Source of the DNA: Dehalococcoidia bacterium | Lineage (GTDB): Bacteria > Chloroflexota > Dehalococcoidia > SHYD01 | DNA length: 64,000 nt | Assembly (NCBI GenBank): GCA_965226775.1 | Contig: CBDDEI010000002.1 | Location: 653,638-717,637 of the forward strand | Direction of reading: 5' to 3' | Shown: in pieces, positions 1-64,000 of the stretch | How the letters are laid out: each line of letters opens with the position of its first letter | Numbering within the stretch: the first letter of the stretch is position 1 | Position numbers and translations under genes: made by a program | The notes under the pieces: generated by a model | Database searches by the model: none | Told to the model about the DNA's origin: nothing | The model's input: only the letters and a program-made list of their open reading frames with translations

Positions 1-11
1 GTTTCCTTCCC

Positions 12-551
12 ATGACTGGAGCGTCTGTCCACATCTACCCCGTTACCCCCGACCACTGGCCGGACATGGCCCGCTTATTCGAAGCACGCGGCGCTCCCCA
101 CTACTGCTGGTGCATGGTCTACCGCGCGCCAGATAATCCCCGGCTCTCGAACGATGAGAAGCGCGACCGCATGGCGGGGCTGGTGAGCGCCGGCACGCCG
201 GTGGGCCTGCTGGCCTATGACGGCGACGAGCCCGTGGGGTGGTGCTCCGTTGCGCCGCGGGAGACGTATCTGCGCTTGGAACGTTCCCGCGTCATGCCCC
301 GTATAGGTGACGCGCCCACCTGGGCTGTCCTGTGCTTCTTTGTCCGCCGCTCGCACCGGCAGGCTGGCGTGGGCCACGCGCTGCTGGCGGGCGCAGTAGA
401 GTACGCGCGCAACCAGGGCGCGCAGGTCATCGAGGGGTATCCCTGGGACACGGCGGGCGTCTCATCCCGCCACCGGGGCCACTCGGCCCTGTTCCGCGCC
501 GCCGGCTTCACGCAAGAGGGCAAGCGGTGGGTGTTGAGGGAGCGTTCTTAA
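12..551 (+). CDS. GNAT family N-acetyltransferase
   Basis: 179-aa ORF with an acetyl-CoA binding-like motif (RQAGVGHALL) and GNAT fold layout. ATG at 12. Host-like GC. Confidence 0.7.
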   Translation: MTGASVHIYPVTPDHWPDMARLFEARGAPHYCWCMVYRAPDNPRLSNDEKRDRMAGLVSAGTPVGLLAYDGDEPVGWCSVAPRETYLRLERSRVMPRIGDAPTWAVLCFFVRRSHRQAGVGHALLAGAVEYARNQGAQVIEGYPWDTAGVSSRHRGHSALFRAAGFTQEGKRWVLRERS

Positions 552-559
552 ATTCTAAC

Positions 560-1860
560 GATCCAGAACGAGAAGCAGTTTCTGGACTAAGAATGGACCA
601 GGCCTTCATCTCGCTATAAGATTGCCTGCAGTGTTAGGAGATAGTCTGTAGCACGATTTATGACACTTTGACGTCGATAATGCCAGCTGACTTAAAGGGC
701 TTCGAAGAGCGTATTGGATGAAGCGGTAGAAGGCTTCCAGGACCAGTTAGAGAGTGCTAAAGACGAAAGCTGACCAATGATGGTTTTCAATTCTACCGCC
801 TATTGGTTGGAAGGGTGAATCGCTTGCCTAATGGCAGTCAGAATTGCGTCTTCAAAGACCTTACGAGAAAATCCCTAATGGGCTGTCCTTCTCTACCTCC
901 AACGGCGAACCTTGCCTATCACTGAGCCCGCTCTAGTATGGAGCTCTGACAGAACCAAGTTGCTTTGGCAAAAGTCAGCTCAATGAACTGGTAGCTTTAT
1001 CAGGACTCGTAGCTGAGTCCTTAAAGCGCTTGCCTGGCGAGTTAGCCATTTTGATACTGAACTTGGGATCCTGTTGCTTCAATGTGAGAAGGAGCCCAGT
1101 TACCATGCTTCCCTCAATGGGCATCCTCCAAGTTCGTTTGAAAGGCTGCTGCCTTTGCCAACATGAATCGAGAAAATGCTTTAGCTGGGGCTGACTTGCC
1201 TTCCAAGTGCTCCATGTTGAATTTCTCTATTAGAGAGTTGCGAATAGCGTCCCATTATTACTATGGAGCAAATGCCTGGAAGCGTAGGCCGCTTCAAGGC
1301 TAGAGGTCCCGAACTCTCGCCTCTGATGAATGAAACCTAATCATCGATAAGCTAATTCACCAATGAGATAGCTTCAGCCCGATCCTAACGGCAAGGGCAT
1401 GTCTCCTAAGCTGGAAGCTTACGCTCTCTAATGACCTTAAATCGACCTCATGTCTCAGCTATATAAGCCCTATGATTTCATCTTAAGAGTGGCTGATAGA
1501 TCAAGCGGGGGGCTATTGCTAAACCTGGATTCAAGGAAACCTTCGGCATAGAGGTGCAGCCCTCTGGCCATGAAGCCAAAACCGAATCATCCATCTCTTC
1601 CAAAACGATAAGGATGGGTTGCTTAAGCCGATGGTGTTCGTCCAAGTCGTAAATTGCAGACGGCCTCGCGGAACACTTGCTTTCTAGCTCTTTAACCTTT
1701 GCAAGCACTTCATCCAAGGTGATTGATTGATGTGTGGAGGATAGTTGACTCATGTATTACACCATTGCTAGGAGGGATATGCACCTTTTGTAAGGCCTAT
1801 TGTCTTGCAGATTGACCGCCAACGTCAAAGTCCTTCGTAGAATTCAGACTTTCCTTCCCT
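560..1860. other. AT-rich (~47% GC) ORF-poor region, probably decayed foreign DNA or a non-coding element
   Basis: Composition is visibly lower-GC than the flanking ~63% GC coding DNA. Only one 91-aa ORF (1478-1753, -) with no RBS. Lies directly downstream of the prophage portal gene. Confidence 0.5.
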
Positions 1861-1895
1861 CACCCTAACCCTCTCCCAGAGGGCGAGGGAAGCAC

Positions 1896-3224
1896 TTAGC
1901 CCTCCTCCTCTCGCCACCTAGCCAGCTCCGCGTCGGGGTCGGCCACGCCGAGCAGGTCCGCCGCGGTGTGGCGAGAGTGGATGCCCGCCGCCACCAGCGC
2001 CGTCTCATCGGCCACCAGGCGGCTGCGGTCTTGCGGCAGCACCGAGCCCCAATTGATGCCCAGTCGCACCGGCCCAAAGCGCTGATCCGTCTTTTGCTCC
2101 AGCACCCGCAGGATCATCTGGTTTCGTTGCCGGTAGGCCGCGCTCCTGATGAGCCGCTTGCGCTTCACCTTCTGCAACAACGGGTGCAGCTCCATCTCCA
2201 ACGCCACGCCGGAGAGCGCTCGGCTGTTGTCGCCAAAGCTGGTGCGGGGCGCTTCCCCCAAGTCGTGGAGCGCCCGGTACAGCAGGTCGATGTAGCTGGT
2301 GTGCAGTTGCACGCCGCCGCCCTGCAGCAGATCCAGGAGGTATGCCTTAGCCCGCTCCGGCAGCTCCCACACCGCGCCTGGCTGCACTGCGATGTCCTGC
2401 GCGTCCTCCACGTTCTCCAGCACGGCAATGGGGTTGCCGGAAAGCTCGAGGATACTGGAAAGCTGGGTGAAGGCTCGGTTCAGCTCCCGGGCCGGCTCCA
2501 TCAAGGGGGCCAGGTCCGACACCCCCCAGAACTGCTTGGCCTCCCTTAGGTTGGGGAAGACCACAAAGGGGATGAAGCCGTAAGGGTTGGCCTTGGACTC
2601 CAGCAGCTCCCCCTCCAGCCAGAGCTGGAAGGCGTCTGCCGTCCACACCTCCGTAACGGCGTAGCTCTGCTTCTGCTGCCGAGCGCCCCGCGTCCTGCCT
2701 GCGGCCAGCGCCTGCGCGCCGTACAGCGCTGCCGCTTCTTCTGCGCTCAACGCGTACCGGCTGGCCACGCGCCACAGCCGGCCGGGGTCGTCGCCCCACC
2801 ACCAGACGTAGAGGCCCTGCACGTCCGGCGCGGTAACCCGCACCCGGCCTTGCGCCGGGTCCCAGGTCACTTTGAAGCAGCCGTCGCCCAGGATGGCGGT
2901 ATCCACCTCCGTGTCGAAGTCCAACTGCGCCAGGCCGTTGGCATCGTAGACCTGCGCCAGCGCGCGCTCCGCCTTGGTCGCCGCCTCGGCTGCCTCCGGC
3001 GAGGTCTCCCACGCCTCCGCGGTGTAGGTCACCTCGCTCATAAGATAAGAGGTAGCCTTCTCGACGAGCACCTTGGCGTAGTTGAAGGTGAGACGGCGCT
3101 CCCTGCGCCACGCCCGGCCCTGCCACTGCGCGCCTCGGTAGAACTCCAGGTGTTCTCTGTAGCGCCGGAACCGTTCCTGATCCATGCGGGCGAGTTGCTG
3201 TGGAAAGGGTGCTGTTTGTTCCAT
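1896..3224 (-). CDS. Phage portal protein (SPP1 Gp6-like family)
   Basis: 442 aa with a portal-family conserved core (…SSILELSGNPIAVLENVEDAQ…). Immediately downstream of terminase genes. Confidence 0.8.
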   Translation of the reverse strand: MEQTAPFPQQLARMDQERFRRYREHLEFYRGAQWQGRAWRRERRLTFNYAKVLVEKATSYLMSEVTYTAEAWETSPEAAEAATKAERALAQVYDANGLAQLDFDTEVDTAILGDGCFKVTWDPAQGRVRVTAPDVQGLYVWWWGDDPGRLWRVASRYALSAEEAAALYGAQALAAGRTRGARQQKQSYAVTEVWTADAFQLWLEGELLESKANPYGFIPFVVFPNLREAKQFWGVSDLAPLMEPARELNRAFTQLSSILELSGNPIAVLENVEDAQDIAVQPGAVWELPERAKAYLLDLLQGGGVQLHTSYIDLLYRALHDLGEAPRTSFGDNSRALSGVALEMELHPLLQKVKRKRLIRSAAYRQRNQMILRVLEQKTDQRFGPVRLGINWGSVLPQDRSRLVADETALVAAGIHSRHTAADLLGVADPDAELARWREEEG

Positions 3225-3322
3225 AAAGAAGTTACTCCTCTTGTATCATCCCAACCCCCGCAAAGGGGTTTGAGGTAACCTACGGGTTCATCAATGAGTT
3301 CAGGGGGACTCCCCCGTGATGC

Positions 3323-3637
3323 CTATTGCTGACCCTGCCCTCGCATGCGGGCCACCGCACGGTGCACTGTGCGACGGCTCACGCCAAAGCGCTCCGCCAG
3401 CGCGTGGATGTCCGGCCCCCGCTCCAGGTACAGCCGGTAGATCTCCTTGTCCCGCTCCTCCTGCGCCTGCCGTCGCTCCTCCTCTGGCTCATCGTAGATG
3501 CACTTCGCCAGCGGACATCGCAGGCAGGAGGGTGATACCTCGCACCCGGTATCCGGGAAGTAATCCTCGCTCGGCTCCCGGTCCACCAGCGGCAGCCGGC
3601 GCTTCTTGCTGTAAAGCTCTGTTCGTAACCCTGTCAT
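3323..3637 (-). CDS. Small Zn-ribbon + C-terminal HTH DNA-binding protein (possible phage regulator or terminase small-subunit-like)
   Basis: 104 aa with four Cys (CEVSPSCLRCPLAKC) followed by a sigma-70 region-4-like HTH (IHALAERFGVSRRTVHRAV). Sits between TerL and portal. Confidence 0.5.
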   Translation of the reverse strand: MTGLRTELYSKKRRLPLVDREPSEDYFPDTGCEVSPSCLRCPLAKCIYDEPEEERRQAQEERDKEIYRLYLERGPDIHALAERFGVSRRTVHRAVARMRGQGQQ

Positions 3638-3651
3638 TGACCGTCCCCCAC

Positions 3652-5025
3652 TTACGCATTGCTGTAACTCCGACCTCTCGCACTCCGGGGCTGGTACATA
3701 CTCGCCGCCTCCAGGGTGAGCGCTAAGCTCATCAGGTAATCGTCATGGCCGTCCCGCTCCTTCACGTAGAATTGCATCCGTTGGTTGGATCGATACTCTC
3801 CTTGCGCCCGCTGCAACTGCCGCCACAGCTCCCCACACTCCTCGGTGCCGTCCGGCGCATACAGCTTCAGGCGATGCAGGTTGGCTGCCGCCAGCAGCGC
3901 GAAGCCCAGGCGTGACTTGCTCTCCGCACTGAACACAAAGGGGTGCGCTACGGCCGCGCCCAGCAGTCGCTGGAGCATGCTGGCGATGCCTTGGCCCAGG
4001 CCCGTGGCGTCTACTAGCACGCGACGGCAATGCCAGGTGCGCCCCAGTAGGCCCGACAGCTCGCCGATGAGCGACGCGTGGTCGCGGCCGCTCCAGCGCG
4101 CGTGTTCCACCACCTCGACTCGTGGCGCGGGCACCAGTGACGGCTCATCGCTGGGCATCACCCGCGCGATGGTCGCCACTGTGGCATCGTGTTCCCGCGC
4201 TCCTTCGCCCTCTCCCGCGCCGCCGCCAATATCGACGCCCGCCACGTAGACGGCGCCGTCGGGCGCGTGCAGCCGGGGGTGGTCACCCTGCAACCACGCC
4301 AGCTGTTGCGCGCTGAACAGCCCGAGGCCGCCGTGGAGCGGCTCCAGGCAGTACTGCGTGCGGAACAGGGGATGGTTGCTCCCCAACCGCGCCTCTTCGC
4401 CTGCTACGTAGACGCCATAGTTGGGGTTGTGTCGTGCCACTTCTTGCCAGTCGTAGTGGAAATGGCGTTGTATGCCATCCTTCCGCTCTAGCTCCAGGTT
4501 CACCTGTTTCTGCTGCTCCAGCAGCGACTCGCCGTCCCAGGGCGTGCCGTATAGCACGGTAGTGGCGTTGGCGCTGGCCCCCATGGGCCGGAACTCCTTC
4601 TGATACTTCTCCGGGTCCACGTCCTGGGCCTCGTCCACCTCCAGCAGCAGGTCGGCGGTCGCGCCCACCACGTTGGCCGACGGTTCCGCGCTGTAGAAGC
4701 GTTGCTGCGCCCGGCCCAGCCGCACCAGGTAGCCGTGCTCCGTGCGGACGTGGTCGCCGTAGCCCGCTTCCGACAAGCGAGCCCGCAGCCGCTCCATACT
4801 GATGAGCGCCTGAGGGGCAAAGGTGGGCGCGCACTTCACGCCGCTCCCGCCCTTGAGCATGTGGAGGGTCAGCAGCAAGGTCTCCAGCTGTGCCGAGAGT
4901 TCGTTCTTGCCTCCCTGCCGGGCGATCTCCACGGTGAAGGTAAGGCCGTTGCGGTTCAGCACGCTGTCCAGCACCGCCCGCCCGACCTCTACCTGGTACG
5001 GCCGCAATTTACGCATCACAGCCAC
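3652..5025 (-). CDS. terL: Phage terminase large subunit
   Basis: 457 aa with an N-terminal ATPase (Walker A-like GGKN, Walker B LLEVDEAQD) and a C-terminal RNaseH-like nuclease with acidic residues (VAGVDIGGG, HDDY). Confidence 0.85.
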   Translation of the reverse strand: MAVMRKLRPYQVEVGRAVLDSVLNRNGLTFTVEIARQGGKNELSAQLETLLLTLHMLKGGSGVKCAPTFAPQALISMERLRARLSEAGYGDHVRTEHGYLVRLGRAQQRFYSAEPSANVVGATADLLLEVDEAQDVDPEKYQKEFRPMGASANATTVLYGTPWDGESLLEQQKQVNLELERKDGIQRHFHYDWQEVARHNPNYGVYVAGEEARLGSNHPLFRTQYCLEPLHGGLGLFSAQQLAWLQGDHPRLHAPDGAVYVAGVDIGGGAGEGEGAREHDATVATIARVMPSDEPSLVPAPRVEVVEHARWSGRDHASLIGELSGLLGRTWHCRRVLVDATGLGQGIASMLQRLLGAAVAHPFVFSAESKSRLGFALLAAANLHRLKLYAPDGTEECGELWRQLQRAQGEYRSNQRMQFYVKERDGHDDYLMSLALTLEAASMYQPRSARGRSYSNA

Positions 5026-5123
5026 GCACTACCCACGGCTCAATCCGTCCAGGGTGAGCGAATGATCCGATTGAGAAAAATGGTGAGTCAGGTGTTGATT
5101 GAAATGCTTCCACAAACCGGTCC

Positions 5124-5357
5124 TCATGCCATACCCGACCATTTCAACAGCAGCTGCGTCAGCACCGCGCCCGCCACTAAATAGAGCAGCCCGTTGATGC
5201 GGCTCCGCACCTCTGCCATCTCCCGCTCCAGTGCCGCCAAGCGCGCCGCCAGCTCTATCGCCGACACCACGGCGCTTGGAGCAGCAGCCGGAGCGTGATT
5301 GCCCGCCGCGCGCGACCGCTGTAGCAACGACCGCAGCGCGCGGGTGAACTCATCCAC
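5124..5357 (-). CDS. Small phage-associated protein with coiled-coil and C-terminal transmembrane helix
   Basis: The GTG start overlaps the stop of the upstream gene (GTGGATGA coupling). C-terminal hydrophobic helix LLYLVAGAVLTQLLL. Confidence 0.4.
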   Translation of the reverse strand: MDEFTRALRSLLQRSRAAGNHAPAAAPSAVVSAIELAARLAALEREMAEVRSRINGLLYLVAGAVLTQLLLKWSGMA

Positions 5358-5706
5358 GGGAATCTTCCTCCGGCAGCAGCAACTCGCCGACACCCTTCAG
5401 CACACCCACCGCGCTCTGAAAGAGATCGTCCTCACTCTTGCCGCTGATGCGATAGCGCGCCGCCACCGCGCGCACTAACAGCTCCATGCCCCGCAGGATC
5501 ACGGGCATGTCATCCGGGTGCTGTGCCAGGCTGCTGTACAGCTTCACCCGTAAGACCGCGATCTCCTCGTCCAGTCCCTCCACCGCTCGTGCGGGACCTA
5601 ACGCCGCTTGCTCGGCTTCCTGGAGCGCGGTGGTGTAAAAGTCTCGAGCGACTTTACGGGTCCGCCGCCGTTTTACTGGATGGACTCGCTCCGGTTCCTT
5701 AGTCAT
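5350..5706 (-). CDS. Hypothetical phage-associated protein (118 aa)
   Basis: In-frame ATG at 5706 overlaps the stop of the preceding small gene (ATGACTAA). The N-terminal extension offered by the ORF track (to 5757) is Arg/Cys-rich and unlikely to be real. Confidence 0.45.
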   Translation of the reverse strand: MTKEPERVHPVKRRRTRKVARDFYTTALQEAEQAALGPARAVEGLDEEIAVLRVKLYSSLAQHPDDMPVILRGMELLVRAVAARYRISGKSEDDLFQSAVGVLKGVGELLLPEEDSRG

Positions 5707-5845
5707 GCGGCTCCTCGAGCAGTGCCAGGATCTCCGGCAGAGTGTCCGGCACCGCATCCTCCAAGGTTCGTAGCAGGCCCAACGCGAGCAACAGCGCCAC
5801 CAGCTCCCATTGCTCCTGTTTGATAGCTTGTTCCAATGTGCTCAT
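5699..5845 (-). CDS. Small hypothetical protein (48 aa), translationally coupled
   Basis: Not in the ORF track (too short). ATG preceded by AGGAGG. The start overlaps the stop of the 5842-6144 gene (ATGA). Acidic, helical sequence. Confidence 0.4.
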   Translation of the reverse strand: MSTLEQAIKQEQWELVALLLALGLLRTLEDAVPDTLPEILALLEEPHD

Positions 5846-6144
5846 GCCTTGCCTCCTGTGAGTCGAACCAGCAGTCGCTGCACTACCGCCAGCGCAATCG
5901 CCAGGCTCCCTAACGCGACCATGCCTTGGGCTAGCGCAGCCGTTTCCGGCGACGGTTCAGCGCCGCGCCAGAGACTTACCCCGTGCACAACGCTCTGGGC
6001 CAACGTCCCGCCGCACACCAGCGCGAGAATGTTTGCGCTTCTGCGCCGCCGGTGTCCTAGGGGGCGGATCGTGGCAAAGTAGGCTGCGTTGCCCGCGCTG
6101 GCAAGCGTAGTGATAGCGTGTAAAATCAGCAGTCCTTCTGTCAC
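5842..6144 (-). CDS. Small membrane protein (3 predicted TM segments; holin-like?)
   Basis: 100 aa, hydrophobic. First gene of the coupled small-gene string upstream of terL. Confidence 0.4.
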   Translation of the reverse strand: MTEGLLILHAITTLASAGNAAYFATIRPLGHRRRRSANILALVCGGTLAQSVVHGVSLWRGAEPSPETAALAQGMVALGSLAIALAVVQRLLVRLTGGKA

Positions 6145-6330
6145 CGTGCTCCTCTACTGGCCGGGCTGTCCCCGCCCTCATTCAGTACCGCCACTCAACA
6201 ACTTCCTACCGCGGGGCAAGGCTCAGCCCGACCAGTGAAGTAAAAATAGAATAAACGTTCTAATTTAGTCAAGACAAATGGCACAGATGTAACCGTTGTC
6301 ATTACGAGAAGAGTGGGGAGTGCGTCGGGC

Positions 6331-7217
6331 GTGGCAGCCACCCCCGCTCGTGGTGAGCTAGTCGAACCAGGAGCAGGTGCGCGGGCCTCTGTCATTGCGA
6401 GGACTCGCCCTAAGGCGAGGCCGTGGCAATCTGGGGCGGGGGAGGAGGCGTTGCCCGTAGCCTGCGCGTGGGACACTCCCCGACACCGTGCCTCCCCGCC
6501 TCCCCAGATTGCTTCGCTCCTGCGTCGCTCCTCGCAAAGACGGGCTCACCATGAGCGGAGCGGGCAGCGTACCCCCGCTCATGGTGAGCTAGTCGAACCA
6601 GGAGCAGGCGCTGGGCCTCTGTCGTTGCGAGGACTCACCCTAGGCGAGGCCGTGGCAATCTGGGGCGGGGAGGAGCGCCGTTGCCCGTTGGCCTGCGCGT
6701 GGGACTGCTCCCCGACACCGTGCCTCCCGGCCTCCCCAGATTCGCTTCGTCACTCCTGCGTCGCTCCTCGCATGGTTCGACGGGCTGCGGAGCGGAGCGG
6801 GCAGCCACCCCCGCTCATGGTGAGCTAGTCGAACCAGGAGCAGGCGCGCGGGCCTCTGTCGTTGCGAGGACTCGCCCTAGGCGAGGCCGTGGCAATCTGG
6901 GGCGGGGGAGGCGCCGTTGCCCGTTGGCCTGCGCGTGGGATGCTCCCCGACACCGTGCCTCCCCGCCTCCCCAGATTGCTTCGTCACTCCTGCGTCGCTC
7001 CTCGCAAAGACAGTGTGGAGCGGTATGGCAGCCACCCCCGCTCGTGGTGAGCTAGTCGAACCAGGAGCAGGACTCGCCCTGTAGGCGAGGCCGTGGCAAT
7101 CTGGGGCGGGGGAGGAGGCGTTGTCCGTTGGCCTGCGCGTGGGATGCTCCCCGACACCGTGCCTCACCCACCTCACCGATTGCTTCGTCGAACTCCTGCG
7201 TCGCTCCTCGCAAAGAC
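6331..7217. repeat. Tandem direct repeat, ~230-bp unit, about 4 copies (last copy internally deleted), with nested inverted repeats
   Basis: Unit starts (cccccgctcRtggtgagctagtcgaacc) at 6341, 6572, 6808 and 7035, giving spacings of 231, 236 and 227 bp. Within a unit, ttgcgaggactcg pairs with cgtcgctcctcgcaa, and gcaatctggggcgggggagg pairs with cctccccgcctccccagattgc. ORFs across the array shift frame between copies, so it is non-coding. Confidence 0.9.
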
Positions 7218-7359
7218 AGTGCTGGGGTGGTAGGGTGGCCAGCCCTCCGCAGCCAGCATCTTGCCTCCCGCACGCCTGCAGTGTAGAGTGCGTTGAGCAA
7301 CAGCTTCGGTGGTCGAGCCTGCCGAGAGCACCGAGGCTTAATGAAAAGATGCGTTTAGC

Positions 7360-7953
7360 ATGACCACTGCAAACCTGAACCGCTGCCCCTGGCCCGGCGC
7401 CGATCCCCTCATGCAGGCCTATCATGATCAGGAGTGGGGTGTGCCCGTCCATGACGACCGTAAACACTTCGAGTTCCTGGTGCTGGACGGCATGCAGGCA
7501 GGGTTAAGCTGGCAAACTATCCTCCGCAAGCGCGAGAACTTTCGTCGAGCCTTCGACGGCTTCGATCCCGCGGTTGTGGCCCGCTATGGAGATAGTGAGG
7601 TCGAGCGCCTCCTCTCCGACGCCGGGATTGTGCGCAACCGCCTCAAGGTCCACGCAGCCATAACAAACGCTCAGTGGCTGCAGGAAACCCAGGCGGAGTT
7701 CGGCTCCTTCGATGCTTATATCTGGCGCTTTGTAGATGGCCGCACCATCCTCCACCAGCGACGCGCACTTACCGACCTTCCCGCTACCTCTCCCGAGTCC
7801 GACGCCATGAGCAAGGACCTGGTGCGCCGCGGCTTCAAGTTCGTGGGCTCCACCATCTGCTACGCCTACATGCAGGCCGCGGGTATGATCAACGACCATG
7901 TGGTCGACTGCTTCCGCTACGATGAGCTGGCGCAGGCGGGAGCTCACTCGTGA
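7360..7953 (+). CDS. tag: DNA-3-methyladenine glycosylase I
   Basis: 197 aa with Tag family motifs (CPW…DQEWGVPVHDD…LDGMQAGLSW; Zn-binding C/H pattern). Confidence 0.85.
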   Translation: MTTANLNRCPWPGADPLMQAYHDQEWGVPVHDDRKHFEFLVLDGMQAGLSWQTILRKRENFRRAFDGFDPAVVARYGDSEVERLLSDAGIVRNRLKVHAAITNAQWLQETQAEFGSFDAYIWRFVDGRTILHQRRALTDLPATSPESDAMSKDLVRRGFKFVGSTICYAYMQAAGMINDHVVDCFRYDELAQAGAHS

Positions 7954-8561
7954 ACCGCCGCACCGACGACCTTTACGAGCGCGCTGGGCGGCTCCACGCC
8001 GTTCTTGGCGCAGCGCTAGGGGTGGACAGGAGCACAGCGCCCACACGACTGCGCGCTGACCTCAAGTGGTTGGAGTTCTTTCAGGAGTCTGGCGCGCCGG
8101 TCTCGGACGAGGACCTCGAGAGCCTGGCGGTGCCCCTTATCCAAGCCCTGGCAGACCTCCGGGAGGAAGCGGCCGCGTGGCTCACTACGCATGGACAGGA
8201 CTCGGCCCAGGTGGACGCACTCATCGCGGCGCATGCGCCCGTAGCAATCCTCCAAGACCTGGCCTATCTCAATAGGTACGGCGCGCCTCCCAGAGATGGC
8301 GGGCTCTCCGGCAAAGCGCCCCGGCTTACGCACTTCCGCAGGATGATGCAGCCCGGTTCGGGGTCCCACAACACCTCGGTGACCTACGTCTTCGCCCCCT
8401 CCGGTGGGCCGCCGCTGGCCGGCGCAGGCTCGGAGCACACCACGGTCACCGCAGACGTGGTGGATAGCGATGGCGTGAAGCTGGGCGACCTGCGGGAGCT
8501 GGAGCTGGCTGCTTTGACCGAGTGGGAAGCATTCTTCCGCTCTCTGGGCGTGATCCACTAG
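7950..8561 (+). CDS. Hypothetical protein (203 aa), translationally coupled between tag and radC
   Basis: The GTG start overlaps the tag stop (GTGA). Protein-like composition. The antisense ORF 8016-8618 is Arg-rich junk. Confidence 0.55.
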
Positions 8562-8574
8562 TCGGGAGCAGCTC

Positions 8575-9288
8575 ATGACCACTACGCCTGACCCGCCCGT
8601 CGAGTACCGTCTCCGCATCCGGGAGTTGCCCGCAGAGGAACGCCCGCGGGAGCGGCTGCGGGACTACGGCCCCGGCGCCCTCAGCAATGCCGAGCTCCTT
8701 GCCATCATCCTGCGCGTGGGCACGGCTACCGAGAACGCGGTGCGCTTGGCCGAGCGCCTGCTAGCCCACTTCGGCGGCCTGCCGGGTCTGTATCGTGCCA
8801 GCTTCAACGAGCTGCGCAACCAGCACGGCCTCGGCGAGGCTAAGGCGGCGCAGTTGCAGGCCGCGTTAGAGCTGGGCAAGCGCCTTCTCTCGATGTCTCC
8901 GGAGGATAGGGCCTCCGTGCGCTCACCACAGGACGTGGCTAACCTGGTACAGGGGGAGATGGCGTTGCTGGAGCAGGAGCACCTGCGGGTAGTGTTGCTG
9001 AACACCCGCAATCAGGTGTTGGGCATGCCGGAGCTGTATCGAGGCAGCGTGAACAGCGCGCAGGTGCGGGTGGCGGAGGTGCTGCGACCCGCGGTCCGGG
9101 AGAACTGCCCCGCGCTGGTCGTGGTCCACAACCATCCTTCCGGCGACCCTACGCCCAGCGGGCAGGACATCGCGCTGACTAAGGAGCTGGTGGCGGCCGG
9201 CAAGCTCCTCGACATCGAGGTCCTCGACCACATCGTCATTGGCCGCGGCCGCTTTGTCAGCCTCAAGGAAACCAACCAGGGGTTCTAG
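8575..9288 (+). CDS. radC: RadC-family (JAMM/MPN) protein
   Basis: 237 aa with a C-terminal JAMM motif ([14 protein letters not shown]) and an N-terminal helix-hairpin-helix-like region. Confidence 0.85.
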
Positions 9289-9318
9289 TCGCGGGGCCTC
9301 ACGCGCCGCCGATGCGGC

Positions 9319-10164
9319 CTATGACGTGGAGTCCTCATCCAAAGACCGGGCCGCTCGAGCGACGGTAAGCATTGCAAGCGCGCGGCGATCCATTTCATCC
9401 AACCACTCGGGTTTATACTGGTCTGCTGCGCTGGCGCCTCCGCGGCTGGCTCCGGTCCCCGTAGCCGCATACTTAACGCCAAAGCTGTAGCGGGCGGCCT
9501 TCAAGAGCTCCTCCTCTGTGGTTACGCCCGCCTCCATGAGTTCCTCCACCGCCTTACGCATGGCGCCCTGGAGGAAATTGATAACAAAGGAGCGGCGATC
9601 TTTCAGGACCTTGATAGGCACCCACCCCAAGCTCTCAATGAACTCGGCTGCACTGTTCAGGGTCTCGTCCGAAGTGCGTTCACCGCGAATGATCTCGACG
9701 GCTCGCAAGGCGATAGGGGGCTCAAAGAAGTGGATACCGACCACCTGCTCGGGGTGCGCGCAGTGTTCGGCAATCTGGGTGGTCGGAATCCCCGATGCGT
9801 TGGTGCCGAGGATAGTGCCGGGCCGCGCCACCGCCTCCATTTGCGCGAAGGCGGCCTGCTTCATTTCAAGCCTTTCGGGCACGGCTTCTATCGCGAGGCC
9901 AGCCCCCGCAAGGCCCTCTTCCATGCTTGTGGTCGTGCGGATTTGGCCGAATGCGCGTTCCGCATCGGAGGCAGAGATCTCGTTAGCCCTAACGAGCACG
10001 TTGAGGTTGTGGCGGACTTTCAGGAGGCAGTTTTCAAAGAGGTCGGCTGAAACGTCGATGAGGTTGACCTTATACTCGCCTAGCGAACAGACGGTGGTAA
10101 TGCCACTACCCATCCATCCTGCGCCCACAACTGCGACTTCGTCGATGCCCGGTACTTTAGCCAT
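9319..10164 (-). CDS. hbd: 3-hydroxyacyl-CoA (3-hydroxybutyryl-CoA) dehydrogenase
   Basis: 281 aa with an N-terminal Rossmann motif (VGAGWMGSGI) and the IGIHFFEPP signature. Confidence 0.8.
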   Translation of the reverse strand: MAKVPGIDEVAVVGAGWMGSGITTVCSLGEYKVNLIDVSADLFENCLLKVRHNLNVLVRANEISASDAERAFGQIRTTTSMEEGLAGAGLAIEAVPERLEMKQAAFAQMEAVARPGTILGTNASGIPTTQIAEHCAHPEQVVGIHFFEPPIALRAVEIIRGERTSDETLNSAAEFIESLGWVPIKVLKDRRSFVINFLQGAMRKAVEELMEAGVTTEEELLKAARYSFGVKYAATGTGASRGGASAADQYKPEWLDEMDRRALAMLTVARAARSLDEDSTS

Positions 10165-10385
10165 GAGAATCCCTCTCTAACTACCTACTTGAAGATCACG
10201 TGCGCATAACTAAGAGCGGTTTCGGCCGGCCGCTGCGGCAATGCACAATAACCTGCCATGCAGCTCGTCGCTTTCCATTAACTCCTCGACGCCATGCTAG
10301 CAACTCACGGCGGTCACCTCATGAGGAAAGTCTGCGGAGTAGATGAACGGCTCGTTGTCCACTAGCTTACTAGCAGAGGGCAAGG

Positions 10386-12797
10386 TCAGCTCCCCGGCCC
10401 CACCGCCGGGGAAGAAGCGGCTCTCTGCGATCCGCTTGGTGATGAAGTCGTCAGGGGTTCTAGTTGTGGGGCCTCACTCCCGCCGTAAAGCTGGCGGTAG
10501 AAGCCCAGATGTTGCTGCACCAGCCGCGCGTAGCGGCGGGTCTCCTTGTAGTCTATGTTCTCCACAAAGAGATCGGGGTCTAGGTTAGGGTTGCCGCCGC
10601 CCCATCGGTGTGCGTTGCTCCCGCCGCCGTTGTACGCCGCCAGCGCCACTACTGCGTGCCTAAAGGTCGCGAGCTGCTGCGAGAGATAGTAGCTCCCAAA
10701 GCGGATGCTCACCACCGGACGGTAGAGGTCGGTTACAGCAAAGTCGGTCACACCTAAGTGCGCTGCAATGCCCTCGCCGGTGCTGGGGATGACCTGAGTC
10801 AGGCCGCGCGCCTGAGCAACGGACGTGGCCCAGGGATTGAAGAGGCTCTCCTGGCGCATGAGGGCGTACATGAGGAATGGGTCCACGCCGTACTCCCGGG
10901 CTGCCCGTTCCACTTGCTGTGCGTAAGGAGCGGGATAGTGCACTTTTTGGAGCATGGGCGGCAGGTCTGCCGTGCGGGCGCTGGTGAGGTTTTGCAAGTA
11001 CCCTATCGCGAGCATGGCCGGACCGTACTGCTCCCGTTCATAGAGTAGCGTTGCCAGCGCAAAGAGGGCCGCAGCATTCTCCTTGTGCTCCCGTACCGCC
11101 GTGCGATACTCCTCCGTCGCGACGCCCCACTGGCCCAGTTCGTAGAAGAGCTCCGCCCGCACGATGTTCCTGTGTGCTATCACTGCTGTCGGCGCCGACG
11201 TGATGGCGGCAGCGTCTACGTTGGGGAGCATTCCCCTCAGCCACAAGGCCGCCTCGGCCTCTTCCTCGGCGGTGATGGCCGTGTTTTCCAGTGAGGCAGC
11301 TGACTCTAGCCCCGCAGAAGCCCGTTGCTGGTCCAGAGACCGGAACGCGTAATAGCCGCCGGGATCGAGGAGCACCGCATCCTCATAGGCCCGCCGGGCG
11401 ACTTGTTGATATCCCCACGCGTCCAGCGCCTTGCCCTTCCAGAATGCTGCCCGCGCGCCGGTCTCCCCTTCGGCTGTGCGTGCCACGTCGCCGTTCAGGA
11501 GGTCCACCACCGTTTGGTAGTCCCGCGCGCGGTAGCTGCTCAGTGCCTCCTCGATGAGAGCGTCCTGCGCTCGCTGCGATGCCGGGAAAAGCTCCCGGAA
11601 CCGCTGGCGCGCCAGAGACGCCTCCTCGTACCGGCCCAGGTAGTCTAACAGCCAGCCATACTCCCATTGCGCATCCTGAGCCGCCTCGGAATAGGGGTAG
11701 TCCTCTACGATAGCGGCCAGTTCTTCCAGCGCTTGCTCGTTTGCCTCGTTGCGTTCATAGATAATGGCGGTTCGGTACCGGGCCCAGGGCGTCTCGATAC
11801 CATATGGAAGCTCTTGTTGCTGGCGCTCGAAAGCTGTTAGTGCAAGGTCATTCTGGTAATGAAAGTAGTAGCTGCGGCCTATCTGGTAAGGGGTAAGCAC
11901 GTAGTCCGCTGCCGCACCCAGTGTCTTCAGGGCTGTCAGGGCTTCTGCGGCGGCGGGGTAGGTTTGCACAATCTGCCCTAGCGTTTCGTGTAGCGCAGTC
12001 ACGCGTCCAGCTTGCTGCTGCGCTTCCGCAAGTTGATTGAGCAAGCTTAGCTTTCGTCCGCCCGTCTCGTTAGCCACCAACGCTTGAAATTTGTCTGACG
12101 CCTGTGCATATGCGCCCGACCGCATGAGCGCTTGGCCGTGAAGCAGTTCCGCCTCTTTGCTCACCTGTAGTGAGGTAGGAGCGGCGTCAAAAAGTGCGAG
12201 CTCCTGCAACACCGCGTCGTCATCCGCGGTCCGGAGCAGCAGTACGGTGCGTCGCAGCCGTGCAAAGTCCTCTATCTCCGGGTGAGTGGTGATGAACTCT
12301 TTGAAGAGTCGTAGGGCTTCCTGATCCCGTCCGGTTATTGCAAGGCTCTCCGCCAGCCAGTAAGTGGTTAGGGCAGCGCGGGGGTGGGCGCTATATTGCG
12401 CTCGAATCGCGCGGAAGGCCTGTGTGGCGCTGTCATAATTGCCCTGCAGATACTCCACGATACCCAGTTGGTAGGCCGCTTCCACCGACTCCGGCCGGCC
12501 AATGTAAGACAAGAGGAGGATGCGGAAGGCCGCTGCTGCTTGCTCATAGTCTCCCAGCCGCTGCGCCTCTATCCCTTCCTCTAAGAATGCCCGTAGGTAT
12601 TCGCGAGCGGGTGGTATGGTCGCGGTTGGTCTGGCCTCTGGCGTGGCGGCGAGGGTTAGCACAGGTGCCAACGCCTCAGCTACTACCGGCGGGGGCGTCG
12701 GCTGCCGCCCGCGTATAACCAAGCCCGCTGTGATGAGCACTGCAATCCCAACGATGAGCAGGATTGCTACTCGTATGGAGGTGCGTCGTAACAGCAT
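10386..12797 (-). CDS. Membrane-anchored TPR-repeat lytic transglycosylase (SLT domain at C-terminus)
   Basis: 803 aa with an N-terminal TM segment and a long TPR-like helical region. C-terminal SLT signature (…RQESLFNPWATSVAQARGLTQVIPST…). Confidence 0.75.
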   Translation of the reverse strand: MLLRRTSIRVAILLIVGIAVLITAGLVIRGRQPTPPPVVAEALAPVLTLAATPEARPTATIPPAREYLRAFLEEGIEAQRLGDYEQAAAAFRILLLSYIGRPESVEAAYQLGIVEYLQGNYDSATQAFRAIRAQYSAHPRAALTTYWLAESLAITGRDQEALRLFKEFITTHPEIEDFARLRRTVLLLRTADDDAVLQELALFDAAPTSLQVSKEAELLHGQALMRSGAYAQASDKFQALVANETGGRKLSLLNQLAEAQQQAGRVTALHETLGQIVQTYPAAAEALTALKTLGAAADYVLTPYQIGRSYYFHYQNDLALTAFERQQQELPYGIETPWARYRTAIIYERNEANEQALEELAAIVEDYPYSEAAQDAQWEYGWLLDYLGRYEEASLARQRFRELFPASQRAQDALIEEALSSYRARDYQTVVDLLNGDVARTAEGETGARAAFWKGKALDAWGYQQVARRAYEDAVLLDPGGYYAFRSLDQQRASAGLESAASLENTAITAEEEAEAALWLRGMLPNVDAAAITSAPTAVIAHRNIVRAELFYELGQWGVATEEYRTAVREHKENAAALFALATLLYEREQYGPAMLAIGYLQNLTSARTADLPPMLQKVHYPAPYAQQVERAAREYGVDPFLMYALMRQESLFNPWATSVAQARGLTQVIPSTGEGIAAHLGVTDFAVTDLYRPVVSIRFGSYYLSQQLATFRHAVVALAAYNGGGSNAHRWGGGNPNLDPDLFVENIDYKETRRYARLVQQHLGFYRQLYGGSEAPQLEPLTTSSPSGSQRAASSPAVGPGS

Positions 12798-12920
12798 ACG
12801 TTCAGTCTACAGGGGAAGCGGCGGTGTGTCCTGCGCTGTTGCTGGAGACGCCGGAGGAACTGGATCAAGACACGCCTACGCGGCCCACTCCGCTCAGCAT
12901 CGCAGGTGCTGGTAAAGAAC

Positions 12921-14114
12921 CTACTGTCCCGGTGACAATGCGCGCCGTGGCAGGTAGGGGAAGTACTGTACGGAGCTCCCTCCCACTAGTACCTCTACAC
13001 TCAGCGTCGCGGCGGTTACGTCGCTTGGCCCCTTGAAGATCACGGTTGCTTGGCGTGTGCCTGCAGGCAACCGCTGCGGGTAGATGTTCAGGATCACCTG
13101 TGCCGGCAGCGCATTGCCGCTGCTGGGGATGACCGCGAGCCACGAGGCCCCTTCTACTTCAGCCCGCCACTGAAGAGGCCCCGGTCCCGTGGCGCTGAAG
13201 AGCGTAACCGCTTGACTGGTGAGCACGCTTCCCGTCTGCGCCTGTACGCTTACGACACTGGGGTCGGTGTACAGCGTGCGGCAGGCGGCGGAATGCGTCT
13301 CCGACGGCGCGGCAATGGGTTCAGGCGTCATCCCAATGGCCGCACGGTCGGGGAGCGTGAGGGGCACGCCCTCCCACAGTGGCAGCTCATCTACTTCTGG
13401 CGGATGCGCCGCGTAGCCCCATACTATCTCCTGGTACGGATAGTCCAACCTGCTCTGTGAGCCATCGTACTCGGGCCGCGGCCAAGGATAGTCCGGGTTA
13501 TTGGGGTTGTTCTTGAAATTGAACTGGTTGTACGCCCACACCGCGTAGTACCAGTGCTCCGCCACTGAAGGGTCGCGGTCCCCCACCACGGCATCCAGCA
13601 AGTCTCCTGTGTTCCATTTCTCCGCCAGAATGTTCGTGCCCCAGGCAATGTTGAAGCGATAGTCGCCGGCTATGCGCAGCTGCGTCTCCAGCGGCAACTC
13701 GTTAGGGTTACGCATGCCGGAGGTGATCTGCATGATGCCGTAGCCGCAAGACGCAGATTGCTTCGTCGAGCCGCTGGCGCCGACCGGTACTGAGCCCCAC
13801 GCCTGCTCCCACATTCCTTCGGTGTAACCAATGGCTTTGAGGAGGAGGCAGGGAGCCGGTGCAGACACCAGCGATGTTGCGTCGGGGTAACCCATCTCCA
13901 GCTGCGGGAAGGTAGGATAGCCATCGCCCAACTGGGAGAGCGCAGTCTGCTCCATAGCCAGCGATACCTCCTGACTGGAAGCCTGGTACGCTTGAGCATC
14001 GTCGAGCGCGCACGCGTAGACCGATGGTGGCCCGACTGCCAAGAGTGCGCTCACCGACACGGCCAGCGCGGCCCAGAACCTGTGGCGCAGCTTTGTCAGC
14101 CTCATCGAGCCCAT
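12921..14114 (-). CDS. Secreted lysozyme-like/transglycosylase-like protein with C-terminal Ig-like (BACON-like) domain
   Basis: Signal peptide (MRLTKLRHRFWAALAVSVSALLAVG). Catalytic-type E…GYGIMQIT motif. The start is chosen at the internal ATG that gives the signal peptide (the ORF track extends to 14261). Start and stop overlap the neighbouring gene. Confidence 0.55.
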   Translation of the reverse strand: MGSMRLTKLRHRFWAALAVSVSALLAVGPPSVYACALDDAQAYQASSQEVSLAMEQTALSQLGDGYPTFPQLEMGYPDATSLVSAPAPCLLLKAIGYTEGMWEQAWGSVPVGASGSTKQSASCGYGIMQITSGMRNPNELPLETQLRIAGDYRFNIAWGTNILAEKWNTGDLLDAVVGDRDPSVAEHWYYAVWAYNQFNFKNNPNNPDYPWPRPEYDGSQSRLDYPYQEIVWGYAAHPPEVDELPLWEGVPLTLPDRAAIGMTPEPIAAPSETHSAACRTLYTDPSVVSVQAQTGSVLTSQAVTLFSATGPGPLQWRAEVEGASWLAVIPSSGNALPAQVILNIYPQRLPAGTRQATVIFKGPSDVTAATLSVEVLVGGSSVQYFPYLPRRALSPGQ

Positions 14115-15265
14115 CCTGCAAAGGTTGTGTAGCCGTCTCCCGTCACTGCTATCGGGTTGGAGTCGCCCGGTTGCAGCACCACCAGTTGCTCGCTCGTCAC
14201 CCGGTCCGGCCCATCGCCCGTAAGCAGGCGCGCGGCCAAGTAGCCGCCCCCAGGCGACCATGCCAGCGGCGCAACCAGCCCGCCCGGCACGCTTACCCCC
14301 GTGGCCTCCTGTACCGATTGCAACTGCAATGAGTGCCCGCTGGTTTGGGGCAGCAGGCCGCCCGCGGTGCCTAGAGTGATACTCTTGGCGTCCGAGCTCC
14401 AGGTAGGGCTAAAGCCGCCTGACGCTGCTTCCAACACGCGAGGTTCTGAGCCTGATAGCTCAGCCACCACGGTGCGGGTTGGCGGGCCGCCCGGCGGTAA
14501 CAGCTCCGTGTAGAGCAACCGTCTGCCAGCTCCATCTAGCTGGAAGTCCCGAGCTACCCGGTTGCTGGCGTGCAGCGCGAGACTGCCTGTGCCTGCCGCG
14601 GGAGCGTAACGATAGACATCAGTGCCTTGCTGCGTGTAGACGGCGTAGTAGAAATCGGCCAGCTCCGTCGCCCAGCCGATGGCCTGGACGGTGAGCGCAT
14701 CAGTCACTGCGACCAGCGGCGTGATCTTCCCACTGCGGGTGTCCACCGCGCGCAGCGCAAAGCCCTCTCCGGCGCGCTGCCGCACTGCTACGGCCGCGCC
14801 CTCCGGCGACCACACCGGCATGCCTTGCACATCTACGCCGCCCGTCAGCCGTCTTTGCTCTCCGCTCGAGAGGTTCAGCAGCCACAGCTCGCCCTCCCTG
14901 GATGGGTCACGGCTGCCTACAGGGAGTACTAGATAAGCCAGACGGTCACCCTGGGGCGAGACCCGTGCTCGCAGGCCGAACCCCGCTTGGTGCTGCACGC
15001 GCGTCAGCGTACGGCTATTCGTTGGGTCCGTTGCAGGCGCGGCGCGCAGCTCGCTCATACCCTCTTGGAGCACTGAGTACACGAGCAGAGGGGTACCTGT
15101 CTCGGAAAAAGGCTCGCCAAAAGAGGCAGCCCACGTCCGCGGGCTTTCGGGAAGCGCCAGCAGCCCGAGGAGCAGGACCACGTACAGCGCTTGCCGCAGC
15201 CGTGCTGCCACTGGCACTAGTGCTCCATGGATGGAGGAGCGGCGCGGGTTAGCTTTGCGCCTCAT
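14102..15265 (-). CDS. TolB-like (PD40/WD40-like) beta-propeller protein, secreted
   Basis: 387 aa with an N-terminal hydrophobic signal and repeated …WSP.G… motifs (PVWSPEGAAVA, LAWSPGGGYLA). Confidence 0.6.
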   Translation of the reverse strand: MRRKANPRRSSIHGALVPVAARLRQALYVVLLLGLLALPESPRTWAASFGEPFSETGTPLLVYSVLQEGMSELRAAPATDPTNSRTLTRVQHQAGFGLRARVSPQGDRLAYLVLPVGSRDPSREGELWLLNLSSGEQRRLTGGVDVQGMPVWSPEGAAVAVRQRAGEGFALRAVDTRSGKITPLVAVTDALTVQAIGWATELADFYYAVYTQQGTDVYRYAPAAGTGSLALHASNRVARDFQLDGAGRRLLYTELLPPGGPPTRTVVAELSGSEPRVLEAASGGFSPTWSSDAKSITLGTAGGLLPQTSGHSLQLQSVQEATGVSVPGGLVAPLAWSPGGGYLAARLLTGDGPDRVTSEQLVVLQPGDSNPIAVTGDGYTTFAGWAR

Positions 15266-15857
15266 GTTTGCGGAGATGCCGGTAGATATAGATACCTAAG
15301 AGGGCTAGCAATGCAAGGATGATGGGGATATCGAAGGGCCGGGTGATCTCGCGCATCTCTTCCCAATGCTCACCCAGGATGTAACCGCCCATAGCGAGGG
15401 CCCAGCACCAGATTGTGGAGCCGGCCAGGGTCATCAGGGTGAACCTGCCTATGGGCACACGCACAATGCCCGCAGGAACGCTGATGATCGTCCGCACCAG
15501 CGGCACCATGCGGGAGAGGAAGATCACTCCGTCGCCGTACTTTTCGAACCATTGCCCTGCCGTTGCGATGTCCCCCGGCGTCACCAAAACATAGTGCCCA
15601 AAGCGCATGAGGATCGCCCGTCCCCACCAACGTCCGGCAGCGTATGCGATGAGGGAGCCTACGGTGCACCCCAGCCCGCCGTAGAGTCCGGCCACAAGGG
15701 TGTACTCCCAACCCAGGCCCTGTTCCTTAACGAGCATCCAACCGGCCAAGGGCATAATGGCTTCGCTAGGAATGGGAATGCATACACAGGTGCTCTCCAG
15801 CGCCATGAGGGCTACCACTCCGGGCCAGCCCATCGTGACATAGATCGTGCGCACCAA
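15249..15857 (-). CDS. DedA/VTT-family membrane protein
   Basis: 202 aa, multi-TM, with a DedA signature region (…KYGDGVIFLSRMVPLVRTIISVPAG…). Confidence 0.75.
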   Translation of the reverse strand: MVRTIYVTMGWPGVVALMALESTCVCIPIPSEAIMPLAGWMLVKEQGLGWEYTLVAGLYGGLGCTVGSLIAYAAGRWWGRAILMRFGHYVLVTPGDIATAGQWFEKYGDGVIFLSRMVPLVRTIISVPAGIVRVPIGRFTLMTLAGSTIWCWALAMGGYILGEHWEEMREITRPFDIPIILALLALLGIYIYRHLRKHEAQS

Positions 15858-15897
15858 CTCGATAAGCTGGAGCTCAAATGCCTCTAACAGGTGCCGG

Positions 15898-16545
15898 TTA
15901 CCTCACTCGCGGCGGCGTTGTCGTGCTGGTCTGAGAAAGCTCTGGTTTTGGTTGGGCGCCTGCTTGGTCACTTTGGTCACTGGAGAGCAGGCTAAGGAAC
16001 TGCTGCAGGATGCGAGCCGTTGCGCCCCAGATAATGTGGTCGTTGTAGCGGAAATAGGGCGTCGAGATGTTCACGTCTCGCCAGGCCATCGGCTCCGTGC
16101 TCAGGGCTTCTGGGCTTAACAGGTAGTCCAGGGAGATCTCCAGTACCTCCGCCACTTCCGTAGGCTGGGGCGTGAAGGCGTGTGGAGTTTTGAGTACTGC
16201 CACGTAGGGCGTGACAAGGAACTTGAAACGGGTTGCCCGCGCCTCCAATGCGCCCAGCACCTCCGTTTCCTCAGTGCGCAGACCTATCTCCTCGGCGCTC
16301 TCCCGTAGCGCAGTGTGCATAAGCGACTGGTCTACCGCCGGTTCGTGGCGACCGCCGGGGAAACAGACCTCACCCTTGTGGTTTGCTACCAGCTCCGTGC
16401 GCTTGGTCAGCACCACCCGGTAATCCTGATCGCGCGGGTAGAGCAGTACCAGCACCGCGGCCAGCTTGAAGTCGGGATCTTCGGCAACGGATGGGGCGGG
16501 CGTCTGAAGCGCGGCGCGCAGGTGATCGATAGAAAGACTACTCAT
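15898..16545 (-). CDS. NUDIX hydrolase (CoA pyrophosphatase-like)
   Basis: Nudix box GGRHEPAVDQSLMHTALRESAEEIGL. 215 aa. Confidence 0.8.
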   Translation of the reverse strand: MSSLSIDHLRAALQTPAPSVAEDPDFKLAAVLVLLYPRDQDYRVVLTKRTELVANHKGEVCFPGGRHEPAVDQSLMHTALRESAEEIGLRTEETEVLGALEARATRFKFLVTPYVAVLKTPHAFTPQPTEVAEVLEISLDYLLSPEALSTEPMAWRDVNISTPYFRYNDHIIWGATARILQQFLSLLSSDQSDQAGAQPKPELSQTSTTTPPRVR

Positions 16546-16618
16546 GACACTTCACTCTCGTCATAGTACCCCGCGCAGGGGCGTTCCTCAAGCCAGGGGC
16601 CGCGGCGTCGCAGGTTGG

Positions 16619-17542
16619 CTAGGGTGTAGTAGCCGGAATGATGAGCTCTTCTCCCACCCTGAGGAGTGTGGGGTCCGTTATGTCGTTGGCAGCGACGATG
16701 GCCTCGACGGTCACCCCGAAGCTGGCCGCAATTGCGTTCACACTATCGCCAGCCTGCACCACGTAGCGCCGTGTGGTTAGGGTAGGTGTCGGCGCAAGCT
16801 GGGAAGCAGCCGTGGCCGTGGCCGGAATGATGAGCTCTTCTCCCACCCCGATGAGTGCGGGGTCTGTAATGTCGTTGGCATCGATGATGGCGTCGGCAGT
16901 CACCCCGAAGCTGGCCGCAATGGTGCTCAGATTATCGCCATCCTGCACCACGTAGCGTCGCGTGGTTCGGGTAGGTGTTGGCGCAAGCGCAGCCGTGGCC
17001 GGAATGATGAGCTCTGCGCCCACCCTAATGAGTGCGGGGTCTGCAATGTCGTTGGCAACGATGATGACCTCGACGGTCACCCCGAAGCTGGCCGCAATGG
17101 TGTTCAGATTATCGCCACTCTGCACCACGTAGCGCAGCGTGGTCGGGGTAGGTGTTGACGTAGGCGTAGGCAAGGGAGCAGGCGTGGCCGCGGCCGTAGG
17201 CGCAGCTGTAGCAGTGGCTGTAGCCGTAGCTGCCACGGTAGGCGCTGGTGTAGGCTCCACTGGCGTGACATCCAGTACGTTGGTTTCCGCCGCCGCCAGC
17301 GCCGCGAGGATCCGTGGCTCCGGTAAGGGAAACTGTGGCCAGGCCCACAGGTGCCAGCCGGCCAGCCCCAGTGCCACTACCAGCGTGCCCAGCACCCCAC
17401 GGTACACCAGTCCGGAGGGATAGCCGCCCGGCAGGTCCCGGCATCGGTCACAGCGGCCCTCTCCGTGACGCGCGCAGAACCACTGCTGGCAGCTTTTGCA
17501 CTGGTCTAAGGCTTCTTCAGAGCAGGCGTAGCAGTGCTGCAT
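16619..17542 (-). CDS. Zn-ribbon / single-TM / triple LysM-domain protein
   Basis: The N-terminal CxxC…CxxC ribbon is followed by a TM helix and three ~45-aa LysM repeats (RYVVQSGDNLNTIAASFGV…), also visible as DNA repeats. The start is chosen at the ATG with a GAGGT RBS (the ORF track extends to 17590). Confidence 0.7.
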   Translation of the reverse strand: MQHCYACSEEALDQCKSCQQWFCARHGEGRCDRCRDLPGGYPSGLVYRGVLGTLVVALGLAGWHLWAWPQFPLPEPRILAALAAAETNVLDVTPVEPTPAPTVAATATATATAAPTAAATPAPLPTPTSTPTPTTLRYVVQSGDNLNTIAASFGVTVEVIIVANDIADPALIRVGAELIIPATAALAPTPTRTTRRYVVQDGDNLSTIAASFGVTADAIIDANDITDPALIGVGEELIIPATATAASQLAPTPTLTTRRYVVQAGDSVNAIAASFGVTVEAIVAANDITDPTLLRVGEELIIPATTP

Positions 17543-17596
17543 TAGCGTATTACCTCGCCGCGTAGTAAGCGGTAAGATGTAACAAGACACGTCTTT

Positions 17597-19201
17597 GTGA
17601 TCATCTTGGCCATATTACTACGCTGGCTGCAACAGAGCACTGCGCGAACCACCCTCATCTTTGGGTTGTGGGCCGCCTTCTCGTTGGTAGCGTGTAATCT
17701 GCTTTCCCCCAGCGCGACGTCACCGCCTCCGCCTCCTCCAGCACCGTCACCGCAGTCTACGACGACGACTACGACGACGTCATTGTCGACACCGCTGCCC
17801 GTTTCCATCACCGTCACTGTACTCCCGGAGTTGACGCCGACCGTTACAACTAGTCCGGTTGCTAGCGCTAGCGTTACTGCTACCCCTTCTCCTACTGTGA
17901 CCCCGACCTACGCGCCGATGCCCAAAGGCGAGGTGGTGCGAGGCGATGCCCTACGCCCAGTTATCGCGCTTACCTTTGACTGCGGGAGCGCCGACGGCCC
18001 CACGGCTACCATCCTGGACCTGTTGAAGCAGTACAACCTCCACATCACCTTCTTTGTCACCGGCCAGTACGCAGAGCGCTATCCGGCGCTGGTGAAGCGC
18101 ATCGTTGCCGAGGGCCATGAGCTGGCCAACCACACCTACTCCCATCTCGATCTCACCACGCTCCCAGACGCAAAGGTGCGCTCAGAGCTGCTCAAGGCGG
18201 AAGCTGCATTCCAGCAGGCCGCCGGCCAAGATGGCAAACCCTGGATGCGGATGCCCTTTGGCGCACGGGATGGCCGTGTTCTGGGCATCATTACGCAGTT
18301 GGGCTATACCTCGGTCTATTGGACCATCGACTCTGGCGATTGGCGGGAAGAGGCAACCACCCAACGCGTGCGCGATAAAGTCCTCGGCAGTATTGAGAAC
18401 GGCGGCATCGTGGTCCAGCATTGCAACGCCCCCCAGTCCGCAGAGGCGCTGCCGTCCATCCTGGAGGGCCTCAAGAGCAAAGGGCTCACCGTAGTTACCG
18501 TCTCCGCGCTCTTCGGGGTAAACCCCAGCGCCGCTGCGGCAGCAACTCCCACCGCCGCGCCGTCCGCCACTGCCTCTAGCACGCCATCAGTATCCGCTAC
18601 GCCGGTGTCTTCTCCGTCTCCTGAGGCCAGCGCAACCGCTCTGCCTCACCCATTTCTCGCTCCCATGAGCAAGACCTATGCGCTCGAGCCCGACTACGAG
18701 CCTTCTGATCTGGTAGACGTGACGGAGGTGTTGACCGTCCGCAGCGAAACAAAACTGCGTGCAGCCGCGTACCAGGCGGTGAAGGAGATGCTGGCTGCCG
18801 CGGAAGAGGAAGATGTGCGCATTTACGTGCTCTCGGCCTACCGCTCCTACCAGAAGCAAGCGGAGGTTTACGAGGAAGTAGTGGAGCACATAGGGGAAGA
18901 GGAAGCGGCGCGTGTCTCCGCAAAGCCCGGCCACAGTGAGCACCAGTTGGGCACCACCATCGACTTCACTACACCGCGAGTAGACTATGATCTGGTGGAG
19001 AGCTTTGGAGCCACGCCGGAAGGGGAGTGGCTTGCCCAGAACGCGGGTCGCTTCGGCTTTGTGATGAGCTATCCCCAAGACAAGGAACAGGTTACCGGCT
19101 ATGCTTATGAGCCGTGGCATTTCCGTTACGTGGGCGTGGATGTTGCCGCCGCGGTCGCCGAGAGTGGGCTTACCCTGTATGAATATCTGCTGGATAGGTA
19201 G
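17597..19201 (+). CDS. Lipoprotein: polysaccharide deacetylase (NodB) domain fused to M15/VanY D-Ala-D-Ala carboxypeptidase domain
   Basis: Lipobox LVAC. NodB motifs (LTFDCGS…, HTYSHLDL). C-terminal VanY-like region (LSAYRSYQKQ…GHSEHQLGTTIDF). Confidence 0.75.
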   Translation: MIILAILLRWLQQSTARTTLIFGLWAAFSLVACNLLSPSATSPPPPPPAPSPQSTTTTTTTSLSTPLPVSITVTVLPELTPTVTTSPVASASVTATPSPTVTPTYAPMPKGEVVRGDALRPVIALTFDCGSADGPTATILDLLKQYNLHITFFVTGQYAERYPALVKRIVAEGHELANHTYSHLDLTTLPDAKVRSELLKAEAAFQQAAGQDGKPWMRMPFGARDGRVLGIITQLGYTSVYWTIDSGDWREEATTQRVRDKVLGSIENGGIVVQHCNAPQSAEALPSILEGLKSKGLTVVTVSALFGVNPSAAAAATPTAAPSATASSTPSVSATPVSSPSPEASATALPHPFLAPMSKTYALEPDYEPSDLVDVTEVLTVRSETKLRAAAYQAVKEMLAAAEEEDVRIYVLSAYRSYQKQAEVYEEVVEHIGEEEAARVSAKPGHSEHQLGTTIDFTTPRVDYDLVESFGATPEGEWLAQNAGRFGFVMSYPQDKEQVTGYAYEPWHFRYVGVDVAAAVAESGLTLYEYLLDR

Positions 19202-19237
19202 TGCAACGGTGCAAGAACAAGTAGGAGGGATCGCTTA

Positions 19238-19570
19238 GTGGACTGTATTTTCTGCGCTATCGTCGCGGGACAGGCCCCGGCGACCATCCGCTATGAGGAC
19301 GATAAGGTGCTTGTCATCGATAACATCCTCCACTGGGTGCCCGTCATGTTCTTGGCTATGCCTAAAACCCACATGAGCCAGGAAGAGCTCTGGCAGGATA
19401 TGGGAGAAGTGGCGCGTGTAGCCGTGGAGATAGGCAGGCAGCACTGCCCCGACGGATTCCGCCTCCTCTCTAACTTTGGGCAGGACGCCCTCCAGACGCA
19501 AGAGCACGGCCATCTCCACATTCTGGGTGGGACACGCTTGGGATGGTATGCCCGTCCTGAGAGCCCGTAA
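19238..19570 (+). CDS. HIT-family (histidine triad) hydrolase
   Basis: 110 aa with a C-terminal HGHLHIL triad. GTG start preceded by AGGAGGG. Confidence 0.75.
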   Translation: MDCIFCAIVAGQAPATIRYEDDKVLVIDNILHWVPVMFLAMPKTHMSQEELWQDMGEVARVAVEIGRQHCPDGFRLLSNFGQDALQTQEHGHLHILGGTRLGWYARPESP

Positions 19571-19581
19571 GAACGATCCCC

Positions 19582-20796
19582 ATGTCTCGTCGTACACGAC
19601 ATAACAAGATTGAGCTTGTCCCGCCAGGCATGCGGTTCACCCTCACCCTCACGGATATGGGCCACAATGGCGTCGCGCTGGGCCGCCACGAAGAGCAGGT
19701 TATCCTTGTGCCTTACGGCATCCCCGGCGAGACCGTGGAGGTAGAAGTAACCCGCAAGCACAAGGACTACCTGGAGGCGGAGATCGTCAGCATTCTCTCG
19801 CCCTCACCCGATCGCACAGAGCCGCCTTGCCCCTACTACGGAGAGTGCGGCGGCTGTCAGTGGCAGCACATCGCCTACCCCCGCCAGCTCGATCTCAAGC
19901 GGCAGGTGGTGCTGGATCAGCTCCGCCGCATCGGCAAGTTTACGGATGCGTCGGTGGAGCCTACTCTCACCGCGCCCTCGCCTTTCCGCTATCGCAACCA
20001 TGCGCGCTTCACTATCAATAAAGAAGGGGGCATGGGCTTTGTCCGCCGCGGCACTCACCGCGTCATCCCGCTGGATGAGTGCCTGCTCCTGGACGATGGC
20101 ATCAACGGCCTTATGAACCAGCTCCGGGGCTACTGCGCGGAAACCCGCCAGCTCTCTGTGCGCTACGGTTCTCACACCGGCGACTGGCTCGTCCAGCCCA
20201 AGATCAAGAACCCTGACCTTGCTCTGGAGACCGGCCAGCAGAGTTACAACGAGGAGATGTCCGGCCACAGTTTCCGGGTGGCCTCTCCCTCTTTCTTCCA
20301 GGTGAACACAGCGCAGGCCGAGCGCTTGGTGGAAGTAGTGCGGGGCTACTTGGCCCCAACCGGCTCGGAAGTGCTAGTGGACGCCTACGCAGGCGTCGGC
20401 ACGTTTGCCGTGCTCCTGGCCGATTACGTGGGCAAGGTCATCGCCATTGAAGAGTCTGGCCCGGCAGTGCGGGACGGCCGCATCAACGCCCAGCAGAGCC
20501 CCAACGTGGAGTATCTCCAGGGCAAGGTAGAGGAGCTTCTCCCCGCGTTGGAGGAGCGGCCCCACGCGGTCCTTCTAGACCCGCCCCGCGCCGGCTGCCA
20601 CGCCGACACCATGCGCGCCCTCCTGGACTTCCGTCCCCAGAAGCTGGTCTACGTCTCCTGCGAGCCCGCTACCCTTGCCCGCGACCTGCGCATCCTCTGC
20701 GACGGCGGCTTCCGCCTCATAACCGTCCAGCCTGTCGACCTCTTTCCTCAGACGTACCATATCGAAGCGGTGGCATTGCTGGAGCCGCAAGAGTAA
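19582..20796 (+). CDS. rlmD: 23S rRNA (uracil-C5)-methyltransferase, RlmD/RumA family (TRAM + Fe-S Cys cluster + SAM MTase)
   Basis: 404 aa with an N-terminal TRAM domain, a Cys cluster (CPYYGECGGCQWQH) and a class I MTase motif (VDAYAGVGTF). Confidence 0.8.
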   Translation: MSRRTRHNKIELVPPGMRFTLTLTDMGHNGVALGRHEEQVILVPYGIPGETVEVEVTRKHKDYLEAEIVSILSPSPDRTEPPCPYYGECGGCQWQHIAYPRQLDLKRQVVLDQLRRIGKFTDASVEPTLTAPSPFRYRNHARFTINKEGGMGFVRRGTHRVIPLDECLLLDDGINGLMNQLRGYCAETRQLSVRYGSHTGDWLVQPKIKNPDLALETGQQSYNEEMSGHSFRVASPSFFQVNTAQAERLVEVVRGYLAPTGSEVLVDAYAGVGTFAVLLADYVGKVIAIEESGPAVRDGRINAQQSPNVEYLQGKVEELLPALEERPHAVLLDPPRAGCHADTMRALLDFRPQKLVYVSCEPATLARDLRILCDGGFRLITVQPVDLFPQTYHIEAVALLEPQE

Positions 20797-20797
20797 T

Positions 20798-21520
20798 ATG
20801 GCCCTAATGTCTGGCACCATTGCCCTAGTGGGCGCAGGGGAGTTTCTGGAAGGCATGGCGGAGGTGGACAGCTACCTCCTTGCCCATGTTCCCGAACAGC
20901 CCGCGCGCGTGGCTATCCTACCCACCGCGGCAGGGCTGGAAGATCCCCGCGCTTGGACCGACATGGGTGTTCCCCACTTCCAACGCTTGGGCGCACAGGC
21001 TGAACCCGTCTTTGTCCGGGATCAGAAGGATGCCAACGATCCCGCTATGGCGGAGGCCGTCCGCAAGTCCAATTTTGTCTACCTCTCCGGCGGCAGCCCC
21101 GGCTATCTCCTACAGAGCTTGCAAGGCTCGGAAGTGTGGGCGGCCATCCAGGAAGTGTACGCAAAGGGCGGTGTGCTGGCTGGTTGCAGCGCCGGCGCTA
21201 TGGTCTTGGGCGGCCAGACGCGCGTGGCGCGGGCTGGCGCTCGCTCCGGGCCTCCTGCGCCCCAGGACTGGGGGATGGCCCCAGGCCTCGGTCTGGTGCC
21301 CCAGGTGGTGGTTTCGCCCCACTTCAACCGCATGACGGAGGAGCGGCTGGAGTACCTCCTGGCTCAGGTGCCCGATGACCTCCTTATCCTTGGGGTGGAC
21401 GAGCACACCGCCGCGGTGGGCGATGGCTCCCACTGGACGGTGATGGGCCGCGGCTCCGTCTTCTTCTCCGACCACAAGACGTCTACCCGTTACCTGCCCG
21501 GCCAACAGTTCAGTCTGTAA
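20798..21520 (+). CDS. Peptidase S51 / cyanophycinase-like type-1 glutamine amidotransferase-like protein
   Basis: 240 aa with the S51 arrangement (…NFVYLSGGSPGYLL…GVLAGCSAGAMVLG) and a nucleophile Ser context. Confidence 0.6.
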   Translation: MALMSGTIALVGAGEFLEGMAEVDSYLLAHVPEQPARVAILPTAAGLEDPRAWTDMGVPHFQRLGAQAEPVFVRDQKDANDPAMAEAVRKSNFVYLSGGSPGYLLQSLQGSEVWAAIQEVYAKGGVLAGCSAGAMVLGGQTRVARAGARSGPPAPQDWGMAPGLGLVPQVVVSPHFNRMTEERLEYLLAQVPDDLLILGVDEHTAAVGDGSHWTVMGRGSVFFSDHKTSTRYLPGQQFSL

Positions 21521-22158
21521 TGCCGCCGGAACTCGTCCTTGCCTCCACCTCTCCCCGGCGGCTAGAGCTGCTGAATCACTTCGGCCTGCCCTTCTCTCTG
21601 TTTAGCCCCGACATCGACGAAACCCTTGAGGCCGGCCATGCGCCGGAGCTTGAAGTATTGCGTCTCGCCACGGAGAAGGCCGAAGCTGGCGGCGCTTCCA
21701 ACAACAATGCCTACACTATTGGCGCGGATACCCTGGTCACCGTCTCGGGCCGCATCTTGGGCAAGCCCACCTCGCCGGAGGAGGCGTTGGATATGCTTCG
21801 CACCCTGCGTGACCGCCAGCACGAGGTTGTGACGGGCGTGGCCGTGGCCCACGAGGGTGCTGTGTGGAACGCCTGGCGCTTTACCCGCGTCCAGATGCGC
21901 CCCTATACAGAGGAGGAGCTACAGGCCTACGTGGGTTCCGGCGCAGCCATGGACAAAGCGGGAGCCTACGCCATCCAGGACGAAACCCTCCACCCCGTCG
22001 CTCGTCTGACGAACGACGTCTCCAATGGCAACGGCTGCTATTGCAATGTGGTAGGACTACCACTGGCAATGCTGGTCTATCTCCTGGACCTGGCAGGGTA
22101 TCCGGTGGATCAGATTGCCTGCCCCGCACAGTGCGCTCGCTGCCCCGACTGGGACTAG
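21520..22158 (+). CDS. maf: Maf-like nucleoside triphosphate pyrophosphatase
   Basis: N-terminal LVLASTSPRR…LL motif and a GADTLV motif. The start overlaps the upstream stop (TAATG). Confidence 0.8.
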   Translation: MPPELVLASTSPRRLELLNHFGLPFSLFSPDIDETLEAGHAPELEVLRLATEKAEAGGASNNNAYTIGADTLVTVSGRILGKPTSPEEALDMLRTLRDRQHEVVTGVAVAHEGAVWNAWRFTRVQMRPYTEEELQAYVGSGAAMDKAGAYAIQDETLHPVARLTNDVSNGNGCYCNVVGLPLAMLVYLLDLAGYPVDQIACPAQCARCPDWD

Positions 22159-22167
22159 CCGTTTCGT

Positions 22168-22662
22168 ATGTTGCAGTCTTCCCTGCGGCGTCTCCTGGCC
22201 GAGCTTCCCCTGATTGACGCTCCTGCCCAAGACCAGCAGCTTGCGTCACAGTCGCCGATCCCGTGCTTCCAGTGCGGGGTGTGCTGTCAGAAGTGGCAGC
22301 CGCTCCTCAGCCCCCAGGAGCTGCGACGTTTGGCTGAAGCGCGCGGCCTCTCACCGCAAGTCTTCTCCCGTCGCTACACCCGAGCCTATCCGTTGCGGCG
22401 CGGCTGGCGGCAACTCAAGGCTACCGAGCGGGGGTGTATCTTCCTCGCATTCGAGGGGGAGCGTTCCCGCTGCAGCATCTACGCCGACCGGCCCCAGGTG
22501 TGCCAGGACTGGCAGGCCGGTCTAGACAAGCGGGAGTGCATCGAAGGGCTCCGCCAATGGGACCAGGACGCTTCGCTGACGCTGCAACGCCTCTACGAGC
22601 AACCTTCCGAGCGGCTCCAGTTCCAACAGGCCGCCTCGGCACTGCTTGCGAAGCAGACTTAA
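22168..22662 (+). CDS. YkgJ-family (UPF0153) Cys-cluster protein
   Basis: CFQCGVCCQ…CIFL…CSIYADRPQVCQ motif arrangement. 164 aa. Confidence 0.6.
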   Translation: MLQSSLRRLLAELPLIDAPAQDQQLASQSPIPCFQCGVCCQKWQPLLSPQELRRLAEARGLSPQVFSRRYTRAYPLRRGWRQLKATERGCIFLAFEGERSRCSIYADRPQVCQDWQAGLDKRECIEGLRQWDQDASLTLQRLYEQPSERLQFQQAASALLAKQT

Positions 22663-22852
22663 GCTCCGAATAGGATTTATTTTGAAAAAAATTTCACAAA
22701 TAACGCTAAACCCCCTTCCGCGAGGGATAAAGATAAGCTACACTTTACCGCTGGTAGCCTAGTTGTGTTTGTACCTCTAGGAAGGCAAGCAGACACGGCC
22801 TGGGCGCAAATACACATGATGCAGATGCGTAACTAAGCACCTCTGGAGCCTT

Positions 22853-23152
22853 GTGGAACCCATTGATCCGCGAGCTATAACTGGGCAGGACTGGCTAGTT
22901 CTACCCTCCTTAGTGAGTTTCCTTTGGTTGCTCGTTATTTTTAACGTTGGTTTCGCCGGGAGCATGCTCTTAGCCCACATAGCGATACCCTCCCTTATCG
23001 AGACCACGCATTTGCCTGCGGGGGCGTCCAAGGCCCGCCCGGTGCTCACCGTTATCGGACTCCTTTCCCTTTCGGCGTCTGTAATAATGGTGGTTAGCTG
23101 GTTGGGATTGCTGCCCATTATCTATGATGTCTATCCAAAACTACTCATCTAA
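22853..23152 (+). CDS. Small two-TM membrane protein (hypothetical), immediately upstream of actA
   Basis: 99 aa, hydrophobic, lower GC than neighbours. Could be an accessory ACIII subunit or spurious. Confidence 0.3.
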   Translation: MEPIDPRAITGQDWLVLPSLVSFLWLLVIFNVGFAGSMLLAHIAIPSLIETTHLPAGASKARPVLTVIGLLSLSASVIMVVSWLGLLPIIYDVYPKLLI

Positions 23153-23169
23153 GCAATTGGAGCCAATCT

Positions 23170-23694
23170 GTGCCTAGCCGCCCGCCGTTAGTGGTTGGTG
23201 TGGTAGTAATCGTGGTGCTTCTTGTGGCGCTCGCGGGTGGCCAGGCCGTGGCCTCCCAGGTGAACGAGGGTCCTGAGCAGCCCATCGCTTTTAGCCACAT
23301 TACTCACGCAAACGTAATGCAACTAGATTGCATCTTCTGCCACCGCAACGCGGAGGTGGGCCAGACCGCGAGCGTGCCTGCCGTGGAGCAGTGCATGTTC
23401 TGCCATAAGGTAGTGGAGGGGGCAACGCCCAGCCAGCAACTGGAGATCGATAAGGTGCAGGAGGCCTTTGCCAGCGGCAGTCCTATTGATTGGACCCGTG
23501 TGCATCGTGTACCTGACCACGTACGGTTTGTGCATGAAGCGCACATCACAGCCGGCGTCTCGTGCTCAGCTTGCCATGGCAACGTTCAGGATATGGCCAC
23601 GGTGCGGCAAGTCCGCCCGCTCAAGATGGGCGATTGTGTTGCGTGCCATCGTGTTAATGATGCGCCAACCGACTGCACAACCTGTCATAAGTAG
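23170..23694 (+). CDS. actA: Alternative complex III subunit ActA (pentaheme cytochrome c)
   Basis: Five CxxCH motifs (CIFCH, CMFCH, CSACH, CVACH, CTTCH). N-terminal TM anchor. Heads an operon with ActB/C/D/E homologues. Confidence 0.85.
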   Translation: MPSRPPLVVGVVVIVVLLVALAGGQAVASQVNEGPEQPIAFSHITHANVMQLDCIFCHRNAEVGQTASVPAVEQCMFCHKVVEGATPSQQLEIDKVQEAFASGSPIDWTRVHRVPDHVRFVHEAHITAGVSCSACHGNVQDMATVRQVRPLKMGDCVACHRVNDAPTDCTTCHK

Positions 23695-23700
23695 GACTAT

Positions 23701-25983
23701 ATGGACGTATCTAGACGACATTTCCTCCAGGTGACCGGCGCTTCCGCAGCGGGGGCCGTGCTTTTCAACGGCTGTATGGCTCCGGAGCAAGAGATGCTCA
23801 TTCAGAGCCCGGTTATGCTGCCAGAGGATACCGTCAATAGCTTTGAGAACTTCTATGCCAGCGTCTGCCAGCAATGTGGCGCCGGTTGTGGTGTAGTGGT
23901 CCGCGTGGTAGAAGGCCGGGCCAAGAAGATTGAAGGCAACCCGGACCACCCGCTGAACCAGGGCAAGCTCTGCGCTCGCGGTCAGGCAGGCGTCCAGGCG
24001 CTCTATCACCCAGACCGCATTCGCACTCCGCTGCGCCGCACCGGGCCCCGTGGCTCAGGCCGCTTTGAGGTCATTAGCTGGGACACCGGCCTTGATGAGT
24101 TGGTTGGCCGTCTCAAAGCGCTCTCTGATGAGGGGATGAGCGACACGGTCGCAATGGTTACGGAGCCGCTGATGGGCCTCCAGGCGACTATTGCCCAGCG
24201 CTTTGCCGACACTTACGGTGCGGACTATCTGGTGCACCAGCCTATGGAAGACACCGTGCTCTACGCCTCCATGAGCCAGCTTTTTGGCGAAGACCGCATC
24301 CCGCATTTCGACATCGAACGCTCAAAATACGTGCTCTCTATCGGGGCTAACTTCCTGGAGCCCTGGATCTCCCAGGTACGCTACAACCGGGCCTACGGCG
24401 AGTTCCGCCAGGGCACCAGCGGCCAGCGCGGCTACCTCGTACAGGTGGAGCCGCGGCTTTCTATGACGGCAGCCAATGCAGACGAGTGGGTGCCCATTAA
24501 CCCCGGCACCGAGGGCATCTTCGCCCTGGGAATCGCCTATGTGCTCGTCTCGGAGGGCCTGGCTAACCCTGAGGCAGCCAATGCCCTTACGGGCGGTGTG
24601 GGCGCTTCTGCTTTGAATGCCTACCGTCCAGAAGCGGCCGCGTCGCTGACCGGTATCTCTGCCGATCGCATCATCGGCATTGCGCGCAGCTTTGCAGAGC
24701 ATCAGCCGGGCATTGCTCTTGGCGGGGCGGGCGCAGCCTCCCACTCCAACGGGCTCTTTAATCTCAATGCAATCTATGCGCTCAACTTCCTGGTCGGCAG
24801 CGTCGGCCGGCGTGGCGGCATCATGATGAACGGTGTGCCGCCGGTGTTTGAGTTCGCGGCACAGAAACACGCCTCGCCGCTCTCCACCTGGCAGCAGTTC
24901 ACCCAGCGGATCGCCAGCAAGCAGCCCCGTCCGGTGAATGTCCTGATGGTGCACAACGCGAACCCGCTCTACGGTCTGCCTGTTGAGGTGGGTTTTGGCC
25001 AGGCGCTGCGCAATATACCCGTCATTGTCAGCTTCTCCAGCTTCATGGACGAGACCACGGCTATGGCTGACCTCATCCTGCCCGATCATGTTTATCTGGA
25101 GGCTTGGGGCGACGTCGTTCCCGAACCGGGCGCCGGCTACCAGGCCATTGGCTTTCAGCAGCCCGTCGTGAAGCCGGCCTTGAACACACGCTCTTTTATG
25201 GACGCCCTCCTGGCTGTAGGCGCAGACTTGGGCGGCCTTATGGAGAAGGTCTTGCCCTGGCCTACCTACCTGGACGCGATGCGCGCGTCAGCAGAGTCGC
25301 TCTACGACTTGGGTCGTGGTTCCGTGCGGGCCCCGGACTTTGAGCACTTCTGGAACGGCGCGCTGCAGCGAGGTGGCTGGTGGGATGCCGCCTCCACCCG
25401 TACCTCAAAGCCGCCTCTACCCGGCCCCCTGCCCCAGCAGCCGGTCATGCCTCGGTTTGCCGGGTCGGATGCGGATTACCCGTTCCACCTGAGCATTTTC
25501 CCGGGCGCTGGCATCAACGATGGCCGCGGCGCAAACCTGCCTTGGTTGCAGCTTACGCCGGACCCCACCAGCACCGTAAGCTGGCAGACCTGGGTGGAGC
25601 TAAACCCCAAAACTGCGGCATCTATGGGGATTGCGACCAACGATATTGTTATAGTTACCTCGCCCAGCGGCCAGTTGGAAGCGCCGGTGTACGTTTACCC
25701 GGCCATCCCGCCCAATGTGGTGGGCATCCCAGCCGGCCAGGGCCACACTTATTTTGGCCGCTATGCAGAGCAGCGCGGCGCCAACCCCCTCTCCATCCTC
25801 GCGCCGATGCAGGAGAGCGAGACGGGTGCGCTGGCGTGGAGTGCCACGAGGGTGCAGCTCACCAGGACAGGCCGCCAATACCGGCTGCCGAAGCTGGAGG
25901 GCGCGGTGCCCGCCGTTGAGCCCGACGATTACGATCTGGTTCAGATTGAGGACCTGCGTTCCGATTCTGAGGCGGGACACTAG
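23701..25983 (+). CDS. actB: ACIII subunit ActB1 (molybdopterin-oxidoreductase-like, Tat signal, N-terminal Cys cluster)
   Basis: Tat motif RRHFLQVTGASAAGA. N-terminal CQQCGAGCGV…C cluster. 760-aa MopB-like fold region. Confidence 0.85.
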   Translation: MDVSRRHFLQVTGASAAGAVLFNGCMAPEQEMLIQSPVMLPEDTVNSFENFYASVCQQCGAGCGVVVRVVEGRAKKIEGNPDHPLNQGKLCARGQAGVQALYHPDRIRTPLRRTGPRGSGRFEVISWDTGLDELVGRLKALSDEGMSDTVAMVTEPLMGLQATIAQRFADTYGADYLVHQPMEDTVLYASMSQLFGEDRIPHFDIERSKYVLSIGANFLEPWISQVRYNRAYGEFRQGTSGQRGYLVQVEPRLSMTAANADEWVPINPGTEGIFALGIAYVLVSEGLANPEAANALTGGVGASALNAYRPEAAASLTGISADRIIGIARSFAEHQPGIALGGAGAASHSNGLFNLNAIYALNFLVGSVGRRGGIMMNGVPPVFEFAAQKHASPLSTWQQFTQRIASKQPRPVNVLMVHNANPLYGLPVEVGFGQALRNIPVIVSFSSFMDETTAMADLILPDHVYLEAWGDVVPEPGAGYQAIGFQQPVVKPALNTRSFMDALLAVGADLGGLMEKVLPWPTYLDAMRASAESLYDLGRGSVRAPDFEHFWNGALQRGGWWDAASTRTSKPPLPGPLPQQPVMPRFAGSDADYPFHLSIFPGAGINDGRGANLPWLQLTPDPTSTVSWQTWVELNPKTAASMGIATNDIVIVTSPSGQLEAPVYVYPAIPPNVVGIPAGQGHTYFGRYAEQRGANPLSILAPMQESETGALAWSATRVQLTRTGRQYRLPKLEGAVPAVEPDDYDLVQIEDLRSDSEAGH

Positions 25984-26008
25984 GGGACAGATAGAGAGGA
26001 CTCGAGTT

Positions 26009-26776
26009 ATGGCAGAAGAACGTAAGTGGGGAATGGTTGTCGATGCTGACAAGTGCACCGGTTGTCAGGCCTGTGTCATCGCATGTCAGGCGGAGAACAA
26101 TATCTTGCTGAGCACGGAAGACATCGTGCAGCAGAACCGCACCATGGCGTGGATTCGTATAGAGCGCTACTGGGAGGGCGAATACCCTGACATTAAAGCG
26201 CGCTTCCTGCCGGTCATGTGCCAGCACTGCGAAAACGCTCCCTGCGAGCCGGTGTGCCCGGTATATGCCACCTACCACAACGACGAGGGCTTGAACGTAC
26301 AGGTGTATAACCGCTGCGTGGGCACGCGCTACTGCGCCAACAACTGCCCCTACCATGCCCGCTTCTTCAACTACTGGGAGCGGCATACCGATGCGCCTTT
26401 TAAAGAGATGATCCCCCTGAGCCAGACCATGGCAGAGCCCATGAACGAGTACCTGAATCCGGACGTCACGGTCCGCTCTAAGGGCATCATGGAGAAGTGC
26501 ACCTTCTGTGTGCAGCGCATCCGCCGCGTCTCCCGCGACGCCGCGCGCGATGGCCATGAGCTTAGCGATGGCGATGTGCAGCCTGCTTGCGTGCAGTCCT
26601 GCCCTACCAGCGCACTCATCTTCGGCAACCTGCTCGACCCCAATAGCCAGGTTAGCCAAGCCGCTCATGGCGAGCGCACCTACACCCTGCTGGAGGATTT
26701 GGGAACCCTGCCTTCCGTAACCTACCTCAAAAAAGTGGATCCGAACGCATCAGGAACAAGTGCACCAGCACATTAA
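26009..26776 (+). CDS. actB: ACIII subunit ActB2 (4Fe-4S ferredoxin-like iron-sulfur protein)
   Basis: Multiple CxxCxxCxxxCP ferredoxin motifs (CTGCQACVIACQ, CQHCENAPCEPVCP, CVGTRYCANNCP, CTFCVQR). The real ATG at 26009 has a GAGAGGA RBS. The ORF-track N-terminal extension from 25715 overlaps actB1 and is rejected. Confidence 0.85.
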   Translation: MAEERKWGMVVDADKCTGCQACVIACQAENNILLSTEDIVQQNRTMAWIRIERYWEGEYPDIKARFLPVMCQHCENAPCEPVCPVYATYHNDEGLNVQVYNRCVGTRYCANNCPYHARFFNYWERHTDAPFKEMIPLSQTMAEPMNEYLNPDVTVRSKGIMEKCTFCVQRIRRVSRDAARDGHELSDGDVQPACVQSCPTSALIFGNLLDPNSQVSQAAHGERTYTLLEDLGTLPSVTYLKKVDPNASGTSAPAH

Positions 26777-28112
26777 TCCCCGGCCGCACCTTCCGGAGAC
26801 GCCGGCAGAGCTAACCCGCGACTGGTTGGCGCGATTCCTCCAGCCGCGCGGCGTTACCATACTGGTCATCACCGGATTGCTGGTGGTGGCGGGTATAGTG
26901 GGCGTCTATCTCCGCTTGAGCGCCGGCATGAACCGGGCCGAGTGGGGCTTCTACGCCGCAACGGTGATGTTTTTGTTCTCTACCGCCCAGGGCGCTCCTA
27001 TCCTTGCGGTCGCCACACGCCTTACTAAGGGCTACTGGCGTAAGCCGCTGGTGCGCGTGGCAGAACTGTTCACCATAACCGGCCTCCTGTCCTTGGTGCT
27101 CTTCATCCCTCTGTTGGCCGTGTTGCCGCCGCTGGAAGGTCGCGCCACGTTCTGGGTGTCATGGCCCGGGACGCCGCAGATTCCGCTTATCCTGGCTATC
27201 ATTGGTCTTGTGGTATGCGGGCTCGGTCTGCTGTATGCCTCCGCACGCCCCGACCTGGCTGCGGTGCGAGACCTTGCGCCAGGCGGTCTTACGAGCTTGC
27301 AGGCTCGCCTTGCCGGCAAGTGGGGCGGCTCTACTCGCCAGTGGAAGGTACAATCCAACGCGATCACCTACCTCGGCGTCTCCTATCTCATGATGCTGGT
27401 CTTTGTGCACTTCCTCCTGAGCGTTGAGTTTGCTATCACCCTGGTGCCCGGTTGGCGTGACCCCATATTCCCGGCATTCCACGCCATCAGCGGTTTGCAA
27501 GCCGGTCTAGCCACACTGGTGCTGGGTCTGGGCTTCTTGCGCTACTTTGGCGGCTTCAAAGAGTATCTTGCCCTTGACCAGTTCTGGAATCCTGCCAAGC
27601 TCCTGCTGGCCTTCTCGCTACTGTGGTTCTACTTCTGGTGGTCTGGATTCATCGTCTTCTGGTATGGCCGCACCCCTGCGGAACAGGGCGTGTTGGAGCT
27701 TACCATCTTTGGGCCCTACTTTGTGCCCTTCCTGTTGGGACTGCTCTGCAACTTTGTGCTGCCGCTCATCCTGCTCGCCTACAACCCTATTAGAGTAAGC
27801 ATCCCTGGACCGATATTAGCCTCCGGCGTGATCCTCTTTGGCAACTTCATGGATCGTGTGCGCATCTACGGCGGCTCCTTCTTAGTCGAGTCGGAAGGTC
27901 ACATACTGGAACACATTCCAGCCACACACCTTCCCCAGCTTGCTGATTTCCTGGTGCTTGCCGGCGCAATTGGCGGCGTTGTCTTTCTCTTCGTGCTCGC
28001 AACGCGGATCATCCCGCCGATAGCGCTGTGGGAGCTTAAAGAAGGGCAATTACTTACTCGGACTAGAACTTTGCATAAAGCAGAAGTCATTGTTATTGGC
28101 AAACCCCAATAA
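26760..28112 (+). CDS. actC: ACIII NrfD/PsrC-like polytopic membrane subunit (ActC-like)
   Basis: 450 aa with ~10 TM helices. GTG start overlapping the actB2 end. The start is uncertain. Confidence 0.75.
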   Translation: MHQHINPRPHLPETPAELTRDWLARFLQPRGVTILVITGLLVVAGIVGVYLRLSAGMNRAEWGFYAATVMFLFSTAQGAPILAVATRLTKGYWRKPLVRVAELFTITGLLSLVLFIPLLAVLPPLEGRATFWVSWPGTPQIPLILAIIGLVVCGLGLLYASARPDLAAVRDLAPGGLTSLQARLAGKWGGSTRQWKVQSNAITYLGVSYLMMLVFVHFLLSVEFAITLVPGWRDPIFPAFHAISGLQAGLATLVLGLGFLRYFGGFKEYLALDQFWNPAKLLLAFSLLWFYFWWSGFIVFWYGRTPAEQGVLELTIFGPYFVPFLLGLLCNFVLPLILLAYNPIRVSIPGPILASGVILFGNFMDRVRIYGGSFLVESEGHILEHIPATHLPQLADFLVLAGAIGGVVFLFVLATRIIPPIALWELKEGQLLTRTRTLHKAEVIVIGKPQ

Positions 28113-28159
28113 GCCGGTGTACCTAAATAACGTTGTGGTCATAACAAGGTAGGAACGGA

Positions 28160-29527
28160 ATGCAAGAACGGGTAGTGCTTAGCGAGGCTCAGGTAAATCA
28201 TGGCCTCCTCAAGGATGTCATAGGGCTGCCTTCATGGTGGTTCCCTTCGGCTGCCTTTTTGGCGCTGATCCTAGGCGGCGGTCTCACAGCCCTCACCTTC
28301 ATGCTCACCTTTGGGCTGGGCGTCACCGGCCTGAATCGGCCCATCTTCTGGGGCTTCATGATCGTGAACTTTGTGTTCTGGGTCGGTATCAGTCACGCCG
28401 GCGTGATGATCTCTTCCATCCTCCGCCTCTGTCAGGCGGAATGGCGCCGCCCCGTCACGCGCGCCGCAGAGGTGCTCACCGTCTTCTCCCTGGCCACCGC
28501 TGCCCTCTTCCCGCTCATCCACATGGGCCGTATGTGGCGCTTCTACTGGGTGTTCCCCTACGACTTTGACCGGATGCTATGGCCAAACGTGCGCTCCCCG
28601 CTTATCTGGGACCCCAGCGCTATCTTTACCTACCTTACGGGCGCAGCCCTCTTTGTCTACATCGCGCTGCTGCCGGACATGGGCATTCTGCGGGATCGCA
28701 CTACGGGTTTCTGGCACAAGTTCTATGCCATCGTTTCCCTGGGCTGGCGCGGCAATCCCAGGCAGTTCAAGCTACAGTTTGTCCTTGGCATCCTGCTTTC
28801 GGCCCTCATCCTGCCGGTGTTCGTATCCGTCCATAGCATCGTGTCCTGGGACTTTGCCGTCTCTCTGGTGCCTGCCTGGCACGCTACGGTGTTTGCTCCC
28901 TACTTCGTTATCGGGGCCGTCCACTCCGGTGTATCGGCTGTGGTGACGATGATGGTGGTGTTGCGTTTTGCCTTTAAGTGGCATGACTTCATCACCCCCG
29001 ACCATTTTGACGCCTTGGGCCGCTTGCTTATGGCGGTGGCTACGGCGTGGCTCTACTTCTTCTTGCTGGACGTGTTCTTTGGGATATACGGCGGGGAGAG
29101 CAAGGAGCTGGCAGTGATGAACCAGCGCATCTTTGAGTGGCCGTGGGGCCTGATGTTTCTCGTGATCCTCTTCCTAGGGTATGTGTTGCCTGTGGGCGCG
29201 TGGCTCTTCCGCAGCGTGCGCCGCAACATCGGCATGATGTTCGTGCTCTCGATTCTGGTGAATGTCTCCATGTGGCTGGAACGGCTCTGGCTCATTGTGC
29301 CAGGCATACAGAATAAAGAGCGCATGACCTTCAACTGGAACATCTATACACCTACCCTGGTGGAGATCATGCTCGTCGTCTCGTCCTTCGCCCTTGTGGG
29401 TCTGGGACTGCTCATCTTCTCTAAAGTGTTCCCGCTCATCCCAGTCTGGGAAGAGAAAGAGGGTCAAATTCTTCAGGAAGAAATTCAAATTGGCCGCCGG
29501 AGCGTTCCGGCTATTATCCGAGAGTGA
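28160..29527 (+). CDS. actF: Second ACIII NrfD/PsrC-like membrane subunit (ActF-like)
   Basis: 455 aa, polytopic, paralogous architecture to the preceding gene. Located before ActD/ActE rather than after them. Confidence 0.7.
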   Translation: MQERVVLSEAQVNHGLLKDVIGLPSWWFPSAAFLALILGGGLTALTFMLTFGLGVTGLNRPIFWGFMIVNFVFWVGISHAGVMISSILRLCQAEWRRPVTRAAEVLTVFSLATAALFPLIHMGRMWRFYWVFPYDFDRMLWPNVRSPLIWDPSAIFTYLTGAALFVYIALLPDMGILRDRTTGFWHKFYAIVSLGWRGNPRQFKLQFVLGILLSALILPVFVSVHSIVSWDFAVSLVPAWHATVFAPYFVIGAVHSGVSAVVTMMVVLRFAFKWHDFITPDHFDALGRLLMAVATAWLYFFLLDVFFGIYGGESKELAVMNQRIFEWPWGLMFLVILFLGYVLPVGAWLFRSVRRNIGMMFVLSILVNVSMWLERLWLIVPGIQNKERMTFNWNIYTPTLVEIMLVVSSFALVGLGLLIFSKVFPLIPVWEEKEGQILQEEIQIGRRSVPAIIRE

Positions 29528-29536
29528 GGCTGAGGT

Positions 29537-30055
29537 ATGGCAAATCGTACCTTGCTAGGTGTTTATGAAGCCCCCGACGATGTGGCGGAGGGAGTGACTC
29601 GGCTGCGTGCAGCGGGGTTCACGGATGACGATTTCGACATCCTCTCCGGCACACCCTACCCGGAGGGCGCGTTTGGAGAGAAGCTGGTCAACCACAGGTT
29701 GTTCCGCTTTCCGCTCATTGGAGCCATCTGCGGGTTCTCGGTGGCATTGCTCATTACTGCGGGCACCCAGCTCTCCTACCCCTTGGTCACCGGCGGCAAG
29801 CCAATCCTGGCTATTCCGCCCATGTTGATCATCATATATGAAGGCACCATGTTGGGAGCCATCCTATTCACAGTCATTGGGCTCATCTTTGAGTCACGAC
29901 TGCCCCGCTTCGACATTGGCGTCTATGATACGCGGATTACCGAGGGCTATATTGGCCTGCTGGTAGCGTGCCCGGAAGAACGCTTTGGTTATACCCAACA
30001 GCTCTTGCGGGAATCCGGCGCAGAAGACGTGAAAGACGATAGCGCTGCTCACTGA
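29537..30055 (+). CDS. actD: ACIII subunit ActD (DUF3341 membrane protein)
   Basis: 172 aa with a soluble N-terminal region plus two TM helices, typical of ActD. Operon context. Confidence 0.7.
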   Translation: MANRTLLGVYEAPDDVAEGVTRLRAAGFTDDDFDILSGTPYPEGAFGEKLVNHRLFRFPLIGAICGFSVALLITAGTQLSYPLVTGGKPILAIPPMLIIIYEGTMLGAILFTVIGLIFESRLPRFDIGVYDTRITEGYIGLLVACPEERFGYTQQLLRESGAEDVKDDSAAH

Positions 30056-30056
30056 C

Positions 30057-30608
30057 ATGCAGAGTTTGTTGAAACACCTTCCCGGGCGCACTAAGCTGGG
30101 GCGACGCTTGCCCCTCTGGGTCTTGCCTGTCACGCTGGTGCTCCTTGCGCTGGCCTGCAACCGCGGCCCGTACACCATCGACTGGTTCCCCGAGATGCAC
30201 TACCAGTCGTCCTTCCGGGCCCAGGAGCCGCCGCGGCTCTACCCGCCCGCGGGCTCAGTGCCCCGCACCGGCGCTGAGGTAGCCTTCGACTTTGCTGAGG
30301 CCGCTTCTTTAGTCAACCCCGTGGTTTACAACGCCGCCAACGCAGAGCGCGCCAGCAAGCTCTATCAGGTTAACTGCGCAGCGTGTCACGGTGCGGCGGG
30401 TCATGGCGATGGCTTGGTTGGTGAGAAGTTCCGTCTTGCTGGAGCAGCGCCGCCGATAGATTTCTCTCAGGACCGCACCAAGGACCGCTCAGAGGGAGAG
30501 CTCTGGTGGATCGTGACCAATGGCCTAGGCAACATGCCTGCCTGGAAACCGCTGCTTACGGTAGAGGAGCGCTGGCTCTTGGTTCACTACGCGAAGGCTG
30601 TTCAGTAG
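30057..30608 (+). CDS. actE: ACIII subunit ActE (monoheme cytochrome c, membrane anchored)
   Basis: Single CAACHG heme motif. N-terminal anchor or lipobox (LLALAC). 183 aa. Confidence 0.8.
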   Translation: MQSLLKHLPGRTKLGRRLPLWVLPVTLVLLALACNRGPYTIDWFPEMHYQSSFRAQEPPRLYPPAGSVPRTGAEVAFDFAEAASLVNPVVYNAANAERASKLYQVNCAACHGAAGHGDGLVGEKFRLAGAAPPIDFSQDRTKDRSEGELWWIVTNGLGNMPAWKPLLTVEERWLLVHYAKAVQ

Positions 30609-30621
30609 CCTTCCCGATTGT

Positions 30622-31370
30622 CCTCAACTCCAAGGTGGCATAGACCTCAAATGAGGCGAGGACAGAAGAAGCTGGCTGGGAGCAGTACCGCTCGCTTACG
30701 CTCCACGTAGCTCAGGGTTCCCACCCTGGGCGATTTTTATTCGCAAGCTGCTTAGAAATTCACCCCCACATTGTGGTGGAGAGGCCAATCCCTTCCCCCT
30801 CGATGGGGGAAGGCTAGGATGGGGGTGACTGAAGCGTACCCCTCTGCCCAAGGATTCTCAACGGAATTATAAAGCGTTCTCAACTCCAAGGCGGCATAAA
30901 CCTCAAACGAGGCAAGGACAGAAGAAGCTGGCTGGGAGGAGTACCGCTCGCTTACGCACCACTTAGCTCAGGGTTCCCATGCAGTGGGCGATTTTTATTC
31001 GCAAGCTGCTCGCAAATTCACCCCCATCCTAACCTTCCCCCATCAAGGGGGAAGGAATGGTTTTCTCCCCCCTAGTTGGGAAGAGCTGGGGGGTGACTGA
31101 AGCGTACCCTTCTTCCTAATGATTCTCAAAGGCAGCTAAGCGTTTCTCTAGGGCTAGAGCAGCAGAGACTTCAAACAACGCCTGCTGGATAGGATCCGTG
31201 ACCTCGACTACACGTACCTCATTTCCCTAACGCGCTCTTTTGCGTCTCAATAAAGCAAGCGAAACTCAAACATCTTGAAGAAGCTTCCTAGGCACAGTCG
31301 AGAAGAAAATCCCTTCCCCCTCGATGGGGGAAGGCTAGGATGGGGGTGACTGAAGCTACCCCTCTGCCCG
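30622..31370. repeat. Tandem direct repeat, ~257-bp unit, two full copies plus a distal partial copy, carrying palindromes
   Basis: Copies start at 30622 and 30879 (ctcaactccaagg…). The partial copy at ~31305-31370 repeats cccttccccctcgatgggggaaggctaggatgggggtgactgaagc. Palindrome cccttcccccTCGAtgggggaagg. ORF-free, ~52% GC. Confidence 0.85.
30711..30742 (+). terminator. Candidate intrinsic terminator downstream of the ACIII operon (also present in repeat copy 2 in degraded form)
   Basis: Stem cagggt/accctg with a 4-nt loop, followed within 5 nt by ATTTTTATT, ~110 nt after the actE stop. Confidence 0.35.
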
Positions 31371-31373
31371 CGC

Positions 31374-32150
31374 TTATCCCCCATCTCTAGGCGCCCCTAA
31401 CCGCGTTTCTATCGCAGCCCGCGTCGGGATGGCGCTCAGTCCTCTCCCTTGGATCGAGAGACTTGCCGCCGCGCTGGCAAACTGACCGGCTTCCCCCACA
31501 CTCCCTGTACGCGCGTACTCGCAGAGCAACGCAGCGGCAAACACGTCCCCTGCGCCGGTGGTGTCTACCACACGCGTAGGGTAGCTGGGCACATGCTCCC
31601 ACCGCCCCTCATGCCATAGCTGCGCGCCCGCCGCGCCCCGCGTCACCGCCAGAATGGGCGCTTGCAGCAAGGCGGGCTGGTCTTCCAGGCTATTGGGGGG
31701 CAGGTCTTCTTCCGACAGCGCTACGAGCGTAGTGAAGCCAAGGGCTTGCTCTGCGTTGCGCCACCCAATCGCGCGAACGAGGCCCTGCGCATCGCGCGCA
31801 CGCATCCAGCCCTGGGGACATACGCCGAGCACTGACGTTGGGAACAGGGCAGCCACTGCTGGGTCGACCTCCTGGGCCACAGGTGCCAGCAGGACGATAG
31901 GCGTGTTGCGCCATGCTGCCGGCACCGATGCGGCGTCCAGCGTCCTACATTCGCCGAACCAGCGCTGCTCACGGCCCGTAGCTGTAGCCTGATTGGAGAA
32001 CGTTGTAGTGGCCGGCGCATCGGTGAGGTGGAGCGATACTTCTGGCAGCGCAGCAGCGATGTCTAACTGTGCGTGAGGGTTTGAGATGATAGCCGCCCGC
32101 AACCCGAGTCGCGCGGCGGTAACGGCTGCGTAGGCGGCAGCGCCACCCAC
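31374..32150 (-). CDS. PfkB-family carbohydrate/ribokinase-like kinase (N-terminus probably extends via a non-ATG start)
   Basis: C-terminal DTTGAGDVFAAALL motif. The conserved N-terminal LDFLAIGQVTAD… is encoded in frame upstream of the first ATG with no ATG/GTG/TTG. Either a rare start codon or a lesion. Confidence 0.6.
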   Translation of the reverse strand: MGGAAAYAAVTAARLGLRAAIISNPHAQLDIAAALPEVSLHLTDAPATTTFSNQATATGREQRWFGECRTLDAASVPAAWRNTPIVLLAPVAQEVDPAVAALFPTSVLGVCPQGWMRARDAQGLVRAIGWRNAEQALGFTTLVALSEEDLPPNSLEDQPALLQAPILAVTRGAAGAQLWHEGRWEHVPSYPTRVVDTTGAGDVFAAALLCEYARTGSVGEAGQFASAAASLSIQGRGLSAIPTRAAIETRLGAPRDGG

Positions 32151-32244
32151 TGTGTAGCCGGACGCAGTGCGATCTGCGGTGACCTGGCCGATGGCCAGGA
32201 AGTCGAGGGGTGGGAAGTTAGTGGCTGAGGGTTGCGTAGGCTAG

Positions 32245-33072
32245 CTAGGAGGGCCGCTTGGGAACCACGGTCACCTTGCGGTTCTCACCCTCGCCCACGC
32301 TCTGCGTAGCAACGTCCTGGTAGTCCTGCAGCGTCATGTGGATGATCCTGCGCTCAGAGGCGTTCATCGGCTCCAGGGTGACAGGCTGGCCGTTGCGCCT
32401 AACTCGGTCCGCCATGCGCTCGGCAAGGGTGCGCAGGGCCAGGTAGCGACGTGCTCGGTAGCCCTCCACGTCTACCACCACCAGAGCGGAGTTGCGGAGC
32501 TTGCGGTTGACCATCATGTTCACGACAAACTGAATCGAGGCCAGCGTTTGCCCACGCCGTCCTATCAGCAGTCCCAAGTCCCTACCGCGCACGTCGAAGG
32601 CAACGGTGATGTCGCTAGTGGCCGGGACGGGTATCGGAGGCGCGGTTTCTACTAAGGTGGCCCTGAACCCCAGGCCGCTCAAGATGCCTTCTAGTATCTC
32701 CCGGCCGGCCTTAGCTGCAGGTCGAGACTCGTTGCTGAACTGGACCTCCGGCGCGGCGGCCGGTTCGTCTTCCTCGTCTTCGTAGTCCTCGTCCTCGTCG
32801 TCATCGATAACGGGTCGTGAAGTTTGAGGGGATTGAGATGCGTAGGTGATGGCCGGCGGGCGAGGAGGGAAGTTCTCAGATGACATTCGGGAGCGTCCAA
32901 CATCCAGTTTGGTCACGCGGACGCGGGCATCTTCCGCACCAACGCCCAGGATTCCGGCGCGTCCTTCGGTCAGGACAATAATTTCTACTTCAGAAAGCTT
33001 TGCGCCCAACTGTTGCAGGGCTAGGTCAACGGCCTCGTCTACTGAACCTGCGTTTACTTCTAGTGTTTCCAT
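32245..33072 (-). CDS. jag: Jag/KhpB-like RNA-binding protein (Jag_N, KH, R3H domains)
   Basis: N-terminal METLEVNAGSVDEAVDLALQQLG and a C-terminal R3H region. Downstream of yidC, overlapping its 3' end. Confidence 0.8.
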   Translation of the reverse strand: METLEVNAGSVDEAVDLALQQLGAKLSEVEIIVLTEGRAGILGVGAEDARVRVTKLDVGRSRMSSENFPPRPPAITYASQSPQTSRPVIDDDEDEDYEDEEDEPAAAPEVQFSNESRPAAKAGREILEGILSGLGFRATLVETAPPIPVPATSDITVAFDVRGRDLGLLIGRRGQTLASIQFVVNMMVNRKLRNSALVVVDVEGYRARRYLALRTLAERMADRVRRNGQPVTLEPMNASERRIIHMTLQDYQDVATQSVGEGENRKVTVVPKRPS

Positions 33073-33910
33073 TCGTGCGCCTCGTCTGCGTGGGTTGTGT
33101 GCCGCCAGCTGCCGGCTCTACTAACGCCGGAGTTGCATCATCATCTGGAACGGCGAGGGTTACAGGAGCGGTCTTGGAGAACCAGGTGAGAGAGCCCCAG
33201 CCTGTGACATAGTACTGAATAACAATGCTAATAACGTTTGAGATAAGCCAGTATATAGCCAAACCGCTGGCAAAGGATACTGTAAAGAACCCGAACATCA
33301 TGGGCATCATCCACTGCATAGTGGCGTTCATCTGCTTCTGACGCGGGTCTACTGAAGGCATAGTAGCCATCTTTTGCTGGATCCAGGCGCTTCCGCCGAC
33401 CACTATTGGCAGCACAAACACAGGGTCTGGCAAGGCCAGGTCCAGCCACAAAAACTCGCTGTTGAGCGGCACCAGCGTCTGCGCAAACGAAAAGCCGGGG
33501 TAAAGGTGTCTGGAGAGCTCCATTAAGTCTTGAGGTGTGGCAGCCAGCGCTTTCAGAATCGACTGGTAGAGGCCAATCCAGATCGGCAACTGGACGAGTG
33601 TAGGGAGCGCACAGCCCAGGGGGTTGACGCCTTGTTCCTTGTACAAACGGATCTGCTCTTGGCTCAGCCGTTGGCGGTCGCCAGCGTAGCGTTTCTGGAG
33701 CTTTGCGAGTTCCGGTTGCAGGGTAGCGATCTGCCGGGCCGCCCTGAGCTGGCGGAGGGTAAGGGGCAGGAGGATGATGCGCATCGTGAAGGTGAACAGG
33801 ATGACCGTTATTCCGAAGTTGTTGAAGGCAATGCCGTACAGCAGCAAGAGCCCGTTCAGCATGGGCTGAAAGACGACACTATTCCAGAGAATGGTAATGA
33901 TTTCTGGCAC
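33026..33910 (-). CDS. yidC: Membrane protein insertase YidC (short, Gram-positive-type)
   Basis: 294 aa, 5 TM helices, conserved TM1 region and a basic C-terminal tail. Confidence 0.85.
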   Translation of the reverse strand: MPEIITILWNSVVFQPMLNGLLLLYGIAFNNFGITVILFTFTMRIILLPLTLRQLRAARQIATLQPELAKLQKRYAGDRQRLSQEQIRLYKEQGVNPLGCALPTLVQLPIWIGLYQSILKALAATPQDLMELSRHLYPGFSFAQTLVPLNSEFLWLDLALPDPVFVLPIVVGGSAWIQQKMATMPSVDPRQKQMNATMQWMMPMMFGFFTVSFASGLAIYWLISNVISIVIQYYVTGWGSLTWFSKTAPVTLAVPDDDATPALVEPAAGGTQPTQTRRTNGNTRSKRRFSRRGR

Positions 33911-33912
33911 AG

Positions 33913-35076
33913 CTAGCCCTCGATCCTATAGACCCACTTGGGAGTGCCGTTAGCGCTGTCCAGAGCGATCAATCGCTGGTTTAGCGGCACTACGTAGACG
34001 GTGGGAGCAGAGGCGTCCACTGCTGCGCCGGTGTAGATGGCCCCGTTCGGGTCGGTGGAGTAGGTCCACCGCTGCGTCCCTGTACTGGGATCCAGGCCGT
34101 ATACTCGGCCGTCCTGCGCCGGGATAATAAGCACGTCTCCGGAAATAGTAGGCGCGGCGCTCACGGGCCCCGCAGTCTTGAAGGGCTCGGCCCAGCTCGG
34201 CTGCCCGGTTGAGGCGTCTACCGCGTACACTTCATTGGCAAGTGTCCCAAAGTACAGCGTGCCTTGCGCCAAGTAGGGGCTGCCCCAGACCCAGCTGTTG
34301 CTCTCGAACACCCAGCGCTGCGTTCCGCTAGAGGCGTCCACGGCGTAGAGCTTGTTGTCGCCGGAACCTATGTAGACGGTTCCGTTAGCGTACAGCGGCG
34401 CAGAAGCAATGGGCGCCTCCGACGTGAACTGCCATCTTAGCGATCCGTCGTCAACAGAAAGGGCGTACAGGCTGTGATCTAAGGACGCGATGTACGCGGT
34501 GCCTTCCAGGTCTAGCGTGACCCCTGCCCACACCTTGTGGTCCGTGCTGAAGCGCCACTTGAGTTGACCGTTGTTTGCGTCCAGTGCATACACATTGTGG
34601 TCTTCTGATCCGAAGATCACCGTCCCGCCGGCAACGGAGGGGGAACCGACTACACTGCCAATAGATCCCTCTACAGGGTACTCCCAGCGCTTTTGCCCGC
34701 TGGATGCATCTAAAGCCAGCATTTTCCCCTGACGCGGCCTCTCGTAGCTGTAGAGGCCGACGTAGAGGGAGCCATCGGAGAGGAGAGGCGTCGCGTATGC
34801 GGGGCCAAGGTTGCTGTCCTCATCTGTCGGATACTGCCACTCGCCGCTCGATATCGCAGGAAACGCATCGCCCCGGCTACGGGCGGTCAGGTCCAGTCCC
34901 ATCACCTTACCGTTGGAGCCTACAAAATAAACCTTGCTCGCGGAAATAGCCGCGCCGCCCCAACCTTGGGGTTGACCGGTGCAACCGGCTACCAGAAGCG
35001 CTGCTATAAGCCAAAGGCCTAGCAGAAAGTGTGGTCTCTTGTGGTGAAGAGAGTGTGTTTGCGTATCAGTCGCCAT
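33913..35076 (-). CDS. PQQ-like beta-propeller lipoprotein (BamB/YfgL-like repeat protein)
   Basis: Lipobox LVAGC. Repeated …LYA.D..SG..(R)W… propeller blades. Confidence 0.7.
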   Translation of the reverse strand: MATDTQTHSLHHKRPHFLLGLWLIAALLVAGCTGQPQGWGGAAISASKVYFVGSNGKVMGLDLTARSRGDAFPAISSGEWQYPTDEDSNLGPAYATPLLSDGSLYVGLYSYERPRQGKMLALDASSGQKRWEYPVEGSIGSVVGSPSVAGGTVIFGSEDHNVYALDANNGQLKWRFSTDHKVWAGVTLDLEGTAYIASLDHSLYALSVDDGSLRWQFTSEAPIASAPLYANGTVYIGSGDNKLYAVDASSGTQRWVFESNSWVWGSPYLAQGTLYFGTLANEVYAVDASTGQPSWAEPFKTAGPVSAAPTISGDVLIIPAQDGRVYGLDPSTGTQRWTYSTDPNGAIYTGAAVDASAPTVYVVPLNQRLIALDSANGTPKWVYRIEG

Positions 35077-35130
35077 AGTTACTAATCTTTGCCGTAACGC
35101 ACTGGTTGCCTAACCGGAGCGCGGGATTTG

Positions 35131-35343
35131 TTATGGAACAGGATCAAACTCTTGCTGGTGGAAGGGGTGACAGCGTGCAATGCGTCGCAGGGTCATCCAT
35201 CCGCCCCTCCATGCGCCGTAGCGGTCAACGGCCTCGTATCCATACTGGGAGCACGTAGGCTCAAAGCGGCATCGTGGCGGACTCAGCGGACTCCGAGTGC
35301 TCCTATACACGCCAATCACCCAGAGGAGCAGTGCGCGCGCCAT
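35131..35343 (-). CDS. yidD: Membrane protein insertion efficiency factor YidD
   Basis: 70 aa with YidD signature (…[22 protein letters not shown]…). Abuts the rnpA stop. Confidence 0.85.
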
Positions 35344-35736
35344 CTACTCTTTACCCTGCTTCAGGACGCCCGCCCTACGGAAGGTGGATAGCAACGCGTC
35401 TTGCATGTCTGCAAAAGTGCTCTTTGCCACCGGCGGCCGGCCGCTGATTACAATGTCTACGCCCTGCTTCAGCGGAAGGGTCCGTACAACCTCTCTAAAG
35501 CGCCGCCGTATCAGATTCCGCATCACGGCCTTACCTAGCCGCTTGCTTACGGTAAATCCGATGCGCGTTGCGCCCTGCTGATTGTGATTGTACAGCACAC
35601 GTACGCTGACGAGAGGGTGCCACCAAACACGCCCGTGGGAGAACACTCGCGCATAATCGCTAGAGCGTTTTAGCCGCGTCTCTGGTGGAAAACTGTTAGG
35701 CCGCCACCGGGTGAGTGGAGCCCCCCCGGAAATCAA
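35344..35736 (-). CDS. rnpA: Ribonuclease P protein component
   Basis: RnpA conserved core (LKRSSDYARVF…GFTVSKRLGKAVMRNLIRRRFRE). A TTG start at 35736 gives 130 aa. The ORF-track extension to 35949 overlaps rpmH in another frame and is rejected. Confidence 0.75.
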   Translation of the reverse strand: MISGGAPLTRWRPNSFPPETRLKRSSDYARVFSHGRVWWHPLVSVRVLYNHNQQGATRIGFTVSKRLGKAVMRNLIRRRFREVVRTLPLKQGVDIVISGRPPVAKSTFADMQDALLSTFRRAGVLKQGKE

Positions 35737-35744
35737 GTGTCCGG

Positions 35745-35885
35745 TCAGGCCACTGAAAGGCGCTTCCGCCCCTGCCGGCGGCGAGCTTGTATAACGGCTC
35801 GTCCTCCGTGAGTGCGCATGCGAACCAGAAATCCTAGTGATCGCTTTCTGGGAATTCGTTTCGGTTGGTACGTTCGTTTTGGCAC
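35745..35885 (-). CDS. rpmH: 50S ribosomal protein L34
   Basis: Hand translation of the minus strand gives (M)[45 protein letters not shown], 46 aa, with a GTG start. Missed by the ORF track (under 60 aa). Classic rpmH-rnpA-yidD-yidC-jag order. Confidence 0.8.
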
Positions 35886-36049
35886 GGTGTCCTATCTTAG
35901 CTAAGGGGTAACATAGGGAATTATACCTAGACTTGGCCTTGAGCGTCAATTGAACTAGCCCTTTGGGAGTGGGTCACTTTGCGTTTTTGCTGGTGAATAC
36001 ACCCTCGCCCTGTGCTAGAAGAAGCCCGCCCGCCACAGGCAGGCGCCAG

Positions 36050-36262
36050 CCGCTCGTAGTGAGCTAGTCCAAGGGCTCCCGCTCATGGTGAGCTAGTCGA
36101 ATCCATGTGGATTCGCTCCTAGTGAGCCTGTCCAAGGTGTTCGTAGGGGCGGGTTTGAAACCCGCCCCTACTGTCAACTATCCAAGGGACTTCCGCTCGT
36201 GGTGAGCCTGTCCAAGGGCTTCCGCTCGTGGTGAGCTAGTCGAATCCATGAGCAGAAAGTTG
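36050..36262. repeat. Cluster of five ~30-bp degenerate direct repeats (cgctcRtRgtgagcYWgtcSaa…) with embedded palindromes. Same motif family as the 6331-7217 array
   Basis: Units at ~36051, 36080, 36112, 36196 and 36225. Perfect 12-bp-arm palindrome aggggcgggttt/aaacccgcccct at 36145-36169. Hairpin cgaatcca-tg-tggattcg at 36107-36124. Confidence 0.8.
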
Positions 36263-36376
36263 CCTGCCTTAGACTGACCCACTACTAACCCCTTGGATAG
36301 CTTGATCCTTCGGGACGTTTCCATTACAGTCTGTGTGCCTTGTTTAGTGGATAGTACCGGAATAGGAGGAGGTTAT

Positions 36377-37321
36377 ATGACAACCGAAGCAAAGACTCTT
36401 ACACTCAAGACCGCTATAGGCAGTTATGGGCACACCGCCGCCTTGAAAGACGGAAGCGTGACAGCCAAGGGTGTTCAGCTCGACCACATTGAAGTGACGC
36501 CGATTACGAGCGCCTTTCGTCGCATGTGCCGCGCCGTGGAGTTCGACATCTGTGAGATGGCAATCACCACTTATCTGGCGGCAAAGGCCCACAACTTGCC
36601 CTTTACGGCGCTGCCGGTCTTTCCCGTCAGAGCGTTCCATCACGGGGGCGTGATCTACAACCAGAAGTCTGGCATCAAGACCCCCAAGGACTTAGAGGGC
36701 CGCAGAGTGGGCGTACGCGCATACACGGTAACCACCGGCGTGTGGGTCAGGGGCGTCCTCGCCACCGAGTATGGGGTCGACCTGGACAAGGTCACCTGGG
36801 TGATTGTGGATGAAGAGCACGTGGCCGAATTCATGGTGCCTTCAAACGTGGTCATGGAGCAGAAACCGCTCATGGACATGCTTGTTGCCGGCGAGATTGA
36901 CGCCGCCATCGGCATTGGCGCTTCTGATTCACCAGACATCATGCCGCTGAACCCTGGCGCCCGTCAGGCCGAAGAGGAGTGGTACAAGCGCACGAACATC
37001 TTCCCTATCAACCACACGGTAGTGGTCAAGAACGATCTCCTAGCCGCAGAGCCGTGGCTGGCGGCGGAGCTCTATGCGGCCTTCAAAGAGGCCAAGGATG
37101 GCTTTGTGGCCCGCATCAGCGCCGAAGCAGATCCCTCTGCTGAGGCCAAAACGGTCCTGGCCCGGCGCGCGCTCGTCGGCCCAGACCCGTTGCCCTACGG
37201 TGTGGCGGCCAACAAGCCGGCTATCGATGCCATCATCCAGATGGCTACTGCTCAGCACATCCTCCCGCCTCAGTTTAGTGCGGAAGAGGTTTTTGTGCCC
37301 AGCACCGTGATGTTGGCCTAA
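36377..37321 (+). CDS. NMT1/THI5-like (SsuA/PhnD-type periplasmic-binding-fold) protein without signal peptide. This family is often annotated '4,5-dihydroxyphthalate decarboxylase'
   Basis: ATG at 36377 with a GGAGGAGG RBS (the ORF track starts upstream at 36293). 314 aa, no signal peptide. Confidence 0.55.
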   Translation: MTTEAKTLTLKTAIGSYGHTAALKDGSVTAKGVQLDHIEVTPITSAFRRMCRAVEFDICEMAITTYLAAKAHNLPFTALPVFPVRAFHHGGVIYNQKSGIKTPKDLEGRRVGVRAYTVTTGVWVRGVLATEYGVDLDKVTWVIVDEEHVAEFMVPSNVVMEQKPLMDMLVAGEIDAAIGIGASDSPDIMPLNPGARQAEEEWYKRTNIFPINHTVVVKNDLLAAEPWLAAELYAAFKEAKDGFVARISAEADPSAEAKTVLARRALVGPDPLPYGVAANKPAIDAIIQMATAQHILPPQFSAEEVFVPSTVMLA

Positions 37322-37423
37322 CCGCTGCCCCAAGCAACCGTAGTTACCAGAGAACAGAAACATCCCCCCGCCTTAGGCGGGGGGATGTTCGTTTTGTCTT
37401 GTTAGCCCCTCTGGGGGTCTAGC

Positions 37424-38326
37424 TTACTGCGATCCTCTGAGGCGTGGGTCCAGGATGTCTCGTATTGCGTCACCAAGCATGTTGAAGGCCAGCACTACGA
37501 TGGTGATAGCAATACCTGGTGCGATAGCCATCCACGGAGCGGAGGACATATAAGTCCGGGCGCTGCCGCTAAGCATGGAGCCCCAGGTTGGGTTGGGCGG
37601 TGGTGGCCCAAGGCCCAGGAAGCTGAGGGAAGACTCTGCCAGGATAGCAGTACCCAAAGACACAGATATAAGCACAATCATGGGCGCCCAGCAGTTGGGG
37701 AGGATGTGCTGCAGCATGATCCGTTTATCGGAGGCTCCCATTGCTCGTGCCGCATCAATGTACTGGTTCTGCATGATAGTGAGGGCAGTGCCTCGCATAA
37801 CGCGGGATCGTGTGGCTATGGGGTGTATCGCGATGGCCAGAATGACGTTCGTCAGCGACTGCCCCAGCGTCGCCACAATCACCATGGCCAGCACAAGGGA
37901 TGGGAAGCTTAACAAACCGTCTATTACGCGGGACATGACCATGTCGTATTTACCGGCAAAGTAGGCAGAAGTCAGACCAACCAAGATACCAAGGAAGATG
38001 CTGATAAACACTGCCCCGAGGCTCACGGTGAGGGAGACCTGGGAGCCGTAGATCAAACGGCTTAGGATGTCCCGGCCCAACTCATCCGTCCCTAGGAGAT
38101 GCTGCGCGCTAGGCGGGGTGAGCGCTACGTCCGTATCCACTTCAAGAGGGTCGTAAGGTGCGAAGACCGGCGCAAAGAGCGCCGTCGTCACAAGCCCAAT
38201 AATGATGAAGGCAGAAGCGGTGCCTAAGTATTTCCTGCGCGCGAGGCGTATCAGGTTGTCGCGGAAGCCCGTCCTCTGCTTAATCCACTGTAGTTCAATA
38301 GCCCTACTTTCTACAGCTGCCATAGT
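37424..38326 (-). CDS. ABC transporter permease, peptide/nickel (DppC/OppC-like)
   Basis: Six TM helices, EAA-like loop, C-terminal …GDAIRDILDPRL typical of DppC. Confidence 0.75.
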   Translation of the reverse strand, partial: TMAAVESRAIELQWIKQRTGFRDNLIRLARRKYLGTASAFIIIGLVTTALFAPVFAPYDPLEVDTDVALTPPSAQHLLGTDELGRDILSRLIYGSQVSLTVSLGAVFISIFLGILVGLTSAYFAGKYDMVMSRVIDGLLSFPSLVLAMVIVATLGQSLTNVILAIAIHPIATRSRVMRGTALTIMQNQYIDAARAMGASDKRIMLQHILPNCWAPMIVLISVSLGTAILAESSLSFLGLGPPPPNPTWGSMLSGSARTYMSSAPWMAIAPGIAITIVVLAFNMLGDAIRDILDPRLRGSQ

Positions 38327-38342
38327 AGCCTCCCTAATATCC

Positions 38343-39293
38343 CTACTTATACCGAATCCGGGGGTCAAACCACCCGTAGCTAATGTCCACAATCAGGTTA
38401 AGCATAATATAGATAGTCGCAAGGAACAGGATGTTTATCTGCAACTGTGGAATGTCACGGTGATTGATGGCGCTTAGGGTCAATTGACCAACACCGGGAA
38501 GAGAGAAGATGTTCTCTGTAATCACGGTGCCGCCCATGAGTGCGCCCAGCTGTGTTCCAGCGTAAGTAACCACTGGAATCATGGCGTTCTTAACAGCGTG
38601 AACCCACCAAACTCGTCGTGACGTAAGTCCCTTTGCGAAAGCAGTCCGGACGTAGTCTTGGCGGACCACCTCCAGCAGCGTGCTTCGGCTTACACGGACG
38701 ATGCTAGCCGCAGATGAAGCCCCCAGGATAATTGCCGGGATCAGGAATTGCTGCATGTTCGTACCTGGGTCTTCGAACAGAGGCGCTACTCCACCTATAG
38801 GTGGGATCCAGCCGAAAGTGCCTGCAAAGAATACAATCACGATTGTGGCTATCCAGAAGTTAGGCATTGCTAGCAAGAGCACCGAGCCCAAGCGCGCAAG
38901 CTGGTCAAACGGTTTATCTTGGTTAGTAGCTGAAAAGACGCCTACTGGAACGCCTATGAGCATTTTGATGGCGAAAGCAAGGAGCGCCAACTCCAGCGTG
39001 ATGGGAAGTCGGTCCGCTATTTCCTGAAGGACGGGCCGGCGTGTCCATAACGAGTCGCCTGCATCTAGAGTGACTACACCCTTCATCCACTCAAAGTATT
39101 GGATGTACATCGGCCGGTCATACCCAAGCGATTCGCGTAATTCGTCAATCTCTACATCAGTGAGTGAAGAATCCGCATACATCACGTCCAGAATGTCTCC
39201 AGGGACAATGCGGATCAGCGCAAAGGAGACAAAACTCACCACCAACAGCACTGGTAGGGTGGCTAAGAGCCGTTTTAACACATATTGCGTCAT
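38343..39293 (-). CDS. ABC transporter permease, peptide/nickel (DppB/OppB-like)
   Basis: 316 aa. N-terminal MTQYVLKRLL…IPVLLVVSFVSF and a C-terminal …PRIRY ending, typical of DppB. Confidence 0.75.
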   Translation of the reverse strand: MTQYVLKRLLATLPVLLVVSFVSFALIRIVPGDILDVMYADSSLTDVEIDELRESLGYDRPMYIQYFEWMKGVVTLDAGDSLWTRRPVLQEIADRLPITLELALLAFAIKMLIGVPVGVFSATNQDKPFDQLARLGSVLLLAMPNFWIATIVIVFFAGTFGWIPPIGGVAPLFEDPGTNMQQFLIPAIILGASSAASIVRVSRSTLLEVVRQDYVRTAFAKGLTSRRVWWVHAVKNAMIPVVTYAGTQLGALMGGTVITENIFSLPGVGQLTLSAINHRDIPQLQINILFLATIYIMLNLIVDISYGWFDPRIRYK

Positions 39294-39568
39294 AGTACCT
39301 CCTTTGGGCCAGCCTCAGACCTAAGTTGTTATGAACTCTAGCTGATGAGTCCCTGGCGTTAATTTGTATCTGTGTACACTAGCATTCGTACGCTAGTTAC
39401 ATTCCAACAACTCCGATCCACAATCCGAGTGGAGTGGCTACATTCTATGAGTGACCCCTGCCCTTGTCAAGGGAAAAAGCAAACTCGTAGGAGTATGGAA
39501 TAACCAGTAAAGTAAGCTCGTTTCAATGAGATATGCCTTAGTTTGGGCGTGACGGCGCATGACGAACG

Positions 39569-40219
39569 GTGGCAAGCATGGCTAACTTAGAAGCAGCGCG
39601 GGCGAGGCTCCTACGAGAGCTGGCAGGCACGATCGGTGACGAACGAGTCCTCGATGCCATAGCACAGGTGCCCCGCTCGCGCTTTGTCCCTGAGCCACAC
39701 CGCGCAAAAGCGTACGATGACGCAGCGCTCCCCTTGGCCGTCGGCCAGACCATTTCCCAACCAACGATAGTTGCCATCATGACTCAAGCACTCGCGCTTA
39801 CCGGCGAGGAACGCATATTAGAAGTGGGAACGGGAAGCGGCTACCAGGCGGCGCTTCTTAGTCGCCTCGCAAAATCCGTTGTCACGGTGGAGCGCCACGC
39901 CACGCTGCTACAAGCCGCGACCGAAGCGCTCCATGCCGTGGGTGCAGACAATGTGGAGGTTCATCTAACCACCGAAACCTTAGGTTGGCCCGCCGCTGCG
40001 CCCTACGATGCCATTATCGTCACCGCGGCGGCGCCCCAGGTGCCTCAGGCGCTGCTTGACCAGCTCCAAGACGGCGGGCGTCTGGTGATACCCGTCGGCC
40101 CCCGTGAACAGCAGGAGCTGCTCTTGGTGACCAAACAGAACAACCGCATCGAGCGTCGATCCCTCGGCCCCTGCCGCTTCGTGCCCCTCATTGGCGCGCA
40201 GGCCTGGCCCGCCTCTTAA
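39569..40219 (+). CDS. pcm: Protein-L-isoaspartate O-methyltransferase
   Basis: PCMT motifs (…TISQP…, LEVGTGSGYQAALL). Confidence 0.85.
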   Translation: MASMANLEAARARLLRELAGTIGDERVLDAIAQVPRSRFVPEPHRAKAYDDAALPLAVGQTISQPTIVAIMTQALALTGEERILEVGTGSGYQAALLSRLAKSVVTVERHATLLQAATEALHAVGADNVEVHLTTETLGWPAAAPYDAIIVTAAAPQVPQALLDQLQDGGRLVIPVGPREQQELLLVTKQNNRIERRSLGPCRFVPLIGAQAWPAS

Positions 40220-40241
40220 TGGCTATGAGGATGCGAGCGGG

Positions 40242-40595
40242 TCAGTCCGGCGCCTTATCACCACCGGGGATGCCATTCACCCACTCCGGGGCGTGCATCC
40301 GTTGGGACAGCCAGCCACGTAGCGCCTGGTTAAGCCACAGCGCGTCCAGATAGACCTCCGCCACTATGCTCTGGTCTTCCCAGTGGATATGCCCGTTGGG
40401 GACGTAAAGCACGGTTTTGCCCAGCAGAACCTCACTGCTGTAGCGGTGCATCGCATCGCCTAACGGTGTGCCGGGCGTAGGCGCCCAGACGTTGCTGATG
40501 CGCACACGTACCTGCGCCTGCCCATTATCTAGGACCAGGGTATCGCCGGTAAGGACTGAGGTGCAGATTCCTGAACGCATGTGACCTGTCTTCAC
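40242..40595 (-). CDS. Hypothetical protein (weak SNase/OB-fold-like GDT…VR motif)
   Basis: 117-aa ORF with protein-like composition. No confident family assignment. Confidence 0.35.
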   Translation of the reverse strand: MKTGHMRSGICTSVLTGDTLVLDNGQAQVRVRISNVWAPTPGTPLGDAMHRYSSEVLLGKTVLYVPNGHIHWEDQSIVAEVYLDALWLNQALRGWLSQRMHAPEWVNGIPGGDKAPD

Positions 40596-40693
40596 GCTAT
40601 CTTACCCCTAGGCGTATCGCGTGCCAACTGGGTGGCCTTAGGGTTACCCTTACTGCGCTGAATTAAGAGGAAGACAGCTACGGGGAGGGACGT

Positions 40694-41029
40694 GTGTTAG
40701 AAGTTGCAAGGACGCTGGGGTTGTTTGTGCTTGCGGGCTTGTGCGAGATTGGCGGCGGTTACCTGGTCTGGCAGTGGCTCAGATCCGGTCGAGAGGTATG
40801 GTTCGGGCTCTTTGGCGCAGGGGTACTGGTGCTTTACGGCATTGTGCCCACGTTGCAGACGGAACCAAACTTCGGGAGAGTCTACGCTGCTTACGGCGGA
40901 GTGTTTGTGCTCCTTGCCCTGGTCTGGGGCGCAGTGTGGGACCAGTGGTCGCCCGACCATTGGGACATCCTGGGTGCGGTGATCGTTTTTTTGGGCGTCT
41001 CGGTTATACTCTGGGGGCCAAGAAATTAA
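40694..41029 (+). CDS. ynfA: YnfA-family (UPF0060) small membrane protein
   Basis: 111 aa, four TM helices, with the conserved EIGGGY motif near the N-terminus. Confidence 0.7.
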
Positions 41030-41053
41030 TCTTAGGTTCATTGAGTTCACCCC

Positions 41054-42154
41054 TTGCTGAGTAGGATGCCCGTGCCTGATCCAACTATCCGCTACCCTAT
41101 CGGCTCCCTAACGGTGCGTCTGGCCGCCGGCGAGGAGCTTCTCCCGCTCCCGACTCCTGAAGAGCCAACGCCGCCGCCCAGCAACGATGGTCCGCAGTTC
41201 TTCCACGGCGGTCCCTTCCGTACCGAGTCGGGTAGTGTCATCCCAGACCTGACCATCTGCTACGAGACCTGGGGTAGACCGGCCCCAGGACGCAGCAATG
41301 CCATCATCCTGTGCCATGAGCGCTCCGGTGACACCGCCAGCTGGGGCGCGTTTATAGGTGTCGGAAAGCTCTTCGACCCCGAGCGCCATTTCATCATTGC
41401 TATGGATGCGTTGGGTTCCGGGCGCACCACAAGGCCAAGCGCCAGTGGCCTGGGGATGGACTTCCCCCAGTACACCATCCGGGACATGGTTAGGGCGCAG
41501 TGCCTAATGGTCACCAAGGAGCTGGGCGTTACCCAACTGCGCAGCGTGGCGGGCGTTTCCATGGGCGCGTACATGGCCCTGGAGTGGGCGCTCATGTACC
41601 CGCCCTTCGTGCGCAACGCGGTCTGCGTGCTGCCCTCCGCCTTTGCCACGCCCCAGCTCCGTGCCGTGCATGAAGCGGTGCGCGAAGCCATAGCCCTCGA
41701 CCCGGGCTGGCAAGGTGACCGCTCTACCATGCCACCGTATGCCAGCTTGGAAGCCGCCGCGCTAGTCGAGTTTCCCTGGGGCTACGGCGAGGAGTGGTAC
41801 CTGCAATACCGAAGCGATGCCGCTTATGAGGAGAAGCTAGCCCAGGTGCGCCAGAAGGCTCACAATAACAACGCTCTGGACGTGTGGTACCAGACTGTCG
41901 CCTGCGACCTCCACGATGTCGCTATGCCCTACGGGCTCGGGCTGCCGGGTGCGTTGGAGCGGTTCCGCTCCCCCGTCTTGCTGCTCCCCTCCTCAACTGA
42001 CGTCCTCATTCCGCCCAGCAACGCAGCGCTGCTCCAGGAGCTTTTGCCCAACGCCCAACTCGTCGATATTCCCTCCTACGCCGGGCACGCTGCAGGGTTG
42101 CTAGAGGTGGAGTTCGTCAGCCAGGCTATTCAGTCCTTCTGGGAAGGTCGCTAG
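41054..42154 (+). CDS. Homoserine O-acetyltransferase (MetX)-family alpha/beta hydrolase
   Basis: MetX-like N-terminal (…LTICYETWG…NAIILCH…) and nucleophile elbow GVSMG. 366 aa. Confidence 0.6.
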   Translation: MLSRMPVPDPTIRYPIGSLTVRLAAGEELLPLPTPEEPTPPPSNDGPQFFHGGPFRTESGSVIPDLTICYETWGRPAPGRSNAIILCHERSGDTASWGAFIGVGKLFDPERHFIIAMDALGSGRTTRPSASGLGMDFPQYTIRDMVRAQCLMVTKELGVTQLRSVAGVSMGAYMALEWALMYPPFVRNAVCVLPSAFATPQLRAVHEAVREAIALDPGWQGDRSTMPPYASLEAAALVEFPWGYGEEWYLQYRSDAAYEEKLAQVRQKAHNNNALDVWYQTVACDLHDVAMPYGLGLPGALERFRSPVLLLPSSTDVLIPPSNAALLQELLPNAQLVDIPSYAGHAAGLLEVEFVSQAIQSFWEGR

Positions 42155-42810
42155 CTGCTAAAGGGCTGGTAGCCAAGAAGGACCGCTACTCCGGAGAGCA
42201 TGAAGTAGCCGCTTAGCGCCAGCAGGAAGAGCGCGCAGGACACGATCAGGCCCCGGTAGACCACATCCGAGAGGGCCCGCCGCCCGGCGGCGACAATAGC
42301 CGCCACAAAGGAGTACCACGTAAAGTCGGCGGTGATATGCCCTAGATAGAAGGCGGCTACACCCAGGAAACCCCACGTCATGGACGTCGAGAGGAAAGCT
42401 GCGCCCACTGTCGCCCACCAGAGCAGCCAGTAGGGGTTGGAGATGCTGGCCGTAACCCCCGCGATAATGGGGCCGCTTCTCGACTCCGTCCGCGCCGCTG
42501 CCACTTGCGCCGCTAGAGAGAGGGTGCGCACGGAACGGAACATCTTGCTGCTTATCCAAAGCAGAAAAAGCCCGCCTAGCAAGCCCACCATGCCGGGCAC
42601 TATGCCTTGGCTCAGTAGAGGGCCAAGACCCATGACCAGCAAGATTACCGTGACAAGCTCCAGCAGGCTGTGCCCCAGCGCCACGCCCGGCCCGGCCCAG
42701 AAGCCGCGCTTGGCAACCTCTGCAATGTTTACCATGAGCAGCGGCCCCGGCGTCACTGCGCCGGAAAATCCCACCGCTAGCGACGTGCCAAAGAGAAGTA
42801 CGAGTTCCAT
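42151..42810 (-). CDS. LysE/RhtB-family amino-acid efflux transporter
   Basis: 219 aa, six TM helices, with the N-terminal GAVTPGP motif. Confidence 0.75.
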   Translation of the reverse strand: MELVLLFGTSLAVGFSGAVTPGPLLMVNIAEVAKRGFWAGPGVALGHSLLELVTVILLVMGLGPLLSQGIVPGMVGLLGGLFLLWISSKMFRSVRTLSLAAQVAAARTESRSGPIIAGVTASISNPYWLLWWATVGAAFLSTSMTWGFLGVAAFYLGHITADFTWYSFVAAIVAAGRRALSDVVYRGLIVSCALFLLALSGYFMLSGVAVLLGYQPFSS

Positions 42811-42823
42811 TAGACGTAACTTG

Positions 42824-44401
42824 CTACTGTTCTACCCTGATGCGCCCGTTTTCGTACACTAGTACCTGGCCTGGCTGCACCGCAAGACGCGCCGCCCAGT
42901 GGTCGTCACCTAGTAGCTCCGCCTCCGCGGGCAAGCCCTGTACCAAGGCAAAGACGCTGGGGTCGGTGAAGACGGCCCATTCCACACCCTCCGGCACGAC
43001 GACTCGCTGTGTCTTGGCGCTCTGCGTATAGACCCGCGCCAGATGGGGATACTCGGGCAGATAGTAGCGGAAGCGTGTGTGGCTATCGTTGCTTAGCACC
43101 AGCACTTCTGGAGGCTCATACGTGCTTAGGTAGCTCAACGTAGCGCCGGTGGCGCGGTCGCTGGCGCGCAGGCCGGACAGCGTGAGCGGTTGCTCGAAGA
43201 GAAAGAAGAGGAAGGCGTTGGTCATGAGCACAAGCGCGAAGCCGCTGACGACCAGCGAGAGCGTCTGCTCGCTGCGCTGCTGCAACCAGCGGCTCCACCC
43301 ACCGATGCCCAGTAGCAGGACCGGCGGAAGCAGGCTAAAGGCGTTGCCGGGGTCGCCAATGTGGACAAAGATGTAGAAGAGGCCCATAGGAGCGCCCCAT
43401 GCCGCCAGGAACAGATAGAACCACAGATCTCTGCCCGCAGGCCGCTTCCAGATGAGCAACAACAGCCCAGTAACCACCACCAGCGCTTCGGCATAGAGCG
43501 CATAGAACAGGTAGGTCGCGCTAGCCTGCACGTTTACCATCAGCCCGCCGCTCCCCAGCGCCGCAGGCGCGTAGCTGACGCTATCGGCCCCTCCCAAGTA
43601 GGCGTTCACCGCCGCCAAGTAACTCCCTAAACCGCCCGACGCGTAGCTAACGTTAGCGGCCACGCTCAAGTGGGCGTTCAGCGTCGCCCAGTAACTCCCG
43701 GGACCGCCCGAGAGCAGCACGGTCGGGATGAGCCAGGCCAGCACGCCCACAACGGCGATAGCCAGCGCCGTCACTACGCGCAGCGGCGGCTGCCGCCAGC
43801 ACGCTATGACCAGCAGCGGCAGCAGGAAGAGCGCTAAGTTGGGGTGAAAGCCCGTCCCAACGGCATAAGTCAGCGCGCAGGCGAACAGGCGAGGTCGCTC
43901 CAGAAAAGCGGTCTGGTAAGCAAAATACGCGGTCAGCGCACCAAATGCGGCCAGCGCAGGGTAGGCCAGCGCGACCTCTCCGTAGTACCAGAAGCTCACG
44001 CTGGCCGCTAAGAGCAGCCCTGCCGCCAATCCAGCGCTTTCTGAGAAGACAAGCGAGGCAAAGCGGTAGAGCGCCACTACCGCTACCACTTCCAGCAGCA
44101 CGCTGACCGTGACCAGCGCGGCGTTGGCATCGCCAAAGATCAGGTTGAGCAGCGCGCCCAGGCCCACAAAGTAGGGGAAACCTGGCGGATAGGGTTGCTG
44201 CAACCCAACATTGAAGAGTTGGGTGCCCAGGGCAAAGTTGGCGGCGTCCCAGTTGTAGAGATAGCTAGTACGGAAGGGCCAGCGACTCAGCAGCACCAGA
44301 AATGCTAACAGGAGCGGCGCCCATACTCCCGATGAGATCAGTGGCAGGAGTGTTGTTCCGCCGGCACGCGGGGTGTTCTGGGATGCGGAGGATGCTTGCA
44401 C
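42824..44401 (-). CDS. Large polytopic membrane protein, putative GT-C-type glycosyl/mannosyltransferase (ArnT/PMT-like)
   Basis: 525 aa with more than 12 TM helices and an N-terminal loop containing a conserved-looking acidic/aromatic patch (RWPFRTSYLYNWDAANF). The assignment is tentative. Confidence 0.4.
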   Translation of the reverse strand: MQASSASQNTPRAGGTTLLPLISSGVWAPLLLAFLVLLSRWPFRTSYLYNWDAANFALGTQLFNVGLQQPYPPGFPYFVGLGALLNLIFGDANAALVTVSVLLEVVAVVALYRFASLVFSESAGLAAGLLLAASVSFWYYGEVALAYPALAAFGALTAYFAYQTAFLERPRLFACALTYAVGTGFHPNLALFLLPLLVIACWRQPPLRVVTALAIAVVGVLAWLIPTVLLSGGPGSYWATLNAHLSVAANVSYASGGLGSYLAAVNAYLGGADSVSYAPAALGSGGLMVNVQASATYLFYALYAEALVVVTGLLLLIWKRPAGRDLWFYLFLAAWGAPMGLFYIFVHIGDPGNAFSLLPPVLLLGIGGWSRWLQQRSEQTLSLVVSGFALVLMTNAFLFFLFEQPLTLSGLRASDRATGATLSYLSTYEPPEVLVLSNDSHTRFRYYLPEYPHLARVYTQSAKTQRVVVPEGVEWAVFTDPSVFALVQGLPAEAELLGDDHWAARLAVQPGQVLVYENGRIRVEQ

Positions 44402-44404
44402 CGG

Positions 44405-45112
44405 CTAGAGTTCTCTTGCCAGCGTTAGGCCCCAGACGGAGACTGCGCCCGCGGCAGTCAGCGCGTCTGCGCATGCGTTGAGGGTTGCCCCTGTGGTGCA
44501 CACGTCGTCCACCACGGCCACGCGCCGTCCCGCTACCAGCTCTGCTCGCGCGGCAAACGCGCCGTTAACGTTCCGCGCTCGATGCGTCCTATCCCCCATA
44601 CGCGCCTGCGGCTCGGTCCACACGGTGCGCTGTAGCGCTGCGGGCGTCACAGCAAGGCTTGCTGCCTCGCCCAGGGGGCGTGCGATCACTTCCGCCTGGT
44701 TGTAGCCGCGCTCCTTCAGGCGGCGCGGATGCAGGGGCACCGGCACGATGACGTCTACCGGAAGCGGGTGGTCAACCACAAATCGCGCGAGTAGGTCGCC
44801 CAACTCCTCACCTGCCGCCCGCAAGCCGCGATACTTTAAGCTCAGCACGGCCTCTCGCAGCGCACCCTCAAATGCGTAGGCGGTGCGCAAGCCCGCAAAG
44901 GCCGGCGGATGGTCTCTGCAAAATGCGCACTGACCCCCAGCCTTTGCAGGAAGGCCGCAGCGGTCGCACCAGGGCGGCTTGAGGGGTGTGGTCTTGTTCG
45001 CCAAGCATTCGTCGCATAGGTAGCCATTCTGCTTATTGCAGCTCACACAGGTGCGCGGGAACAGCACGTCCAGCGCCATAGTTCGCAATTGTCTGAGAGG
45101 AAGGGGAAGCAT
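44405..45112 (-). CDS. comF: ComF-family protein (double Zn-ribbon + phosphoribosyltransferase domain)
   Basis: N-terminal CxxC…CxxC…CxxC…CxxC and a C-terminal PRTase motif (VAVVDDVCTTGATL). Confidence 0.75.
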   Translation of the reverse strand: MLPLPLRQLRTMALDVLFPRTCVSCNKQNGYLCDECLANKTTPLKPPWCDRCGLPAKAGGQCAFCRDHPPAFAGLRTAYAFEGALREAVLSLKYRGLRAAGEELGDLLARFVVDHPLPVDVIVPVPLHPRRLKERGYNQAEVIARPLGEAASLAVTPAALQRTVWTEPQARMGDRTHRARNVNGAFAARAELVAGRRVAVVDDVCTTGATLNACADALTAAGAVSVWGLTLAREL

Positions 45113-45136
45113 CTGCGGGAGTTGTGGGGGATTGGT

Positions 45137-45487
45137 TTAGGTGCCGCTGAATTCTAGCATATCGCCTATTTGGGTGTCCGTCGCCAGAATAGTGCCCGCC
45201 GGCAGCTCCACCACGCCTCGCGCATGGAAGTTTGCAGGGCCCACCCGGTTCGGCGCAATAGAAGATGCCGTCCCCAGCACTTTCCAGTCAGCGTCTACAA
45301 AGAGCGCGTCAAAGGGGAACTGCATGAAGAAGCTATGGATGCCCTTGCAGTGGTCAAGATACAGCCCCTGACCTTCAGCAAGCCCGGAGCGTCCCAGCAG
45401 GCCCTTGCTCCGTTGCCAGAAGTTTGAGGCTAGCTCCAACTCCGTTGCCAGAGACTTGCCCGTACGACTATTACGCAGCGTAGCCAC
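45137..45487 (-). CDS. DUF192-domain protein
   Basis: 116 aa with DUF192-like core (…LLGR…L…GQGL…FPFDALFVDADWKV…). Confidence 0.6.
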   Translation of the reverse strand: MATLRNSRTGKSLATELELASNFWQRSKGLLGRSGLAEGQGLYLDHCKGIHSFFMQFPFDALFVDADWKVLGTASSIAPNRVGPANFHARGVVELPAGTILATDTQIGDMLEFSGT

Positions 45488-45645
45488 CCATCCTGATAAC
45501 CACCTTTGGCCGCTTAGGGCCGGGGATCACGAGCCACAGCGATGGCCTCATGAAGTAGTTATAGCATCCTTTTAGATGAGGTCAAGCGAAGCTGCTCAGG
45601 CGTACTGGAACCATTCCGGGTTCTGCGGGTACCTAGGGCTATGCT

Positions 45646-47004
45646 ATGCTCGGCGCAGGTTACAGCGCAGAGATGTTTCAAGCTATGAAATCGTTCCTCT
45701 GGCGGGCCGTCCGCTCGCCTTTGCTATGGCTTATCGTGCTGCTGCTGGCGTGGGGCAGCGTCACCAGCGCTTCGGTCTTTGCAGTGCGGTCTGCTATGGA
45801 GACGCTGCAGGGCGTTACACGCGCCGGCCCTAGCGGTTTTGGCGGCGCTCCCACTGCCCTAGACGAGGTCACGACGTGCTGCCAGTTCGACCTCTTGGCC
45901 TGGGAAGCCAGGGGAATCGGCCGCTGGTTTCTCAATGCCATGCAACCTCAGGCCAGGCAAGGCGCCTCTGCCGATGCCATCCATGACCTTGAGCGCTTCT
46001 TTGCTCTCTCTCGTGCCCTCCAGTATGCAGAGTTTGCCCGGGACAACCCGAGCGCAGAGCAGACATCGGCCGCACAGCTAGCGGCGCAGCGGGCGGAGCA
46101 GGAAGCGCTGCGGCCAACGGCGCAAACAACCGTTATCAAATTGGTTGGTCAACAACTCAGCGCAGAGGGCTTGGGGACGTGGTTTCCTGGCAGCGGCTAC
46201 GTGCCCTTCCCGCCGGTAGCCGTTTCCCTGGTGCCGCCTCCTAACGTGCTGGTTGTGTCTCCCCGTGACCGTATTTTCCTGGAGAGAAGCATCCTGTTGG
46301 CGCCTGCGCTGACCTTTGAGCAGGTCTTACAGATGGAATCCAATGCAGAGGCGCAGGGCTGGTCGGTCCTCGTGGAGCCCACCGGAGGCTATTCATCCTA
46401 CCCAACTATCGTCTCCGACCGCGCCACGCTAGGGTACGCCTTGCAATCTGTGGCCCATGAGTGGTCGCACACCTACCTCTTCTTCCGCCCCCTCGGCTTC
46501 AACTACTTCCGCGATCCACAAATGCGGGTGATCAATGAAACCGTCGCCAATCTGATTGGTCGGGAGATAGGCCGCTCAATTAGGGAGGTCTACTACCCAA
46601 GGCCCGCTGCCCAACCTTCCACCGCCGCTCCTTCTGGGCGGGAAGCGCCCGCCTTCAACTTTCGCGCCGAGATGCGGGAGACCCGTCTGGAAGCCGAGCG
46701 CCTCCTGGCATTGGGCAACATAGAGGAGGCGGAGTCCTACATGGAGCAACGACGGCTTGTGCTCGTGGAGCATGGCTACCGCATCCGTAAGCTGAACCAG
46801 GCCTACTTTGCCTTCCACGGCAGCTATGCGGATGCTCCTAGCTCGGGTTCTGTTAGCCCAATCGCTCCGCAACTGATTGCCCTGCGGGAGCGCGCCGCCA
46901 CCGTCAAGGAGTTTATCGAGACTGTGTCCAGTGTCTCCAGCCCCCAGGACTTCCAGGCATTGCTGGAGCGGGAGGGCCTTAGTCACATCACGGGCGTTCC
47001 GTAA
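45646..47004 (+). CDS. Membrane-anchored hypothetical protein with HExxH (zincin-like) motif
   Basis: N-terminal TM helix (LLWLIVLLLAWG). HEWSH motif at ~aa 275. No confident family. The start is uncertain (an alternative ATG lies 9 codons downstream). Confidence 0.5.
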   Translation: MLGAGYSAEMFQAMKSFLWRAVRSPLLWLIVLLLAWGSVTSASVFAVRSAMETLQGVTRAGPSGFGGAPTALDEVTTCCQFDLLAWEARGIGRWFLNAMQPQARQGASADAIHDLERFFALSRALQYAEFARDNPSAEQTSAAQLAAQRAEQEALRPTAQTTVIKLVGQQLSAEGLGTWFPGSGYVPFPPVAVSLVPPPNVLVVSPRDRIFLERSILLAPALTFEQVLQMESNAEAQGWSVLVEPTGGYSSYPTIVSDRATLGYALQSVAHEWSHTYLFFRPLGFNYFRDPQMRVINETVANLIGREIGRSIREVYYPRPAAQPSTAAPSGREAPAFNFRAEMRETRLEAERLLALGNIEEAESYMEQRRLVLVEHGYRIRKLNQAYFAFHGSYADAPSSGSVSPIAPQLIALRERAATVKEFIETVSSVSSPQDFQALLEREGLSHITGVP

Positions 47005-47204
47005 TTGCAGCAGCCTCCCTACAAAACGTCTACTAACCACACCTAATGCGCTGAACACCACGGCTTCCGCGCAAAGCCTGCGCTGCTGCCGCATGCCGCC
47101 CCGGTGGGTTGATGCTCTAGAACGGAGCAGAGTATGATGGGGGTAAGCAGAAGGCCTAGGGCCTTCTGCACTTAGTATCAGCGGATGGCACACACGTACA
47201 CCAC

Positions 47205-48329
47205 ATGGCGACAAAAAAGCGCGACTTTTACGAAGTCTTAGAAATCGAGCGGACGGCCTCTGAGGAAGACATCAAGAAGGCCTTCCGACGCCTCGCGTTC
47301 CAGTACCACCCCGACCGCAACAAGGAGACCGACGCTGAAGCCCGCTTCAAGGAGATCAACGAGGCCTATGGGGTTCTCTCCGATCCTGAGAAGCGTTCCC
47401 GCTACGACCGCTATGGCACCGTAGATGGCGCAGAGACGGGCCGCGGCTTTGAAGGCTTCGAGGGCCGCGGCTTTGGCGACATCTTCGATGCCTTCTTCGG
47501 CGGCAGCTCAACCAGAACCCGCCAAGGGCCGCTCCAAGGCCAGGACCTCCAGTACCGGGTCACCCTTGACATGGAGGAAGCCATCTTTGGTGTGGAGAAG
47601 CAGCTTGATGTCCAGCGTCGTGAGCGGTGCGTCCAGTGCAGAGGTGCAGGCGCGGAGCCCGGCACGCAACCCGTCCGCTGCCAGGTCTGCAACGGTCGCG
47701 GCGAGGTGCGGCGAGTGCAGGAAAGCCTCTTTGGACAGTTTGTGAATGTGGCGACCTGTTCGACCTGTCAGGGTGAAGGCCAGCGTATTGGGTCGCCCTG
47801 CACTAAGTGCCGCGGCCGTGGGCATGAGGTGCAGTCCCGCCGTATCGGCGTCAAGATACCCCCAGGTGTGGACGAGGGTACTCAGGTGCGCGTTACCGGC
47901 GAGGGCGAAGCCGGCCTGCGCGGCGGGCCGCCCGGCAACCTCTATGTGATGATCTCCCTGCGTCCGCACAAGCTCTTCAGGCGTCGCGGCGACGATATCC
48001 TCTATACTTTGCCGATAAATGTGATATATGCGACCCTTGGCGGCACGGCCTCAGTGCCCACCCTGGACGGCCCCGACGAGTTGAAGATTCCCGCCGGCGC
48101 TCAGTTCGGCGAGCAATTTCGTCTCAAGGGCAAGGGTGTTCCCAACGTCCGCTCCGGCGTCCGCGGCGACCAGGTGGTGATGCTCAAGGTAGTGGTGCCG
48201 GATAAGCTCACGGATGAGCAGCGGAAACTCCTCTTGGCATTTTCCCGGACATTCCCTGGCGGGGAAGCCCTGCAAGATGAAGAGGACAAGGGCGTGTTGG
48301 ACAAGCTCAAAGACTTCCTAGTCGGCTGA
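47205..48329 (+). CDS. dnaJ: Molecular chaperone DnaJ
   Basis: J-domain (DFYEVLEI…HPDRN), G/F region, four CxxCxGxG repeats and a C-terminal domain. Confidence 0.9.
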
Positions 48330-48368
48330 TCCCCTCTGTCTGACCCACCTCCTCTTTCAGGAGCCTTT

Positions 48369-49304
48369 ATGAGCCGCTGGTGGGAGTTTGTCATTACGGT
48401 GGCACCCGGCGCAGCAGATGAAGTAGCCGCGCTCCTCATGCCCCTAGCCTACGGCGGTGTTGTGCAAGAGCCCGCGCTGACCTTGGAGCCGGGGGAAGAG
48501 GGTTTCTCCTACGCCCAAGACCAGCCCACCGTCCTCAAGGCCTACCTCCCCGTAGAAGCAGGCGCTGGAGCGCGCCAAGAGCTGCTGACCACCCTCCAGA
48601 CCGTCTTCCCGGACGCCAGTGTAGTCCACCGCGAGTTAGAGGCCCAAGAGTGGTCCAGCGCTTGGCGCGACTTCTTTCGAGTGCGGCGAGTTGGGCGCAT
48701 CGTGGTGCAGCCTGAGTGGCTGACCTACACCCCGCGGCCCGATGACGTAGTGGTGCTTCTGGAGCCGGGCATGGCCTTTGGCACCGGCGACCATCAGACT
48801 ACGCGAGCCTGCCTGCGCGCCTTACAGCAGCACATCAAGCCGGACGATCGTGTCATCGATCTGGGCACTGGCTCAGGGGTGCTGGCCATTGCGGCGGTGA
48901 AGCTGGGCGCGGCGGCGGTGCTTGCTCTGGATACGGATCCCCTCGCAATAAGCGCCACGCAGGAGAACTGCGCCCGCAACGGAGTGGAGCCTGCGGTGAA
49001 CGCGCGGGTAGGCAGCATCGACCTGCCCGAAGTGGCCGCATGGGGCAAGGCCGACCTCCTCCTCGCGAATCTCAATAGCCAGCTCCATTTGGACATGGCT
49101 GAAGCTATCCTTCACTGTCTTAAACCCGGCGGCCTCGTCATCGCCAGCGGCATCGGTGCGGCCTCAGTCCGCCGCGTCACTGCCGCCTACCGACGCGCAG
49201 GCGCGTCCGCCATCGCCGTGCGCCGCCAGGGTGAGTGGCGCTCCCTCCTGATCTTTTGTGACGCACTCTCCTCCAAAGGAAAGAGGGTTGGGGTGAAGGA
49301 GTAG
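48369..49304 (+). CDS. prmA: Ribosomal protein L11 methyltransferase
   Basis: PrmA family with SAM motif (VIDLGTGSGVLAIAA). Conserved dnaJ-prmA-rsmE order. Confidence 0.8.
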   Translation: MSRWWEFVITVAPGAADEVAALLMPLAYGGVVQEPALTLEPGEEGFSYAQDQPTVLKAYLPVEAGAGARQELLTTLQTVFPDASVVHRELEAQEWSSAWRDFFRVRRVGRIVVQPEWLTYTPRPDDVVVLLEPGMAFGTGDHQTTRACLRALQQHIKPDDRVIDLGTGSGVLAIAAVKLGAAAVLALDTDPLAISATQENCARNGVEPAVNARVGSIDLPEVAAWGKADLLLANLNSQLHLDMAEAILHCLKPGGLVIASGIGAASVRRVTAAYRRAGASAIAVRRQGEWRSLLIFCDALSSKGKRVGVKE

Positions 49305-49308
49305 CCTC

Positions 49309-50043
49309 GTGGACCGCTTCTTCGTCGATCCCCTGCAGGTAACCGGCGATACTGTCACCTTCTCCCCGGACCAGGCGCGCCAGATGGCCCGTGTCCTTCG
49401 GTTGCGGCCTGGCCAGCAGGTGTACGCCCTTGACGATCAGGGGAGCTACTACCTGGTGGAGCTGCGGCGGGTGGCGCACATGGCCGCACACGGGATTATT
49501 TTGGAGCGGCTCGCTGCAGATACTGAGCCGCGGGTGCGGGTCACGCTGTGGCAGGCGCTTATGCGAGGCGCAAAATGGGAGTATGTGCTGCAGAAGGGCA
49601 CCGAGGTAGGTATCGCAGCCTTTGCTCCCGTGGTAACCGAACGCTGCGTTGCCCTCTATGAGCCAGATCGCTGGGATGCTCGCCAGGAGCGCTGGGCGGC
49701 GGTCCTCCGCGAGGCCGCGGAGCAGTCGGGGCGAAGCCGCATCCCTGCGCTGCGTGCGCCGGTGTCTTGGGAAGAGGCGTGCCGCACGGGCGAAGGCTTG
49801 CGCCTGCTGCTGCACCCAAGCGCACAGAGCGTACCGCTAGAAGCCGCGCTCGCCGCACATGGTGACGCGACCACGGTGTCGCTATACGTTGGGCCGGAGG
49901 GCGGCTTTACTGAGGCAGAGGTTGCTCAGGCAGAGCAACTGGGAATAACCAGCGTTCGGTTGGGGCCGCGCATTCTGCGTACGGAGACCGCGGGCATGGT
50001 GGCCGCCGCAGCCCTCTTCTACGCCCTGGGCGATCTAAGCTGA
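49309..50043 (+). CDS. rsmE: 16S rRNA (uracil1498-N3)-methyltransferase
   Basis: RsmE family (N-terminal MDRFFVDP…, C-terminal SPOUT-type fold). Confidence 0.8.
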   Translation: MDRFFVDPLQVTGDTVTFSPDQARQMARVLRLRPGQQVYALDDQGSYYLVELRRVAHMAAHGIILERLAADTEPRVRVTLWQALMRGAKWEYVLQKGTEVGIAAFAPVVTERCVALYEPDRWDARQERWAAVLREAAEQSGRSRIPALRAPVSWEEACRTGEGLRLLLHPSAQSVPLEAALAAHGDATTVSLYVGPEGGFTEAEVAQAEQLGITSVRLGPRILRTETAGMVAAAALFYALGDLS

Positions 50044-50046
50044 GGC

Positions 50047-50262
50047 CTAGTCTGGGGGAAGGTCACGGGCGCGGACGCTGGTGAAGGGCGCTTTGCCGTT
50101 TGCCCCACTCATGTAGAGTGTTGCGCCCCCACCTAGCTGCTTGCTGGCTACTAGCTGCCTGAGCTCGGTGCTGCTGGGCTTGTGGTTGTACTCGGCCAGC
50201 TGCTCTTTCAGCTCTTCGCCAAACCAGCGCCGCTGGAGAAAGACTACGTACTTATCGGCCAT
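50047..50262 (-). CDS. Small hypothetical protein (71 aa)
   Basis: Protein-like composition. Lies downstream of grpE on the same strand. No family recognised. Confidence 0.3.
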   Translation of the reverse strand: MADKYVVFLQRRWFGEELKEQLAEYNHKPSSTELRQLVASKQLGGGATLYMSGANGKAPFTSVRARDLPPD

Positions 50263-50279
50263 AGGGCGTTAGGAAGCGG

Positions 50280-50840
50280 CTAAGCGGGCGGCTGCGGCTC
50301 TTCTGGGCTGGCTTCTGCTGGTGCTTCTTCAGCGCCTTCACCTGAGCCCACCGCCACTAAAGAAGGACGGATCACTCTGCCGCCTAGGATGTAGCCGCGC
50401 TGGAACTCTGCTATCACCACGCCCTCTTCCCCGGGCACGCGCTGCACTGCCTCGTGCTGGTTGGGGTCAAAGGGTTGGCCCATCGCTTCGATGGCCGCTA
50501 CGCCTTGGTTCTCCAGGACGGCCTGCAGCTTGCGATAGATAAGGTGGACGCCTTCAATCCAAGTAAGCCCGGCCAGCTCCTTAGAGATGTTGCCCAAGGC
50601 CCGCTCAAGGTCGTCTATGACCGGGAGCAGGTGGACGATCAGCATGGCGCTGGCAAATTTGTCCACTTCTGTGCGCTCCTGCTCGGTGCGGCGCTTAAAG
50701 TTCGCAAAGTCTGCCGCCGTGCGTTGCCAGCTGGCATAGTAGCCCTCTGCTTTTTGGCGTTCTTCCTCTAGTTGTTGTTGCAACTCCTCCGGCGAGAGCG
50801 CCTCTGGGGTCGGAGTAGCCTGCTCTTCTTCTTGTGTCAT
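50280..50840 (-). CDS. grpE: Nucleotide exchange factor GrpE
   Basis: Coiled-coil N-terminus, conserved RKR…E motif region and a C-terminal beta domain. Immediately downstream of hrcA. Confidence 0.85.
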   Translation of the reverse strand: MTQEEEQATPTPEALSPEELQQQLEEERQKAEGYYASWQRTAADFANFKRRTEQERTEVDKFASAMLIVHLLPVIDDLERALGNISKELAGLTWIEGVHLIYRKLQAVLENQGVAAIEAMGQPFDPNQHEAVQRVPGEEGVVIAEFQRGYILGGRVIRPSLVAVGSGEGAEEAPAEASPEEPQPPA

Positions 50841-50881
50841 AAGCCTTCTGTTAACGAGTAAGTTGATGATGTGTTGCGTGG

Positions 50882-51937
50882 TTAAGTGTAACGTTCCGCC
50901 AGGGAGCCGCTCATGAGCTGGGCAAAGTAGCGCACCGCGGCAATGGTCTTGTTGTAGGGCATCCGCGTGGGTCCCAGTATGGCCAGGGTGCCTTCCAGAC
51001 CGCCGGGGATCCCGTAGGGCGCTACCACAAGGCTAAGGTCTTGCATCTCTAGTTTCGGATTCTCGTCACCAACGATTGCCCGCACCTCTTGCTCGGTCGA
51101 AACTGCGCTTAGGAGTGCGCCAAGGGTGCGGCGGTCTTCCAGCAACCCAACAAGGTCCACCACGCGCTCCGGCGAAGCGAACTCCGGCTGACTCAGCAGA
51201 TGGCGTAGCCCGCCCGATTGCGCCAGCTCTAAGCGCTGGGCCTCCTCTTCCTGCACCATGCGGTTCATGTTCTGCGCCACATGTTCCTCGAATGGGTTAA
51301 GGATTGCTCCACCCAAGCGTTGTGTCATCTCGGGAGCGCTTGTACCTGCCACCAGTTCGTTCAAGTGCTGGGACGAGGCGTAAAGCTCATCCTGTGAGTA
51401 AGCCTCATCGGCATGAAAGAGCGCCTGGAGCACGCGGGCTTCTTGCAGCACTAGGACCATGAGTACCACGAACTCTTGGAGCCCCACCAACTCCAGCCGC
51501 TTTATCCGGACAGTGGGCGCTCGTGGAGAGGTGACTAGTGCCACCATGCTTACCAGTTGAGCCAGCAGCGCTGCGGAGAGATCGGTGAGCTGGCTCAACT
51601 CTCCCTCCCAGTCGCTGAATTGCTCCTGGATCTGCTTCCTGGTGGCGGGCTGCGGCGGGTCCTCCTCCATGAGGACCTGAATGTAATAGCGATACCCCTT
51701 ATCAGAAGGGATACGGCCCGCGGAGGTGTACGGATGGACGATGTAACCCTCTTCCTCTAACGCCGCCATATCGTTGCGAATGGTGGCAGGGCTGACGCCG
51801 AGGGAGTGGTCTTTTGCGATGTGTTCCGAGCCGACCGGCATCGCGTTCGTCACGTAGTCGCCCACGATGATGCGCAGAATGGCGCCTTGCCTGACGGGGA
51901 GTAATCGTATGGGGTAGCTGTTCATCGATTGACTCAT
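50882..51937 (-). CDS. hrcA: Heat-inducible transcription repressor HrcA
   Basis: 351 aa with an N-terminal winged HTH (…ATIRNDMAALEEEGYI…). A perfect CIRCE element lies immediately upstream. Confidence 0.85.
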   Translation of the reverse strand: MSQSMNSYPIRLLPVRQGAILRIIVGDYVTNAMPVGSEHIAKDHSLGVSPATIRNDMAALEEEGYIVHPYTSAGRIPSDKGYRYYIQVLMEEDPPQPATRKQIQEQFSDWEGELSQLTDLSAALLAQLVSMVALVTSPRAPTVRIKRLELVGLQEFVVLMVLVLQEARVLQALFHADEAYSQDELYASSQHLNELVAGTSAPEMTQRLGGAILNPFEEHVAQNMNRMVQEEEAQRLELAQSGGLRHLLSQPEFASPERVVDLVGLLEDRRTLGALLSAVSTEQEVRAIVGDENPKLEMQDLSLVVAPYGIPGGLEGTLAILGPTRMPYNKTIAAVRYFAQLMSGSLAERYT

Positions 51938-51949
51938 GGCTTACCTCGA

Positions 51950-51976
51950 TTAGCACTCTGTTTATGAGAGTGCTAA
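51950..51976. promoter_or_regulatory. CIRCE operator (HrcA binding site) TTAGCACTC-N9-GAGTGCTAA
   Basis: Exact consensus ttagcactc-tgtttatga-gagtgctaa. The extended palindrome cctcgattagcactc…gagtgctaatcgagg spans 51944-51982, directly upstream of hrcA. Confidence 0.9.
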
Positions 51977-52115
51977 TCGAGGTTACTGTAGCATTAACCG
52001 TCTAGAGGGTCAAGTCATTGCCGTGGGTGTGCCCCTCTAGTATACTCACCCCGTATCTTATCCCCCGCCGCGGTGTTTTACATGGGTAGCACCGCAGCTG
52101 GCATGTGGTGACTCT

Positions 52116-52688
52116 TTGTATGAGGATGAGCTAGAGCTAGTAGAACGAGCAAAGGCGGACCCAGAGGCTTTTGGTCCTCTTTATGAGCGCTACGTAGGAC
52201 GGGTCTACAGCTATCTTTATCATCGCACCAGCGACGTCTCCGATGCTGAAGACCTGACCGAGCGAGTCTTTATGCAGGCGCTTGCGCACCTATCGTCCTA
52301 CACGTACCGAGGCCTCCCACTCTCCGTCTGGCTCTTTCGCATCGCCCACAATGTACTCGCTAACTGGTATCGTGACCACAAGCGCCGGCAGACGCTGTCT
52401 ATCGATGACCAGGCAATCGCCGACCTCGAGCCTTCGGCTGGCATAGAGGAGGAGATTGAAGACGCAGCGCTCCTGCGGCGTGCAGTGGCTTCCCTCTCAC
52501 CGGAACGGCAGCAGTTAATCCTGCTGAAGTATGTTGAGGAGTTGCCCCACGCAGAGATTGGCATGATTATGGGTAGAAGTGAAGGTGCGGTGAAAGCTCT
52601 GCTCCACAGAACCCTTAAGGCCCTGAAGAAGGAGCTGCAGGAAGAGTTCCAAGTGCAGCCCGGAAGTAAGAGGAGAGGTAGCAACTAA
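52116..52688 (+). CDS. RNA polymerase sigma-70 factor, ECF subfamily
   Basis: Sigma-2 region (…ERVYSYLYHRT…AEDLTERVFMQAL…) and a sigma-4 HTH (…LPHAEIGMIMGRSEGAVKALLHR…). Confidence 0.85.
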   Translation: MYEDELELVERAKADPEAFGPLYERYVGRVYSYLYHRTSDVSDAEDLTERVFMQALAHLSSYTYRGLPLSVWLFRIAHNVLANWYRDHKRRQTLSIDDQAIADLEPSAGIEEEIEDAALLRRAVASLSPERQQLILLKYVEELPHAEIGMIMGRSEGAVKALLHRTLKALKKELQEEFQVQPGSKRRGSN

Positions 52689-52689
52689 A

Positions 52690-52986
52690 ATGGACGCTCT
52701 ATCAGAAGACTGTCTAGCCCTGGAAGCAGGACTACGTCGTGCCTACCAGACCGTCGAGCCTGACCCTGCGTTTCAGGAGGCTCTATATCTTCGTTTGATG
52801 CAGACTGCAGCCCAGCCGGAAGCGCCCGTTGCCCATAGCCGCGCTGCCGGTGTGGTGGGCGCACTGGTAGGGGTTGCTGCCCTGTCGGTCGCCGGCGCGG
52901 CTGTAGTGCTCCTGCGCGGCCGCAAGGGCGCACCCATGTACTCTGCCGTACTTCAGAGCGGCTTTAGCGCTCTTAAAGGTCACTAG
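52690..52986 (+). CDS. Putative anti-sigma factor (small single-TM protein)
   Basis: 98 aa, starting 2 nt after the sigma gene stop. Contains one TM helix (AGVVGALVGVAALSVAGAAVVLL). Confidence 0.55.
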   Translation: MDALSEDCLALEAGLRRAYQTVEPDPAFQEALYLRLMQTAAQPEAPVAHSRAAGVVGALVGVAALSVAGAAVVLLRGRKGAPMYSAVLQSGFSALKGH

Positions 52987-53000
52987 GACGCGTCCCAAGC

Positions 53001-54011
53001 TTGCAAAAACATATGTTAGGCGGGCATGCCCGCATTGTTGGGTGGGGGAAATACCTTCCCTCAACAGTGCTCACAAACTTCGATTTGGAGCAGCGCCTTC
53101 CCACCTCTGACGAGTGGATCACCACCCGGACAGGTATCAAAGAGCGCCGCCTGGCAGGCGACACTGAAACGCCCGCCACTATGGGCGTCATTGCAGCCAG
53201 AGAAGCCCTGGCTAATGCAGGTCTAGATAGCCAGGATGTCGACCTCATCATCGTCGCCACCTCCAGCCCGGAGCGCGTCTTGCCGGCAACAGCAGGCATC
53301 ATCCAGCGTGAGCTTGGCCTCCGCAACGTCGGTGCTTTCGATATCAACGCGGCCTGCAGCGGCTTTGTCTACGGGCTGAGCATCGCCTCCCAGTTTGTAG
53401 CGGCCGGTGTGCATCGCAACGTCCTGGTCGTCGGGAGCGAGGTGTATTCTCGGCTCTTGGACTGGGAGGACCGGAGCACCTGCGTCCTCTTTGGTGACGG
53501 AGCCGGTGCGGCCGTAGTGCAGCAGTCTCAGGAACCCGGCGGCATCCTCTCCTGGGCCCTGGGCAACGAAAGCGATGGCGTGGACATGATCTATGTGCAC
53601 GGCGTTGGCGCTGCATCTGCCGAAGCGGAAAGCTATCCTTATCTTGTGATGCAGGGCTCGTCGGTCTACAAGGCTGCCGTGCGGGCGCTGGTGGACTCTA
53701 CCAAGCATGTGGCCAAGGAAGCAGGCTTGGAACTGGCGGACATCGATCTCCTTATTCCGCACCAAGCCAACCTGCGGATTATCCGCAGCGCCTCGGAGAG
53801 CTTGGGCATTCCCGATGACAAGGTCTTTGTGAATGTAGACCGTTATGGCAATACTGCGGCGGCGTCCATCCCCATTGCCCTCTGTGAGGCGGTAGAGATG
53901 GGCCGCCTGAAAAAAGGCGACCAAGTGGTGCTGACCACCGTGGGTGCGGGTATCTCCTGGGCGGCCATGGCTATGGAATGGCAACCCCAGTCTGCCTCCA
54001 CGTCCGAATAA
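53001..54011 (+). CDS. fabH: 3-oxoacyl-[ACP] synthase III
   Basis: FabH family with active-site Cys context (NAACSGFVYGL) and C-terminal His/Asn motifs. Confidence 0.85.
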   Translation: MQKHMLGGHARIVGWGKYLPSTVLTNFDLEQRLPTSDEWITTRTGIKERRLAGDTETPATMGVIAAREALANAGLDSQDVDLIIVATSSPERVLPATAGIIQRELGLRNVGAFDINAACSGFVYGLSIASQFVAAGVHRNVLVVGSEVYSRLLDWEDRSTCVLFGDGAGAAVVQQSQEPGGILSWALGNESDGVDMIYVHGVGAASAEAESYPYLVMQGSSVYKAAVRALVDSTKHVAKEAGLELADIDLLIPHQANLRIIRSASESLGIPDDKVFVNVDRYGNTAAASIPIALCEAVEMGRLKKGDQVVLTTVGAGISWAAMAMEWQPQSASTSE

Positions 54012-54037
54012 ACGAACTCTTCCTCAGGAGCTACAGC

Positions 54038-54616
54038 ATGCGAGAGAACGCATTCCCCCGGATTACCCTTGCCCAGGCGCTCTTGCCGAATCGCACCCTG
54101 CTTCAAGAGGTGCTGCTCATCCTGGCATTCAGCACCCTCATCGCCGTTTGCGCACGCATAACCATTCCTTTGCCCTTTACGCCGGTGCCCATCACGGGGC
54201 AGACCTTTGGCGTCTTGCTCACCGGCGCGGTCTTGGGCAGCCGCCGCGGCGCATTAAGCCTGGTCACCTACGTTGGCATCGGCGCACTTGGGATGCCGGT
54301 GTTCGCGCTGACGGGAGGTGTCGCCAGCCAGGGCTACTTAGCAGGCTTTATTCTGGCGGCCTTTGTGGTAGGCTTCTTAGCAGAGCGGGGATGGGACAAG
54401 AGCTACTGGCGCAGTGTAGTTGCCATGCTGGCAGGAAATGCCGTGCTCTATGTTCCAGGGCTTATCTGGCTCGCTAACTTTGTAGGCCCTGAGCAGGCCA
54501 TCCCGCTGGGCCTTCTGCCCTTTATTCCCGGCGATCTTATTAAACTGCTCCTAGCCGCGGCTGCGTTGCCGTCCGTCTGGCGATTCATCCCCCGGCGCGA
54601 CCTTGATGCAAGCTAA
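54038..54616 (+). CDS. bioY: Biotin transporter BioY
   Basis: BioY family (…ITGQTFGVLL…). The start is chosen at the ATG with an AGGAG RBS (the ORF track starts at 53978 inside fabH). Confidence 0.75.
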   Translation: MRENAFPRITLAQALLPNRTLLQEVLLILAFSTLIAVCARITIPLPFTPVPITGQTFGVLLTGAVLGSRRGALSLVTYVGIGALGMPVFALTGGVASQGYLAGFILAAFVVGFLAERGWDKSYWRSVVAMLAGNAVLYVPGLIWLANFVGPEQAIPLGLLPFIPGDLIKLLLAAAALPSVWRFIPRRDLDAS

Positions 54617-54646
54617 CGCGCCAACCACGTTACCTGAGAGGAATGT

Positions 54647-55285
54647 ATGGACATAACCTGGCTCGGCCACTCCGGCTTCCGCGTTCGAGGCAAGGAGGCC
54701 ACCGTCATCATCGATCCGCCTCCCTTTGAAGGCAAACCCACCGCATCCCAAGAGGCCGATATGATGCTCCTCAGCCATCACCATAAAGGTCACGCTAACC
54801 GGGAGCTGGTAAAGGGTGAGCCCTTAGTCTTTGATGGCCCCGGCGAATATGAAAGTCAGGATGTGCCCATATTCGGCCTCAGCACTTTTCATGATGATGC
54901 CAAGGGAGAGCGCCTCGGCAAGAACGTTGTCTTTCGCATGGAGCTGGAAGCATTGGTCCTTTGCCACCTGGGCGACCTTGGCCACGGCCTCTCCTCGCAG
55001 CAGGTGGAGGACTTAGGCGCAGTGGACATCCTGCTGGTGCCCGTTGGCGGTGGCTCTACCATCAACGCGTCTAAGGCCGCTGAAATGGTGAAGCTCATTG
55101 GGCCCAAAGTTGTGGTGCCTATGCACTACCGTCAGGGAGAAGCTAGAGAAGACCTGGATACGGTAGACAAGTTCCTCAACGAGATGGGAGTGAAGGAGGT
55201 TGCCCCGCAACCCCGGCTCACCGTGAGCCGCTCCACGCTGCCTCAGGATACGCAGGTAGTGGTCCTGGAGGCGCGGCGCAGCTAG
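54647..55285 (+). CDS. MBL-fold metal-dependent hydrolase (UPF0173-like)
   Basis: N-terminal MDITWLGHSGFRV and His-rich motifs. Confidence 0.7.
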   Translation: MDITWLGHSGFRVRGKEATVIIDPPPFEGKPTASQEADMMLLSHHHKGHANRELVKGEPLVFDGPGEYESQDVPIFGLSTFHDDAKGERLGKNVVFRMELEALVLCHLGDLGHGLSSQQVEDLGAVDILLVPVGGGSTINASKAAEMVKLIGPKVVVPMHYRQGEAREDLDTVDKFLNEMGVKEVAPQPRLTVSRSTLPQDTQVVVLEARRS

Positions 55286-55301
55286 CTGGTTCTAGCGCAT
55301 T

Positions 55302-55338
55302 CAAAAAGCCCTGTGCTTAACGGCACGGGGCTTTTTCG
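55302..55338. terminator. Bidirectional intrinsic terminator between convergent genes
   Basis: aaaaagccctgtgc-ttaa-cggcacggggcttttt: an ~11-bp stem (one G·U) flanked by A-run and T-run. It can serve both the + gene ending at 55285 and the - gene ending at 55356. Confidence 0.6.
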
Positions 55339-55355
55339 TGAGCGTTTTCTAGGGG

Positions 55356-56504
55356 TTATCTTGGCAGGGCTTGGAGCGGATCGAAGGCGACCCCATTATG
55401 GTGCATTTCAAAGTGCAGGTGTGGGCCGGTCACCCGACCGGTGGTCCCCACGTTCCCTATATGCTCTCTGAGTTCAACCCGCTGACCGGGTACGGCGAAC
55501 GCCTTCGATAGGTGAGAGTACAGTGTTTGATAGCCGTTCTCGTGATCGATGATGAGGTAGTAGCCATAGCCCCAGTCTAGGTATTCCAGCTTCACCACTA
55601 CGCCTGCTTCCGCTGCATAGACGGGCGTACCGTAGGCGGGAGAGATATCCAAACCGCGATGCGCAGCGCTGAACCAGGAGAAGATGGGGCCGGAAGTGGG
55701 CCACTGGAACTGAGTGCCCGGCAGCTGTGTCGCCGCCGGCGGTGTAGTGCCACCGTTGGGGGGTGTAGCCCCTACCGCGCGCTCGAATCGTACGACTGGC
55801 TTTACGCCGCCCGGCACCATAACCTTCTGGCCTATTCTTAAGGTATCGGGATCCGGTATCTCGTTGAACGGGTACGCGATGATATCGCTCGTGTTGACGT
55901 CGTAGCGCGTTGCAAGGCTGCTCAGCGTATCGTCTTTTCTTATGGTATGGAGGACGCCAGAGGTGGGCGGAATAGTGATCGTACTGCCCAGTTTGAGGCT
56001 ATCGGGATTGGGGATATTGTTAGCCCAGATGAGGGTCATGGTGGTGAGATCAAATTTGGAGGCTATTTGGGAGAGCGTATCGTTGGGGACTACTATGTAT
56101 TCACGAATGGTGGGAGCCAGGGGCTTGATTTCGACGGAAGCGAGTCTGAGGGTCACTTCTTTTTCTTCAGTTACCGGAATGGCCTGGGCTGCTTGGGCTT
56201 CCTGAGGTGCCGGGGCTAGCGGAAGAGCGGACTTCACTATGTAATTCGCTTTCCGCACCGGTGATTGCGAGAGGTCTGTAGACTGCTGCGTCTGCAATAC
56301 CGGGCTGTCTGTGGCAGCAGACACCACGTTTTGGGGCTGATGCTGTGCAAACCCTAGCGCATCCGCATTGACGGCTATGAGCGCGACTCCTACTAGAAAG
56401 CCGTGTAGGGCGTAGCGATAAGGGGCATGGCTCGACTTGATAGAGTGCCACGCAGCCGAGGCAAAAAGAGAAGGACGTTTCGCAGTCTGTAGTCTGGGAT
56501 CCAC
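55356..56504 (-). CDS. LysM-domain M23-family metallopeptidase
   Basis: Two LysM repeats (…DTLSQIASKF…, …DDTLSSLATRYDV…) and a C-terminal M23 domain (HRGLDI…, GPHLHFEMH). Confidence 0.8.
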   Translation of the reverse strand: MDPRLQTAKRPSLFASAAWHSIKSSHAPYRYALHGFLVGVALIAVNADALGFAQHQPQNVVSAATDSPVLQTQQSTDLSQSPVRKANYIVKSALPLAPAPQEAQAAQAIPVTEEKEVTLRLASVEIKPLAPTIREYIVVPNDTLSQIASKFDLTTMTLIWANNIPNPDSLKLGSTITIPPTSGVLHTIRKDDTLSSLATRYDVNTSDIIAYPFNEIPDPDTLRIGQKVMVPGGVKPVVRFERAVGATPPNGGTTPPAATQLPGTQFQWPTSGPIFSWFSAAHRGLDISPAYGTPVYAAEAGVVVKLEYLDWGYGYYLIIDHENGYQTLYSHLSKAFAVPGQRVELREHIGNVGTTGRVTGPHLHFEMHHNGVAFDPLQALPR

Positions 56505-56588
56505 TAGTCGCTCTAGTTTTTCCCTTTGTTCATCCTGCCTCAGAACGTACCTCCGAACGGATCATGAACCTCTCGGTGGTTCACCCAG

Positions 56589-57926
56589 TTACATGTCCCT
56601 GTTGAGTGTTGATAAAAACTCAACATTGTCTTTTGTCTTTGACATCCGCTCCAGCACACGCTCCGTGGCTTCCGTCGGATTCTGCGCATTAGAGCCAAGC
56701 ATGGCTACAACTCGTCTGAGAAGGTATACACGATTTAATGTAGCCTCGTCAAGCAGTAGTTCTTCCCGACGGGTGCCGCTGCGTTGAATGTCTAAGGCCG
56801 GCCACAGCCGTTTCTCCGCCAATCGGCGGTCCAAATGCAACTCCATGTTGCCCGTGCCCTTGAACTCTTCGTAGATCACGTCGTCCATGCGGCTGCCGGT
56901 ATCGATAAGGCAGGTGGCGATGACGGTGAGGCTGCCGCCCTCTTCCGTATTGCGTGCGGCGCCAAAGAAACGCTTAGGCGGATACAGCGCAATCGGATCA
57001 ATGCCGCCGGAGAGGGTACGACCGCTGGGCGGCATGCCCAGGTTATACGCGCGGGCCAGCCGGGTGAGGCTGTCCAAGAGGATGACTACGTGCTGGCCGC
57101 CTTCCACCAACCGTTTTGCCCGATCCAGCGCAATCTCTGCTACCCGGATATGGTCTTCAACCGGCTCGTCAAAGGTGGAGCTGATGACTTCGCCCCGGAC
57201 GGAGCGCTTCATATCCGTTACCTCTTCTGGACGCTCGCCAATCAGACAGACCATGAGCTGGATGTCGCGGTAGTTAGCCACAATGCCATTGGCAATAGCC
57301 TTCAGCAGGAAGGTCTTGCCCGCTTTTGGCGGCGAAACGATGAGGCCGCGCTGGCCGCGTCCAATGGGGGAGATGAGGTTGACTAAGCGGGCGGAGATAT
57401 TCTCAGGAGTGGTTTCTAGGTTGATGAGGACTTCGGGGAAGATGGGAGTCAGGCTTTCAAAGTAGGGCCGTCTACGAGCTACTTCCGGGTCAAGGCTGTT
57501 CACCGTCTCCACCCGGAGAAGTCCGTAATACTTCTCACCCTCCTTGGGTGGCCGGATCAGACCTGTCACTAGGTCGCCGGTGCGCAGGCCAAAGCGCCGT
57601 ACTTGGGATTGGGAGACGTAGATGTCGTTGAGGCCGGGCAGCAGCGTATCGCCCCGCAAGAACCCGTAGCCATCGTCGACCGTCTCTAGGATGCCGCCGC
57701 TGAACAGGTCGCCGTTGGCCCTGCCTGCGCCGTCCTGCTCGGACTGAGCTTGCAGCAAGCGTGTCACCAGTTCCTGCTTCTTCAGGGTGCTGTAGCCGGA
57801 GATGCCGAGCTCTTTGGCAATCTCGAGCAGATCTTCTCTGCTCCTAGTCTCAAGTTCTGCTACGTTCACACGTACTCCTTGAAGGTCTTGAAAGGTGGTG
57901 CCGTGGGATGTGGTTTCTGTACTCAC
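56589..57926 (-). CDS. rho: Transcription termination factor Rho
   Basis: N-terminal Rho_N/CSD, Walker A (GKTFLL), Q- and R-loops. 445 aa. Confidence 0.9.
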   Translation of the reverse strand: MSTETTSHGTTFQDLQGVRVNVAELETRSREDLLEIAKELGISGYSTLKKQELVTRLLQAQSEQDGAGRANGDLFSGGILETVDDGYGFLRGDTLLPGLNDIYVSQSQVRRFGLRTGDLVTGLIRPPKEGEKYYGLLRVETVNSLDPEVARRRPYFESLTPIFPEVLINLETTPENISARLVNLISPIGRGQRGLIVSPPKAGKTFLLKAIANGIVANYRDIQLMVCLIGERPEEVTDMKRSVRGEVISSTFDEPVEDHIRVAEIALDRAKRLVEGGQHVVILLDSLTRLARAYNLGMPPSGRTLSGGIDPIALYPPKRFFGAARNTEEGGSLTVIATCLIDTGSRMDDVIYEEFKGTGNMELHLDRRLAEKRLWPALDIQRSGTRREELLLDEATLNRVYLLRRVVAMLGSNAQNPTEATERVLERMSKTKDNVEFLSTLNRDM

Positions 57927-58153
57927 GATGTTTATTGCTTAGGTGCTTCTATATCAAGGCTAGATAGTGCTTGTCAAGCTGCATACGTTGATTCCGTTCT
58001 CCTCATGTTGTGTAGAGAGGTGGAATTCTCTCCTGCTAACGATTTAAGACGGCTGGTTCGTACCTGGTTGGTGCATCGAATAAAGCGTGGGCTTTTGTGC
58101 ACAAGGAGAGGTTAAAGCAAGCTGGGCATAGCTTAATAAGCGGCTCGGATGAA

Positions 58154-59788
58154 CTAAGCGCCCTCAACAAAAGAGAACTGCTCGCCTTCCCGCTTAGTAG
58201 TCATGGCCGCGGCAATAAAGTCCCTGAATAGAGGATGCGGCCTGGTTGGTCGTGACCTAAACTCCGGGTGGAACTGGGAGCCAAGCATCCAGGGATGGTC
58301 CTTCAGTTCTGCCATCTCCACCAGTGTGCCGTCCGGGGAGAGGCCGCTCAGCACCATCCCGTGCTGCTCCAGCAGGTCACGGTAGTCATTATTCACTTCA
58401 AAGCGGTGCCTATGCCGCTCATGGATTATAGCTTCTCCGTAGGCGCTGGCTGCCCGCGTGCCTGGCACTAGGCGGCAGGGATAGGAGCCCAGCCGCATTG
58501 TCCCGCCCATATCCGCCACGCCGCGCTGTTCCGGCATAAGATCGATAATTGGGTGCTGTACGTCTTTGATGAACTCGGTGGAGTTCACCTCGTTGGTGCA
58601 CAGCGCATGCCGCCCGAACTCGATGACCATCATCTGGAAGCCCAGGCATAGGCCAAGATAGGGCACCTGGTTAGTTCGCGCATAGTGGGCTGCGACGCAC
58701 ATGCCCTCTACCCCGCGATATCCAAACCCGCCCGGCACCACGATCCCCTTCACGTGCGCCAGCAGCTCTTCCCCGCCTGCCTGCTCCAGCGCCTCCGAAT
58801 CGATCCACTGTACGTCCGGCTCGAAGCCGTAGTACAGCGCCGCGTGGCGTAGCGATTCTGCAACGGAGAGATAGGCGTCCTTAAGCTGCACATACTTGCC
58901 CACGAGCGCGATGGGCACTTTCTCCATGGGCTGCTTGATCCGGGTTACCATGTCCCGCCACTTACCCATGCCGGGGCCTTTGCCCTCCAAGCCAAAGCGG
59001 TCGGTGATCACGTCGTCCAAGCCCAGGTCCTCCAGGATCTGCGGCACTTCGTAGACCGTCTGCACCGTGGGAACGGGAATCACCGCCCGGTTCTCCACGT
59101 CGCAGTGCAGTGCAATCTTATCTTTGATGTCTTCATCAACAGGATAATCGCTGCGGCAGAGGATCACGTCTGGCTGGATGCCTATACGACGCAATTCTTG
59201 CACGCTGTGCTGGGTTGGCTTTGTCTTTAGCTCTCCGGTAGCCATAATGTAGGGAAGATAAGTGACGTGTACGTACAGTACGTTATCTCGGCCTACCTCG
59301 TTACGCATTTGCCGTATGGCTTCTAAGAAAGGCAGGCCCTCAATGTCTCCTACCGTACCGCCTACCTCTACTATGAGCACCTCCGCCGCACTATCCTGCG
59401 CCAGCGTCTTGATGCGTCCCTTGATCTCGTTGGTCACGTGGGGGACTACTTGAATGGTGCCGCCTAGGAAATCACCACGGCGCTCCTTCTGGAGCACTGA
59501 TCGATAAATCTGTCCGGTGGTGATGCTAGAGGCGCTGGTGAGGCTGATGTCGGTGAAGCGTTCATAGTGGCCCAAGTCTAGGTCGGTTTCGGCGCCATCC
59601 TCGGTCACAAAGACCTCGCCGTGCTGGTAGGGGGACATGGTTCCGGGGTCTACGTTGAGGTAGGGGTCTAACTTTTGGAGAGAGACGTTAATACCGCGGC
59701 TCTCAAGGATCCGGCCTATGGAGGCCACCGTGATACCTTTGCCTACTGAACTTACTACGCCACCAGTAACGAAGATAAACTTCGCCAT
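58154..59788 (-). CDS. pyrG: CTP synthase
   Basis: N-terminal synthetase domain (MAKFIFVTGGVVSSVGKG) and C-terminal GATase with catalytic Cys (GLCLGFQ). Confidence 0.9.
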   Translation of the reverse strand: MAKFIFVTGGVVSSVGKGITVASIGRILESRGINVSLQKLDPYLNVDPGTMSPYQHGEVFVTEDGAETDLDLGHYERFTDISLTSASSITTGQIYRSVLQKERRGDFLGGTIQVVPHVTNEIKGRIKTLAQDSAAEVLIVEVGGTVGDIEGLPFLEAIRQMRNEVGRDNVLYVHVTYLPYIMATGELKTKPTQHSVQELRRIGIQPDVILCRSDYPVDEDIKDKIALHCDVENRAVIPVPTVQTVYEVPQILEDLGLDDVITDRFGLEGKGPGMGKWRDMVTRIKQPMEKVPIALVGKYVQLKDAYLSVAESLRHAALYYGFEPDVQWIDSEALEQAGGEELLAHVKGIVVPGGFGYRGVEGMCVAAHYARTNQVPYLGLCLGFQMMVIEFGRHALCTNEVNSTEFIKDVQHPIIDLMPEQRGVADMGGTMRLGSYPCRLVPGTRAASAYGEAIIHERHRHRFEVNNDYRDLLEQHGMVLSGLSPDGTLVEMAELKDHPWMLGSQFHPEFRSRPTRPHPLFRDFIAAAMTTKREGEQFSFVEGA

Positions 59789-60481
59789 AAGTTATAGTTC
59801 GGCCTTGCCTACACTCCTAGTGAGAACAGATACTGGGGAAGGGGGAAAAAAGAAGTGCTCTTTTTCAACATACCCGCTGCAAATCCCGTTGTCAAGCTAA
59901 GCAGGACGACTTAGGAGACAGCCACAATAACTCCGCCACCTAGCGGCCAGTCCTCGTACGCCGCCGGATCATCCTTCCCTCCCAAAGTTTTTCCAGCGTA
60001 GCTCGTTGGGGCGAAGCTCCTGACCGCCATATCCAGCCGCCGTCGTCACAGTCTTCTTCTGCAGTGCCCGCCCGTTGGGAGAGCCTTCGTATTGCCTACC
60101 GCTTGATGGGATGCAGGTCTCAATGTAGGCGTCCAGGCCATTGAGCATCTTCTGGATTTCTTTACTGTAGGGCCCTGCCAAGGTCCAGTATCTGCCCGCT
60201 CAAGTTGCCGGTAAGATCGAATCGTTGTGCTCACGATTCGGAATTTCCTAGTTTAAGGTCTGTCATTACCTAAAATAGCACTCAGAGCACGTCGAAGGCA
60301 ACAAGACGTTCCTAGTCATACAATAGTGGCCCCCCAATTCACGTGCCGAGGTCACCCGCAGCGGCTCCGATACGAGCTACGAAGGCGTCCCACGCAGTCG
60401 TTGGGGAGACGGAGCGCGTGCACCATCCCACTTCCGACACCGCTGTTGAGGCTTACTTACTCACCCGCCGTTAGAGCCCCA

Positions 60482-60628
60482 GATAAGCGGCTCTCGCCAT
60501 ATCGCTTGCGCGGTATCGGCCTTGAATCCGCAAAAGGTCGTAGCCGATGATCCCGTTCACCATGAGCCGCGTCACAGTGCTGACCATATTGATCATCGCG
60601 CCCTCACCAAACGTCCCCATACTGCCAA
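60482..60628 (-). pseudogene. Fragment resembling the C-terminal ~45 aa and stop region of the adjacent LLM (luciferase-like monooxygenase family) oxidoreductase gene (degraded partial duplicate)
   Basis: The DNA ggcttacttactcacccgccgttagagcccc (60453-60483) matches ggcttgcctactcacccgccgttagcccaaagc at the 3' end of the 61243-62325 gene. The upstream reading frame gives …NGIIGYDLLRIQGRYRASDMARAAYLGL*, weakly similar to …GMVTYCYDFADRANSYRLVAERFGL. Confidence 0.35.
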
Positions 60629-61242
60629 TATTCTCTTCCTCGAGTGCCCCTGCAGAATAGTAGCACCTATACAGCCCCCTTGACTCGATTTATACCGGCC
60701 CGGGAGGCGGCTAACCACATGCGTTCAGGAGCCAATTGTTGGTCGCCTACTGTAGAACACCGTTTGCCGCCGTTGCCTCCGTTACGTATGCAACTCTCTT
60801 TGGAGAATGAGCCGCAATGGCATTTAATCGCCCGACGATGGTATGGAGAGCCGATAGATGGCCTCGGTGGTGGTGGGTCCTAGTCGTAGCTGGATAGTGG
60901 TGTGGAGGTTGCCGTAGGAGCAGCGATTGTCGCTCGCGCTTCTGGCGTCGGTCGAAGTGCTTTATTGACATCACGCAGAGGACGAAGATGGGAACGTACA
61001 GCCCTCCCATGAGGCTTGTTCCGCATGAGCATACCGTGCCCACGAAATGCCAAGCTGGACGTCCCTCTCTGTACGCCATAAGGGTAGCCCGCCGGTGGCG
61101 CACAAAGAGGGGAGACAAATAGTGACTGCTGTGCAGCACCGCTACAGGTCATCAGTACGATGCGGGAAAGGCGCGGCCTACGTCAAGGTGTGTGTATTGC
61201 CAGCAACTAGGCACTGCTTGCTCAGTTCGGTTGTTGGCTTGC

Positions 61243-62325
61243 CTACTCACCCGCCGTTAGCCCAAAGCGCTCTGCCACCAGCCGGTAGGAGTTGGCCCTA
61301 TCCGCAAAATCGTAGCAGTAGGTCACCATGCCTATGTCCTGCGTCCCGTAGCGCTCTCCTGCGTCCATGATGCCCTGGCGCACCGTCTCCGGCCCGCCCT
61401 CAATGAAATGCGACGTATAGGCCATGATGGTCGGCCCTAGCTCTGGGTGCTGCACCAGCGGGAACGCCTCCTCCGGCGATTCCAGCCCCTGACGACGCTC
61501 GCCGGTGCGGGTGCGCGCTACCTGTAGCCGCTTGCTTGAGCCGAGATAGCGAGCGCGCTCGTCGGTCTCGGCGCAGACCACCTGCAGCGTCACGTTGAAC
61601 TTGGGCTCCTGGAGATAGGCTGAGGGACGGAACAGGGAACGGTATATCTCCGCTACCTGTGGGCCCTGGCCGCCGGCGTAGCCAAAGAAATCGGCAAAGG
61701 CAAAGGGCAACCCCAGCGATGCGGCCAGCTGCGCGCTGTAGTCGCTGGAGCCCAGCAGCCACACCTCCGGCAGGATCTCTGGCGCCACCGTCCCCGGCTG
61801 TGCGCTAATCCCCGCCATCGAGCCTTGTCCAGGGTTTGTCGAAGGATCCTGCGCCGCTTGCGTCCCGTGCAGAAAGCCCAGCAGGTCCGTGACCTGGCGC
61901 GGGAACTCATCTACGGGCGCCGGTTGCCGTGGGTACGCCAGCGCTACCGCGGTGCGGCGGTCGCTGCCGGGAGCGCGGCCCAGGCCGAGGTCTACGCGTC
62001 CGGGATAGAACGCGGACAGAAGGCGGAAGACCTCCGCCACCTTCAACGCCGAGTAGTGCGTGAGCATAACTCCCGCGCTCCCTACGTGGATGCGCTGGGT
62101 GTTTGCGGCTATCTGGCCTATCAGGATCTCCGGCGCGGTGCCGGCCACCGACTGGGAGCTGTGGTGCTCGGTCACCCAGTAGCGTTCGTAGCCGAACTCC
62201 TCCACGGCTTTTGCAAGCGCCACGCTCTCTTGGAGGGCCTCGGCGGCGGTCCCGCCCATCCGCATGGGCGATTGGTCTACTACACTCAGGGTGAACTCTG
62301 ACATCTCGGCTCCTTGGCGCGGCAT
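61243..62325 (-). CDS. LLM-class flavin-dependent (luciferase-like) oxidoreductase
   Basis: N-terminal …YERYWVTEHH… and a TIM-barrel LLM fold pattern. 360 aa. Confidence 0.75.
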   Translation of the reverse strand: MPRQGAEMSEFTLSVVDQSPMRMGGTAAEALQESVALAKAVEEFGYERYWVTEHHSSQSVAGTAPEILIGQIAANTQRIHVGSAGVMLTHYSALKVAEVFRLLSAFYPGRVDLGLGRAPGSDRRTAVALAYPRQPAPVDEFPRQVTDLLGFLHGTQAAQDPSTNPGQGSMAGISAQPGTVAPEILPEVWLLGSSDYSAQLAASLGLPFAFADFFGYAGGQGPQVAEIYRSLFRPSAYLQEPKFNVTLQVVCAETDERARYLGSSKRLQVARTRTGERRQGLESPEEAFPLVQHPELGPTIMAYTSHFIEGGPETVRQGIMDAGERYGTQDIGMVTYCYDFADRANSYRLVAERFGLTAGE

Positions 62326-62447
62326 AAGTGCTGCGGCAGTCCCATCATAGCGCGGAGGTGGGAAGCGTCAAGGCGATGGATATTGACCCGCCCTCCTGCG
62401 CCTGGGTACTATGTGAAACGCAGAGCGACCTTCAAGGAGCCCGAAAC

Positions 62448-63143
62448 ATGGCGGATCAACCCGAAACAATTCTCGTAGTGGCAGCCCATCCCGACGATTG
62501 CGACGCCGGCTGCGGCGGTAGTTGCGCCCGCTGGGCTGCGGAGGGCTACCGGGTGGTCCTCTGTGTTGCCACCAACGGCGAGAAGGGTTCGGAGTTGCTG
62601 GAGATGACCTCCGCCAAGCTCGTTGAGCTCCGCGACGAGGAGCAGCGGGAAGCCGCTAAGCAGATGGGCATTTCAGAAGTCATCATCCTTCCCAACGCGG
62701 ACGGTGAGCTGGAGGACACCACCGAGTTCAGGGGCCAGCTTGTCCGCCTCATTCGCAAGTACAAACCCTTCCGTGTGGTTACCCACAACCCCTTCCAGTG
62801 GCAGCACCGGGACCACCGCATGTCCGGGCAGGTGAGCTTAGACGCCACCTACCCCTACGCCCGGGACCGCCTCCACTTCCCAGAGCTGGAACAAGAAGGG
62901 CTGACACCCCACAAGGTGCGGGAGGTCTACCTCTTTGCCGGCTTTAATTCGGACAAGTACGACACGGAAGTAGACATCACCGACTTCCTGGACTCCAAGC
63001 TTAACGCGCTCGCCAGCCATGTGAGCCAGTTTGGTCCGCCGGAAGAGACCAAGCAGCGCTGGCGGGAGCGTTGGAGCGGTCGCATGAAAGACCAGGAGGG
63101 CCGCTTCTTTGAGCGCTTTATCAAAGTGGAGTTTCCGGTCTAA
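62448..63143 (+). CDS. PIG-L/LmbE-family N-acetylglucosaminyl deacetylase-like protein
   Basis: LmbE motif VVAAHPDDCDAGCGG. The start is chosen at the internal ATG (the ORF track begins at 62328 with 40 low-complexity residues). Confidence 0.65.
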   Translation: MADQPETILVVAAHPDDCDAGCGGSCARWAAEGYRVVLCVATNGEKGSELLEMTSAKLVELRDEEQREAAKQMGISEVIILPNADGELEDTTEFRGQLVRLIRKYKPFRVVTHNPFQWQHRDHRMSGQVSLDATYPYARDRLHFPELEQEGLTPHKVREVYLFAGFNSDKYDTEVDITDFLDSKLNALASHVSQFGPPEETKQRWRERWSGRMKDQEGRFFERFIKVEFPV

Positions 63144-63426
63144 CCCAGCCTCGCAAAAAGGAGTGGGATTGGGTAATCTTCGGCCGTCATCTCCGGGGCA
63201 ACTGGCCCTCTTTGCCCTCATTCCGTTGGGGGTAGGGCTATTAGGGGTGCTTGGCCCTGCTACTCCCTTTGCGCTCTACCTGGGCATCCTCATGCTCGTG
63301 GTGGCGACGGCCGGCTATTTCGGGCGTCCTCAGAGCCGCACCGTTTACTGGCGAGGCCAGCAGATAGATATGTCCGACCAGCTGAACTGGTGGGGACAGC
63401 TCTACTACCGTATTTTCCGCAAATGA
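63109..63426 (+). CDS. Small membrane protein, hypothetical
   Basis: Two TM helices. Overlaps the 3' end of the preceding gene. The start is uncertain. Confidence 0.35.
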   Translation: MSALSKWSFRSNPASQKGVGLGNLRPSSPGQLALFALIPLGVGLLGVLGPATPFALYLGILMLVVATAGYFGRPQSRTVYWRGQQIDMSDQLNWWGQLYYRIFRK

Positions 63427-63448
63427 TTGCCCTTATGCTGGTACAAAA

Positions 63449-64000
63449 ATGATGAACAGCGAATCCCCCTGGACTAAGCGGGCAAAGATAGTCGCCACCC
63501 TTGGCCCGGCCACAGACAAACCGGAGCTGGTGGAGGCACTCATCCTGGCCGGCGTGAACGTCTTCCGCCTCAACTTCTCCCACGGCGGTCACGATGATCA
63601 TGCGCAGCGCATCCAATGGATACGGGAGGCCTCCGCGCGGCTGGATCAGGCCATAGCCGTCATGCTGGACTTGCAGGGCCCAAAGATCCGTACCGGTCCG
63701 CTGGCCGGTGGCGGGCCGGTAGAGCTAAGGGACGGCGCTTTCATTACCATTACTACGGATCCTGTTGAAGGCACGGCTCAGGAGGTCAGCACCTCCTACC
63801 CTCATTTGCCTGCAGATGTGAACGAGGGAGACCCGCTCCTTATCTCGGACGGCCGCCTGGCGGTACGTGTCTACTCCGTTGCCGCACCTAAGGTGCATTG
63901 CGTGGTGGAGCGGGGCGGCATGTTGCGTGAGCGCCAGGGCATCAATATCCCCGGCGGTGCGCTCTCAATGCCGTCCATGACCGTGAAGGATGAAAAAGAC
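63449..64000 (+). CDS. pyk: Pyruvate kinase (5' part, runs off window)
   Basis: …KIVATLGPA…FRLNFSHG…MLDLQGPKIRTG… canonical PK N-terminal motifs. No stop within the window. Confidence 0.85.
   Translation, partial: MMNSESPWTKRAKIVATLGPATDKPELVEALILAGVNVFRLNFSHGGHDDHAQRIQWIREASARLDQAIAVMLDLQGPKIRTGPLAGGGPVELRDGAFITITTDPVEGTAQEVSTSYPHLPADVNEGDPLLISDGRLAVRVYSVAAPKVHCVVERGGMLRERQGINIPGGALSMPSMTVKDEKD

Follow-up and report, generated by a model that had tools for sequence, protein, structure and literature searches.

What does a phage DNA-packaging motor do in a bacterial chromosome when no capsid gene stands beside it? The question is raised by a locus in a Dehalococcoidia bacterium, a member of a class that abounds in aquifers, sediments and the deep ocean but has almost no cultured representatives. 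Within the window (the whole 64-kb stretch of DNA that was analysed), seven minus-strand genes at 1896-6144 make up a packaging cassette of four small overlapping genes, a large terminase (TerL), a 104-aa protein and a portal. This anatomy had been described in an earlier reading made from the sequence alone (the sequence-only reading), every feature of which was recovered on the minus strand at the coordinates given there; the same reading took the locus for a cryptic prophage remnant reduced to its packaging module. From the predicted promoter to the hairpin beyond the portal, the features are the following.

6243..6272, minus strand: predicted operon promoter, TTGACT, 18-nt spacer, TATTTT (consensus scan)
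6247..6262, minus strand: putative LexA-type (Cheo-like) operator, TAGAACGTTTATTCTA, within the spacer and overlapping the -10 hexamer
5842..6144, minus strand: g1, 100-aa membrane protein with three hydrophobic segments (hydropathy; family in 49 loci)
5699..5845, minus strand: g2, 48 aa, with a conserved MxxLxxAIExxxWxLAAxxLLLG core (family in 79 loci)
5350..5706, minus strand: g3, 118 aa, all-helical with a basic N-terminal tail (AlphaFold model; family in 93 loci)
5124..5357, minus strand: g4, 77 aa, coiled region and C-terminal hydrophobic helix (hydropathy; family in 50 loci)
3652..5025, minus strand: TerL, packaging ATPase and RNase H-like nuclease, all motifs intact (fold search, invariant motifs)
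3323..3637, minus strand: 104-aa Cys4-HTH protein (Pfam and PHROG matches; Cys motif in 74 loci)
1896..3224, minus strand: SPP1-type portal (Pfam PF05133, phrog_64)
1854..1892, minus strand: GC-rich hairpin with a 13-bp stem, directly 3' of the portal stop codon (RNA fold)

The hairpin, which emerged from folding of 1810-1900 at -33.6 kcal/mol (z = -2.0), lacks a U tract, is unique in the window and probably marks the end of the operon. Searches of the 64-kb window for tRNAs and Rfam families gave no match.

The terminase was recognised through its fold. TerL had no match in Pfam or NCBIfam, and because its profile found nothing among PDB sequences, the fold was predicted instead. The best 22 PDB matches of the resulting AlphaFold model were all large terminases, among them the G20c nuclease at a TM score of 0.74 and, over the full length, the HK97, Sf6 and T4 terminases; the nuclease domain of the model has a pLDDT above 85 and the ATPase domain is of low confidence. 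Invariant among 20 homologues are ARQGGKNE (Walker A-like, with Asn in place of the usual Ser/Thr after the lysine), LLEVDEAQD (Walker B), YGTP (the coupling motif) and the nuclease acidic motifs D265, D339 and D428/D429. The protein combines the N-terminal ASCE ATPase and the C-terminal RNase H-like nuclease with acidic triad by which large terminases are defined. Database annotation places its start at an ATG at 5016. The portal matches SPP1_portal (PF05133) across the whole protein, at residues 15-441, with 76.8 bits against a curated cut-off of 25.5 (E=2e-21), and phrog_64 with E=4e-31. Between the two lies the 104-aa protein, whose C-terminal HTH matches Mor (PF08765, 25.8 bits) and also HTH_11 in Pfam and whose conserved cysteines follow the pattern C-x5-C-x2-C-x4-C. 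Its matches are Mor-type regulators and sigma region 4, not small terminases (TerS), and none was found among phages; its gene always stands immediately upstream of the portal gene, even where both stand apart from TerL. It would be either a regulator or the DNA-recognition subunit. The sequence-only reading had named all three proteins much as they are described here, with Walker A/B and nuclease motifs in an intact TerL, four cysteines and an HTH in the intervening protein, and an intact portal of the SPP1 type.

The small ORFs upstream of TerL belong to families conserved in 49 to 93 related loci and thus are not chance ORFs. Their overlapping ends, also noted in that reading, can be followed in the sequence as ATGA (g1/g2), ATGACTAA (g2 stop and g3 start) and GTGGATGA (g3/g4), and the three transmembrane helices that it proposed for one small protein and the C-terminal one that it proposed for another agree with the hydropathy of g1 (three hydrophobic segments, one strong and two moderate) and of g4 (one C-terminal segment, peaking at residues 57-73). 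A holin-like or membrane-anchor role for g1 is a guess; the protein gave a weak holin PHROG match (E=0.077), and the module carries no endolysin gene. Compared with its counterpart in L087, a near-identical strain of the same species, g2 shows two synonymous and zero non-synonymous differences. g3, modelled by AlphaFold as five helices (pLDDT 73), lies upstream of TerL in 79 of 82 loci and had no fold or sequence match in PDB, BFVD, deposited phages, Pfam, NCBIfam or PADLOC; its homologue in genome L005 gave one weak TerS PHROG match (E=0.008). By position only, g3 might be guessed to be a candidate small terminase.

Is the cassette, then, a relic? TerL homologues number more than 4000 in Chloroflexota assemblies, at 55-78% identity and on contigs of up to 2.9 Mb, and at least 475 species-level genomes, nearly all labelled Dehalococcoidia or Chloroflexota, have the cassette embedded in housekeeping genes. 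The gene order Tag-cassette-GNAT is common to the window, L087, L084 and L083, and in all relatives examined the cassette occupies the same locus. Relative to L084 it has diverged in step with its surroundings (TerL 74%, portal 81% and flanking host proteins 68-76% identical). Relative to L087 it shows 46 synonymous and 7 non-synonymous differences (10 and 0 in TerL, 24 and 3 in the portal), a within-species dN/dS of ~0.04 that is as low as that of neighbouring housekeeping genes. Both comparisons, of synteny with related genomes and of dN/dS, had been proposed in the sequence-only reading, and their outcome is that the cassette is an orthologous locus, kept in synteny and by purifying selection throughout Dehalococcoidia: it is inherited vertically and domesticated, not a scrap of a decaying prophage. 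That outcome favours the second thought of the reading, domestication or purifying selection suggested by intact ORFs and host-like GC, over its first.

The cryptic remnant is contradicted by the shared class-wide locus and the low dN/dS, and the marks of a cryptic or defective prophage (integrase or att scars, patchy presence, relaxed selection with pseudogenes) were not found. The check for attL/attR, a tRNA and an integrase that the reading had suggested turned up no integrase, no tRNA in the window and no att-like direct repeats flanking either the cassette or the contiguous module of L005 described below. A leftover of recent integration is likewise at odds with orthology and synteny across the class. 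Use of the PICI kind, also proposed there, is not supported, for want of an integrase, a replication module and mobility; of the integrase, att sites, replication module and master repressor that mark a PICI or cf-PICI, none is present in the window or in the contiguous loci. A defence system was set aside as PADLOC gave no match.

Where, then, is the capsid? The lack of any capsid, tail or integrase gene nearby, remarked on in the sequence-only reading, holds throughout the 64 kb, in which profile searches for scaffold, capsid, adaptor and 668-aa protein gave no match, and also beyond it. Capsid genes just outside the window, which that reading had said would make this a complete prophage, were sought in L087, where the 8 kb that follow the portal, reaching past the left edge of the window, contain host genes only, with no capsid or integrase. 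Flanks of 8-10 kb in the four closest lineages hold no capsid, adaptor or tail gene, exact look-ups of the window's portal and GNAT proteins gave no record, and no chromosome of this species is among the members of the 90% clusters of the large capsid families. In L005 and L251, by comparison, the cassette is contiguous with a scaffold-like gene, an HK97 capsid (phrog_212, E=3e-79), an SU10-type adaptor and a 666-668-aa protein, giving modules of ~10.5 kb flanked by NadC, acyl-CoA dehydrogenases and MoaC, or by PheST and S21; these and similar genomes contain the complete particle gene set. The two contiguous modules hold no integrase, replication, repressor or lysogeny gene, endolysin, tail-fibre and receptor-binding genes were not recognised, and the 668-aa protein had no match among phages. 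In other lineages housekeeping genes split the set into two to four loci: they separate TerL from HTH-portal in L036, a lone capsid gene lies between a beta-lactamase-family gene and a P450 gene in L147, and of the 16 capsid loci whose upstream sequence extends for at least 9 kb, 12 lack a portal in that stretch. The cassette is part of a co-evolving set that includes the scaffold-like protein, HK97-fold capsid, head-to-tail adaptor and ~668-aa protein, with correlated divergence of TerL and portal (r=0.79) and of portal and capsid (r=0.83). Simple loss of the capsid genes was rejected as an account of the window, since in related genomes these genes are adjacent or stand separately behind the same promoter and operator. 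The dispersed model combines different genomes, cassette-only loci in some and separate capsid loci in others; all relatives are uncultured MAGs.

The separate pieces share a regulatory signature. Each piece of the module is preceded by the same promoter, in which a TAGAAC-N4-GTnCTA box lies between -35 and -10, an architecture found upstream of the cassette in L087, L084, L001, L005 and others; across 2.8 Mb of sequence, sites upstream of module operon starts account for 65 of the 69 promoter-plus-box sites. In the window, TAGAACGTTTATTCTA is the sole AGAAC-N4-RTNCT site in 64 kb. It was the search for att repeats that exposed the duplicated promoter instead. Upstream of lexA homologues in L012 and L138 stand boxes of the same type, AGAACATTAGTTCA and GGAACATCTGTGCT, and GAAC-N4-GTTC is what we take to be the LexA box of Gram-positives and Dehalococcoides. 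The module promoters thus carry what would be expected of a LexA regulon, a box that overlaps the promoter and is of the type standing before lexA. The position of lexA beside the module in L012 and L138 was considered as a meaningful linkage and rejected, because 2.8 Mb of sequence should contain about one lexA by chance alone.

We consider it fairly probable, at roughly 0.6 for the whole, that the seven genes form one operon and that the cassette is the SOS-controlled packaging operon of a dispersed particle system resembling a gene transfer agent (GTA). The operon would encode the DNA-packaging end of a phage-derived, vertically inherited Dehalococcoidia particle system, with TerL as motor and nuclease, the portal, the Cys4-HTH protein as a DNA-binding protein, g3 as a TerL-associated helical protein, and three small membrane proteins. 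From the position of the boxes we infer that LexA binds to and represses the module promoters, and therefore that DNA damage would co-induce the dispersed loci. Capsids would then assemble on the portal and be filled with DNA by TerL. More speculatively, the particles might, in the manner of a gene transfer agent, carry host DNA from one cell to another, the small membrane proteins might help in particle release, and the capsid genes of this genome could lie at another locus of its 2.36-Mb chromosome. In keeping with a viriform, the structural genes are phage-derived, fixed, vertically inherited and selected, and genes for integration, replication and lysogeny that would make them an autonomous element are lacking.

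Of the alternatives, the one that survives best supposes an SOS-induced, phage-derived particle whose benefit is something other than gene transfer. The gain might come from altruistic lysis, from a particle that is bacteriocin-like or serves as a decoy, from exporting or disposing of damaged DNA, or from anti-phage interference through competition for assembly. This alternative draws on the same structural and regulatory evidence as the GTA-like reading, the data do not address what is packaged or whether particles are taken up, and the putative tail is minimal, an adaptor and one large protein without a recognisable receptor-binding domain. We nonetheless judge it improbable, as the ATPase and nuclease motifs of TerL are both kept under strong selection, which argues for real cutting and packaging of DNA, something that a killing or decoy particle would not need.

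A second proposal dispenses with the particle and holds that in this lineage a capsid-free TerL-portal cassette has been exapted as an SOS-controlled machine for DNA translocation or processing. The window, L087, L083, L084, L088 and L090 are indeed cassette-only, with no scaffold or capsid within 6-10 kb, and three of the four upstream proteins carry hydrophobic segments. Yet portal and TerL co-evolve tightly with the capsid wherever both are visible, solitary and well-conserved capsid genes in other chromosomes make a distant capsid locus the simpler expectation, and a portal-terminase machine that works without a capsid would, to our knowledge, be unprecedented; we therefore find the proposal distinctly unlikely. 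Stated for this and the other cassette-only lineages together, as terminase and portal forming a membrane-associated, SOS-induced machine that translocates or processes DNA without a capsid, it is very doubtful; were it true, a phage packaging motor would be at work outside the virion.

We give little credence to a widespread mobile element that would have entered Dehalococcoidia genomes by repeated integration, whether as a small temperate phage or as a capsid-forming, cf-PICI-like satellite. Its appeal lies in the satellite size of the contiguous form, in a broad TerL superfamily (720 clusters at E<=1e-30) and in ~210 IMG/VR contigs with the cassette's TerL, in 71 of the best 80 of which TerL, portal and capsid are contiguous, IMG/VR being biased, however, towards contigs dense in hallmark genes. 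Such an element is difficult to reconcile with the failure to find an integrase, a replication gene, a repressor or flanking direct repeats in contiguous copies, with a chromosomal position that is the same where host genes are only ~70% identical, and with housekeeping genes interleaved with the module. Finally, a functionless, decaying prophage remnant, which the lack of capsid, tail and integrase near the cassette in this genome might suggest, is almost certainly not what this is, given a dN/dS matching that of neighbouring housekeeping genes, intact ORFs, conserved small-gene families, invariant catalytic motifs, and a conserved promoter and operator.

If the GTA-like reading is correct, Dehalococcoidia would possess, throughout the class and under selection, a head-and-packaging system of phage descent that is coupled to the SOS response, and a GTA-like system would have arisen independently in a phylum for which we found none reported: in the searchable literature we found neither a GTA of Chloroflexota or Dehalococcoidia nor a conserved terminase-portal locus described. 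The layout would be unusual, with core head genes scattered through the chromosome and linked by a common promoter and operator, and the shared box offers a handle for finding the remaining components by motif search. There is also a practical consequence, in that virus-prediction tools call the cassette loci viral; these are probably host genes, and provirus counts for Dehalococcoidia would be inflated accordingly.

How does this system compare with those already known? The nearest deposited phage proteins are distant, at 23% identity for the portal, 30% for TerL (Bacillus phage vB_BboS-125) and 42% for the capsid (Pseudomonas phage Ab18-like siphoviruses). In these phages, too, the portal gene follows TerL and the capsid gene comes further downstream; unlike the Dehalococcoidia set, they are complete genomes of 56-58 kb, with no Cys4-HTH gene separating TerL from portal and without homologues of g1-g4. 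The cf-PICIs resemble it in packing terminase, portal, scaffold, capsid and head-to-tail adaptor into a compact ~10 kb that is devoid of tail genes, and differ in that the Dehalococcoidia set has no integrase, att site, replication gene or repressor, keeps a fixed chromosomal position and is interleaved with host genes. The placing of what appears to be a host SOS operator inside a structural-gene promoter recalls LexA-controlled GIL01 or CTXphi, as well as SOS-induced PBSX and pyocins. Those are contiguous elements, mobile prophages or tail-only bacteriocins, whereas here the operator is copied before dispersed head-gene loci and no phage repressor or lysogeny module accompanies it. Comparison with RcGTA of Rhodobacter capsulatus brings out both differences and likenesses. 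The putative Dehalococcoidia system would be of independent origin, in Chloroflexota; its gene set is far smaller, with only the SU10-type adaptor and one 668-aa protein downstream of the capsid and no recognisable tail tube, tape measure or baseplate; and its core TerL, HTH-portal, scaffold and capsid genes are often separated, each behind its own copy of promoter and operator. Like RcGTA, it consists of chromosomally fixed phage structural genes that are inherited vertically in a large clade under purifying selection, that lack integration and replication genes and can occupy several loci, and whose expression is tied, here by prediction, to host regulators; production of RcGTA reportedly depends on LexA.

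The packaging cassette lies on the minus strand as a single gene row, g1-g2-g3-g4-TerL-Cys4-HTH-portal, behind one sigma-70-type promoter.

Features of the cassette in the window
6272-6267 and 6248-6243, minus: sigma-70-type promoter (TTGACT, 18-nt spacer, TATTTT)
5842-6144, minus: g1, membrane protein of 100 aa
5699-5845, minus: g2, 48 aa
5350-5706, minus: g3, 118 aa
5124-5357, minus: g4, 77 aa, with a C-terminal hydrophobic helix
3652-5025, minus: TerL, 457 aa
3323-3637, minus: Cys4-HTH protein, 104 aa
1896-3224, minus: portal, 442 aa
1854-1892: GC-rich hairpin, 3' of the portal stop codon

The three start/stop overlaps (ATGA, ATGACTAA and GTGGATGA) are legible directly in the window sequence, and hydropathy is consistent with three hydrophobic segments in g1 and a single C-terminal one in g4; as an observation, the packaging row described by the sequence-only reading is confirmed as a whole. 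Searches of the 64-kb window for tRNA, Rfam RNA, integrase, capsid and tail genes returned none. Just downstream of the portal hairpin lies a 91-aa ORF (1478-1753, minus) without a family match, partly kept in L087, a near-identical strain of the same species, with 5 synonymous versus 0 non-synonymous differences over 214 nt.

Profile searches identified the portal (PF05133 at 2e-21; phrog_64 at 4e-31), while TerL matched none of the Pfam, NCBIfam or PDB sequence profiles, and curated libraries name neither it nor the small proteins. The top 22 PDB fold matches of the TerL AlphaFold model, whose nuclease domain has a pLDDT >85, are large terminases only, and its Walker A-like, Walker B, coupling and nuclease acidic motifs do not vary among 20 homologues. 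In the Walker A-like motif, ARQGGKNE, the lysine is followed by an invariant Asn (residue 41, window ~4903-4905), a position at which most terminases carry Ser or Thr. Proteins g1-g4 and the HTH protein, with its conserved C-x5-C-x2-C-x4-C motif, each form a conserved family found in 49 to 93 loci. Across 82 loci surveyed, g3 adjoins TerL in 79 and the portal is always directly preceded by the HTH gene. One may speculate that g3 or the Cys4-HTH protein serves as a small terminase and that g1, g2 and g4 act in release.

Related genomes carry the cassette as part of a longer module. On the 540-kb contig L005 the cassette leads into a scaffold-like coiled-coil ORF and the gene for a major capsid protein of HK97 fold (phrog_212 at 3e-79; Pfam Phage_capsid); then come two small ORFs, an SU10-type head-to-tail adaptor (Pfam, 1e-12) and a 668-aa protein without a match. 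MoaC and MoaA lie downstream of this module, and spermidine synthase, NadC, acyl-CoA dehydrogenases and a HIT protein upstream. On the 1.5-Mb contig L251 the same genes lie between pheST and rpsU. TerL, portal and capsid have co-evolved, their divergence being correlated at r=0.79 and r=0.83.

These genes have a common promoter and operator. A repeat search of L005 revealed a second copy, in front of the scaffold gene, of the 55 nt that precede g1, and comparison across loci yielded the motif G[AC]CA-N7/8-TTGAC-N3-5-TAGAAC-N4-[GA]TnCTA, whose inverted repeat (the box) occupies the spacer and reaches the -10 hexamer. In 2.8 Mb, 65 of 69 promoter-plus-box sites precede a module gene by no more than 450 nt: the scaffold gene (20), g1 (19), HTH (14), g3 (8) or another (4). 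The remaining box matches are mostly the same palindromes read on the opposite strand. The window has a single such site, TAGAACGTTTATTCTA at 6247-6262, inside the cassette promoter. An extra promoter and box in locus L062 (~5288-5298, minus) is directed not at the cassette but, facing the other way, at an 81-aa ORF that includes 'GNFNALKYGRH' and may be a further regulon member.

Gram-positive bacteria have GAAC-N4-GTTC as their LexA (Cheo) box, and such a box has reportedly been described for Dehalococcoides. The two lexA homologues among the fetched loci are preceded by AGAACATTAGTTCA in L012 and by GGAACATCTGTGCT and AGAACAAATGTTAG in L138. From the similarity of the box to the LexA box, together with these boxes before lexA, we infer that LexA would directly repress the module promoters and that an SOS response would induce all pieces. 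Both lexA homologues adjoin module genes (L012 14350-14976, after a scaffold-like gene; L138 884-1504, before a capsid gene); chance alone would give about one lexA in 2.8 Mb, so this adjacency may mean nothing. In the best-supported reading, the cassette would be the packaging operon of a dispersed particle system that derives from a phage, is inherited vertically and is under SOS control. Upon induction, capsids would assemble and DNA would be packaged; gene transfer by the particles is speculative, and a particle with a role other than transfer is the weightiest of four rival explanations.

In many genomes the module is scattered. Among the 62 species-level loci that extend far enough past TerL, the portal lies at most 1.2 kb from TerL in 35 and 1.2-10 kb away in 16, and 11 have no portal within 8 kb. 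Sequence past the portal is long enough in 28 loci: 13 of them carry the capsid gene there, and in 15 it is missing from the next 6 kb. Seen from the capsid side, 16 loci reach at least 9 kb upstream, and 12 of these lack a portal over that stretch. On the complete chromosome that holds locus L036, TerL is separated from HTH-portal by genes for an Obg-like GTPase and an enoyl-CoA hydratase, and the scaffold-like gene is followed by metabolic genes; the 2.27-Mb contig L147 has a solitary capsid gene flanked by a beta-lactamase-family gene and a P450 gene. Split-off HTH-portal or scaffold-capsid pieces have their own motif copy in every case. The lineage of the window is of a cassette-only type: neither scaffold nor capsid genes occur in the 64 kb, in the 8 kb past the L087 portal, or within 10 kb at L083, L088 and L090. 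A capsid-free function in this lineage is the rival second in weight, to be set beside solitary capsid genes such as that of L147.

A mobile satellite or phage ranks third. About 210 'viral' IMG/VR contigs (mostly 4-20 kb; loci L171-L250 among them) carry a cassette-type TerL; these are probably fragments of Dehalococcoidia chromosomes, not viruses. The L005 and L251 loci have no integrase, replication, repressor or lysis gene, and a repeat search found no flanking direct repeats at the contiguous module loci. Identity to the nearest deposited phages is 23% for the portal, 30% for TerL and 42% for the capsid, with no match there for g3, the HTH protein or the 668-aa protein; inside the family, pairwise identities are above ~50%. 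TerL has >4000 homologues (55-78% identity, contigs up to 2.9 Mb), all from Chloroflexota or Dehalococcoidia assemblies where the source is named, and the capsid gene at least 6590. In a scan of one genome per species, TerL occurs in at least 475 species, the matches listed being all Dehalococcoidia or Chloroflexota except two probable mis-binned contigs, and its similarity tracks taxonomic labels. Two metagenome contigs (L170 8523-10882; L127 2838-7468) pair a capsid gene (71-74% identity) with a much more distant TerL (39-41%), in a different order or on opposite strands; they may belong to a related second lineage or to a genuine phage relative.

The Tag-cassette-GNAT neighbourhood is common to the window, L087 (96-98% nucleotide identity, TerL 100% identical), L084 (TerL 74%) and L083 (68%). 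Between window and L084, flanking host proteins are 68-76% identical, TerL 74% and portal 81%, and the cassette has therefore diverged with, or slower than, its host neighbours. Purifying selection is evident against L087, with 46 synonymous and 7 non-synonymous differences (TerL 10/0, portal 24/3), a constraint equal to that of neighbouring Tag, RadC and dehydrogenase genes. Neutral decay, the last of the four rivals in weight, is essentially excluded. The 'cryptic prophage remnant' headlined by the sequence-only reading gives way, on class-level conservation, shared neighbourhood and these substitution counts, to a conserved chromosomal locus.

The DNA around the cassette is variable. A GC-rich unit of ~230 nt that contains inverted repeats stands four times in tandem between Tag and the cassette promoter (6333-7260) and nowhere else in the 64 kb; L087 has only two copies, so copy number varies. 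Between GNAT and the portal end, a 1-kb low-GC segment (541-1539, ~46-50%) without a convincing ORF is replaced in L087 by 459 unrelated bases. In other genomes, too, the junction next to the portal varies, and there it holds DUF2513, a DNA methyltransferase, a SocA/Panacea antitoxin or HEPN/MNT pairs.

Full-text literature searches turned up no description of a system like this from Chloroflexota; domestication of this kind is already known from gene transfer agents (GTAs), which the cassette system resembles in its evolutionary signature. If the particle reading is true, it would be an independent GTA-like case whose gene set is minimal and whose layout is unusually fragmented and regulon-like.

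Follow-up and report, generated by a model that had tools for sequence, protein, structure and literature searches.

The closest described systems to the locus analysed here are the REPs and BIMEs of Enterobacteria and Pseudomonas (PMC3333891, PMC2817692, PMC3733652), the REPINs (PMC3116915), the Rickettsia palindromic elements (RPE), the pneumococcal BOX elements and MITEs (PMC10969869), and the bacterial VNTRs or minisatellites. REPs are extragenic and dispersed and exceed 100 copies per genome (PMC2817692); those associated with RAYT carry a GTAG or CGTC tetranucleotide at one end, and REP clusters are repeated in tandem along with the DNA beside them (PMC3733652), while REPINs are defined by their link to RAYT and by their population structure within a genome (PMC3116915). 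Clusters of palindromes that expand and contract are already known for intergenic polymorphism and spurious gene calls, and in this respect the tandem array found in the window (the whole stretch of DNA analysed, 64 kb) is an ordinary object. Its building blocks belong to a very widespread modular hairpin family that is absent from Rfam and for which no description by sequence was found in the searchable literature; searches with sequence words returned primer coincidences only, with no description of the arm family by sequence, and keyword searches returned general REP, MITE and RPE papers only. The array is likely to be the tandem amplification, in varying copy number, of a composite about 230 bp long in which selfish palindromic DNA modules are joined, and to be neither a gene nor a conserved RNA; it is probably built from phage-borne mobile palindromes of the REP/BIME/RPE-like type.

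The array occupies positions 6333..7230 (no strand; Tandem Repeats Finder, repeat families and alignments), about 900 bp in total, and consists, by alignment, of four head-to-tail composite units of 227-236 bp each, u1 (6333-6563), u2 (6564-6799), u3 (6800-7026) and u4 (7027-7230), in the last of which a 25-nt deletion has taken out the left outer arm. Tandem Repeats Finder reports a single array at 6333-7071 (period 236, 3.2 copies, 88% matches, score 1141), in agreement with the roughly four tandem copies of about 230 bp described in the initial annotation. The unit starts are spaced by 231, 236 and 227 bp, two of these three values not being multiples of 3, and Pfam gave no match for any ORF spanning the array; the array is tandem and non-coding, as had been proposed. 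Upstream lies a prophage remnant (1896..6144, minus strand; Pfam, PHROG) with a portal of the SPP1 type (1896-3224, minus; Pfam SPP1_portal 2e-21, PHROG portal 4e-31), a terminase-like ORF (3652-5025, minus; weak PHROG TerL match, 2e-4) and several small ORFs (5124-6144, minus), and no capsid or tail genes were found in this remnant; downstream lie tag and radC, so that the position first given for the array, between a cryptic prophage and tag, is correct. Looking up the Tag protein by its exact sequence returned nothing on record. The array stands between two divergent promoter-like sites, TTGACT-18-TATTTT at the left border (6243..6272, minus), which faces the remnant genes (5842-6144, minus), and TTGCCT-17-TAGAGT at the right border (7261..7289, plus; read from the sequence), which faces tag and belongs to a block conserved as a flank motif in 13 of 13 syntenic loci. 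Within the array, neither a consensus plus-strand promoter nor a terminator was found.

Rather than a single element, the 230-bp unit is a composite that joins a 33-nt hairpin (module A) to a 155-nt hairpin (module B). Module A is imperfect in the array (CCGCTCGTGGT-GAGCTAGTCGA-ACCAGGAGCAGG in copy 1, 6344..6376, plus; copies 2-4 at 6575-6607, 6811-6843 and 7038-7070; all by pattern search), with a stem of 11 bp, and its canonical perfect-palindrome form, CCGCTCGTGGTGAGCTTGTCGAACCACGAGCGG, was found in the unrelated metagenome loci L067 and L079. Some units read A - B - A', the last being an inverted partial module A: GACGGGCTCACCATGAGCGG stands at the end of unit 1 (6539..6558, minus; inverted repeat) and TGGTTCGACGGGCT follows the right outer arm of unit 2 (6773-6786; inverted repeats and alignment), and a full A' is seen in unit 3 of L006 and in the units of L146. 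Searching the window for the 5' module CCGCTCRTGGTGAGCTAGTCGAA at up to three mismatches gave eight matches against 0 expected, four inside the array and four at 36050-36244, which confirms the earlier remark that this module recurs far away. Module A is accordingly present at two loci of the window, the array and 36.05-36.25 kb, where it stands without module B; this second cluster (36050..36250, plus; pattern search and repeat families) comprises five copies of module-A-type repeats, and a 58-nt block is duplicated there on both sides of a GTAG-tagged REP-like hairpin, GTAGGGGCGGGTTTGAAACCCGCCCCTAC (36143-36171).

Module B is an inverted doublet of two different arms of about 40 nt, both of the GTCATTGCGAG...GAAGCAATC type, with a GC-rich spacer between them. 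Both of the nested inverted-repeat pairs noted at the outset are present, the outer being CTGTCRTTGCGAGGA / TCCTCGCAAAGACAG and the inner GCAATCTGGGG(CG)GGGGAGG / CCTCCCC(GCCT)CCCCAGATTGC, which encloses a loop of about 46 nt. In unit 1 (6389..6541, no strand; inverted repeats and fold), the left arm reads TGTCATTGCGAGG-[CTCGCC..GGCGAG]-CCGTGGCAATCTGGGG and the right arm CCCCAGATTGCTTCG..CTCCTCGCAAAGAC, with the GC-rich stem extension and the loop between them. The copy in unit 2 (6619..6773, no strand; inverted repeats and alignment) has its right outer arm cut down to TCCTCGCA, that in unit 3 (6856..7013, no strand; inverted repeats and fold) is the best preserved, with outer stems at 6856-6870 / 6999-7013 and inner stems at 6892-6908 / 6963-6979, and that in unit 4 (7071..7219, no strand; alignment) is decayed, its left outer arm being deleted and its right inner arm mutated (CCTCACCCACCTCACCGATTGC). 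The initial annotation considered the element far larger than a REP or MITE core, which is misleading, since the unit is made of a 33-nt hairpin and two arms of REP size that are found independently in hundreds of unrelated loci.

Whole units and sub-modules are gained and lost among strains whose flanks are 95-99.8% identical. Across 13 syntenic loci, the window included, the arrays measure 328-1175 bp from one conserved flank to the other (the flanks in the syntenic genomes being 95.2-98.8% identical to the window) and hold one to five copies of module A and one to four full B hairpins. Between L142 and L143 the difference amounts to precisely one unit, of 189 bp, and the two neighbouring hairpins of L142 are identical; the arrays of L142 and L144 are rearranged though their flanks are 99.85% identical. 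Indel lengths between strains do not keep to multiples of 3. Some small indels may be errors, since a number of the assemblies compared consist of long-read contigs with low coverage (3x-15x). The copy number is therefore polymorphic, from 1 to 5 units between near-identical flanks, as in a VNTR, and the description of the array as a satellite-like repeat is apt.

The arms of module B are independent self-complementary modules, which occur as singlets, as head-to-head or tail-to-tail doublets and as clusters, the single arm being the basic hairpin. They are 30-45 nt long and closed by ATTGC/GCAAT, with closing pairs that covary in three forms (ATT[GC]..[GC]AAT 49, ATT[CT]..[AG]AAT 15, CC/GG 2, mixed 1, the one mixed combination, CT..GC, spanning two adjacent arms). 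The pattern TGTCRTTGCGAG-N5-35-GCAATCTGGGG matched at least 120 metagenome loci and, among the matches listed, 34 of the 102 untruncated distinct copies have a matching right arm, giving doublets of 93-150 nt. These doublets join an alpha arm (..GAAGCAATC) to a beta arm (..GTGGCAATC) in inverted orientation, with a predominance of GAA/CAC and GTG/TTC combinations (alpha = GAA, beta = GTG), and the 12-mer ends TGTCATTGCGAG ... CTCGCAATGACA form the terminal inverted repeats of the 34 full doublets. The orientation of the elements relative to flanking long ORFs showed no clear bias at the metagenome loci, in a small sample with crude ORF calls. Among genome contigs searched with the inner-stem pattern, the Dehalococcoidia MAG L004 carries a canonical element upstream of radC, its RadC being 71% identical to that of the window; the second match, in L005, was rejected as a chance match. 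An alpha arm 100% identical over 32 nt is found between convergent genes on a plasmid of Methylosinus trichosporium, and the alpha arm is also found on plasmids of Methylocystis, Nostocales, Novosphingobium, Halomonas and Legionella; plasmid BLAST with the whole array as query gave no match. Distant bacterial phyla, plasmids and phages have the arm family in common, nearly unchanged in sequence, and the arms may be termed mobile only in the sense of this distribution and of their insertion polymorphism.

The link with phages is pronounced. The arm-only pattern matched at least 120 IMG/VR viral loci, for which the eight matches of a looser viral pattern (TTGCGAG-N-GCAATCTGGGG), all rejected as chance-like, provide a rough internal control. 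About 40 of the arm-bearing viral contigs listed encode a portal 47-61% identical to that of the prophage remnant in the window, and a portal homologue was found in none of 120 arm-bearing metagenome loci, among the matches listed. In the related phages, the arms lie at gene boundaries with a density of 0.45 per kb, and singlets are co-oriented with the genes (78 vs 19); tandem doublets and clusters are present, and tail-to-tail doublets, with the 'termini' inward, also occur. Arms are found inside portal genes as well, as in-frame insertions of two to three arms in L156, L190, L216, L238 and L261, the orthologous site being empty in L187 and L159. In the phage contig L206, four copies of the 12-mer TGTCATTGCGA(G) follow one another with a 21-bp period between two doublets, indicating that the 12-mer half-site can stand alone, in 21-bp phased arrays. 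Phasing at 21 bp, two turns of the helix, is typical of protein-binding arrays. An ORF of 1158-1187 aa flanked by arms in phage contigs received no annotation from Pfam or PHROG.

The strand bias and the phased half-sites in phages suggest a strand-specific or protein-binding role for the arms over pure selfishness. A broader reading along these lines, unlikely as it stands, is that the GTCATTGCGAG...GAAGCAATC arms may constitute an undescribed class of phage-vectored mobile or regulatory miniature DNA spread across phyla, whose conserved 12-mer and hairpin would be recognised by a putative protein, possibly from the phage lineage with the SPP1-type portal, the array in the window then being what such a phage left behind, with a function in protein binding or as an insulator. 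Such a class would explain the strand bias, the 21-bp phased half-sites and the in-frame portal insertions, as well as why Alphaproteobacteria, Cyanobacteria and the lineage of the window, which may be Chloroflexota, have identical 32-mers.

The array might, more narrowly, be a functional cis-acting site of the (pro)phage itself, that is, a protein-binding array such as a pac/cos-type terminase region, a set of operator or 'stoperator'-like sites or the target of a Mor-type activator, with the copies in hosts as leftovers. This is quite unlikely, although the array directly precedes the packaging module of the remnant (small ORFs, TerL-like ORF and portal), and the density of arms in homologous phages, their position at gene boundaries, their co-orientation with transcription and the two-turn period in L206 are all in agreement with it. 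The arms are found in many non-phage settings, such as between convergent metabolic genes on the Methylosinus plasmid, the portal is missing from the 120 metagenome loci listed, and arms also lie within the portal coding sequence. L149 and L200 encode homologues of o135, TerL and the portal in the same order as the window, but no arm was found in the roughly 700-880 bp upstream of o135/TerL in either, so that the position of the array is not one that the phages conserve. Furthermore, a packaging site would serve nothing in a remnant that lacks capsid and tail genes.

The proposal of the initial annotation that the array consists of structured RNAs, either a tandem array of sRNAs or a long structured leader of tag with functional nested stems, is very unlikely. 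The predicted fold of the 160-nt hairpin on the plus strand is indeed very stable (-88.5 kcal/mol, z = -4.95, with none of 200 shuffles as good), the GTG/TTC junction pairs on that strand as G-U wobbles, not as A-C mismatches, and the coding-strand bias of singlet arms in related phages would fit a role at the RNA level. However, the minus strand folds equally well (z = -4.85), so that stability is found on each strand, and the hairpin is a DNA palindrome with no strand preference in folding. No compensatory change was found in 37 pairs among 22 distinct units from 11 genomes, where the paired fraction and the covariation score equal the shuffle expectation and the substitutions mostly break pairs; the covariation check suggested earlier lends the structure no support. 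Rfam likewise held nothing relevant: cmscan gave no match in the window at the gathering score, only weak generic matches at the locus at E<=10, nearly all of them to microRNA-precursor hairpin families, and a single, unrelated TPP riboswitch (in L072) among 15 loci with canonical elements. The lack of compensatory changes, the strand-equal folding and the absence of an Rfam family together indicate that there is no selection for RNA structure. The gain and loss of units and sub-modules among strains with near-identical flanks, the lack of an internal consensus plus-strand promoter or terminator, and the conserved promoter-like site that tag has for itself downstream of the array also argue against this proposal.

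It is highly improbable that module B is a classical MITE, that is, a deletion derivative of an IS with the 12-bp terminal inverted repeats TGTCATTGCGAG/CTCGCAATGACA, mobilised in trans by a DDE transposase and then duplicated in tandem. The conserved and perfectly inverted 12-mer ends, set against a highly variable interior, the size of 93-150 bp and the wide dispersal are those expected of such an element, but direct repeats of 2 nt or more are lacking at the borders of 25 of the 35 full doublets and the remainder are at chance level, so that no target-site duplication is seen, and no consistent dinucleotide was found at the borders of the 35 doublets. In addition, single arms and isolated half-sites are common and act as independent units, and tail-to-tail doublets carry the 'termini' inward. 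An autonomous IS with such ends was not encountered at any of the loci retrieved. No transposase, RAYT/Y1 or other, was found between paired arms at six metagenome loci, where the ORFs, judged by eye, were MerR-type HTH-like, pilin-like or unremarkable.

A repeat-protein gene (ORFs 6313-6828, plus, or 6877-7467, minus) or an assembly artefact is scarcely conceivable. ORFs that run across the array were predicted automatically in related assemblies (P0001 and P0002), and both predictions already stand in public protein collections. The reading frame, however, changes from unit to unit, Pfam has no match, the only two 'homologues' in the databases turn out to be this array in sister genomes, the strains differ by indels that do not keep to multiples of 3, and the array was recovered from 12 further independent assemblies besides the window, 13 in all, and is therefore not an artefact. 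A CRISPR was also rejected, in line with the initial annotation, because the whole 230-bp unit is repeated, without unique spacers.

The variable-number amplification of palindromic modules, as the preferred reading, would have proceeded from a unit formed by a REP-like 33-nt hairpin and an inverted doublet with arms of the GTCATTGCGAG-x-GAAGCAATC / GTGGCAATC family, the modules presumably having come in with the phage of the remnant. Modules repeated in the same direction would recombine unequally, or slip during replication, and so let the array grow and shrink, probably with microhomology deletions as well; the array probably has no dedicated cellular function, although four strong palindromes between divergent promoters could serve as a supercoil sink or a transcriptional insulator. 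The locus would make a good strain-typing marker for this uncultured lineage, and the array is a warning to pipelines for the discovery of RNA motifs and ORFs. One phage lineage shows a strong enrichment of the arm family, whose presence within a portal gene is tolerated, and what moves or binds the arms bears on the spread of non-coding DNA between hosts by phages.

In comparison with known systems, the arms and module A are palindromes of the REP type, and the doublets and clusters show the alternation of BIMEs. As in REPs and BIMEs (PMC3333891, PMC2817692, PMC3733652), the palindromes are imperfect, 30-45 nt long and intergenic, alpha and beta arms take turns in opposite orientations, joined by linkers, as the Y and Z REPs do in BIMEs, singlets, head-to-head and tail-to-tail dimers and larger clusters are found, and they are a source of polymorphism between strains; the array likewise repeats clusters in tandem together with flanking DNA. 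The differences are that the arms begin with (T)GTCATTGCGAG, i.e. TGTC, without a GTAG or CGTC head, the only GTAG-tagged hairpin being the unrelated one at 36143-36171; that within these 64 kb of the genome the arms are confined to the array and are not high-copy; that no RAYT was seen in the loci inspected; that the arm sequence is common to phyla and phages, whereas REP families are normally species-specific; and that the BIME-2 motif is smaller than a unit of about 230 bp with three nested hairpins. Module B resembles REPINs (PMC3116915) as an inverted doublet of short palindromic arms that can form one long hairpin, with about one third of the arm family members being doublets and the rest singlets among the copies listed, and differs from them in its long spacer, which separates the inner GCAATCTGGGG/CCCCAGATTGC stems by about 85 nt when the GC-rich extension is counted. 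With RPE (PMC10969869), the arm family shares insertion both in frame within genes and between genes, as doublets or triplets at one site of phage portal genes, a behaviour seen in the family and not in the array itself; RPE are about 150 bp long and restricted to Rickettsia, whereas the arms are 30-45 nt, modular and found in several phyla. The likeness drawn here is one of behaviour. BOX elements and MITEs (PMC10969869) are likewise modular (A/B/C-type boxes), with a variable number of internal modules, hairpin-forming, non-autonomous and intergenic, but the modules here move or recombine independently, with no target-site duplication seen and no known parent IS. Finally, the array is like a bacterial VNTR or minisatellite in its head-to-tail arrangement and in a copy number that differs between near-identical strains, and unlike one in that its unit is put together, as a mosaic, from mobile palindromes that are dispersed and is not specific to the locus.

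The repeat array is non-coding and composite. A single array is reported by Tandem Repeats Finder at 6333-7071 (period 236, 3.2 copies, 88% matches, score 1141), and four head-to-tail units are resolved by repeat families and MAFFT alignment, u1 (6333-6563), u2 (6564-6799), u3 (6800-7026) and u4 (7027-7230), with start-to-start spacings of 231, 236 and 227 bp, in agreement with the four or so tandem copies proposed in the initial annotation; u4 has a 25-nt deletion that includes the left outer arm. Both nested inverted-repeat pairs described there are also present, the outer as CTGTCRTTGCGAGGA / TCCTCGCAAAGACAG and the inner as GCAATCTGGGG..GGGGAGG / CCTCCCC..CCCCAGATTGC, enclosing a loop of about 46 nt (about 45 nt had been claimed), and for unit 3 the 160-nt hairpin has a folding energy of -88.5 kcal/mol (z = -4.95 vs dinucleotide shuffles). 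The position assigned to the array, between a cryptic prophage and the tag operon, holds as well: on one side lies a prophage remnant on the minus strand, with an SPP1-type portal (1896-3224), a terminase-like ORF (3652-5025) and small ORFs up to 6144, and on the other tag-orf203-radC, the two gene sets being divergent. Promoter-like sites face left (6272-6243) and towards tag (TTGCCT-17-TAGAGT, 7261-7289), the latter read from the sequence and kept in all relatives; no terminator-like site was found at the array locus. The orf203 gene (7950-8561), located between tag and radC, overlaps the tag stop codon and is lineage-restricted (one 90% cluster of 18 members; a search of 5.8 billion clusters gave no further homologue at E<=1e-10), and it has no match in Pfam or PHROG.

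Each unit combines two kinds of hairpin. The first, module A (CCGCTCRTGGTGAGCTAGTCGAACCAGGAGCAGG), is a degenerate version of a 33-nt hairpin whose canonical form, CCGCTCGTGGT-GAGCTTGTCGA-ACCACGAGCGG, is present in unrelated metagenome contigs, and its inverted copy, A', closes some units to give A-B-A' (u1 and, in part, u2 in the window, and, in syntenic sister loci, unit 3 of L006 and most units of L146). The second, module B, pairs two unlike arms as an inverted doublet, the left being TGTCRTTGCGAGG-[small hairpin CTCGCC/GGCGAG]-CCGTGGCAATCTGGGG and the right, on the other strand, TGTCTTTGCGAGGAGCGACGCAGGAGTGACGAAGCAATCTGGGG. The recurrence of the 5' module 29 kb away was borne out by eight matches in the window vs none expected, four of them at 36050-36244; at 36050-36250, upstream of an ORF starting at 36378, a GTAG-tagged REP-like hairpin, GTAGGGGCGGGTTTGAAACCCGCCCCTAC (36143-36171), is set among five module-A-type 23-mers, with a 58-nt block duplicated on each side of the hairpin, and module B is absent from this cluster. 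Elsewhere in the window, a composite intergenic repeat at 30620-31370 contains two tandem copies, 78% identical, of a unit of about 256 bp; in addition, a 74-nt module (ATCCCTTCCCCCTCGATGGGGGAAGGCTAGGATGGGGGTGACTGAAGC...) occurs three times in direct orientation, its palindromic core aligning inverted as well. Mosaic repeats have thus been duplicated locally in tandem at more than the 6.3-kb locus alone. Two further repeats were observed, one of 177-189 bp at 16629-17196 (about three copies, 82-89% identical), which lies inside an ORF on the minus strand (16619-17590) and is probably a coding repeat, and one of 72 bp at 43568-43711 (two copies, 81% identical).

The copy number of the array is variable between strains. 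Two sister loci were found by a protein-collection search with the translated spurious ORF across the array, and ten more via the lineage-specific orf203; all share synteny, with flanks 95.2-98.8% identical to those of the window. Across the 13 loci the span between conserved flanks is 328, 441, 442, 559, 587, 657, 664, 682, 682, 871, 969 (window), 992 and 1175 bp, module A being present in 1-5 copies and full B hairpins numbering 1-4 per locus. Units differ in whether they retain module A or have lost it by excision at a GCTCG microhomology, in the presence or absence of the 'TTCGCTTCGCTCAGAATGACAAAGGGGGA' arm (CT subtype), and in that of the inverted A'. The difference between L142 and L143 is exactly one 189-bp unit, two adjacent hairpins of L142 are identical, and L142 and L144, from one sample, have flanks 99.85% identical and rearranged arrays. 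Compared with the window, the arrays of L006 and L007 are 87% and 79% identical, with many gaps, vs 98% and 95% for their flanks. Several contigs are low-coverage long-read assemblies, in which some small indels may be errors, and whole-unit differences also occur between high-coverage and circular assemblies.

The modules belong to a widespread, insertion-polymorphic and phage-enriched family, whose basic hairpin unit is the single arm. The pattern TGTCRTTGCGAG-N5-35-GCAATCTGGGG matched at least 120 metagenome loci; in the matches listed, the two conserved blocks enclose a stretch that varies greatly and is usually itself a small palindrome (CCCCGAT/ATCGGGG, GCTGAC/GTCAGC, CCTTCC/GGAAGG or a GCGAAGC motif). 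A matching right partner, giving doublets of 93-150 nt, accompanies 34 of the 102 untruncated distinct copies, the others being singlets or fused to other modules. The doublets are asymmetric, GAA/CAC and GTG/TTC junctions dominating, and thus join one alpha (GAA-type) and one beta (GTG-type) arm in inverted orientation, recalling the Y and Z REPs of BIMEs. Among arms other than those selected by the scan, the closing pairs are ATT[GC]..[GC]AAT (49), ATT[CT]..[AG]AAT (15) and CC..GG (2), and the sole mixed combination (CT..GC) spans two neighbouring arms. An 85-nt canonical doublet (L136, 1500-1585) corresponds to the Methylosinus trichosporium OB3b plasmid pOB3b1 (NZ_CP023738.1, ~100183-100268), between convergent genes for a methyltransferase and a PfaD-family protein, and its alpha arm matches, at 100% identity over 32 nt, a consensus alpha-arm query compiled from the metagenome copies, in the form that L050 carries. 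Further copies of the arm are found in plasmids of Methylocystis, Calothrix, Aulosira, Tolypothrix, Trichormus, Novosphingobium, Halomonas and Legionella, in no case within an annotated feature; no Rfam family matched these elements, and sequence words retrieved no description of the arm family in the literature searched. In a Dehalococcoidia MAG (L004, OZ253478.1, 7720-8000), a canonical doublet, at which the locus ends, lies upstream of a homologue of radC, whose product is 71% identical in amino acids to the window RadC, and beside palindromic G/C-rich segments (e.g. ccccttccttctaggaaggggg) that we take to be common dispersed modules.

In IMG/VR, an arm-only pattern matched at least 120 viral loci; with a looser pattern used earlier, there were only 8 matches, all chance-like. 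About 40 of the 120 viral loci among the matches listed carry a portal 47-61% identical to that of the window (52%, E = 1e-173, for L187), and two also encode, with gene order kept, homologues of both the terminase-like ORF (52%) and ORF 5350-5757, vs none of the 120 metagenome loci among the matches listed. The arm-bearing portal contigs are real phages that possess portal, scaffold-like and capsid genes, and hold up to 11 arms per 12 kb, mainly at gene boundaries. Two or three arms lie in-frame within the portal genes of L156 (3942-5264), L216 (7455-8777), L238 (570-1904), L190 (50-1348) and L261 (330-1721), all at one site between 'LYG' and 'VTELWT' ('...LYG NEIATPSARNDSPFVSLRGAEHRSNLVK VTELWT...'), which is empty ('...LYG VAITKKAAT ITELWT...') in L187 (6762-8027) and L159 (6355-7614), a direct insertion polymorphism. 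The window portal has 11 extra residues at this site (~2660-2715, minus), which may be a decayed arm. Within the 64-kb window, arms are confined to the array, right beside the prophage remnant, which suggests that the modules were imported by phage; the array probably grew, and shrinks, by unequal recombination or slippage between direct repeats. An ORF of 1158-1187 aa, divergent from the portal operon and without a match in Pfam or PHROG, has arms on both sides in arm-rich phages (L187, 1865-5341, minus; L206, 6999-10562, plus) and is a candidate partner of the elements.

The array probably has no dedicated function. A protein-binding or RNA-level role appears unlikely, the observations in its favour being two features of the phages, a strand bias and a 21-bp phased array of 12-mer half-sites in L206. 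In the portal-bearing viral loci among L148-L267, singlet arms share the strand of the portal gene in 78 cases and lie opposite to it in 19 (binomial p ~1e-9, with counts that are not phylogenetically independent), and arms within doublets are balanced (24 vs 22). In L206 (10740-10990, minus), two doublets flank four bare half-sites, TGTCATTGCGA(G), with a period of 21 nt, or two helical turns, adjoined by a 14-nt repeat (GCTGATTACTGACT x3.5), an arrangement resembling an array of protein-binding sites or an origin-like region. For the array of structured RNAs envisaged in the initial annotation no support was found: for 22 distinct units, 89.8% of cells form pairs of the nested structure, with no compensatory double change and a covariation score of 0.045 vs 0.045 in shuffles, and most departures disrupt pairing, a ten-unit set giving the same outcome. 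The two strands fold alike as RNA (z of -4.95 vs -4.85), which, together with a DNA-fold z of -5.48, is what a DNA palindrome predicts, and a selected RNA structure is not supported. Nor does the array fit the MITEs, as no target-site duplication was found at arm doublets.

In summary, the locus is ordinary in kind, an array of mosaic palindromic repeats that vary in number. The hairpin modules from which it is built form an unusually promiscuous family associated with phages. The array is not assigned to the RAYT-type REPs: its arms have no GTAG/CGTC head, a RAYT was not seen, and within the 64 kb covered the arms show no high copy number. The in-frame phage-portal arms resemble the Rickettsia palindromic elements (PMC10969869), and such RPE-like in-frame palindromes, together with REPIN doublets (PMC3116915), are also close; tandem reiteration of REP clusters along with the DNA beside them has been described (PMC3733652), and the closest known kinds are the REP/BIME clusters (PMC3733652, PMC3333891, PMC2817692).

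Follow-up and report, generated by a model that had tools for sequence, protein, structure and literature searches.

Intrastrand triplex motifs (TMs) have been described as BoxC of Escherichia coli (Bachellier et al.), as PIT elements (Hoyne/Maher 2000), and as TM_ECO (Holder et al. 2015, NAR 43:10126, PMC4666352). In a class II TM, a single strand contains, 5′ to 3′, a pyrimidine-rich arm, its purine-rich complement, and a reverse-Hoogsteen domain; the ITxF criteria allow no more than one mismatch in stems of 6 to 15 nt and require loops of 1 to 6 nt, and a TTA second loop marks the type A form (PMC4666352). TM_ECO oligonucleotides adopt a triplex in vitro by CD and NMR, the NMR spectrum giving 18 imino signals that fit a triplex and not a quadruplex; no triplex was detected in duplex DNA or by in vivo DMS footprinting, and earlier work cited in the same paper found no polymerase block in vivo (PMC4666352). 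PIT elements in E. coli lack terminator and promoter activity, and TM_ECO shows no link to mobile elements or transposase remnants (PMC4666352). TM-bearing loci are linked to strain-level rearrangement, being much more rearranged among close strains than control spacers are, and TM_ECO has been reported from Proteobacteria only, with Chloroflexi unmentioned (PMC4666352).

Other described systems also bear comparison. REPs combine a palindrome carrying a conserved 5′ GTAG/GTGG with a cognate RAYT (TnpA-REP) gene and are species-specific. H-DNA, for which a mirror repeat in duplex DNA suffices, is known to cause fork stalling, breaks, and rearrangement. Most described bacterial VNTRs lie in genes or promoters and serve as phase or antigenic switches. 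BoxC/PIT/TM sequences have been known since the 1990s, and the sole functional property assigned to them, to our knowledge, is that in E. coli they are statistically associated with variability among strains.

Here, we analyze a window (the whole stretch of DNA under study, 64 kb in length) from a Chloroflexota bacterium, in which the spacer between the ACIII operon and a convergent pfkB gene likely combines an ACIII intrinsic terminator with a ∼35-nt triplex motif, the ∼256-bp duplication seen in the window being one allele of a strain-hypervariable array that we propose is driven by the motif. Because its palindrome and G-run together are the BoxC/PIT triplex motif already tied to local genome instability, the locus illustrates a known element in a clear natural setting and does not represent a new one.

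Layout of the spacer and its triplex motifs

The variable spacer is bounded by actE (cytochrome c, plus strand) and by a convergent PfkB kinase gene on the minus strand (Table 1). Upstream of actE are genes for ActD (PF11821) and NrfD-like ActC/F and, further upstream, ActA/ActB-like genes. The cumulative GC skew has its minimum near 30 to 32 kb, and rnpA-yidC-jag adjoin; a replication origin was considered and dropped, as neither dnaA nor dnaN is present in the window. A 452-aa open reading frame (ORF) has no Pfam match, and one of 374 aa is DnaJ.

Table 1. Coordinates of the actE-pfkB spacer, its modules, and a separate motif locus (positions in the window)
Feature	Coordinates	Strand	Description
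Separate BoxC/TM_ECO-type motif	1857–1889	−	CCCTCGCCC-TCT-GGGAGAGGG-TTA-GGGTGAGGG; exact match to published TM_ECO pattern
actE, last ACIII operon gene	30057–30608	+	ActE-position c-type cytochrome, 183 aa; Pfam Cytochrome_CBB3/Cytochrom_C; left spacer boundary
Tandem unit 1	30620–30875	+	T1 + P+ + J
T1	30620–30762	+	actE 3′ flank containing terminator
Intrinsic-terminator-like hairpin	30710–30741	+	GCTCAGGGT-TCCC-ACCCTGGGC (hairpin 30710–30731), then GATTTTTATT; terminator scan
Short inverted repeat	30761–30768	+	CACCCCCA, pairs with TGGGGGTG at 30820–30827
P+	30763–30847	+	Triplex-motif segment, forward orientation
TM1	30791–30825	+	CCTTCCCCC (pyrimidine arm)-TCGAT-GGGGGAAGG (purine arm)-CTA-GGATGGGGG (third strand); 9/9 Watson-Crick pairs, 9/9 triads
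J	30848–30875	+	Junction filler
Tandem unit 2	30876–31140	+	T2 + P− + J′ (31118–31140)
T2	30876–31017	+	Terminator stem degraded in the window to 30976–30988
P−	31018–31117	−	Triplex-motif segment, inverted
TM2	31021–31055	−	CCTTCCCCC-TTGAT-GGGGGAAGG-TTA-GGATGGGGG; 9/9 pairs, 9/9 triads; TTA loop 2, "type A"
Insert X	31141–31270		130 nt, between unit 2 and partial third unit
Partial third unit M3	31271–31367	+	T remnant (GAAGAAGCT..CAGT, 77% to 30665–30686) fused to motif segment
TM3	31312–31346	+	Sequence identical to TM1
PfkB-family carbohydrate kinase gene	31374–32150	−	Pfam PF00294; convergent; right spacer boundary

An earlier note on this DNA had described a ∼257-bp tandem duplication with two full copies and a partial third, and direct-repeat comparison confirms it with units of ∼256 bp. 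The two direct copies are about 90 to 92% identical, with aligned blocks at 30620–30723/30876–30979 (104 nt, 92%, spacing 256), 30727–30768/30985–31026 (93%), and 30821–30864/31089–31132 (89%), and 60 nt of the partial copy (31297–31356) match 30776–30835 at 93%. M3, which abuts the pfkB stop codon, carries a stub of terminator-unit sequence (M3pre) immediately 5′ of the third motif. Absent from the earlier note was the inversion in copy 2 of a ∼54-nt palindrome-bearing segment (I1, 85% complementary); the CACCCCCA/TGGGGGTG pair flanks the segment whose orientation changes from strain to strain and from unit to unit. Indels and an inversion distinguish the copies, which is why Tandem Repeats Finder reported no array in the window, and the repeat is visible only by gapped, modular comparison. 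The internal insertion or deletion event postulated before the third copy is likewise supported, the gap corresponding to insert X. This insert matches neither the remainder of the window nor any of loci L001 to L122, aligns with the pfkB 3′ end without significance (z about 1.8), and weakly resembles the start of T at both of its ends. It is common to strains L123, L124, and L128 (94 to 98% conserved); in strains L001 and L002, a 172-nt pseudo-copy of the pfkB 3′ end takes its place. The description of the element as ORF-free stands insofar as no credible gene is present, although mechanical ORFs of 45 to 51 aa occur. A 19-aa ORF in the unit (ATGAGGCGAGG...) was rejected as a gene, its ATG being lost in copy 2, as was a 35-aa ORF in insert X that is called in three strains, is frameshifted in the window, and changes non-synonymously among strains.

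Each of the three motifs is a 35-nt module on one strand, CCTTCCCCC-N5-GGGGGAAGG-YTA-GGATGGGGG (a 38-mer spanning it reads CCTTCCCCCTCGATGGGGGAAGGCTAGGATGGGGGTGA), which unites the "palindrome" and the "second G-rich run" of the earlier note. The palindrome is real but only loosely "TCGA-centred," since its 5-nt loop reads TCGAT or ATCAA. The core hairpin CCTTCCCCC-N5-GGGGGAAGG occurs exactly three times in the window (30791, 31033, and 31312; shuffle expectation, 0.03). The G-rich run GGATGGGGGTGACTGAAGC is also real, with three sites (30817, 31085 with three mismatches, and 31338; shuffle expectation, 0.04), and it belongs to the same motif as the palindrome, which the earlier note had missed. 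The GGATGGGGG run is the mirror image of purine arm GGGGGAAGG, giving 9/9 canonical G·G-C, A·A-T, and T·A-T triads. A purpose-written triplex finder returned three full-scoring motifs at the locus versus zero matches in 30 shuffled windows. ViennaRNA, which cannot model triplexes, saw the hairpin alone, at −10.6 to −11.1 kcal/mol as DNA.

TM1 to TM3 thus possess the pyrimidine arm, the complementary purine arm, and the reverse-Hoogsteen third domain of a class II purine-motif TM. Their 9-nt stems with 9/9 pairs, 5-nt loop 1, and 3-nt loop 2 lie within the ITxF criteria, and the third domain is antiparallel with canonical triads only (9/9 in each). Judged by sequence, they are class II purine-motif intrastrand triplex motifs of the BoxC/PIT/"TM" architecture. 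They share with these elements the domain order on one strand, the 9-nt G/C-rich stems, and the TTA/CTA second loop, as well as an intergenic position on either strand, occasional arrangement in inverted pairs, and high conservation. The window holds four motifs at two loci, all intergenic and on both strands, and strain L125 has one further motif locus. The differences from TM_ECO lie in the host, a Chloroflexota bacterium, and in the stem (CCTTCCCCC/GGGGGAAGG) and tail (GGATGGGGG), such that TM1 to TM3 fail the strict pattern CCCTCNCCC-N3-6-GGGNGAGGG-N3-GGGNGAGGG. The sole match to that pattern in the window is the motif at 1857–1889, 7 nt past the stop of a phage portal gene (PF05133), so that at least two stem families are represented among the dispersed motifs of this genome. 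The present motif also sits within a tandem array of ∼256-bp units that varies in copy number, orientation, and patchwork composition, an outcome not described in the E. coli study.

The module likewise resembles REP/BIME/REPIN sequences, which are short, GC-rich, multicopy extragenic palindromes found in both orientations and as inverted doublets, often between convergent genes, associated with rearrangement, and sometimes hit by insertion sequences (ISs). It differs in that its tail is a mirror repeat covarying with the stem and in that the module is nearly identical across phyla, and no GTAG/GTGG stands at the hairpin foot, where the flanks are aaaGTC and TGA. As in H-DNA, GGGGGAAGG-YTA-GGATGGGGG is a mirror repeat able to make reverse-Hoogsteen triads; here, however, the same strand also contains the Watson-Crick partner arm, so that one single strand supplies all three strands. 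Finally, the tandem unit of >100 bp with strain-variable copy number recalls macrosatellites and VNTRs, but the array is flanked by the ends of two convergent genes, and no phenotypic readout is obvious.

Recurrence and stem-tail covariation in other genomes

That the palindromic core might be a dispersed repeat was borne out by matches well outside this locus. Among the matches listed, those with nearly the same core come from Chloroflexota, Alpha-, Beta-, and Gammaproteobacteria, Nitrospirota, Armatimonadota, and others; the contig search required the exact stem, and per-genome or per-phylum counts are therefore not quantitative. The strict TM_ECO pattern was also matched in the Chloroflexota/Dehalococcoidia loci L011, L016, L040, L069, and L070 and in L087.

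For 142 hairpins from other genomes, chosen on hairpin sequence alone, a tail was sought within 1 to 6 nt. A perfect mirror tail was present in 85/142, and 96/142 had a tail with at least 8/9 triads, 82 of these 96 with a loop 2 of 3 nt; in control flanks, a tail was found in 4/387. The mirror tail is not chance. It tracks the arm across sister stem families (GGGAGAGGG > GGGTGAGGG, GGGGGAGGG > GGGTGGGGG, GGGGGAGGA > AGGTGGGGG, GGGGGAAGA > AGATGGGGG, and others), whose hairpins were drawn from loci picked for containing the searched stem. For arms that are not self-mirror, mirror tails numbered 45/126 versus 16/126 for direct-repeat tails (arm permutation mean, 25; maximum, 35). This covariation is comparative evidence for selection on the three-strand architecture itself. 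Conservation nevertheless exceeds what a triplex needs, extending to a TTGAT-like loop 1, the TTA of loop 2, and the aaaGTC and TGA flanks, and the third strand is GGATGGGGG in 67/72 sites, though AA, TA, and TT would form triads too. Such conservation hints at protein recognition or common descent, not structure alone.

In contrast to this ∼40-nt core, the only part of the unit with matches elsewhere, segments T, J, X, and M3pre match neither any other part of the window nor any of ∼120 loci taken from other genomes, and a 22-mer from the terminator part was absent from the JGI metagenome collection. The 256-bp unit also lacks terminal inverted repeats and a target-site duplication. The suggestion that the whole unit is a MITE-like element is accordingly ruled out, because in these searches only the core is dispersed and the terminator and junction pieces are unique to this locus.

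Terminators and strain variation

On the same strand as actE and 3′ of it, a GC-rich hairpin followed by a U-run provides a computational match to a Rho-independent terminator (hairpin RNA ΔG, −15.9 kcal/mol; z, −2.5), located 101 nt past the stop codon. By scan and fold it is a plausible intrinsic terminator, in keeping with the earlier proposal that it might end the ACIII operon, and 30710–30741 is the probable ACIII operon terminator. The hairpin is indeed duplicated with each unit, as had been noted, but the copy-2 hairpin in the window is degraded to five pairs. Across strains, the pairs are intact in all actE-proximal copies, with G-U changes in L128, and internal stems have decayed in some strains (window copy 2 and L123 copy 2). 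The first copy likely stays functional for ACIII, and the extra copies are probably neutral by-products. On the minus strand, the TM3 hairpin is followed by GATTTTCTTC and scores as terminator-like just past the pfkB stop, so TM3 could act as a weak pfkB terminator; TM2 likewise scored terminator-like on the plus strand.

Orthologous ACIII 3′ regions, a comparison recommended in the earlier note, were available from 11 near-identical Chloroflexota strains. Among these, the spacer ranges from 245 to 1,058 bp and carries one to three terminator units, with the motif in either orientation. One-unit spacers of 245, 252, and 253 bp have the motif forward in L131 and L138 and reversed in L003; spacers of 507 and 510 bp also occur, and those of the window, L123, and L124 measure 762 to 765 bp. 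In L001 (1,018 bp), a block consisting of a 172-nt pfkB 3′ fragment and M3 is present twice, and L002 (1,058 bp) has three terminator units plus a 45-nt pfkB piece within an inverted motif segment. In L125, a ∼2-kb IS cuts the spacer short inside the TM2 loop, and what follows is a different locus. Two alleles coexist within single samples in ERZ21829562 and ERZ25071132. In all, at least eight structural alleles were found in the 11 strains, with every break confined to the spacer and falling in 30766–31113 or 31271–31353, at or next to the motifs; the flanks are 97 to 99% identical, with at most 8 gap columns over 2.5 to 6 kb (14 in L128). Judged against its own flanks, the locus is thus unusually variable among close strains, a polymorphism that fits the reported link between TMs and instability. 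A search for further alleles or the reciprocal L125 junction via portal, PfkB, and YidC proteins yielded nothing new.

Forward and inverted motif segments differ by about 15%, which indicates that the inversion is old and not an active switch. The L125 IS has motif halves at both ends; the other fetched copies of this IS family (7,738 proteins, Chloroflexota) are not flanked by motifs, and a general preference of the IS for triplex motifs as targets is therefore not claimed. A more distant ActE homologue (L139, 53% identity) is neither syntenic nor accompanied by the motif, so the ancestral state is traceable only within this species group.

Candidate causes of the variation

We infer that a triplex or other non-B structure forms in vivo and drives the instability. 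A single strand would fold into the hairpin, with the tail lying antiparallel in its major groove through G·G-C, A·A-T, and T·A-T triads. Once unwound, the motif and ∼60 nt of conserved surroundings would constitute a replication obstacle or fragile site, and the same sequences, scattered through the locus in direct and inverted orientation, would double as repeats. By way of stalled forks that switch template, together with unequal recombination, the terminator unit and stretches of the pfkB 3′ end could then be duplicated, deleted, inverted, and stitched into patchworks. The short templated insertions at junctions (the M3 patchwork, the 45-nt pfkB piece of L002, and the 172-nt pfkB pseudo-fragments) resemble the products of FoSTeS/MMBIR. 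Against motif causality, any change in copy number after the first duplication is accounted for by ordinary unequal homologous recombination between the 256-bp units; as it needs no special structure at that stage, the causal role of the motif is correlational.

Among other readings, the ∼38-nt core could be a REP/REPIN-like or mobile element, moved by a single-strand DNA transposase or spread horizontally, with the array arising from repeated insertion and excision at a preferred site. The near-identical cores in several phyla (among the matches listed), conservation that covers the loops, the A/T choice in the tail, and the flanking GTC...TGA, tail-to-tail inverted doublets resembling REPINs (L047, L094, L104, L093, and L101), and the occurrence of both orientations at one site in different strains would all be expected of such an element. 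We nevertheless regard it as unlikely: forward and inverted copies share a lineage-specific flank about 16 nt past the core (I1, 54 nt), which is better explained by inversion or copying in situ than by separate insertions; the locus shows no target-site duplication, and no transposase gene adjoins it in the window; only nine IMG/VR viral contigs carry the motif; and no link to mobile elements was found for TM_ECO (PMC4666352). That the G-rich half acts instead as a G-quadruplex is very improbable. In its favor, mirror-symmetric G tracts always yield four G runs, GGGAGAGGGTTAGGGTGAGGG, a sister motif, fits the textbook G3-N3 pattern of a quadruplex, and the possibility was raised by the TM_ECO authors themselves (PMC4666352). 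The tracts of the stem family at this locus, however, run 5-2-2-5 and thus permit at most two tetrads; the covariation keeps its mirror symmetry even at the terminal A positions (GGGGGAAGA > AGATGGGGG), more than a quadruplex would need; the complementary C-rich arm is always on the same strand; and the imino signals of TM_ECO point the same way (PMC4666352).

Two further readings assign a role to the transcript. In one, the hairpins form a selected terminator stack that insulates the convergent ACIII and pfkB-jag-yidC units, the motif hairpins serving as extra pfkB-side terminators or RNA-stabilizing 3′ hairpins. Each full unit does contain a terminator-like hairpin and U-run, the TM3 complement (minus strand) and TM2 (plus strand) score as terminator-like, and many other genomes have GACTTTT or GATTTT 3′ of the hairpin on the C-rich strand. 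Selection for a stack is nonetheless highly unlikely given one to three terminator units among near-identical strains, the stem decay in copy 2 of the window and of L123, and the inactivity of PIT elements as terminators or promoters in E. coli (PMC4666352); because one-unit alleles carry the motif either way, no fixed arrangement is maintained. It had also been proposed that each unit is a small RNA, from the actE 3′ UTR or independently transcribed, the array being tandem sRNA genes. The stretch of roughly 115 nt from the actE stop to the terminator is well conserved among strains and ends in a good terminator, the usual layout of a 3′-UTR-derived sRNA, but this conservation is no higher than that of the flanking genes (97 to 99%), and the other evidence makes the proposal extremely improbable. 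Rfam gave no hit at the gathering threshold in the whole window and none below E = 1 (best in 30500–31500, E = 0.99); the sole promoter-like site is on the opposite strand, with none on the plus strand; fold z-scores are unremarkable (−2.0 and −0.24); 37 predicted pairs show no compensatory change over 12 distinct unit copies; and the unit was found nowhere else by the JGI metagenome 22-mer search or in the window and ∼120 loci. ARAGORN detected no tRNA or tmRNA, despite a tRNA-like word (TAGCTCAG) in the unit.

For annotation, it follows that the palindrome should not be labeled a MITE or an sRNA; our understanding of ACIII or of terminators is unchanged by the locus. A quite unlikely extension of the triplex-motif reading is that the motifs, instead of being passive fragile sites, are recognized as substrates by a conserved host protein or by an undiscovered activity that recombines or transposes single-stranded DNA. 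If true, this would explain the cross-phylum conservation of a 38-nt noncoding module beyond triplex needs, in-place flips between short inverted repeats, and the seeding of local duplications, and the allelic series would be a natural record of such activity. In any case, the locus extends the TM kind to Chloroflexota and to a second, cross-phylum stem family with stem-tail covariation. It also provides a compact natural allelic series within about 1 kb between perfectly conserved genes, whose members have from one to three terminator units, carry the motif either way round, and include templated patchwork junctions and one IS breakpoint; in this series, TM-associated instability can be seen at base resolution.

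Organization of the spacer downstream of the ACIII operon

The cytochrome gene in the ActE position is preceded by genes for ActD, two NrfD-like subunits, and ActB-like and ActA-like proteins, which confirms an ACIII operon. In the spacer between this operon and pfkB, the tandem duplication with a duplicated terminator-like hairpin described in the earlier note is real once corrected for indels, for a ~54-nt palindrome-bearing block that is reverse-complemented in unit 2 (I1, 85%), and for the unit 2 hairpin, which is degraded in the window. Indels and an inversion between the copies kept Tandem Repeats Finder from detecting any array in the window. The U-run hairpin of unit 1 makes the proposed ACIII terminator plausible.

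Features of the spacer and of other sites in the window
Feature	Position	Strand	Remark
c-type cytochrome gene, ActE position	30057-30608	+
Spacer	30609-31373		between ActE-position gene and convergent pfkB
PfkB kinase gene	31374-32150	-	convergent
Direct copies, ~256 bp apart	30620-30723 / 30876-30979		92%, repeat search
Second direct-repeat block	30727-30768 / 30985-31026		93%, repeat search
Third direct-repeat block	30821-30864 / 31089-31132		89%, repeat search
Partial third copy	31297-31356		60 nt, 93%, repeat search
Terminator-like hairpin with U-run	30710-30741		unit 1; plausible terminator
Triplex motif TM1	30791-30825	+
Triplex motif TM2	31021-31055	-
Triplex motif TM3	31312-31346	+
Insert X	31141-31270		130 nt
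Strict TM_ECO/BoxC motif	1857-1889	-	CCCTCGCCC-TCT-GGGAGAGGG-TTA-GGGTGAGGG
SPP1-type phage portal gene (PF05133)	1896-3224	-

Only the ~40-nt motif part of the unit has counterparts in other genomes or elsewhere in the window. The terminator-containing part (T), the junction filler J, insert X, and M3pre (a T-derived stub just upstream of the third motif) had no match outside the locus in either, and a 22-mer from T was absent from the JGI metagenome collection. Neither terminal inverted repeats nor target-site duplications were found at the unit. A MITE spanning the whole unit was rejected on these grounds; what holds of that suggestion is that the core is a dispersed repeat, as recovered by the cross-genome scan. 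Tandem sRNA genes found no support either and are hardly credible: the unit matched no Rfam family, no plus-strand promoter-like site was found, RNA fold z-scores were weak, and 12 distinct T copies held no compensatory changes.

Insert X is common to four strains (that of the window, and L123 5075-5182, L124 5076-5183, and L128 4820-4927 in loci fetched from other strains). Gene callers predicted a 35-aa ORF (MVVRVVEVTDPIQQALFEVSAALALEKRFAAFENH) in it in three of the four; its start codon is lost in the window through a 1-nt deletion, and between-strain differences are mostly nonsynonymous. The cumulative GC skew has its minimum at ~30-32 kb (window ~28000-34000), with rnpA-yidC-jag just to the right; this is probably not a replication origin, as the window contains neither dnaA nor dnaN.

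A triplex-type module and its stem families

The hairpin CCTTCCCCC-N5-GGGGGAAGG occurs three times in the spacer and nowhere else in the 64 kb (0.03 expected). The G-run is likewise present three times, and the two make up one module. The G-rich tail mirrors the purine arm: reversing GGGGGAAGG gives GGAAGGGGG, and the tail reads GGATGGGGG. Template switching in replication yields direct or inverted repeats, not mirror repeats; mirror symmetry is needed for an intramolecular purine-motif triple helix, in which the third strand runs antiparallel to the purine strand and the triads are G.G-C, A.A-T, and T.A-T. An ITxF-like finder of our own gave 9/9 Watson-Crick pairs and 9/9 triads for all three copies, the loops being 5 and 3 nt long, and returned no motif from 30 shuffled windows.

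The same architecture defines the class II intrastrand triplex motifs of Holder et al. (2015), formerly called BoxC or PIT elements (PMC4666352). The Escherichia coli form, TM_ECO, is CCCTCNCCC-N3-6-GGGNGAGGG-N3-GGGNGAGGG, with TTA or CCG as second loop; it is intergenic, lies on either strand, and at times forms inverted pairs (PMC4666352). CD and NMR showed that an oligonucleotide of it folds into a very stable triplex, which was not seen in duplex DNA or by in vivo DMS footprinting, and the origin and mobility of the motif were left unresolved (PMC4666352). The three copies at our locus do not match the strict TM_ECO pattern because their stem differs. As judged from sequence, the module is therefore a G/C-rich member of class II, with complete pairs and triads but from another stem family. 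TM_ECO was reported from Proteobacteria only, with Chloroflexota unmentioned (PMC4666352). A strict TM_ECO-pattern motif does occur in this Chloroflexota genome, lying 7 nt past the stop of the phage portal gene, at the margin of a phage-like region.

The module recurs across genomes. A hairpin-only scan of one genome per species gave more than 119 stretches among the matches listed; Chloroflexota and Dehalococcoidia MAGs are frequent among these, and the list further includes Alpha-, Beta-, and Gammaproteobacteria, Nitrospirota, Armatimonadota, and others. At most matches listed, a YTA-GGATGGGGG-TGA tail lies directly 3' of the hairpin, as in the window. Tail statistics used 142 independent sites in other genomes, chosen by hairpin alone: the mirror tail is perfect in 85 and matches at 8 or more of 9 positions, within 1-6 nt, in 96 (loop 2 being 3 nt in 82 of these), versus 4 of 387 control flanks 100-200 nt away.

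Stem and tail also covary. For other-stem hairpins in the same loci, the tail mirrors the arm of its own hairpin (GGGAGAGGG>GGGTGAGGG, GGGGGAGGG>GGGTGGGGG, GGGGGAGGA>AGGTGGGGG, GGGGGAAGA>AGATGGGGG, AAGGGGAGG>GGTGGGGAT, and GGGAGAAGG>GGATGAGGG). Among 126 arms that are not self-mirror, 45 have a mirror tail versus 16 with a direct-repeat tail; 200 arm permutations averaged 25 mirror tails and never exceeded 35. Dehalococcoidia MAGs have TM_ECO-type motifs next to CCTTCCCCC-type ones.

Across phyla (hits L004-L122), the first loop resembles TTGAT, the second reads TTA, and aaaGTC and TGA flank the module; 67 of 72 sites have GGATGGGGG as tail, though AA, TA, and TT would form triads too. Such conservation goes past what a triplex needs and argues that structure alone is probably not the whole story; we know of nothing that accounts for a near-identical 38-nt noncoding module in Chloroflexota, Proteobacteria, and Nitrospirota.

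In some lineages, a small second hairpin separates the purine arm from the G-rich tail (L024, L050, L052, L074, L091, L102, L111, L121, and others; also L068, L071, L076, L086, and L108), as in Paludisphaera and Roseiarcus (...GGGGGAAGG-tggcccgcagggcc-GGATGAGGGGG) and in Dehalococcoidia (...TTAGAGCCTGCCCCGTA..TACGGGG-ATGGGGGTGA); in some of these variants the mirror match of tail to arm is no longer exact. Several Proteobacteria (L047, L094, L104, L093, L101, L031, and L033) have inverted motif pairs, tail to tail and ~50-100 nt apart, that resemble REPIN doublets as well as the pairs described from E. coli as "palindromic TM".

Alleles of the spacer among strains

The same locus was retrieved from other strains by exact-protein look-up. 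These metagenome-assembled strains belong to the same Chloroflexota species group as the window (genomes of ~2.2-2.35 Mb, ~60% GC), outside which ActE homologues are at most 66% identical. Two alleles occur side by side in each of two samples.

Spacer alleles by strain (P+/P-, motif segment forward/inverted; J', junction filler; M3, T remnant fused to a forward motif, adjoining pfkB)
Strain	Spacer	Module order
L138 (ActE 92% identical)	245 bp	T-P+
L131	252 bp	T-P+
L003	253 bp	T-P-
L128	507 bp	T-P- -J'-X-M3
L126, L132	510 bp	T-P+-J-T-P-
Window, L123, L124	762-765 bp	T1-P+-J / T2-P- -J' / X-M3 (module mapping of window; J, 28 nt; pfkB follows M3)
L001	1018 bp	510-bp allele + two [172-nt pfkB 3' pseudo-fragment + M3] copies
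L002	1058 bp	three T units, 45-nt pfkB piece inside P-, one pseudo-fragment + M3
L125	array cut short	~2-kb IS inside TM2 loop

The polymorphism is confined to this locus: outside the spacer, identity between strains is 97-99%, gap columns number at most 8 over 2.5-6 kb (14 in L128), and all structural breaks fall in 30766-31113 or 31271-31353, at or beside motifs. Beyond the core, ~16 nt of lineage-specific flank is common to the forward and inverted motif segments, which lie between short inverted repeats, CACCCCCA(TCC) and (GGA)TGGGGGTG; this indicates inversion in situ. The two orientations are ~15% diverged, which shows that the inversion is old and no rapid switch. Fragments from the 3' end of pfkB serve as array filler, at L002 6259-6303 and at L001 6046-6571, where the pseudo-fragments repeat with a ~263-bp period, near the 256-bp period of the terminator units.

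The L125 IS (5009-7014 of ena:ERZ26694896:ctg117923) interrupts the inverted-motif loop at window ~31050 and contains a DDE_Tnp_1 transposase and a 53-aa zinc-ribbon-like ORF between inverted ends (GGGGCTTTGCACA). Its far end adjoins another motif's purine arm and tail, with an acetyltransferase gene there in place of pfkB; this implies that two motif-bearing loci took part in a larger rearrangement. The other fetched copies of this IS family (L149-L154) had no flanking motifs. Homologues of the transposase (5339-6553, minus strand; proteins P0121-P0240) are DDE_Tnp_1, usually with a SWIM zinc finger; the family numbers 7738 database proteins at E <= 1e-60, and source-named matches are labelled Chloroflexota or Dehalococcoidia.

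Origin of the array

We consider it probable that the triplex motif and its surroundings make the ACIII-terminator spacer prone to rearrangement and that the window holds one resulting allele. Starting from a spacer of ACIII terminator plus triplex motif, the motif and conserved surroundings would promote fork stalling with template switching and unequal or inverted-repeat recombination, and the window array would be one of many alleles so produced. We infer in vivo formation of a triplex or some other non-B structure, and its causal role; the E. coli work did not show such formation in vivo either (PMC4666352). In 56 E. coli strains, intergenic changes affected 39% of motif loci versus <1% of control spacers (PMC4666352). 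Once a unit had been duplicated, ordinary homologous recombination would also change copy number.

The patchwork at the junctions resembles the outcome of serial template switching and unequal recombination, not of transposition: M3 is composed of T and P+ pieces, pfkB sequence acts as filler, and a 45-nt pfkB piece lies in P-. A REP-like mobile element is unlikely. A terminator stack maintained by selection is quite improbable; work preceding, and reported in, PMC4666352 found no promoter or terminator activity. A G-quadruplex instead of a triplex is very improbable.

The core element and its association with instability are already described. New here are a Chloroflexota host for a class II motif, a CCTTCCCCC stem family common to several phyla, explicit mirror covariation of stem and tail across families, and a base-resolution allelic series with the motif inside a ~256-bp tandem array.
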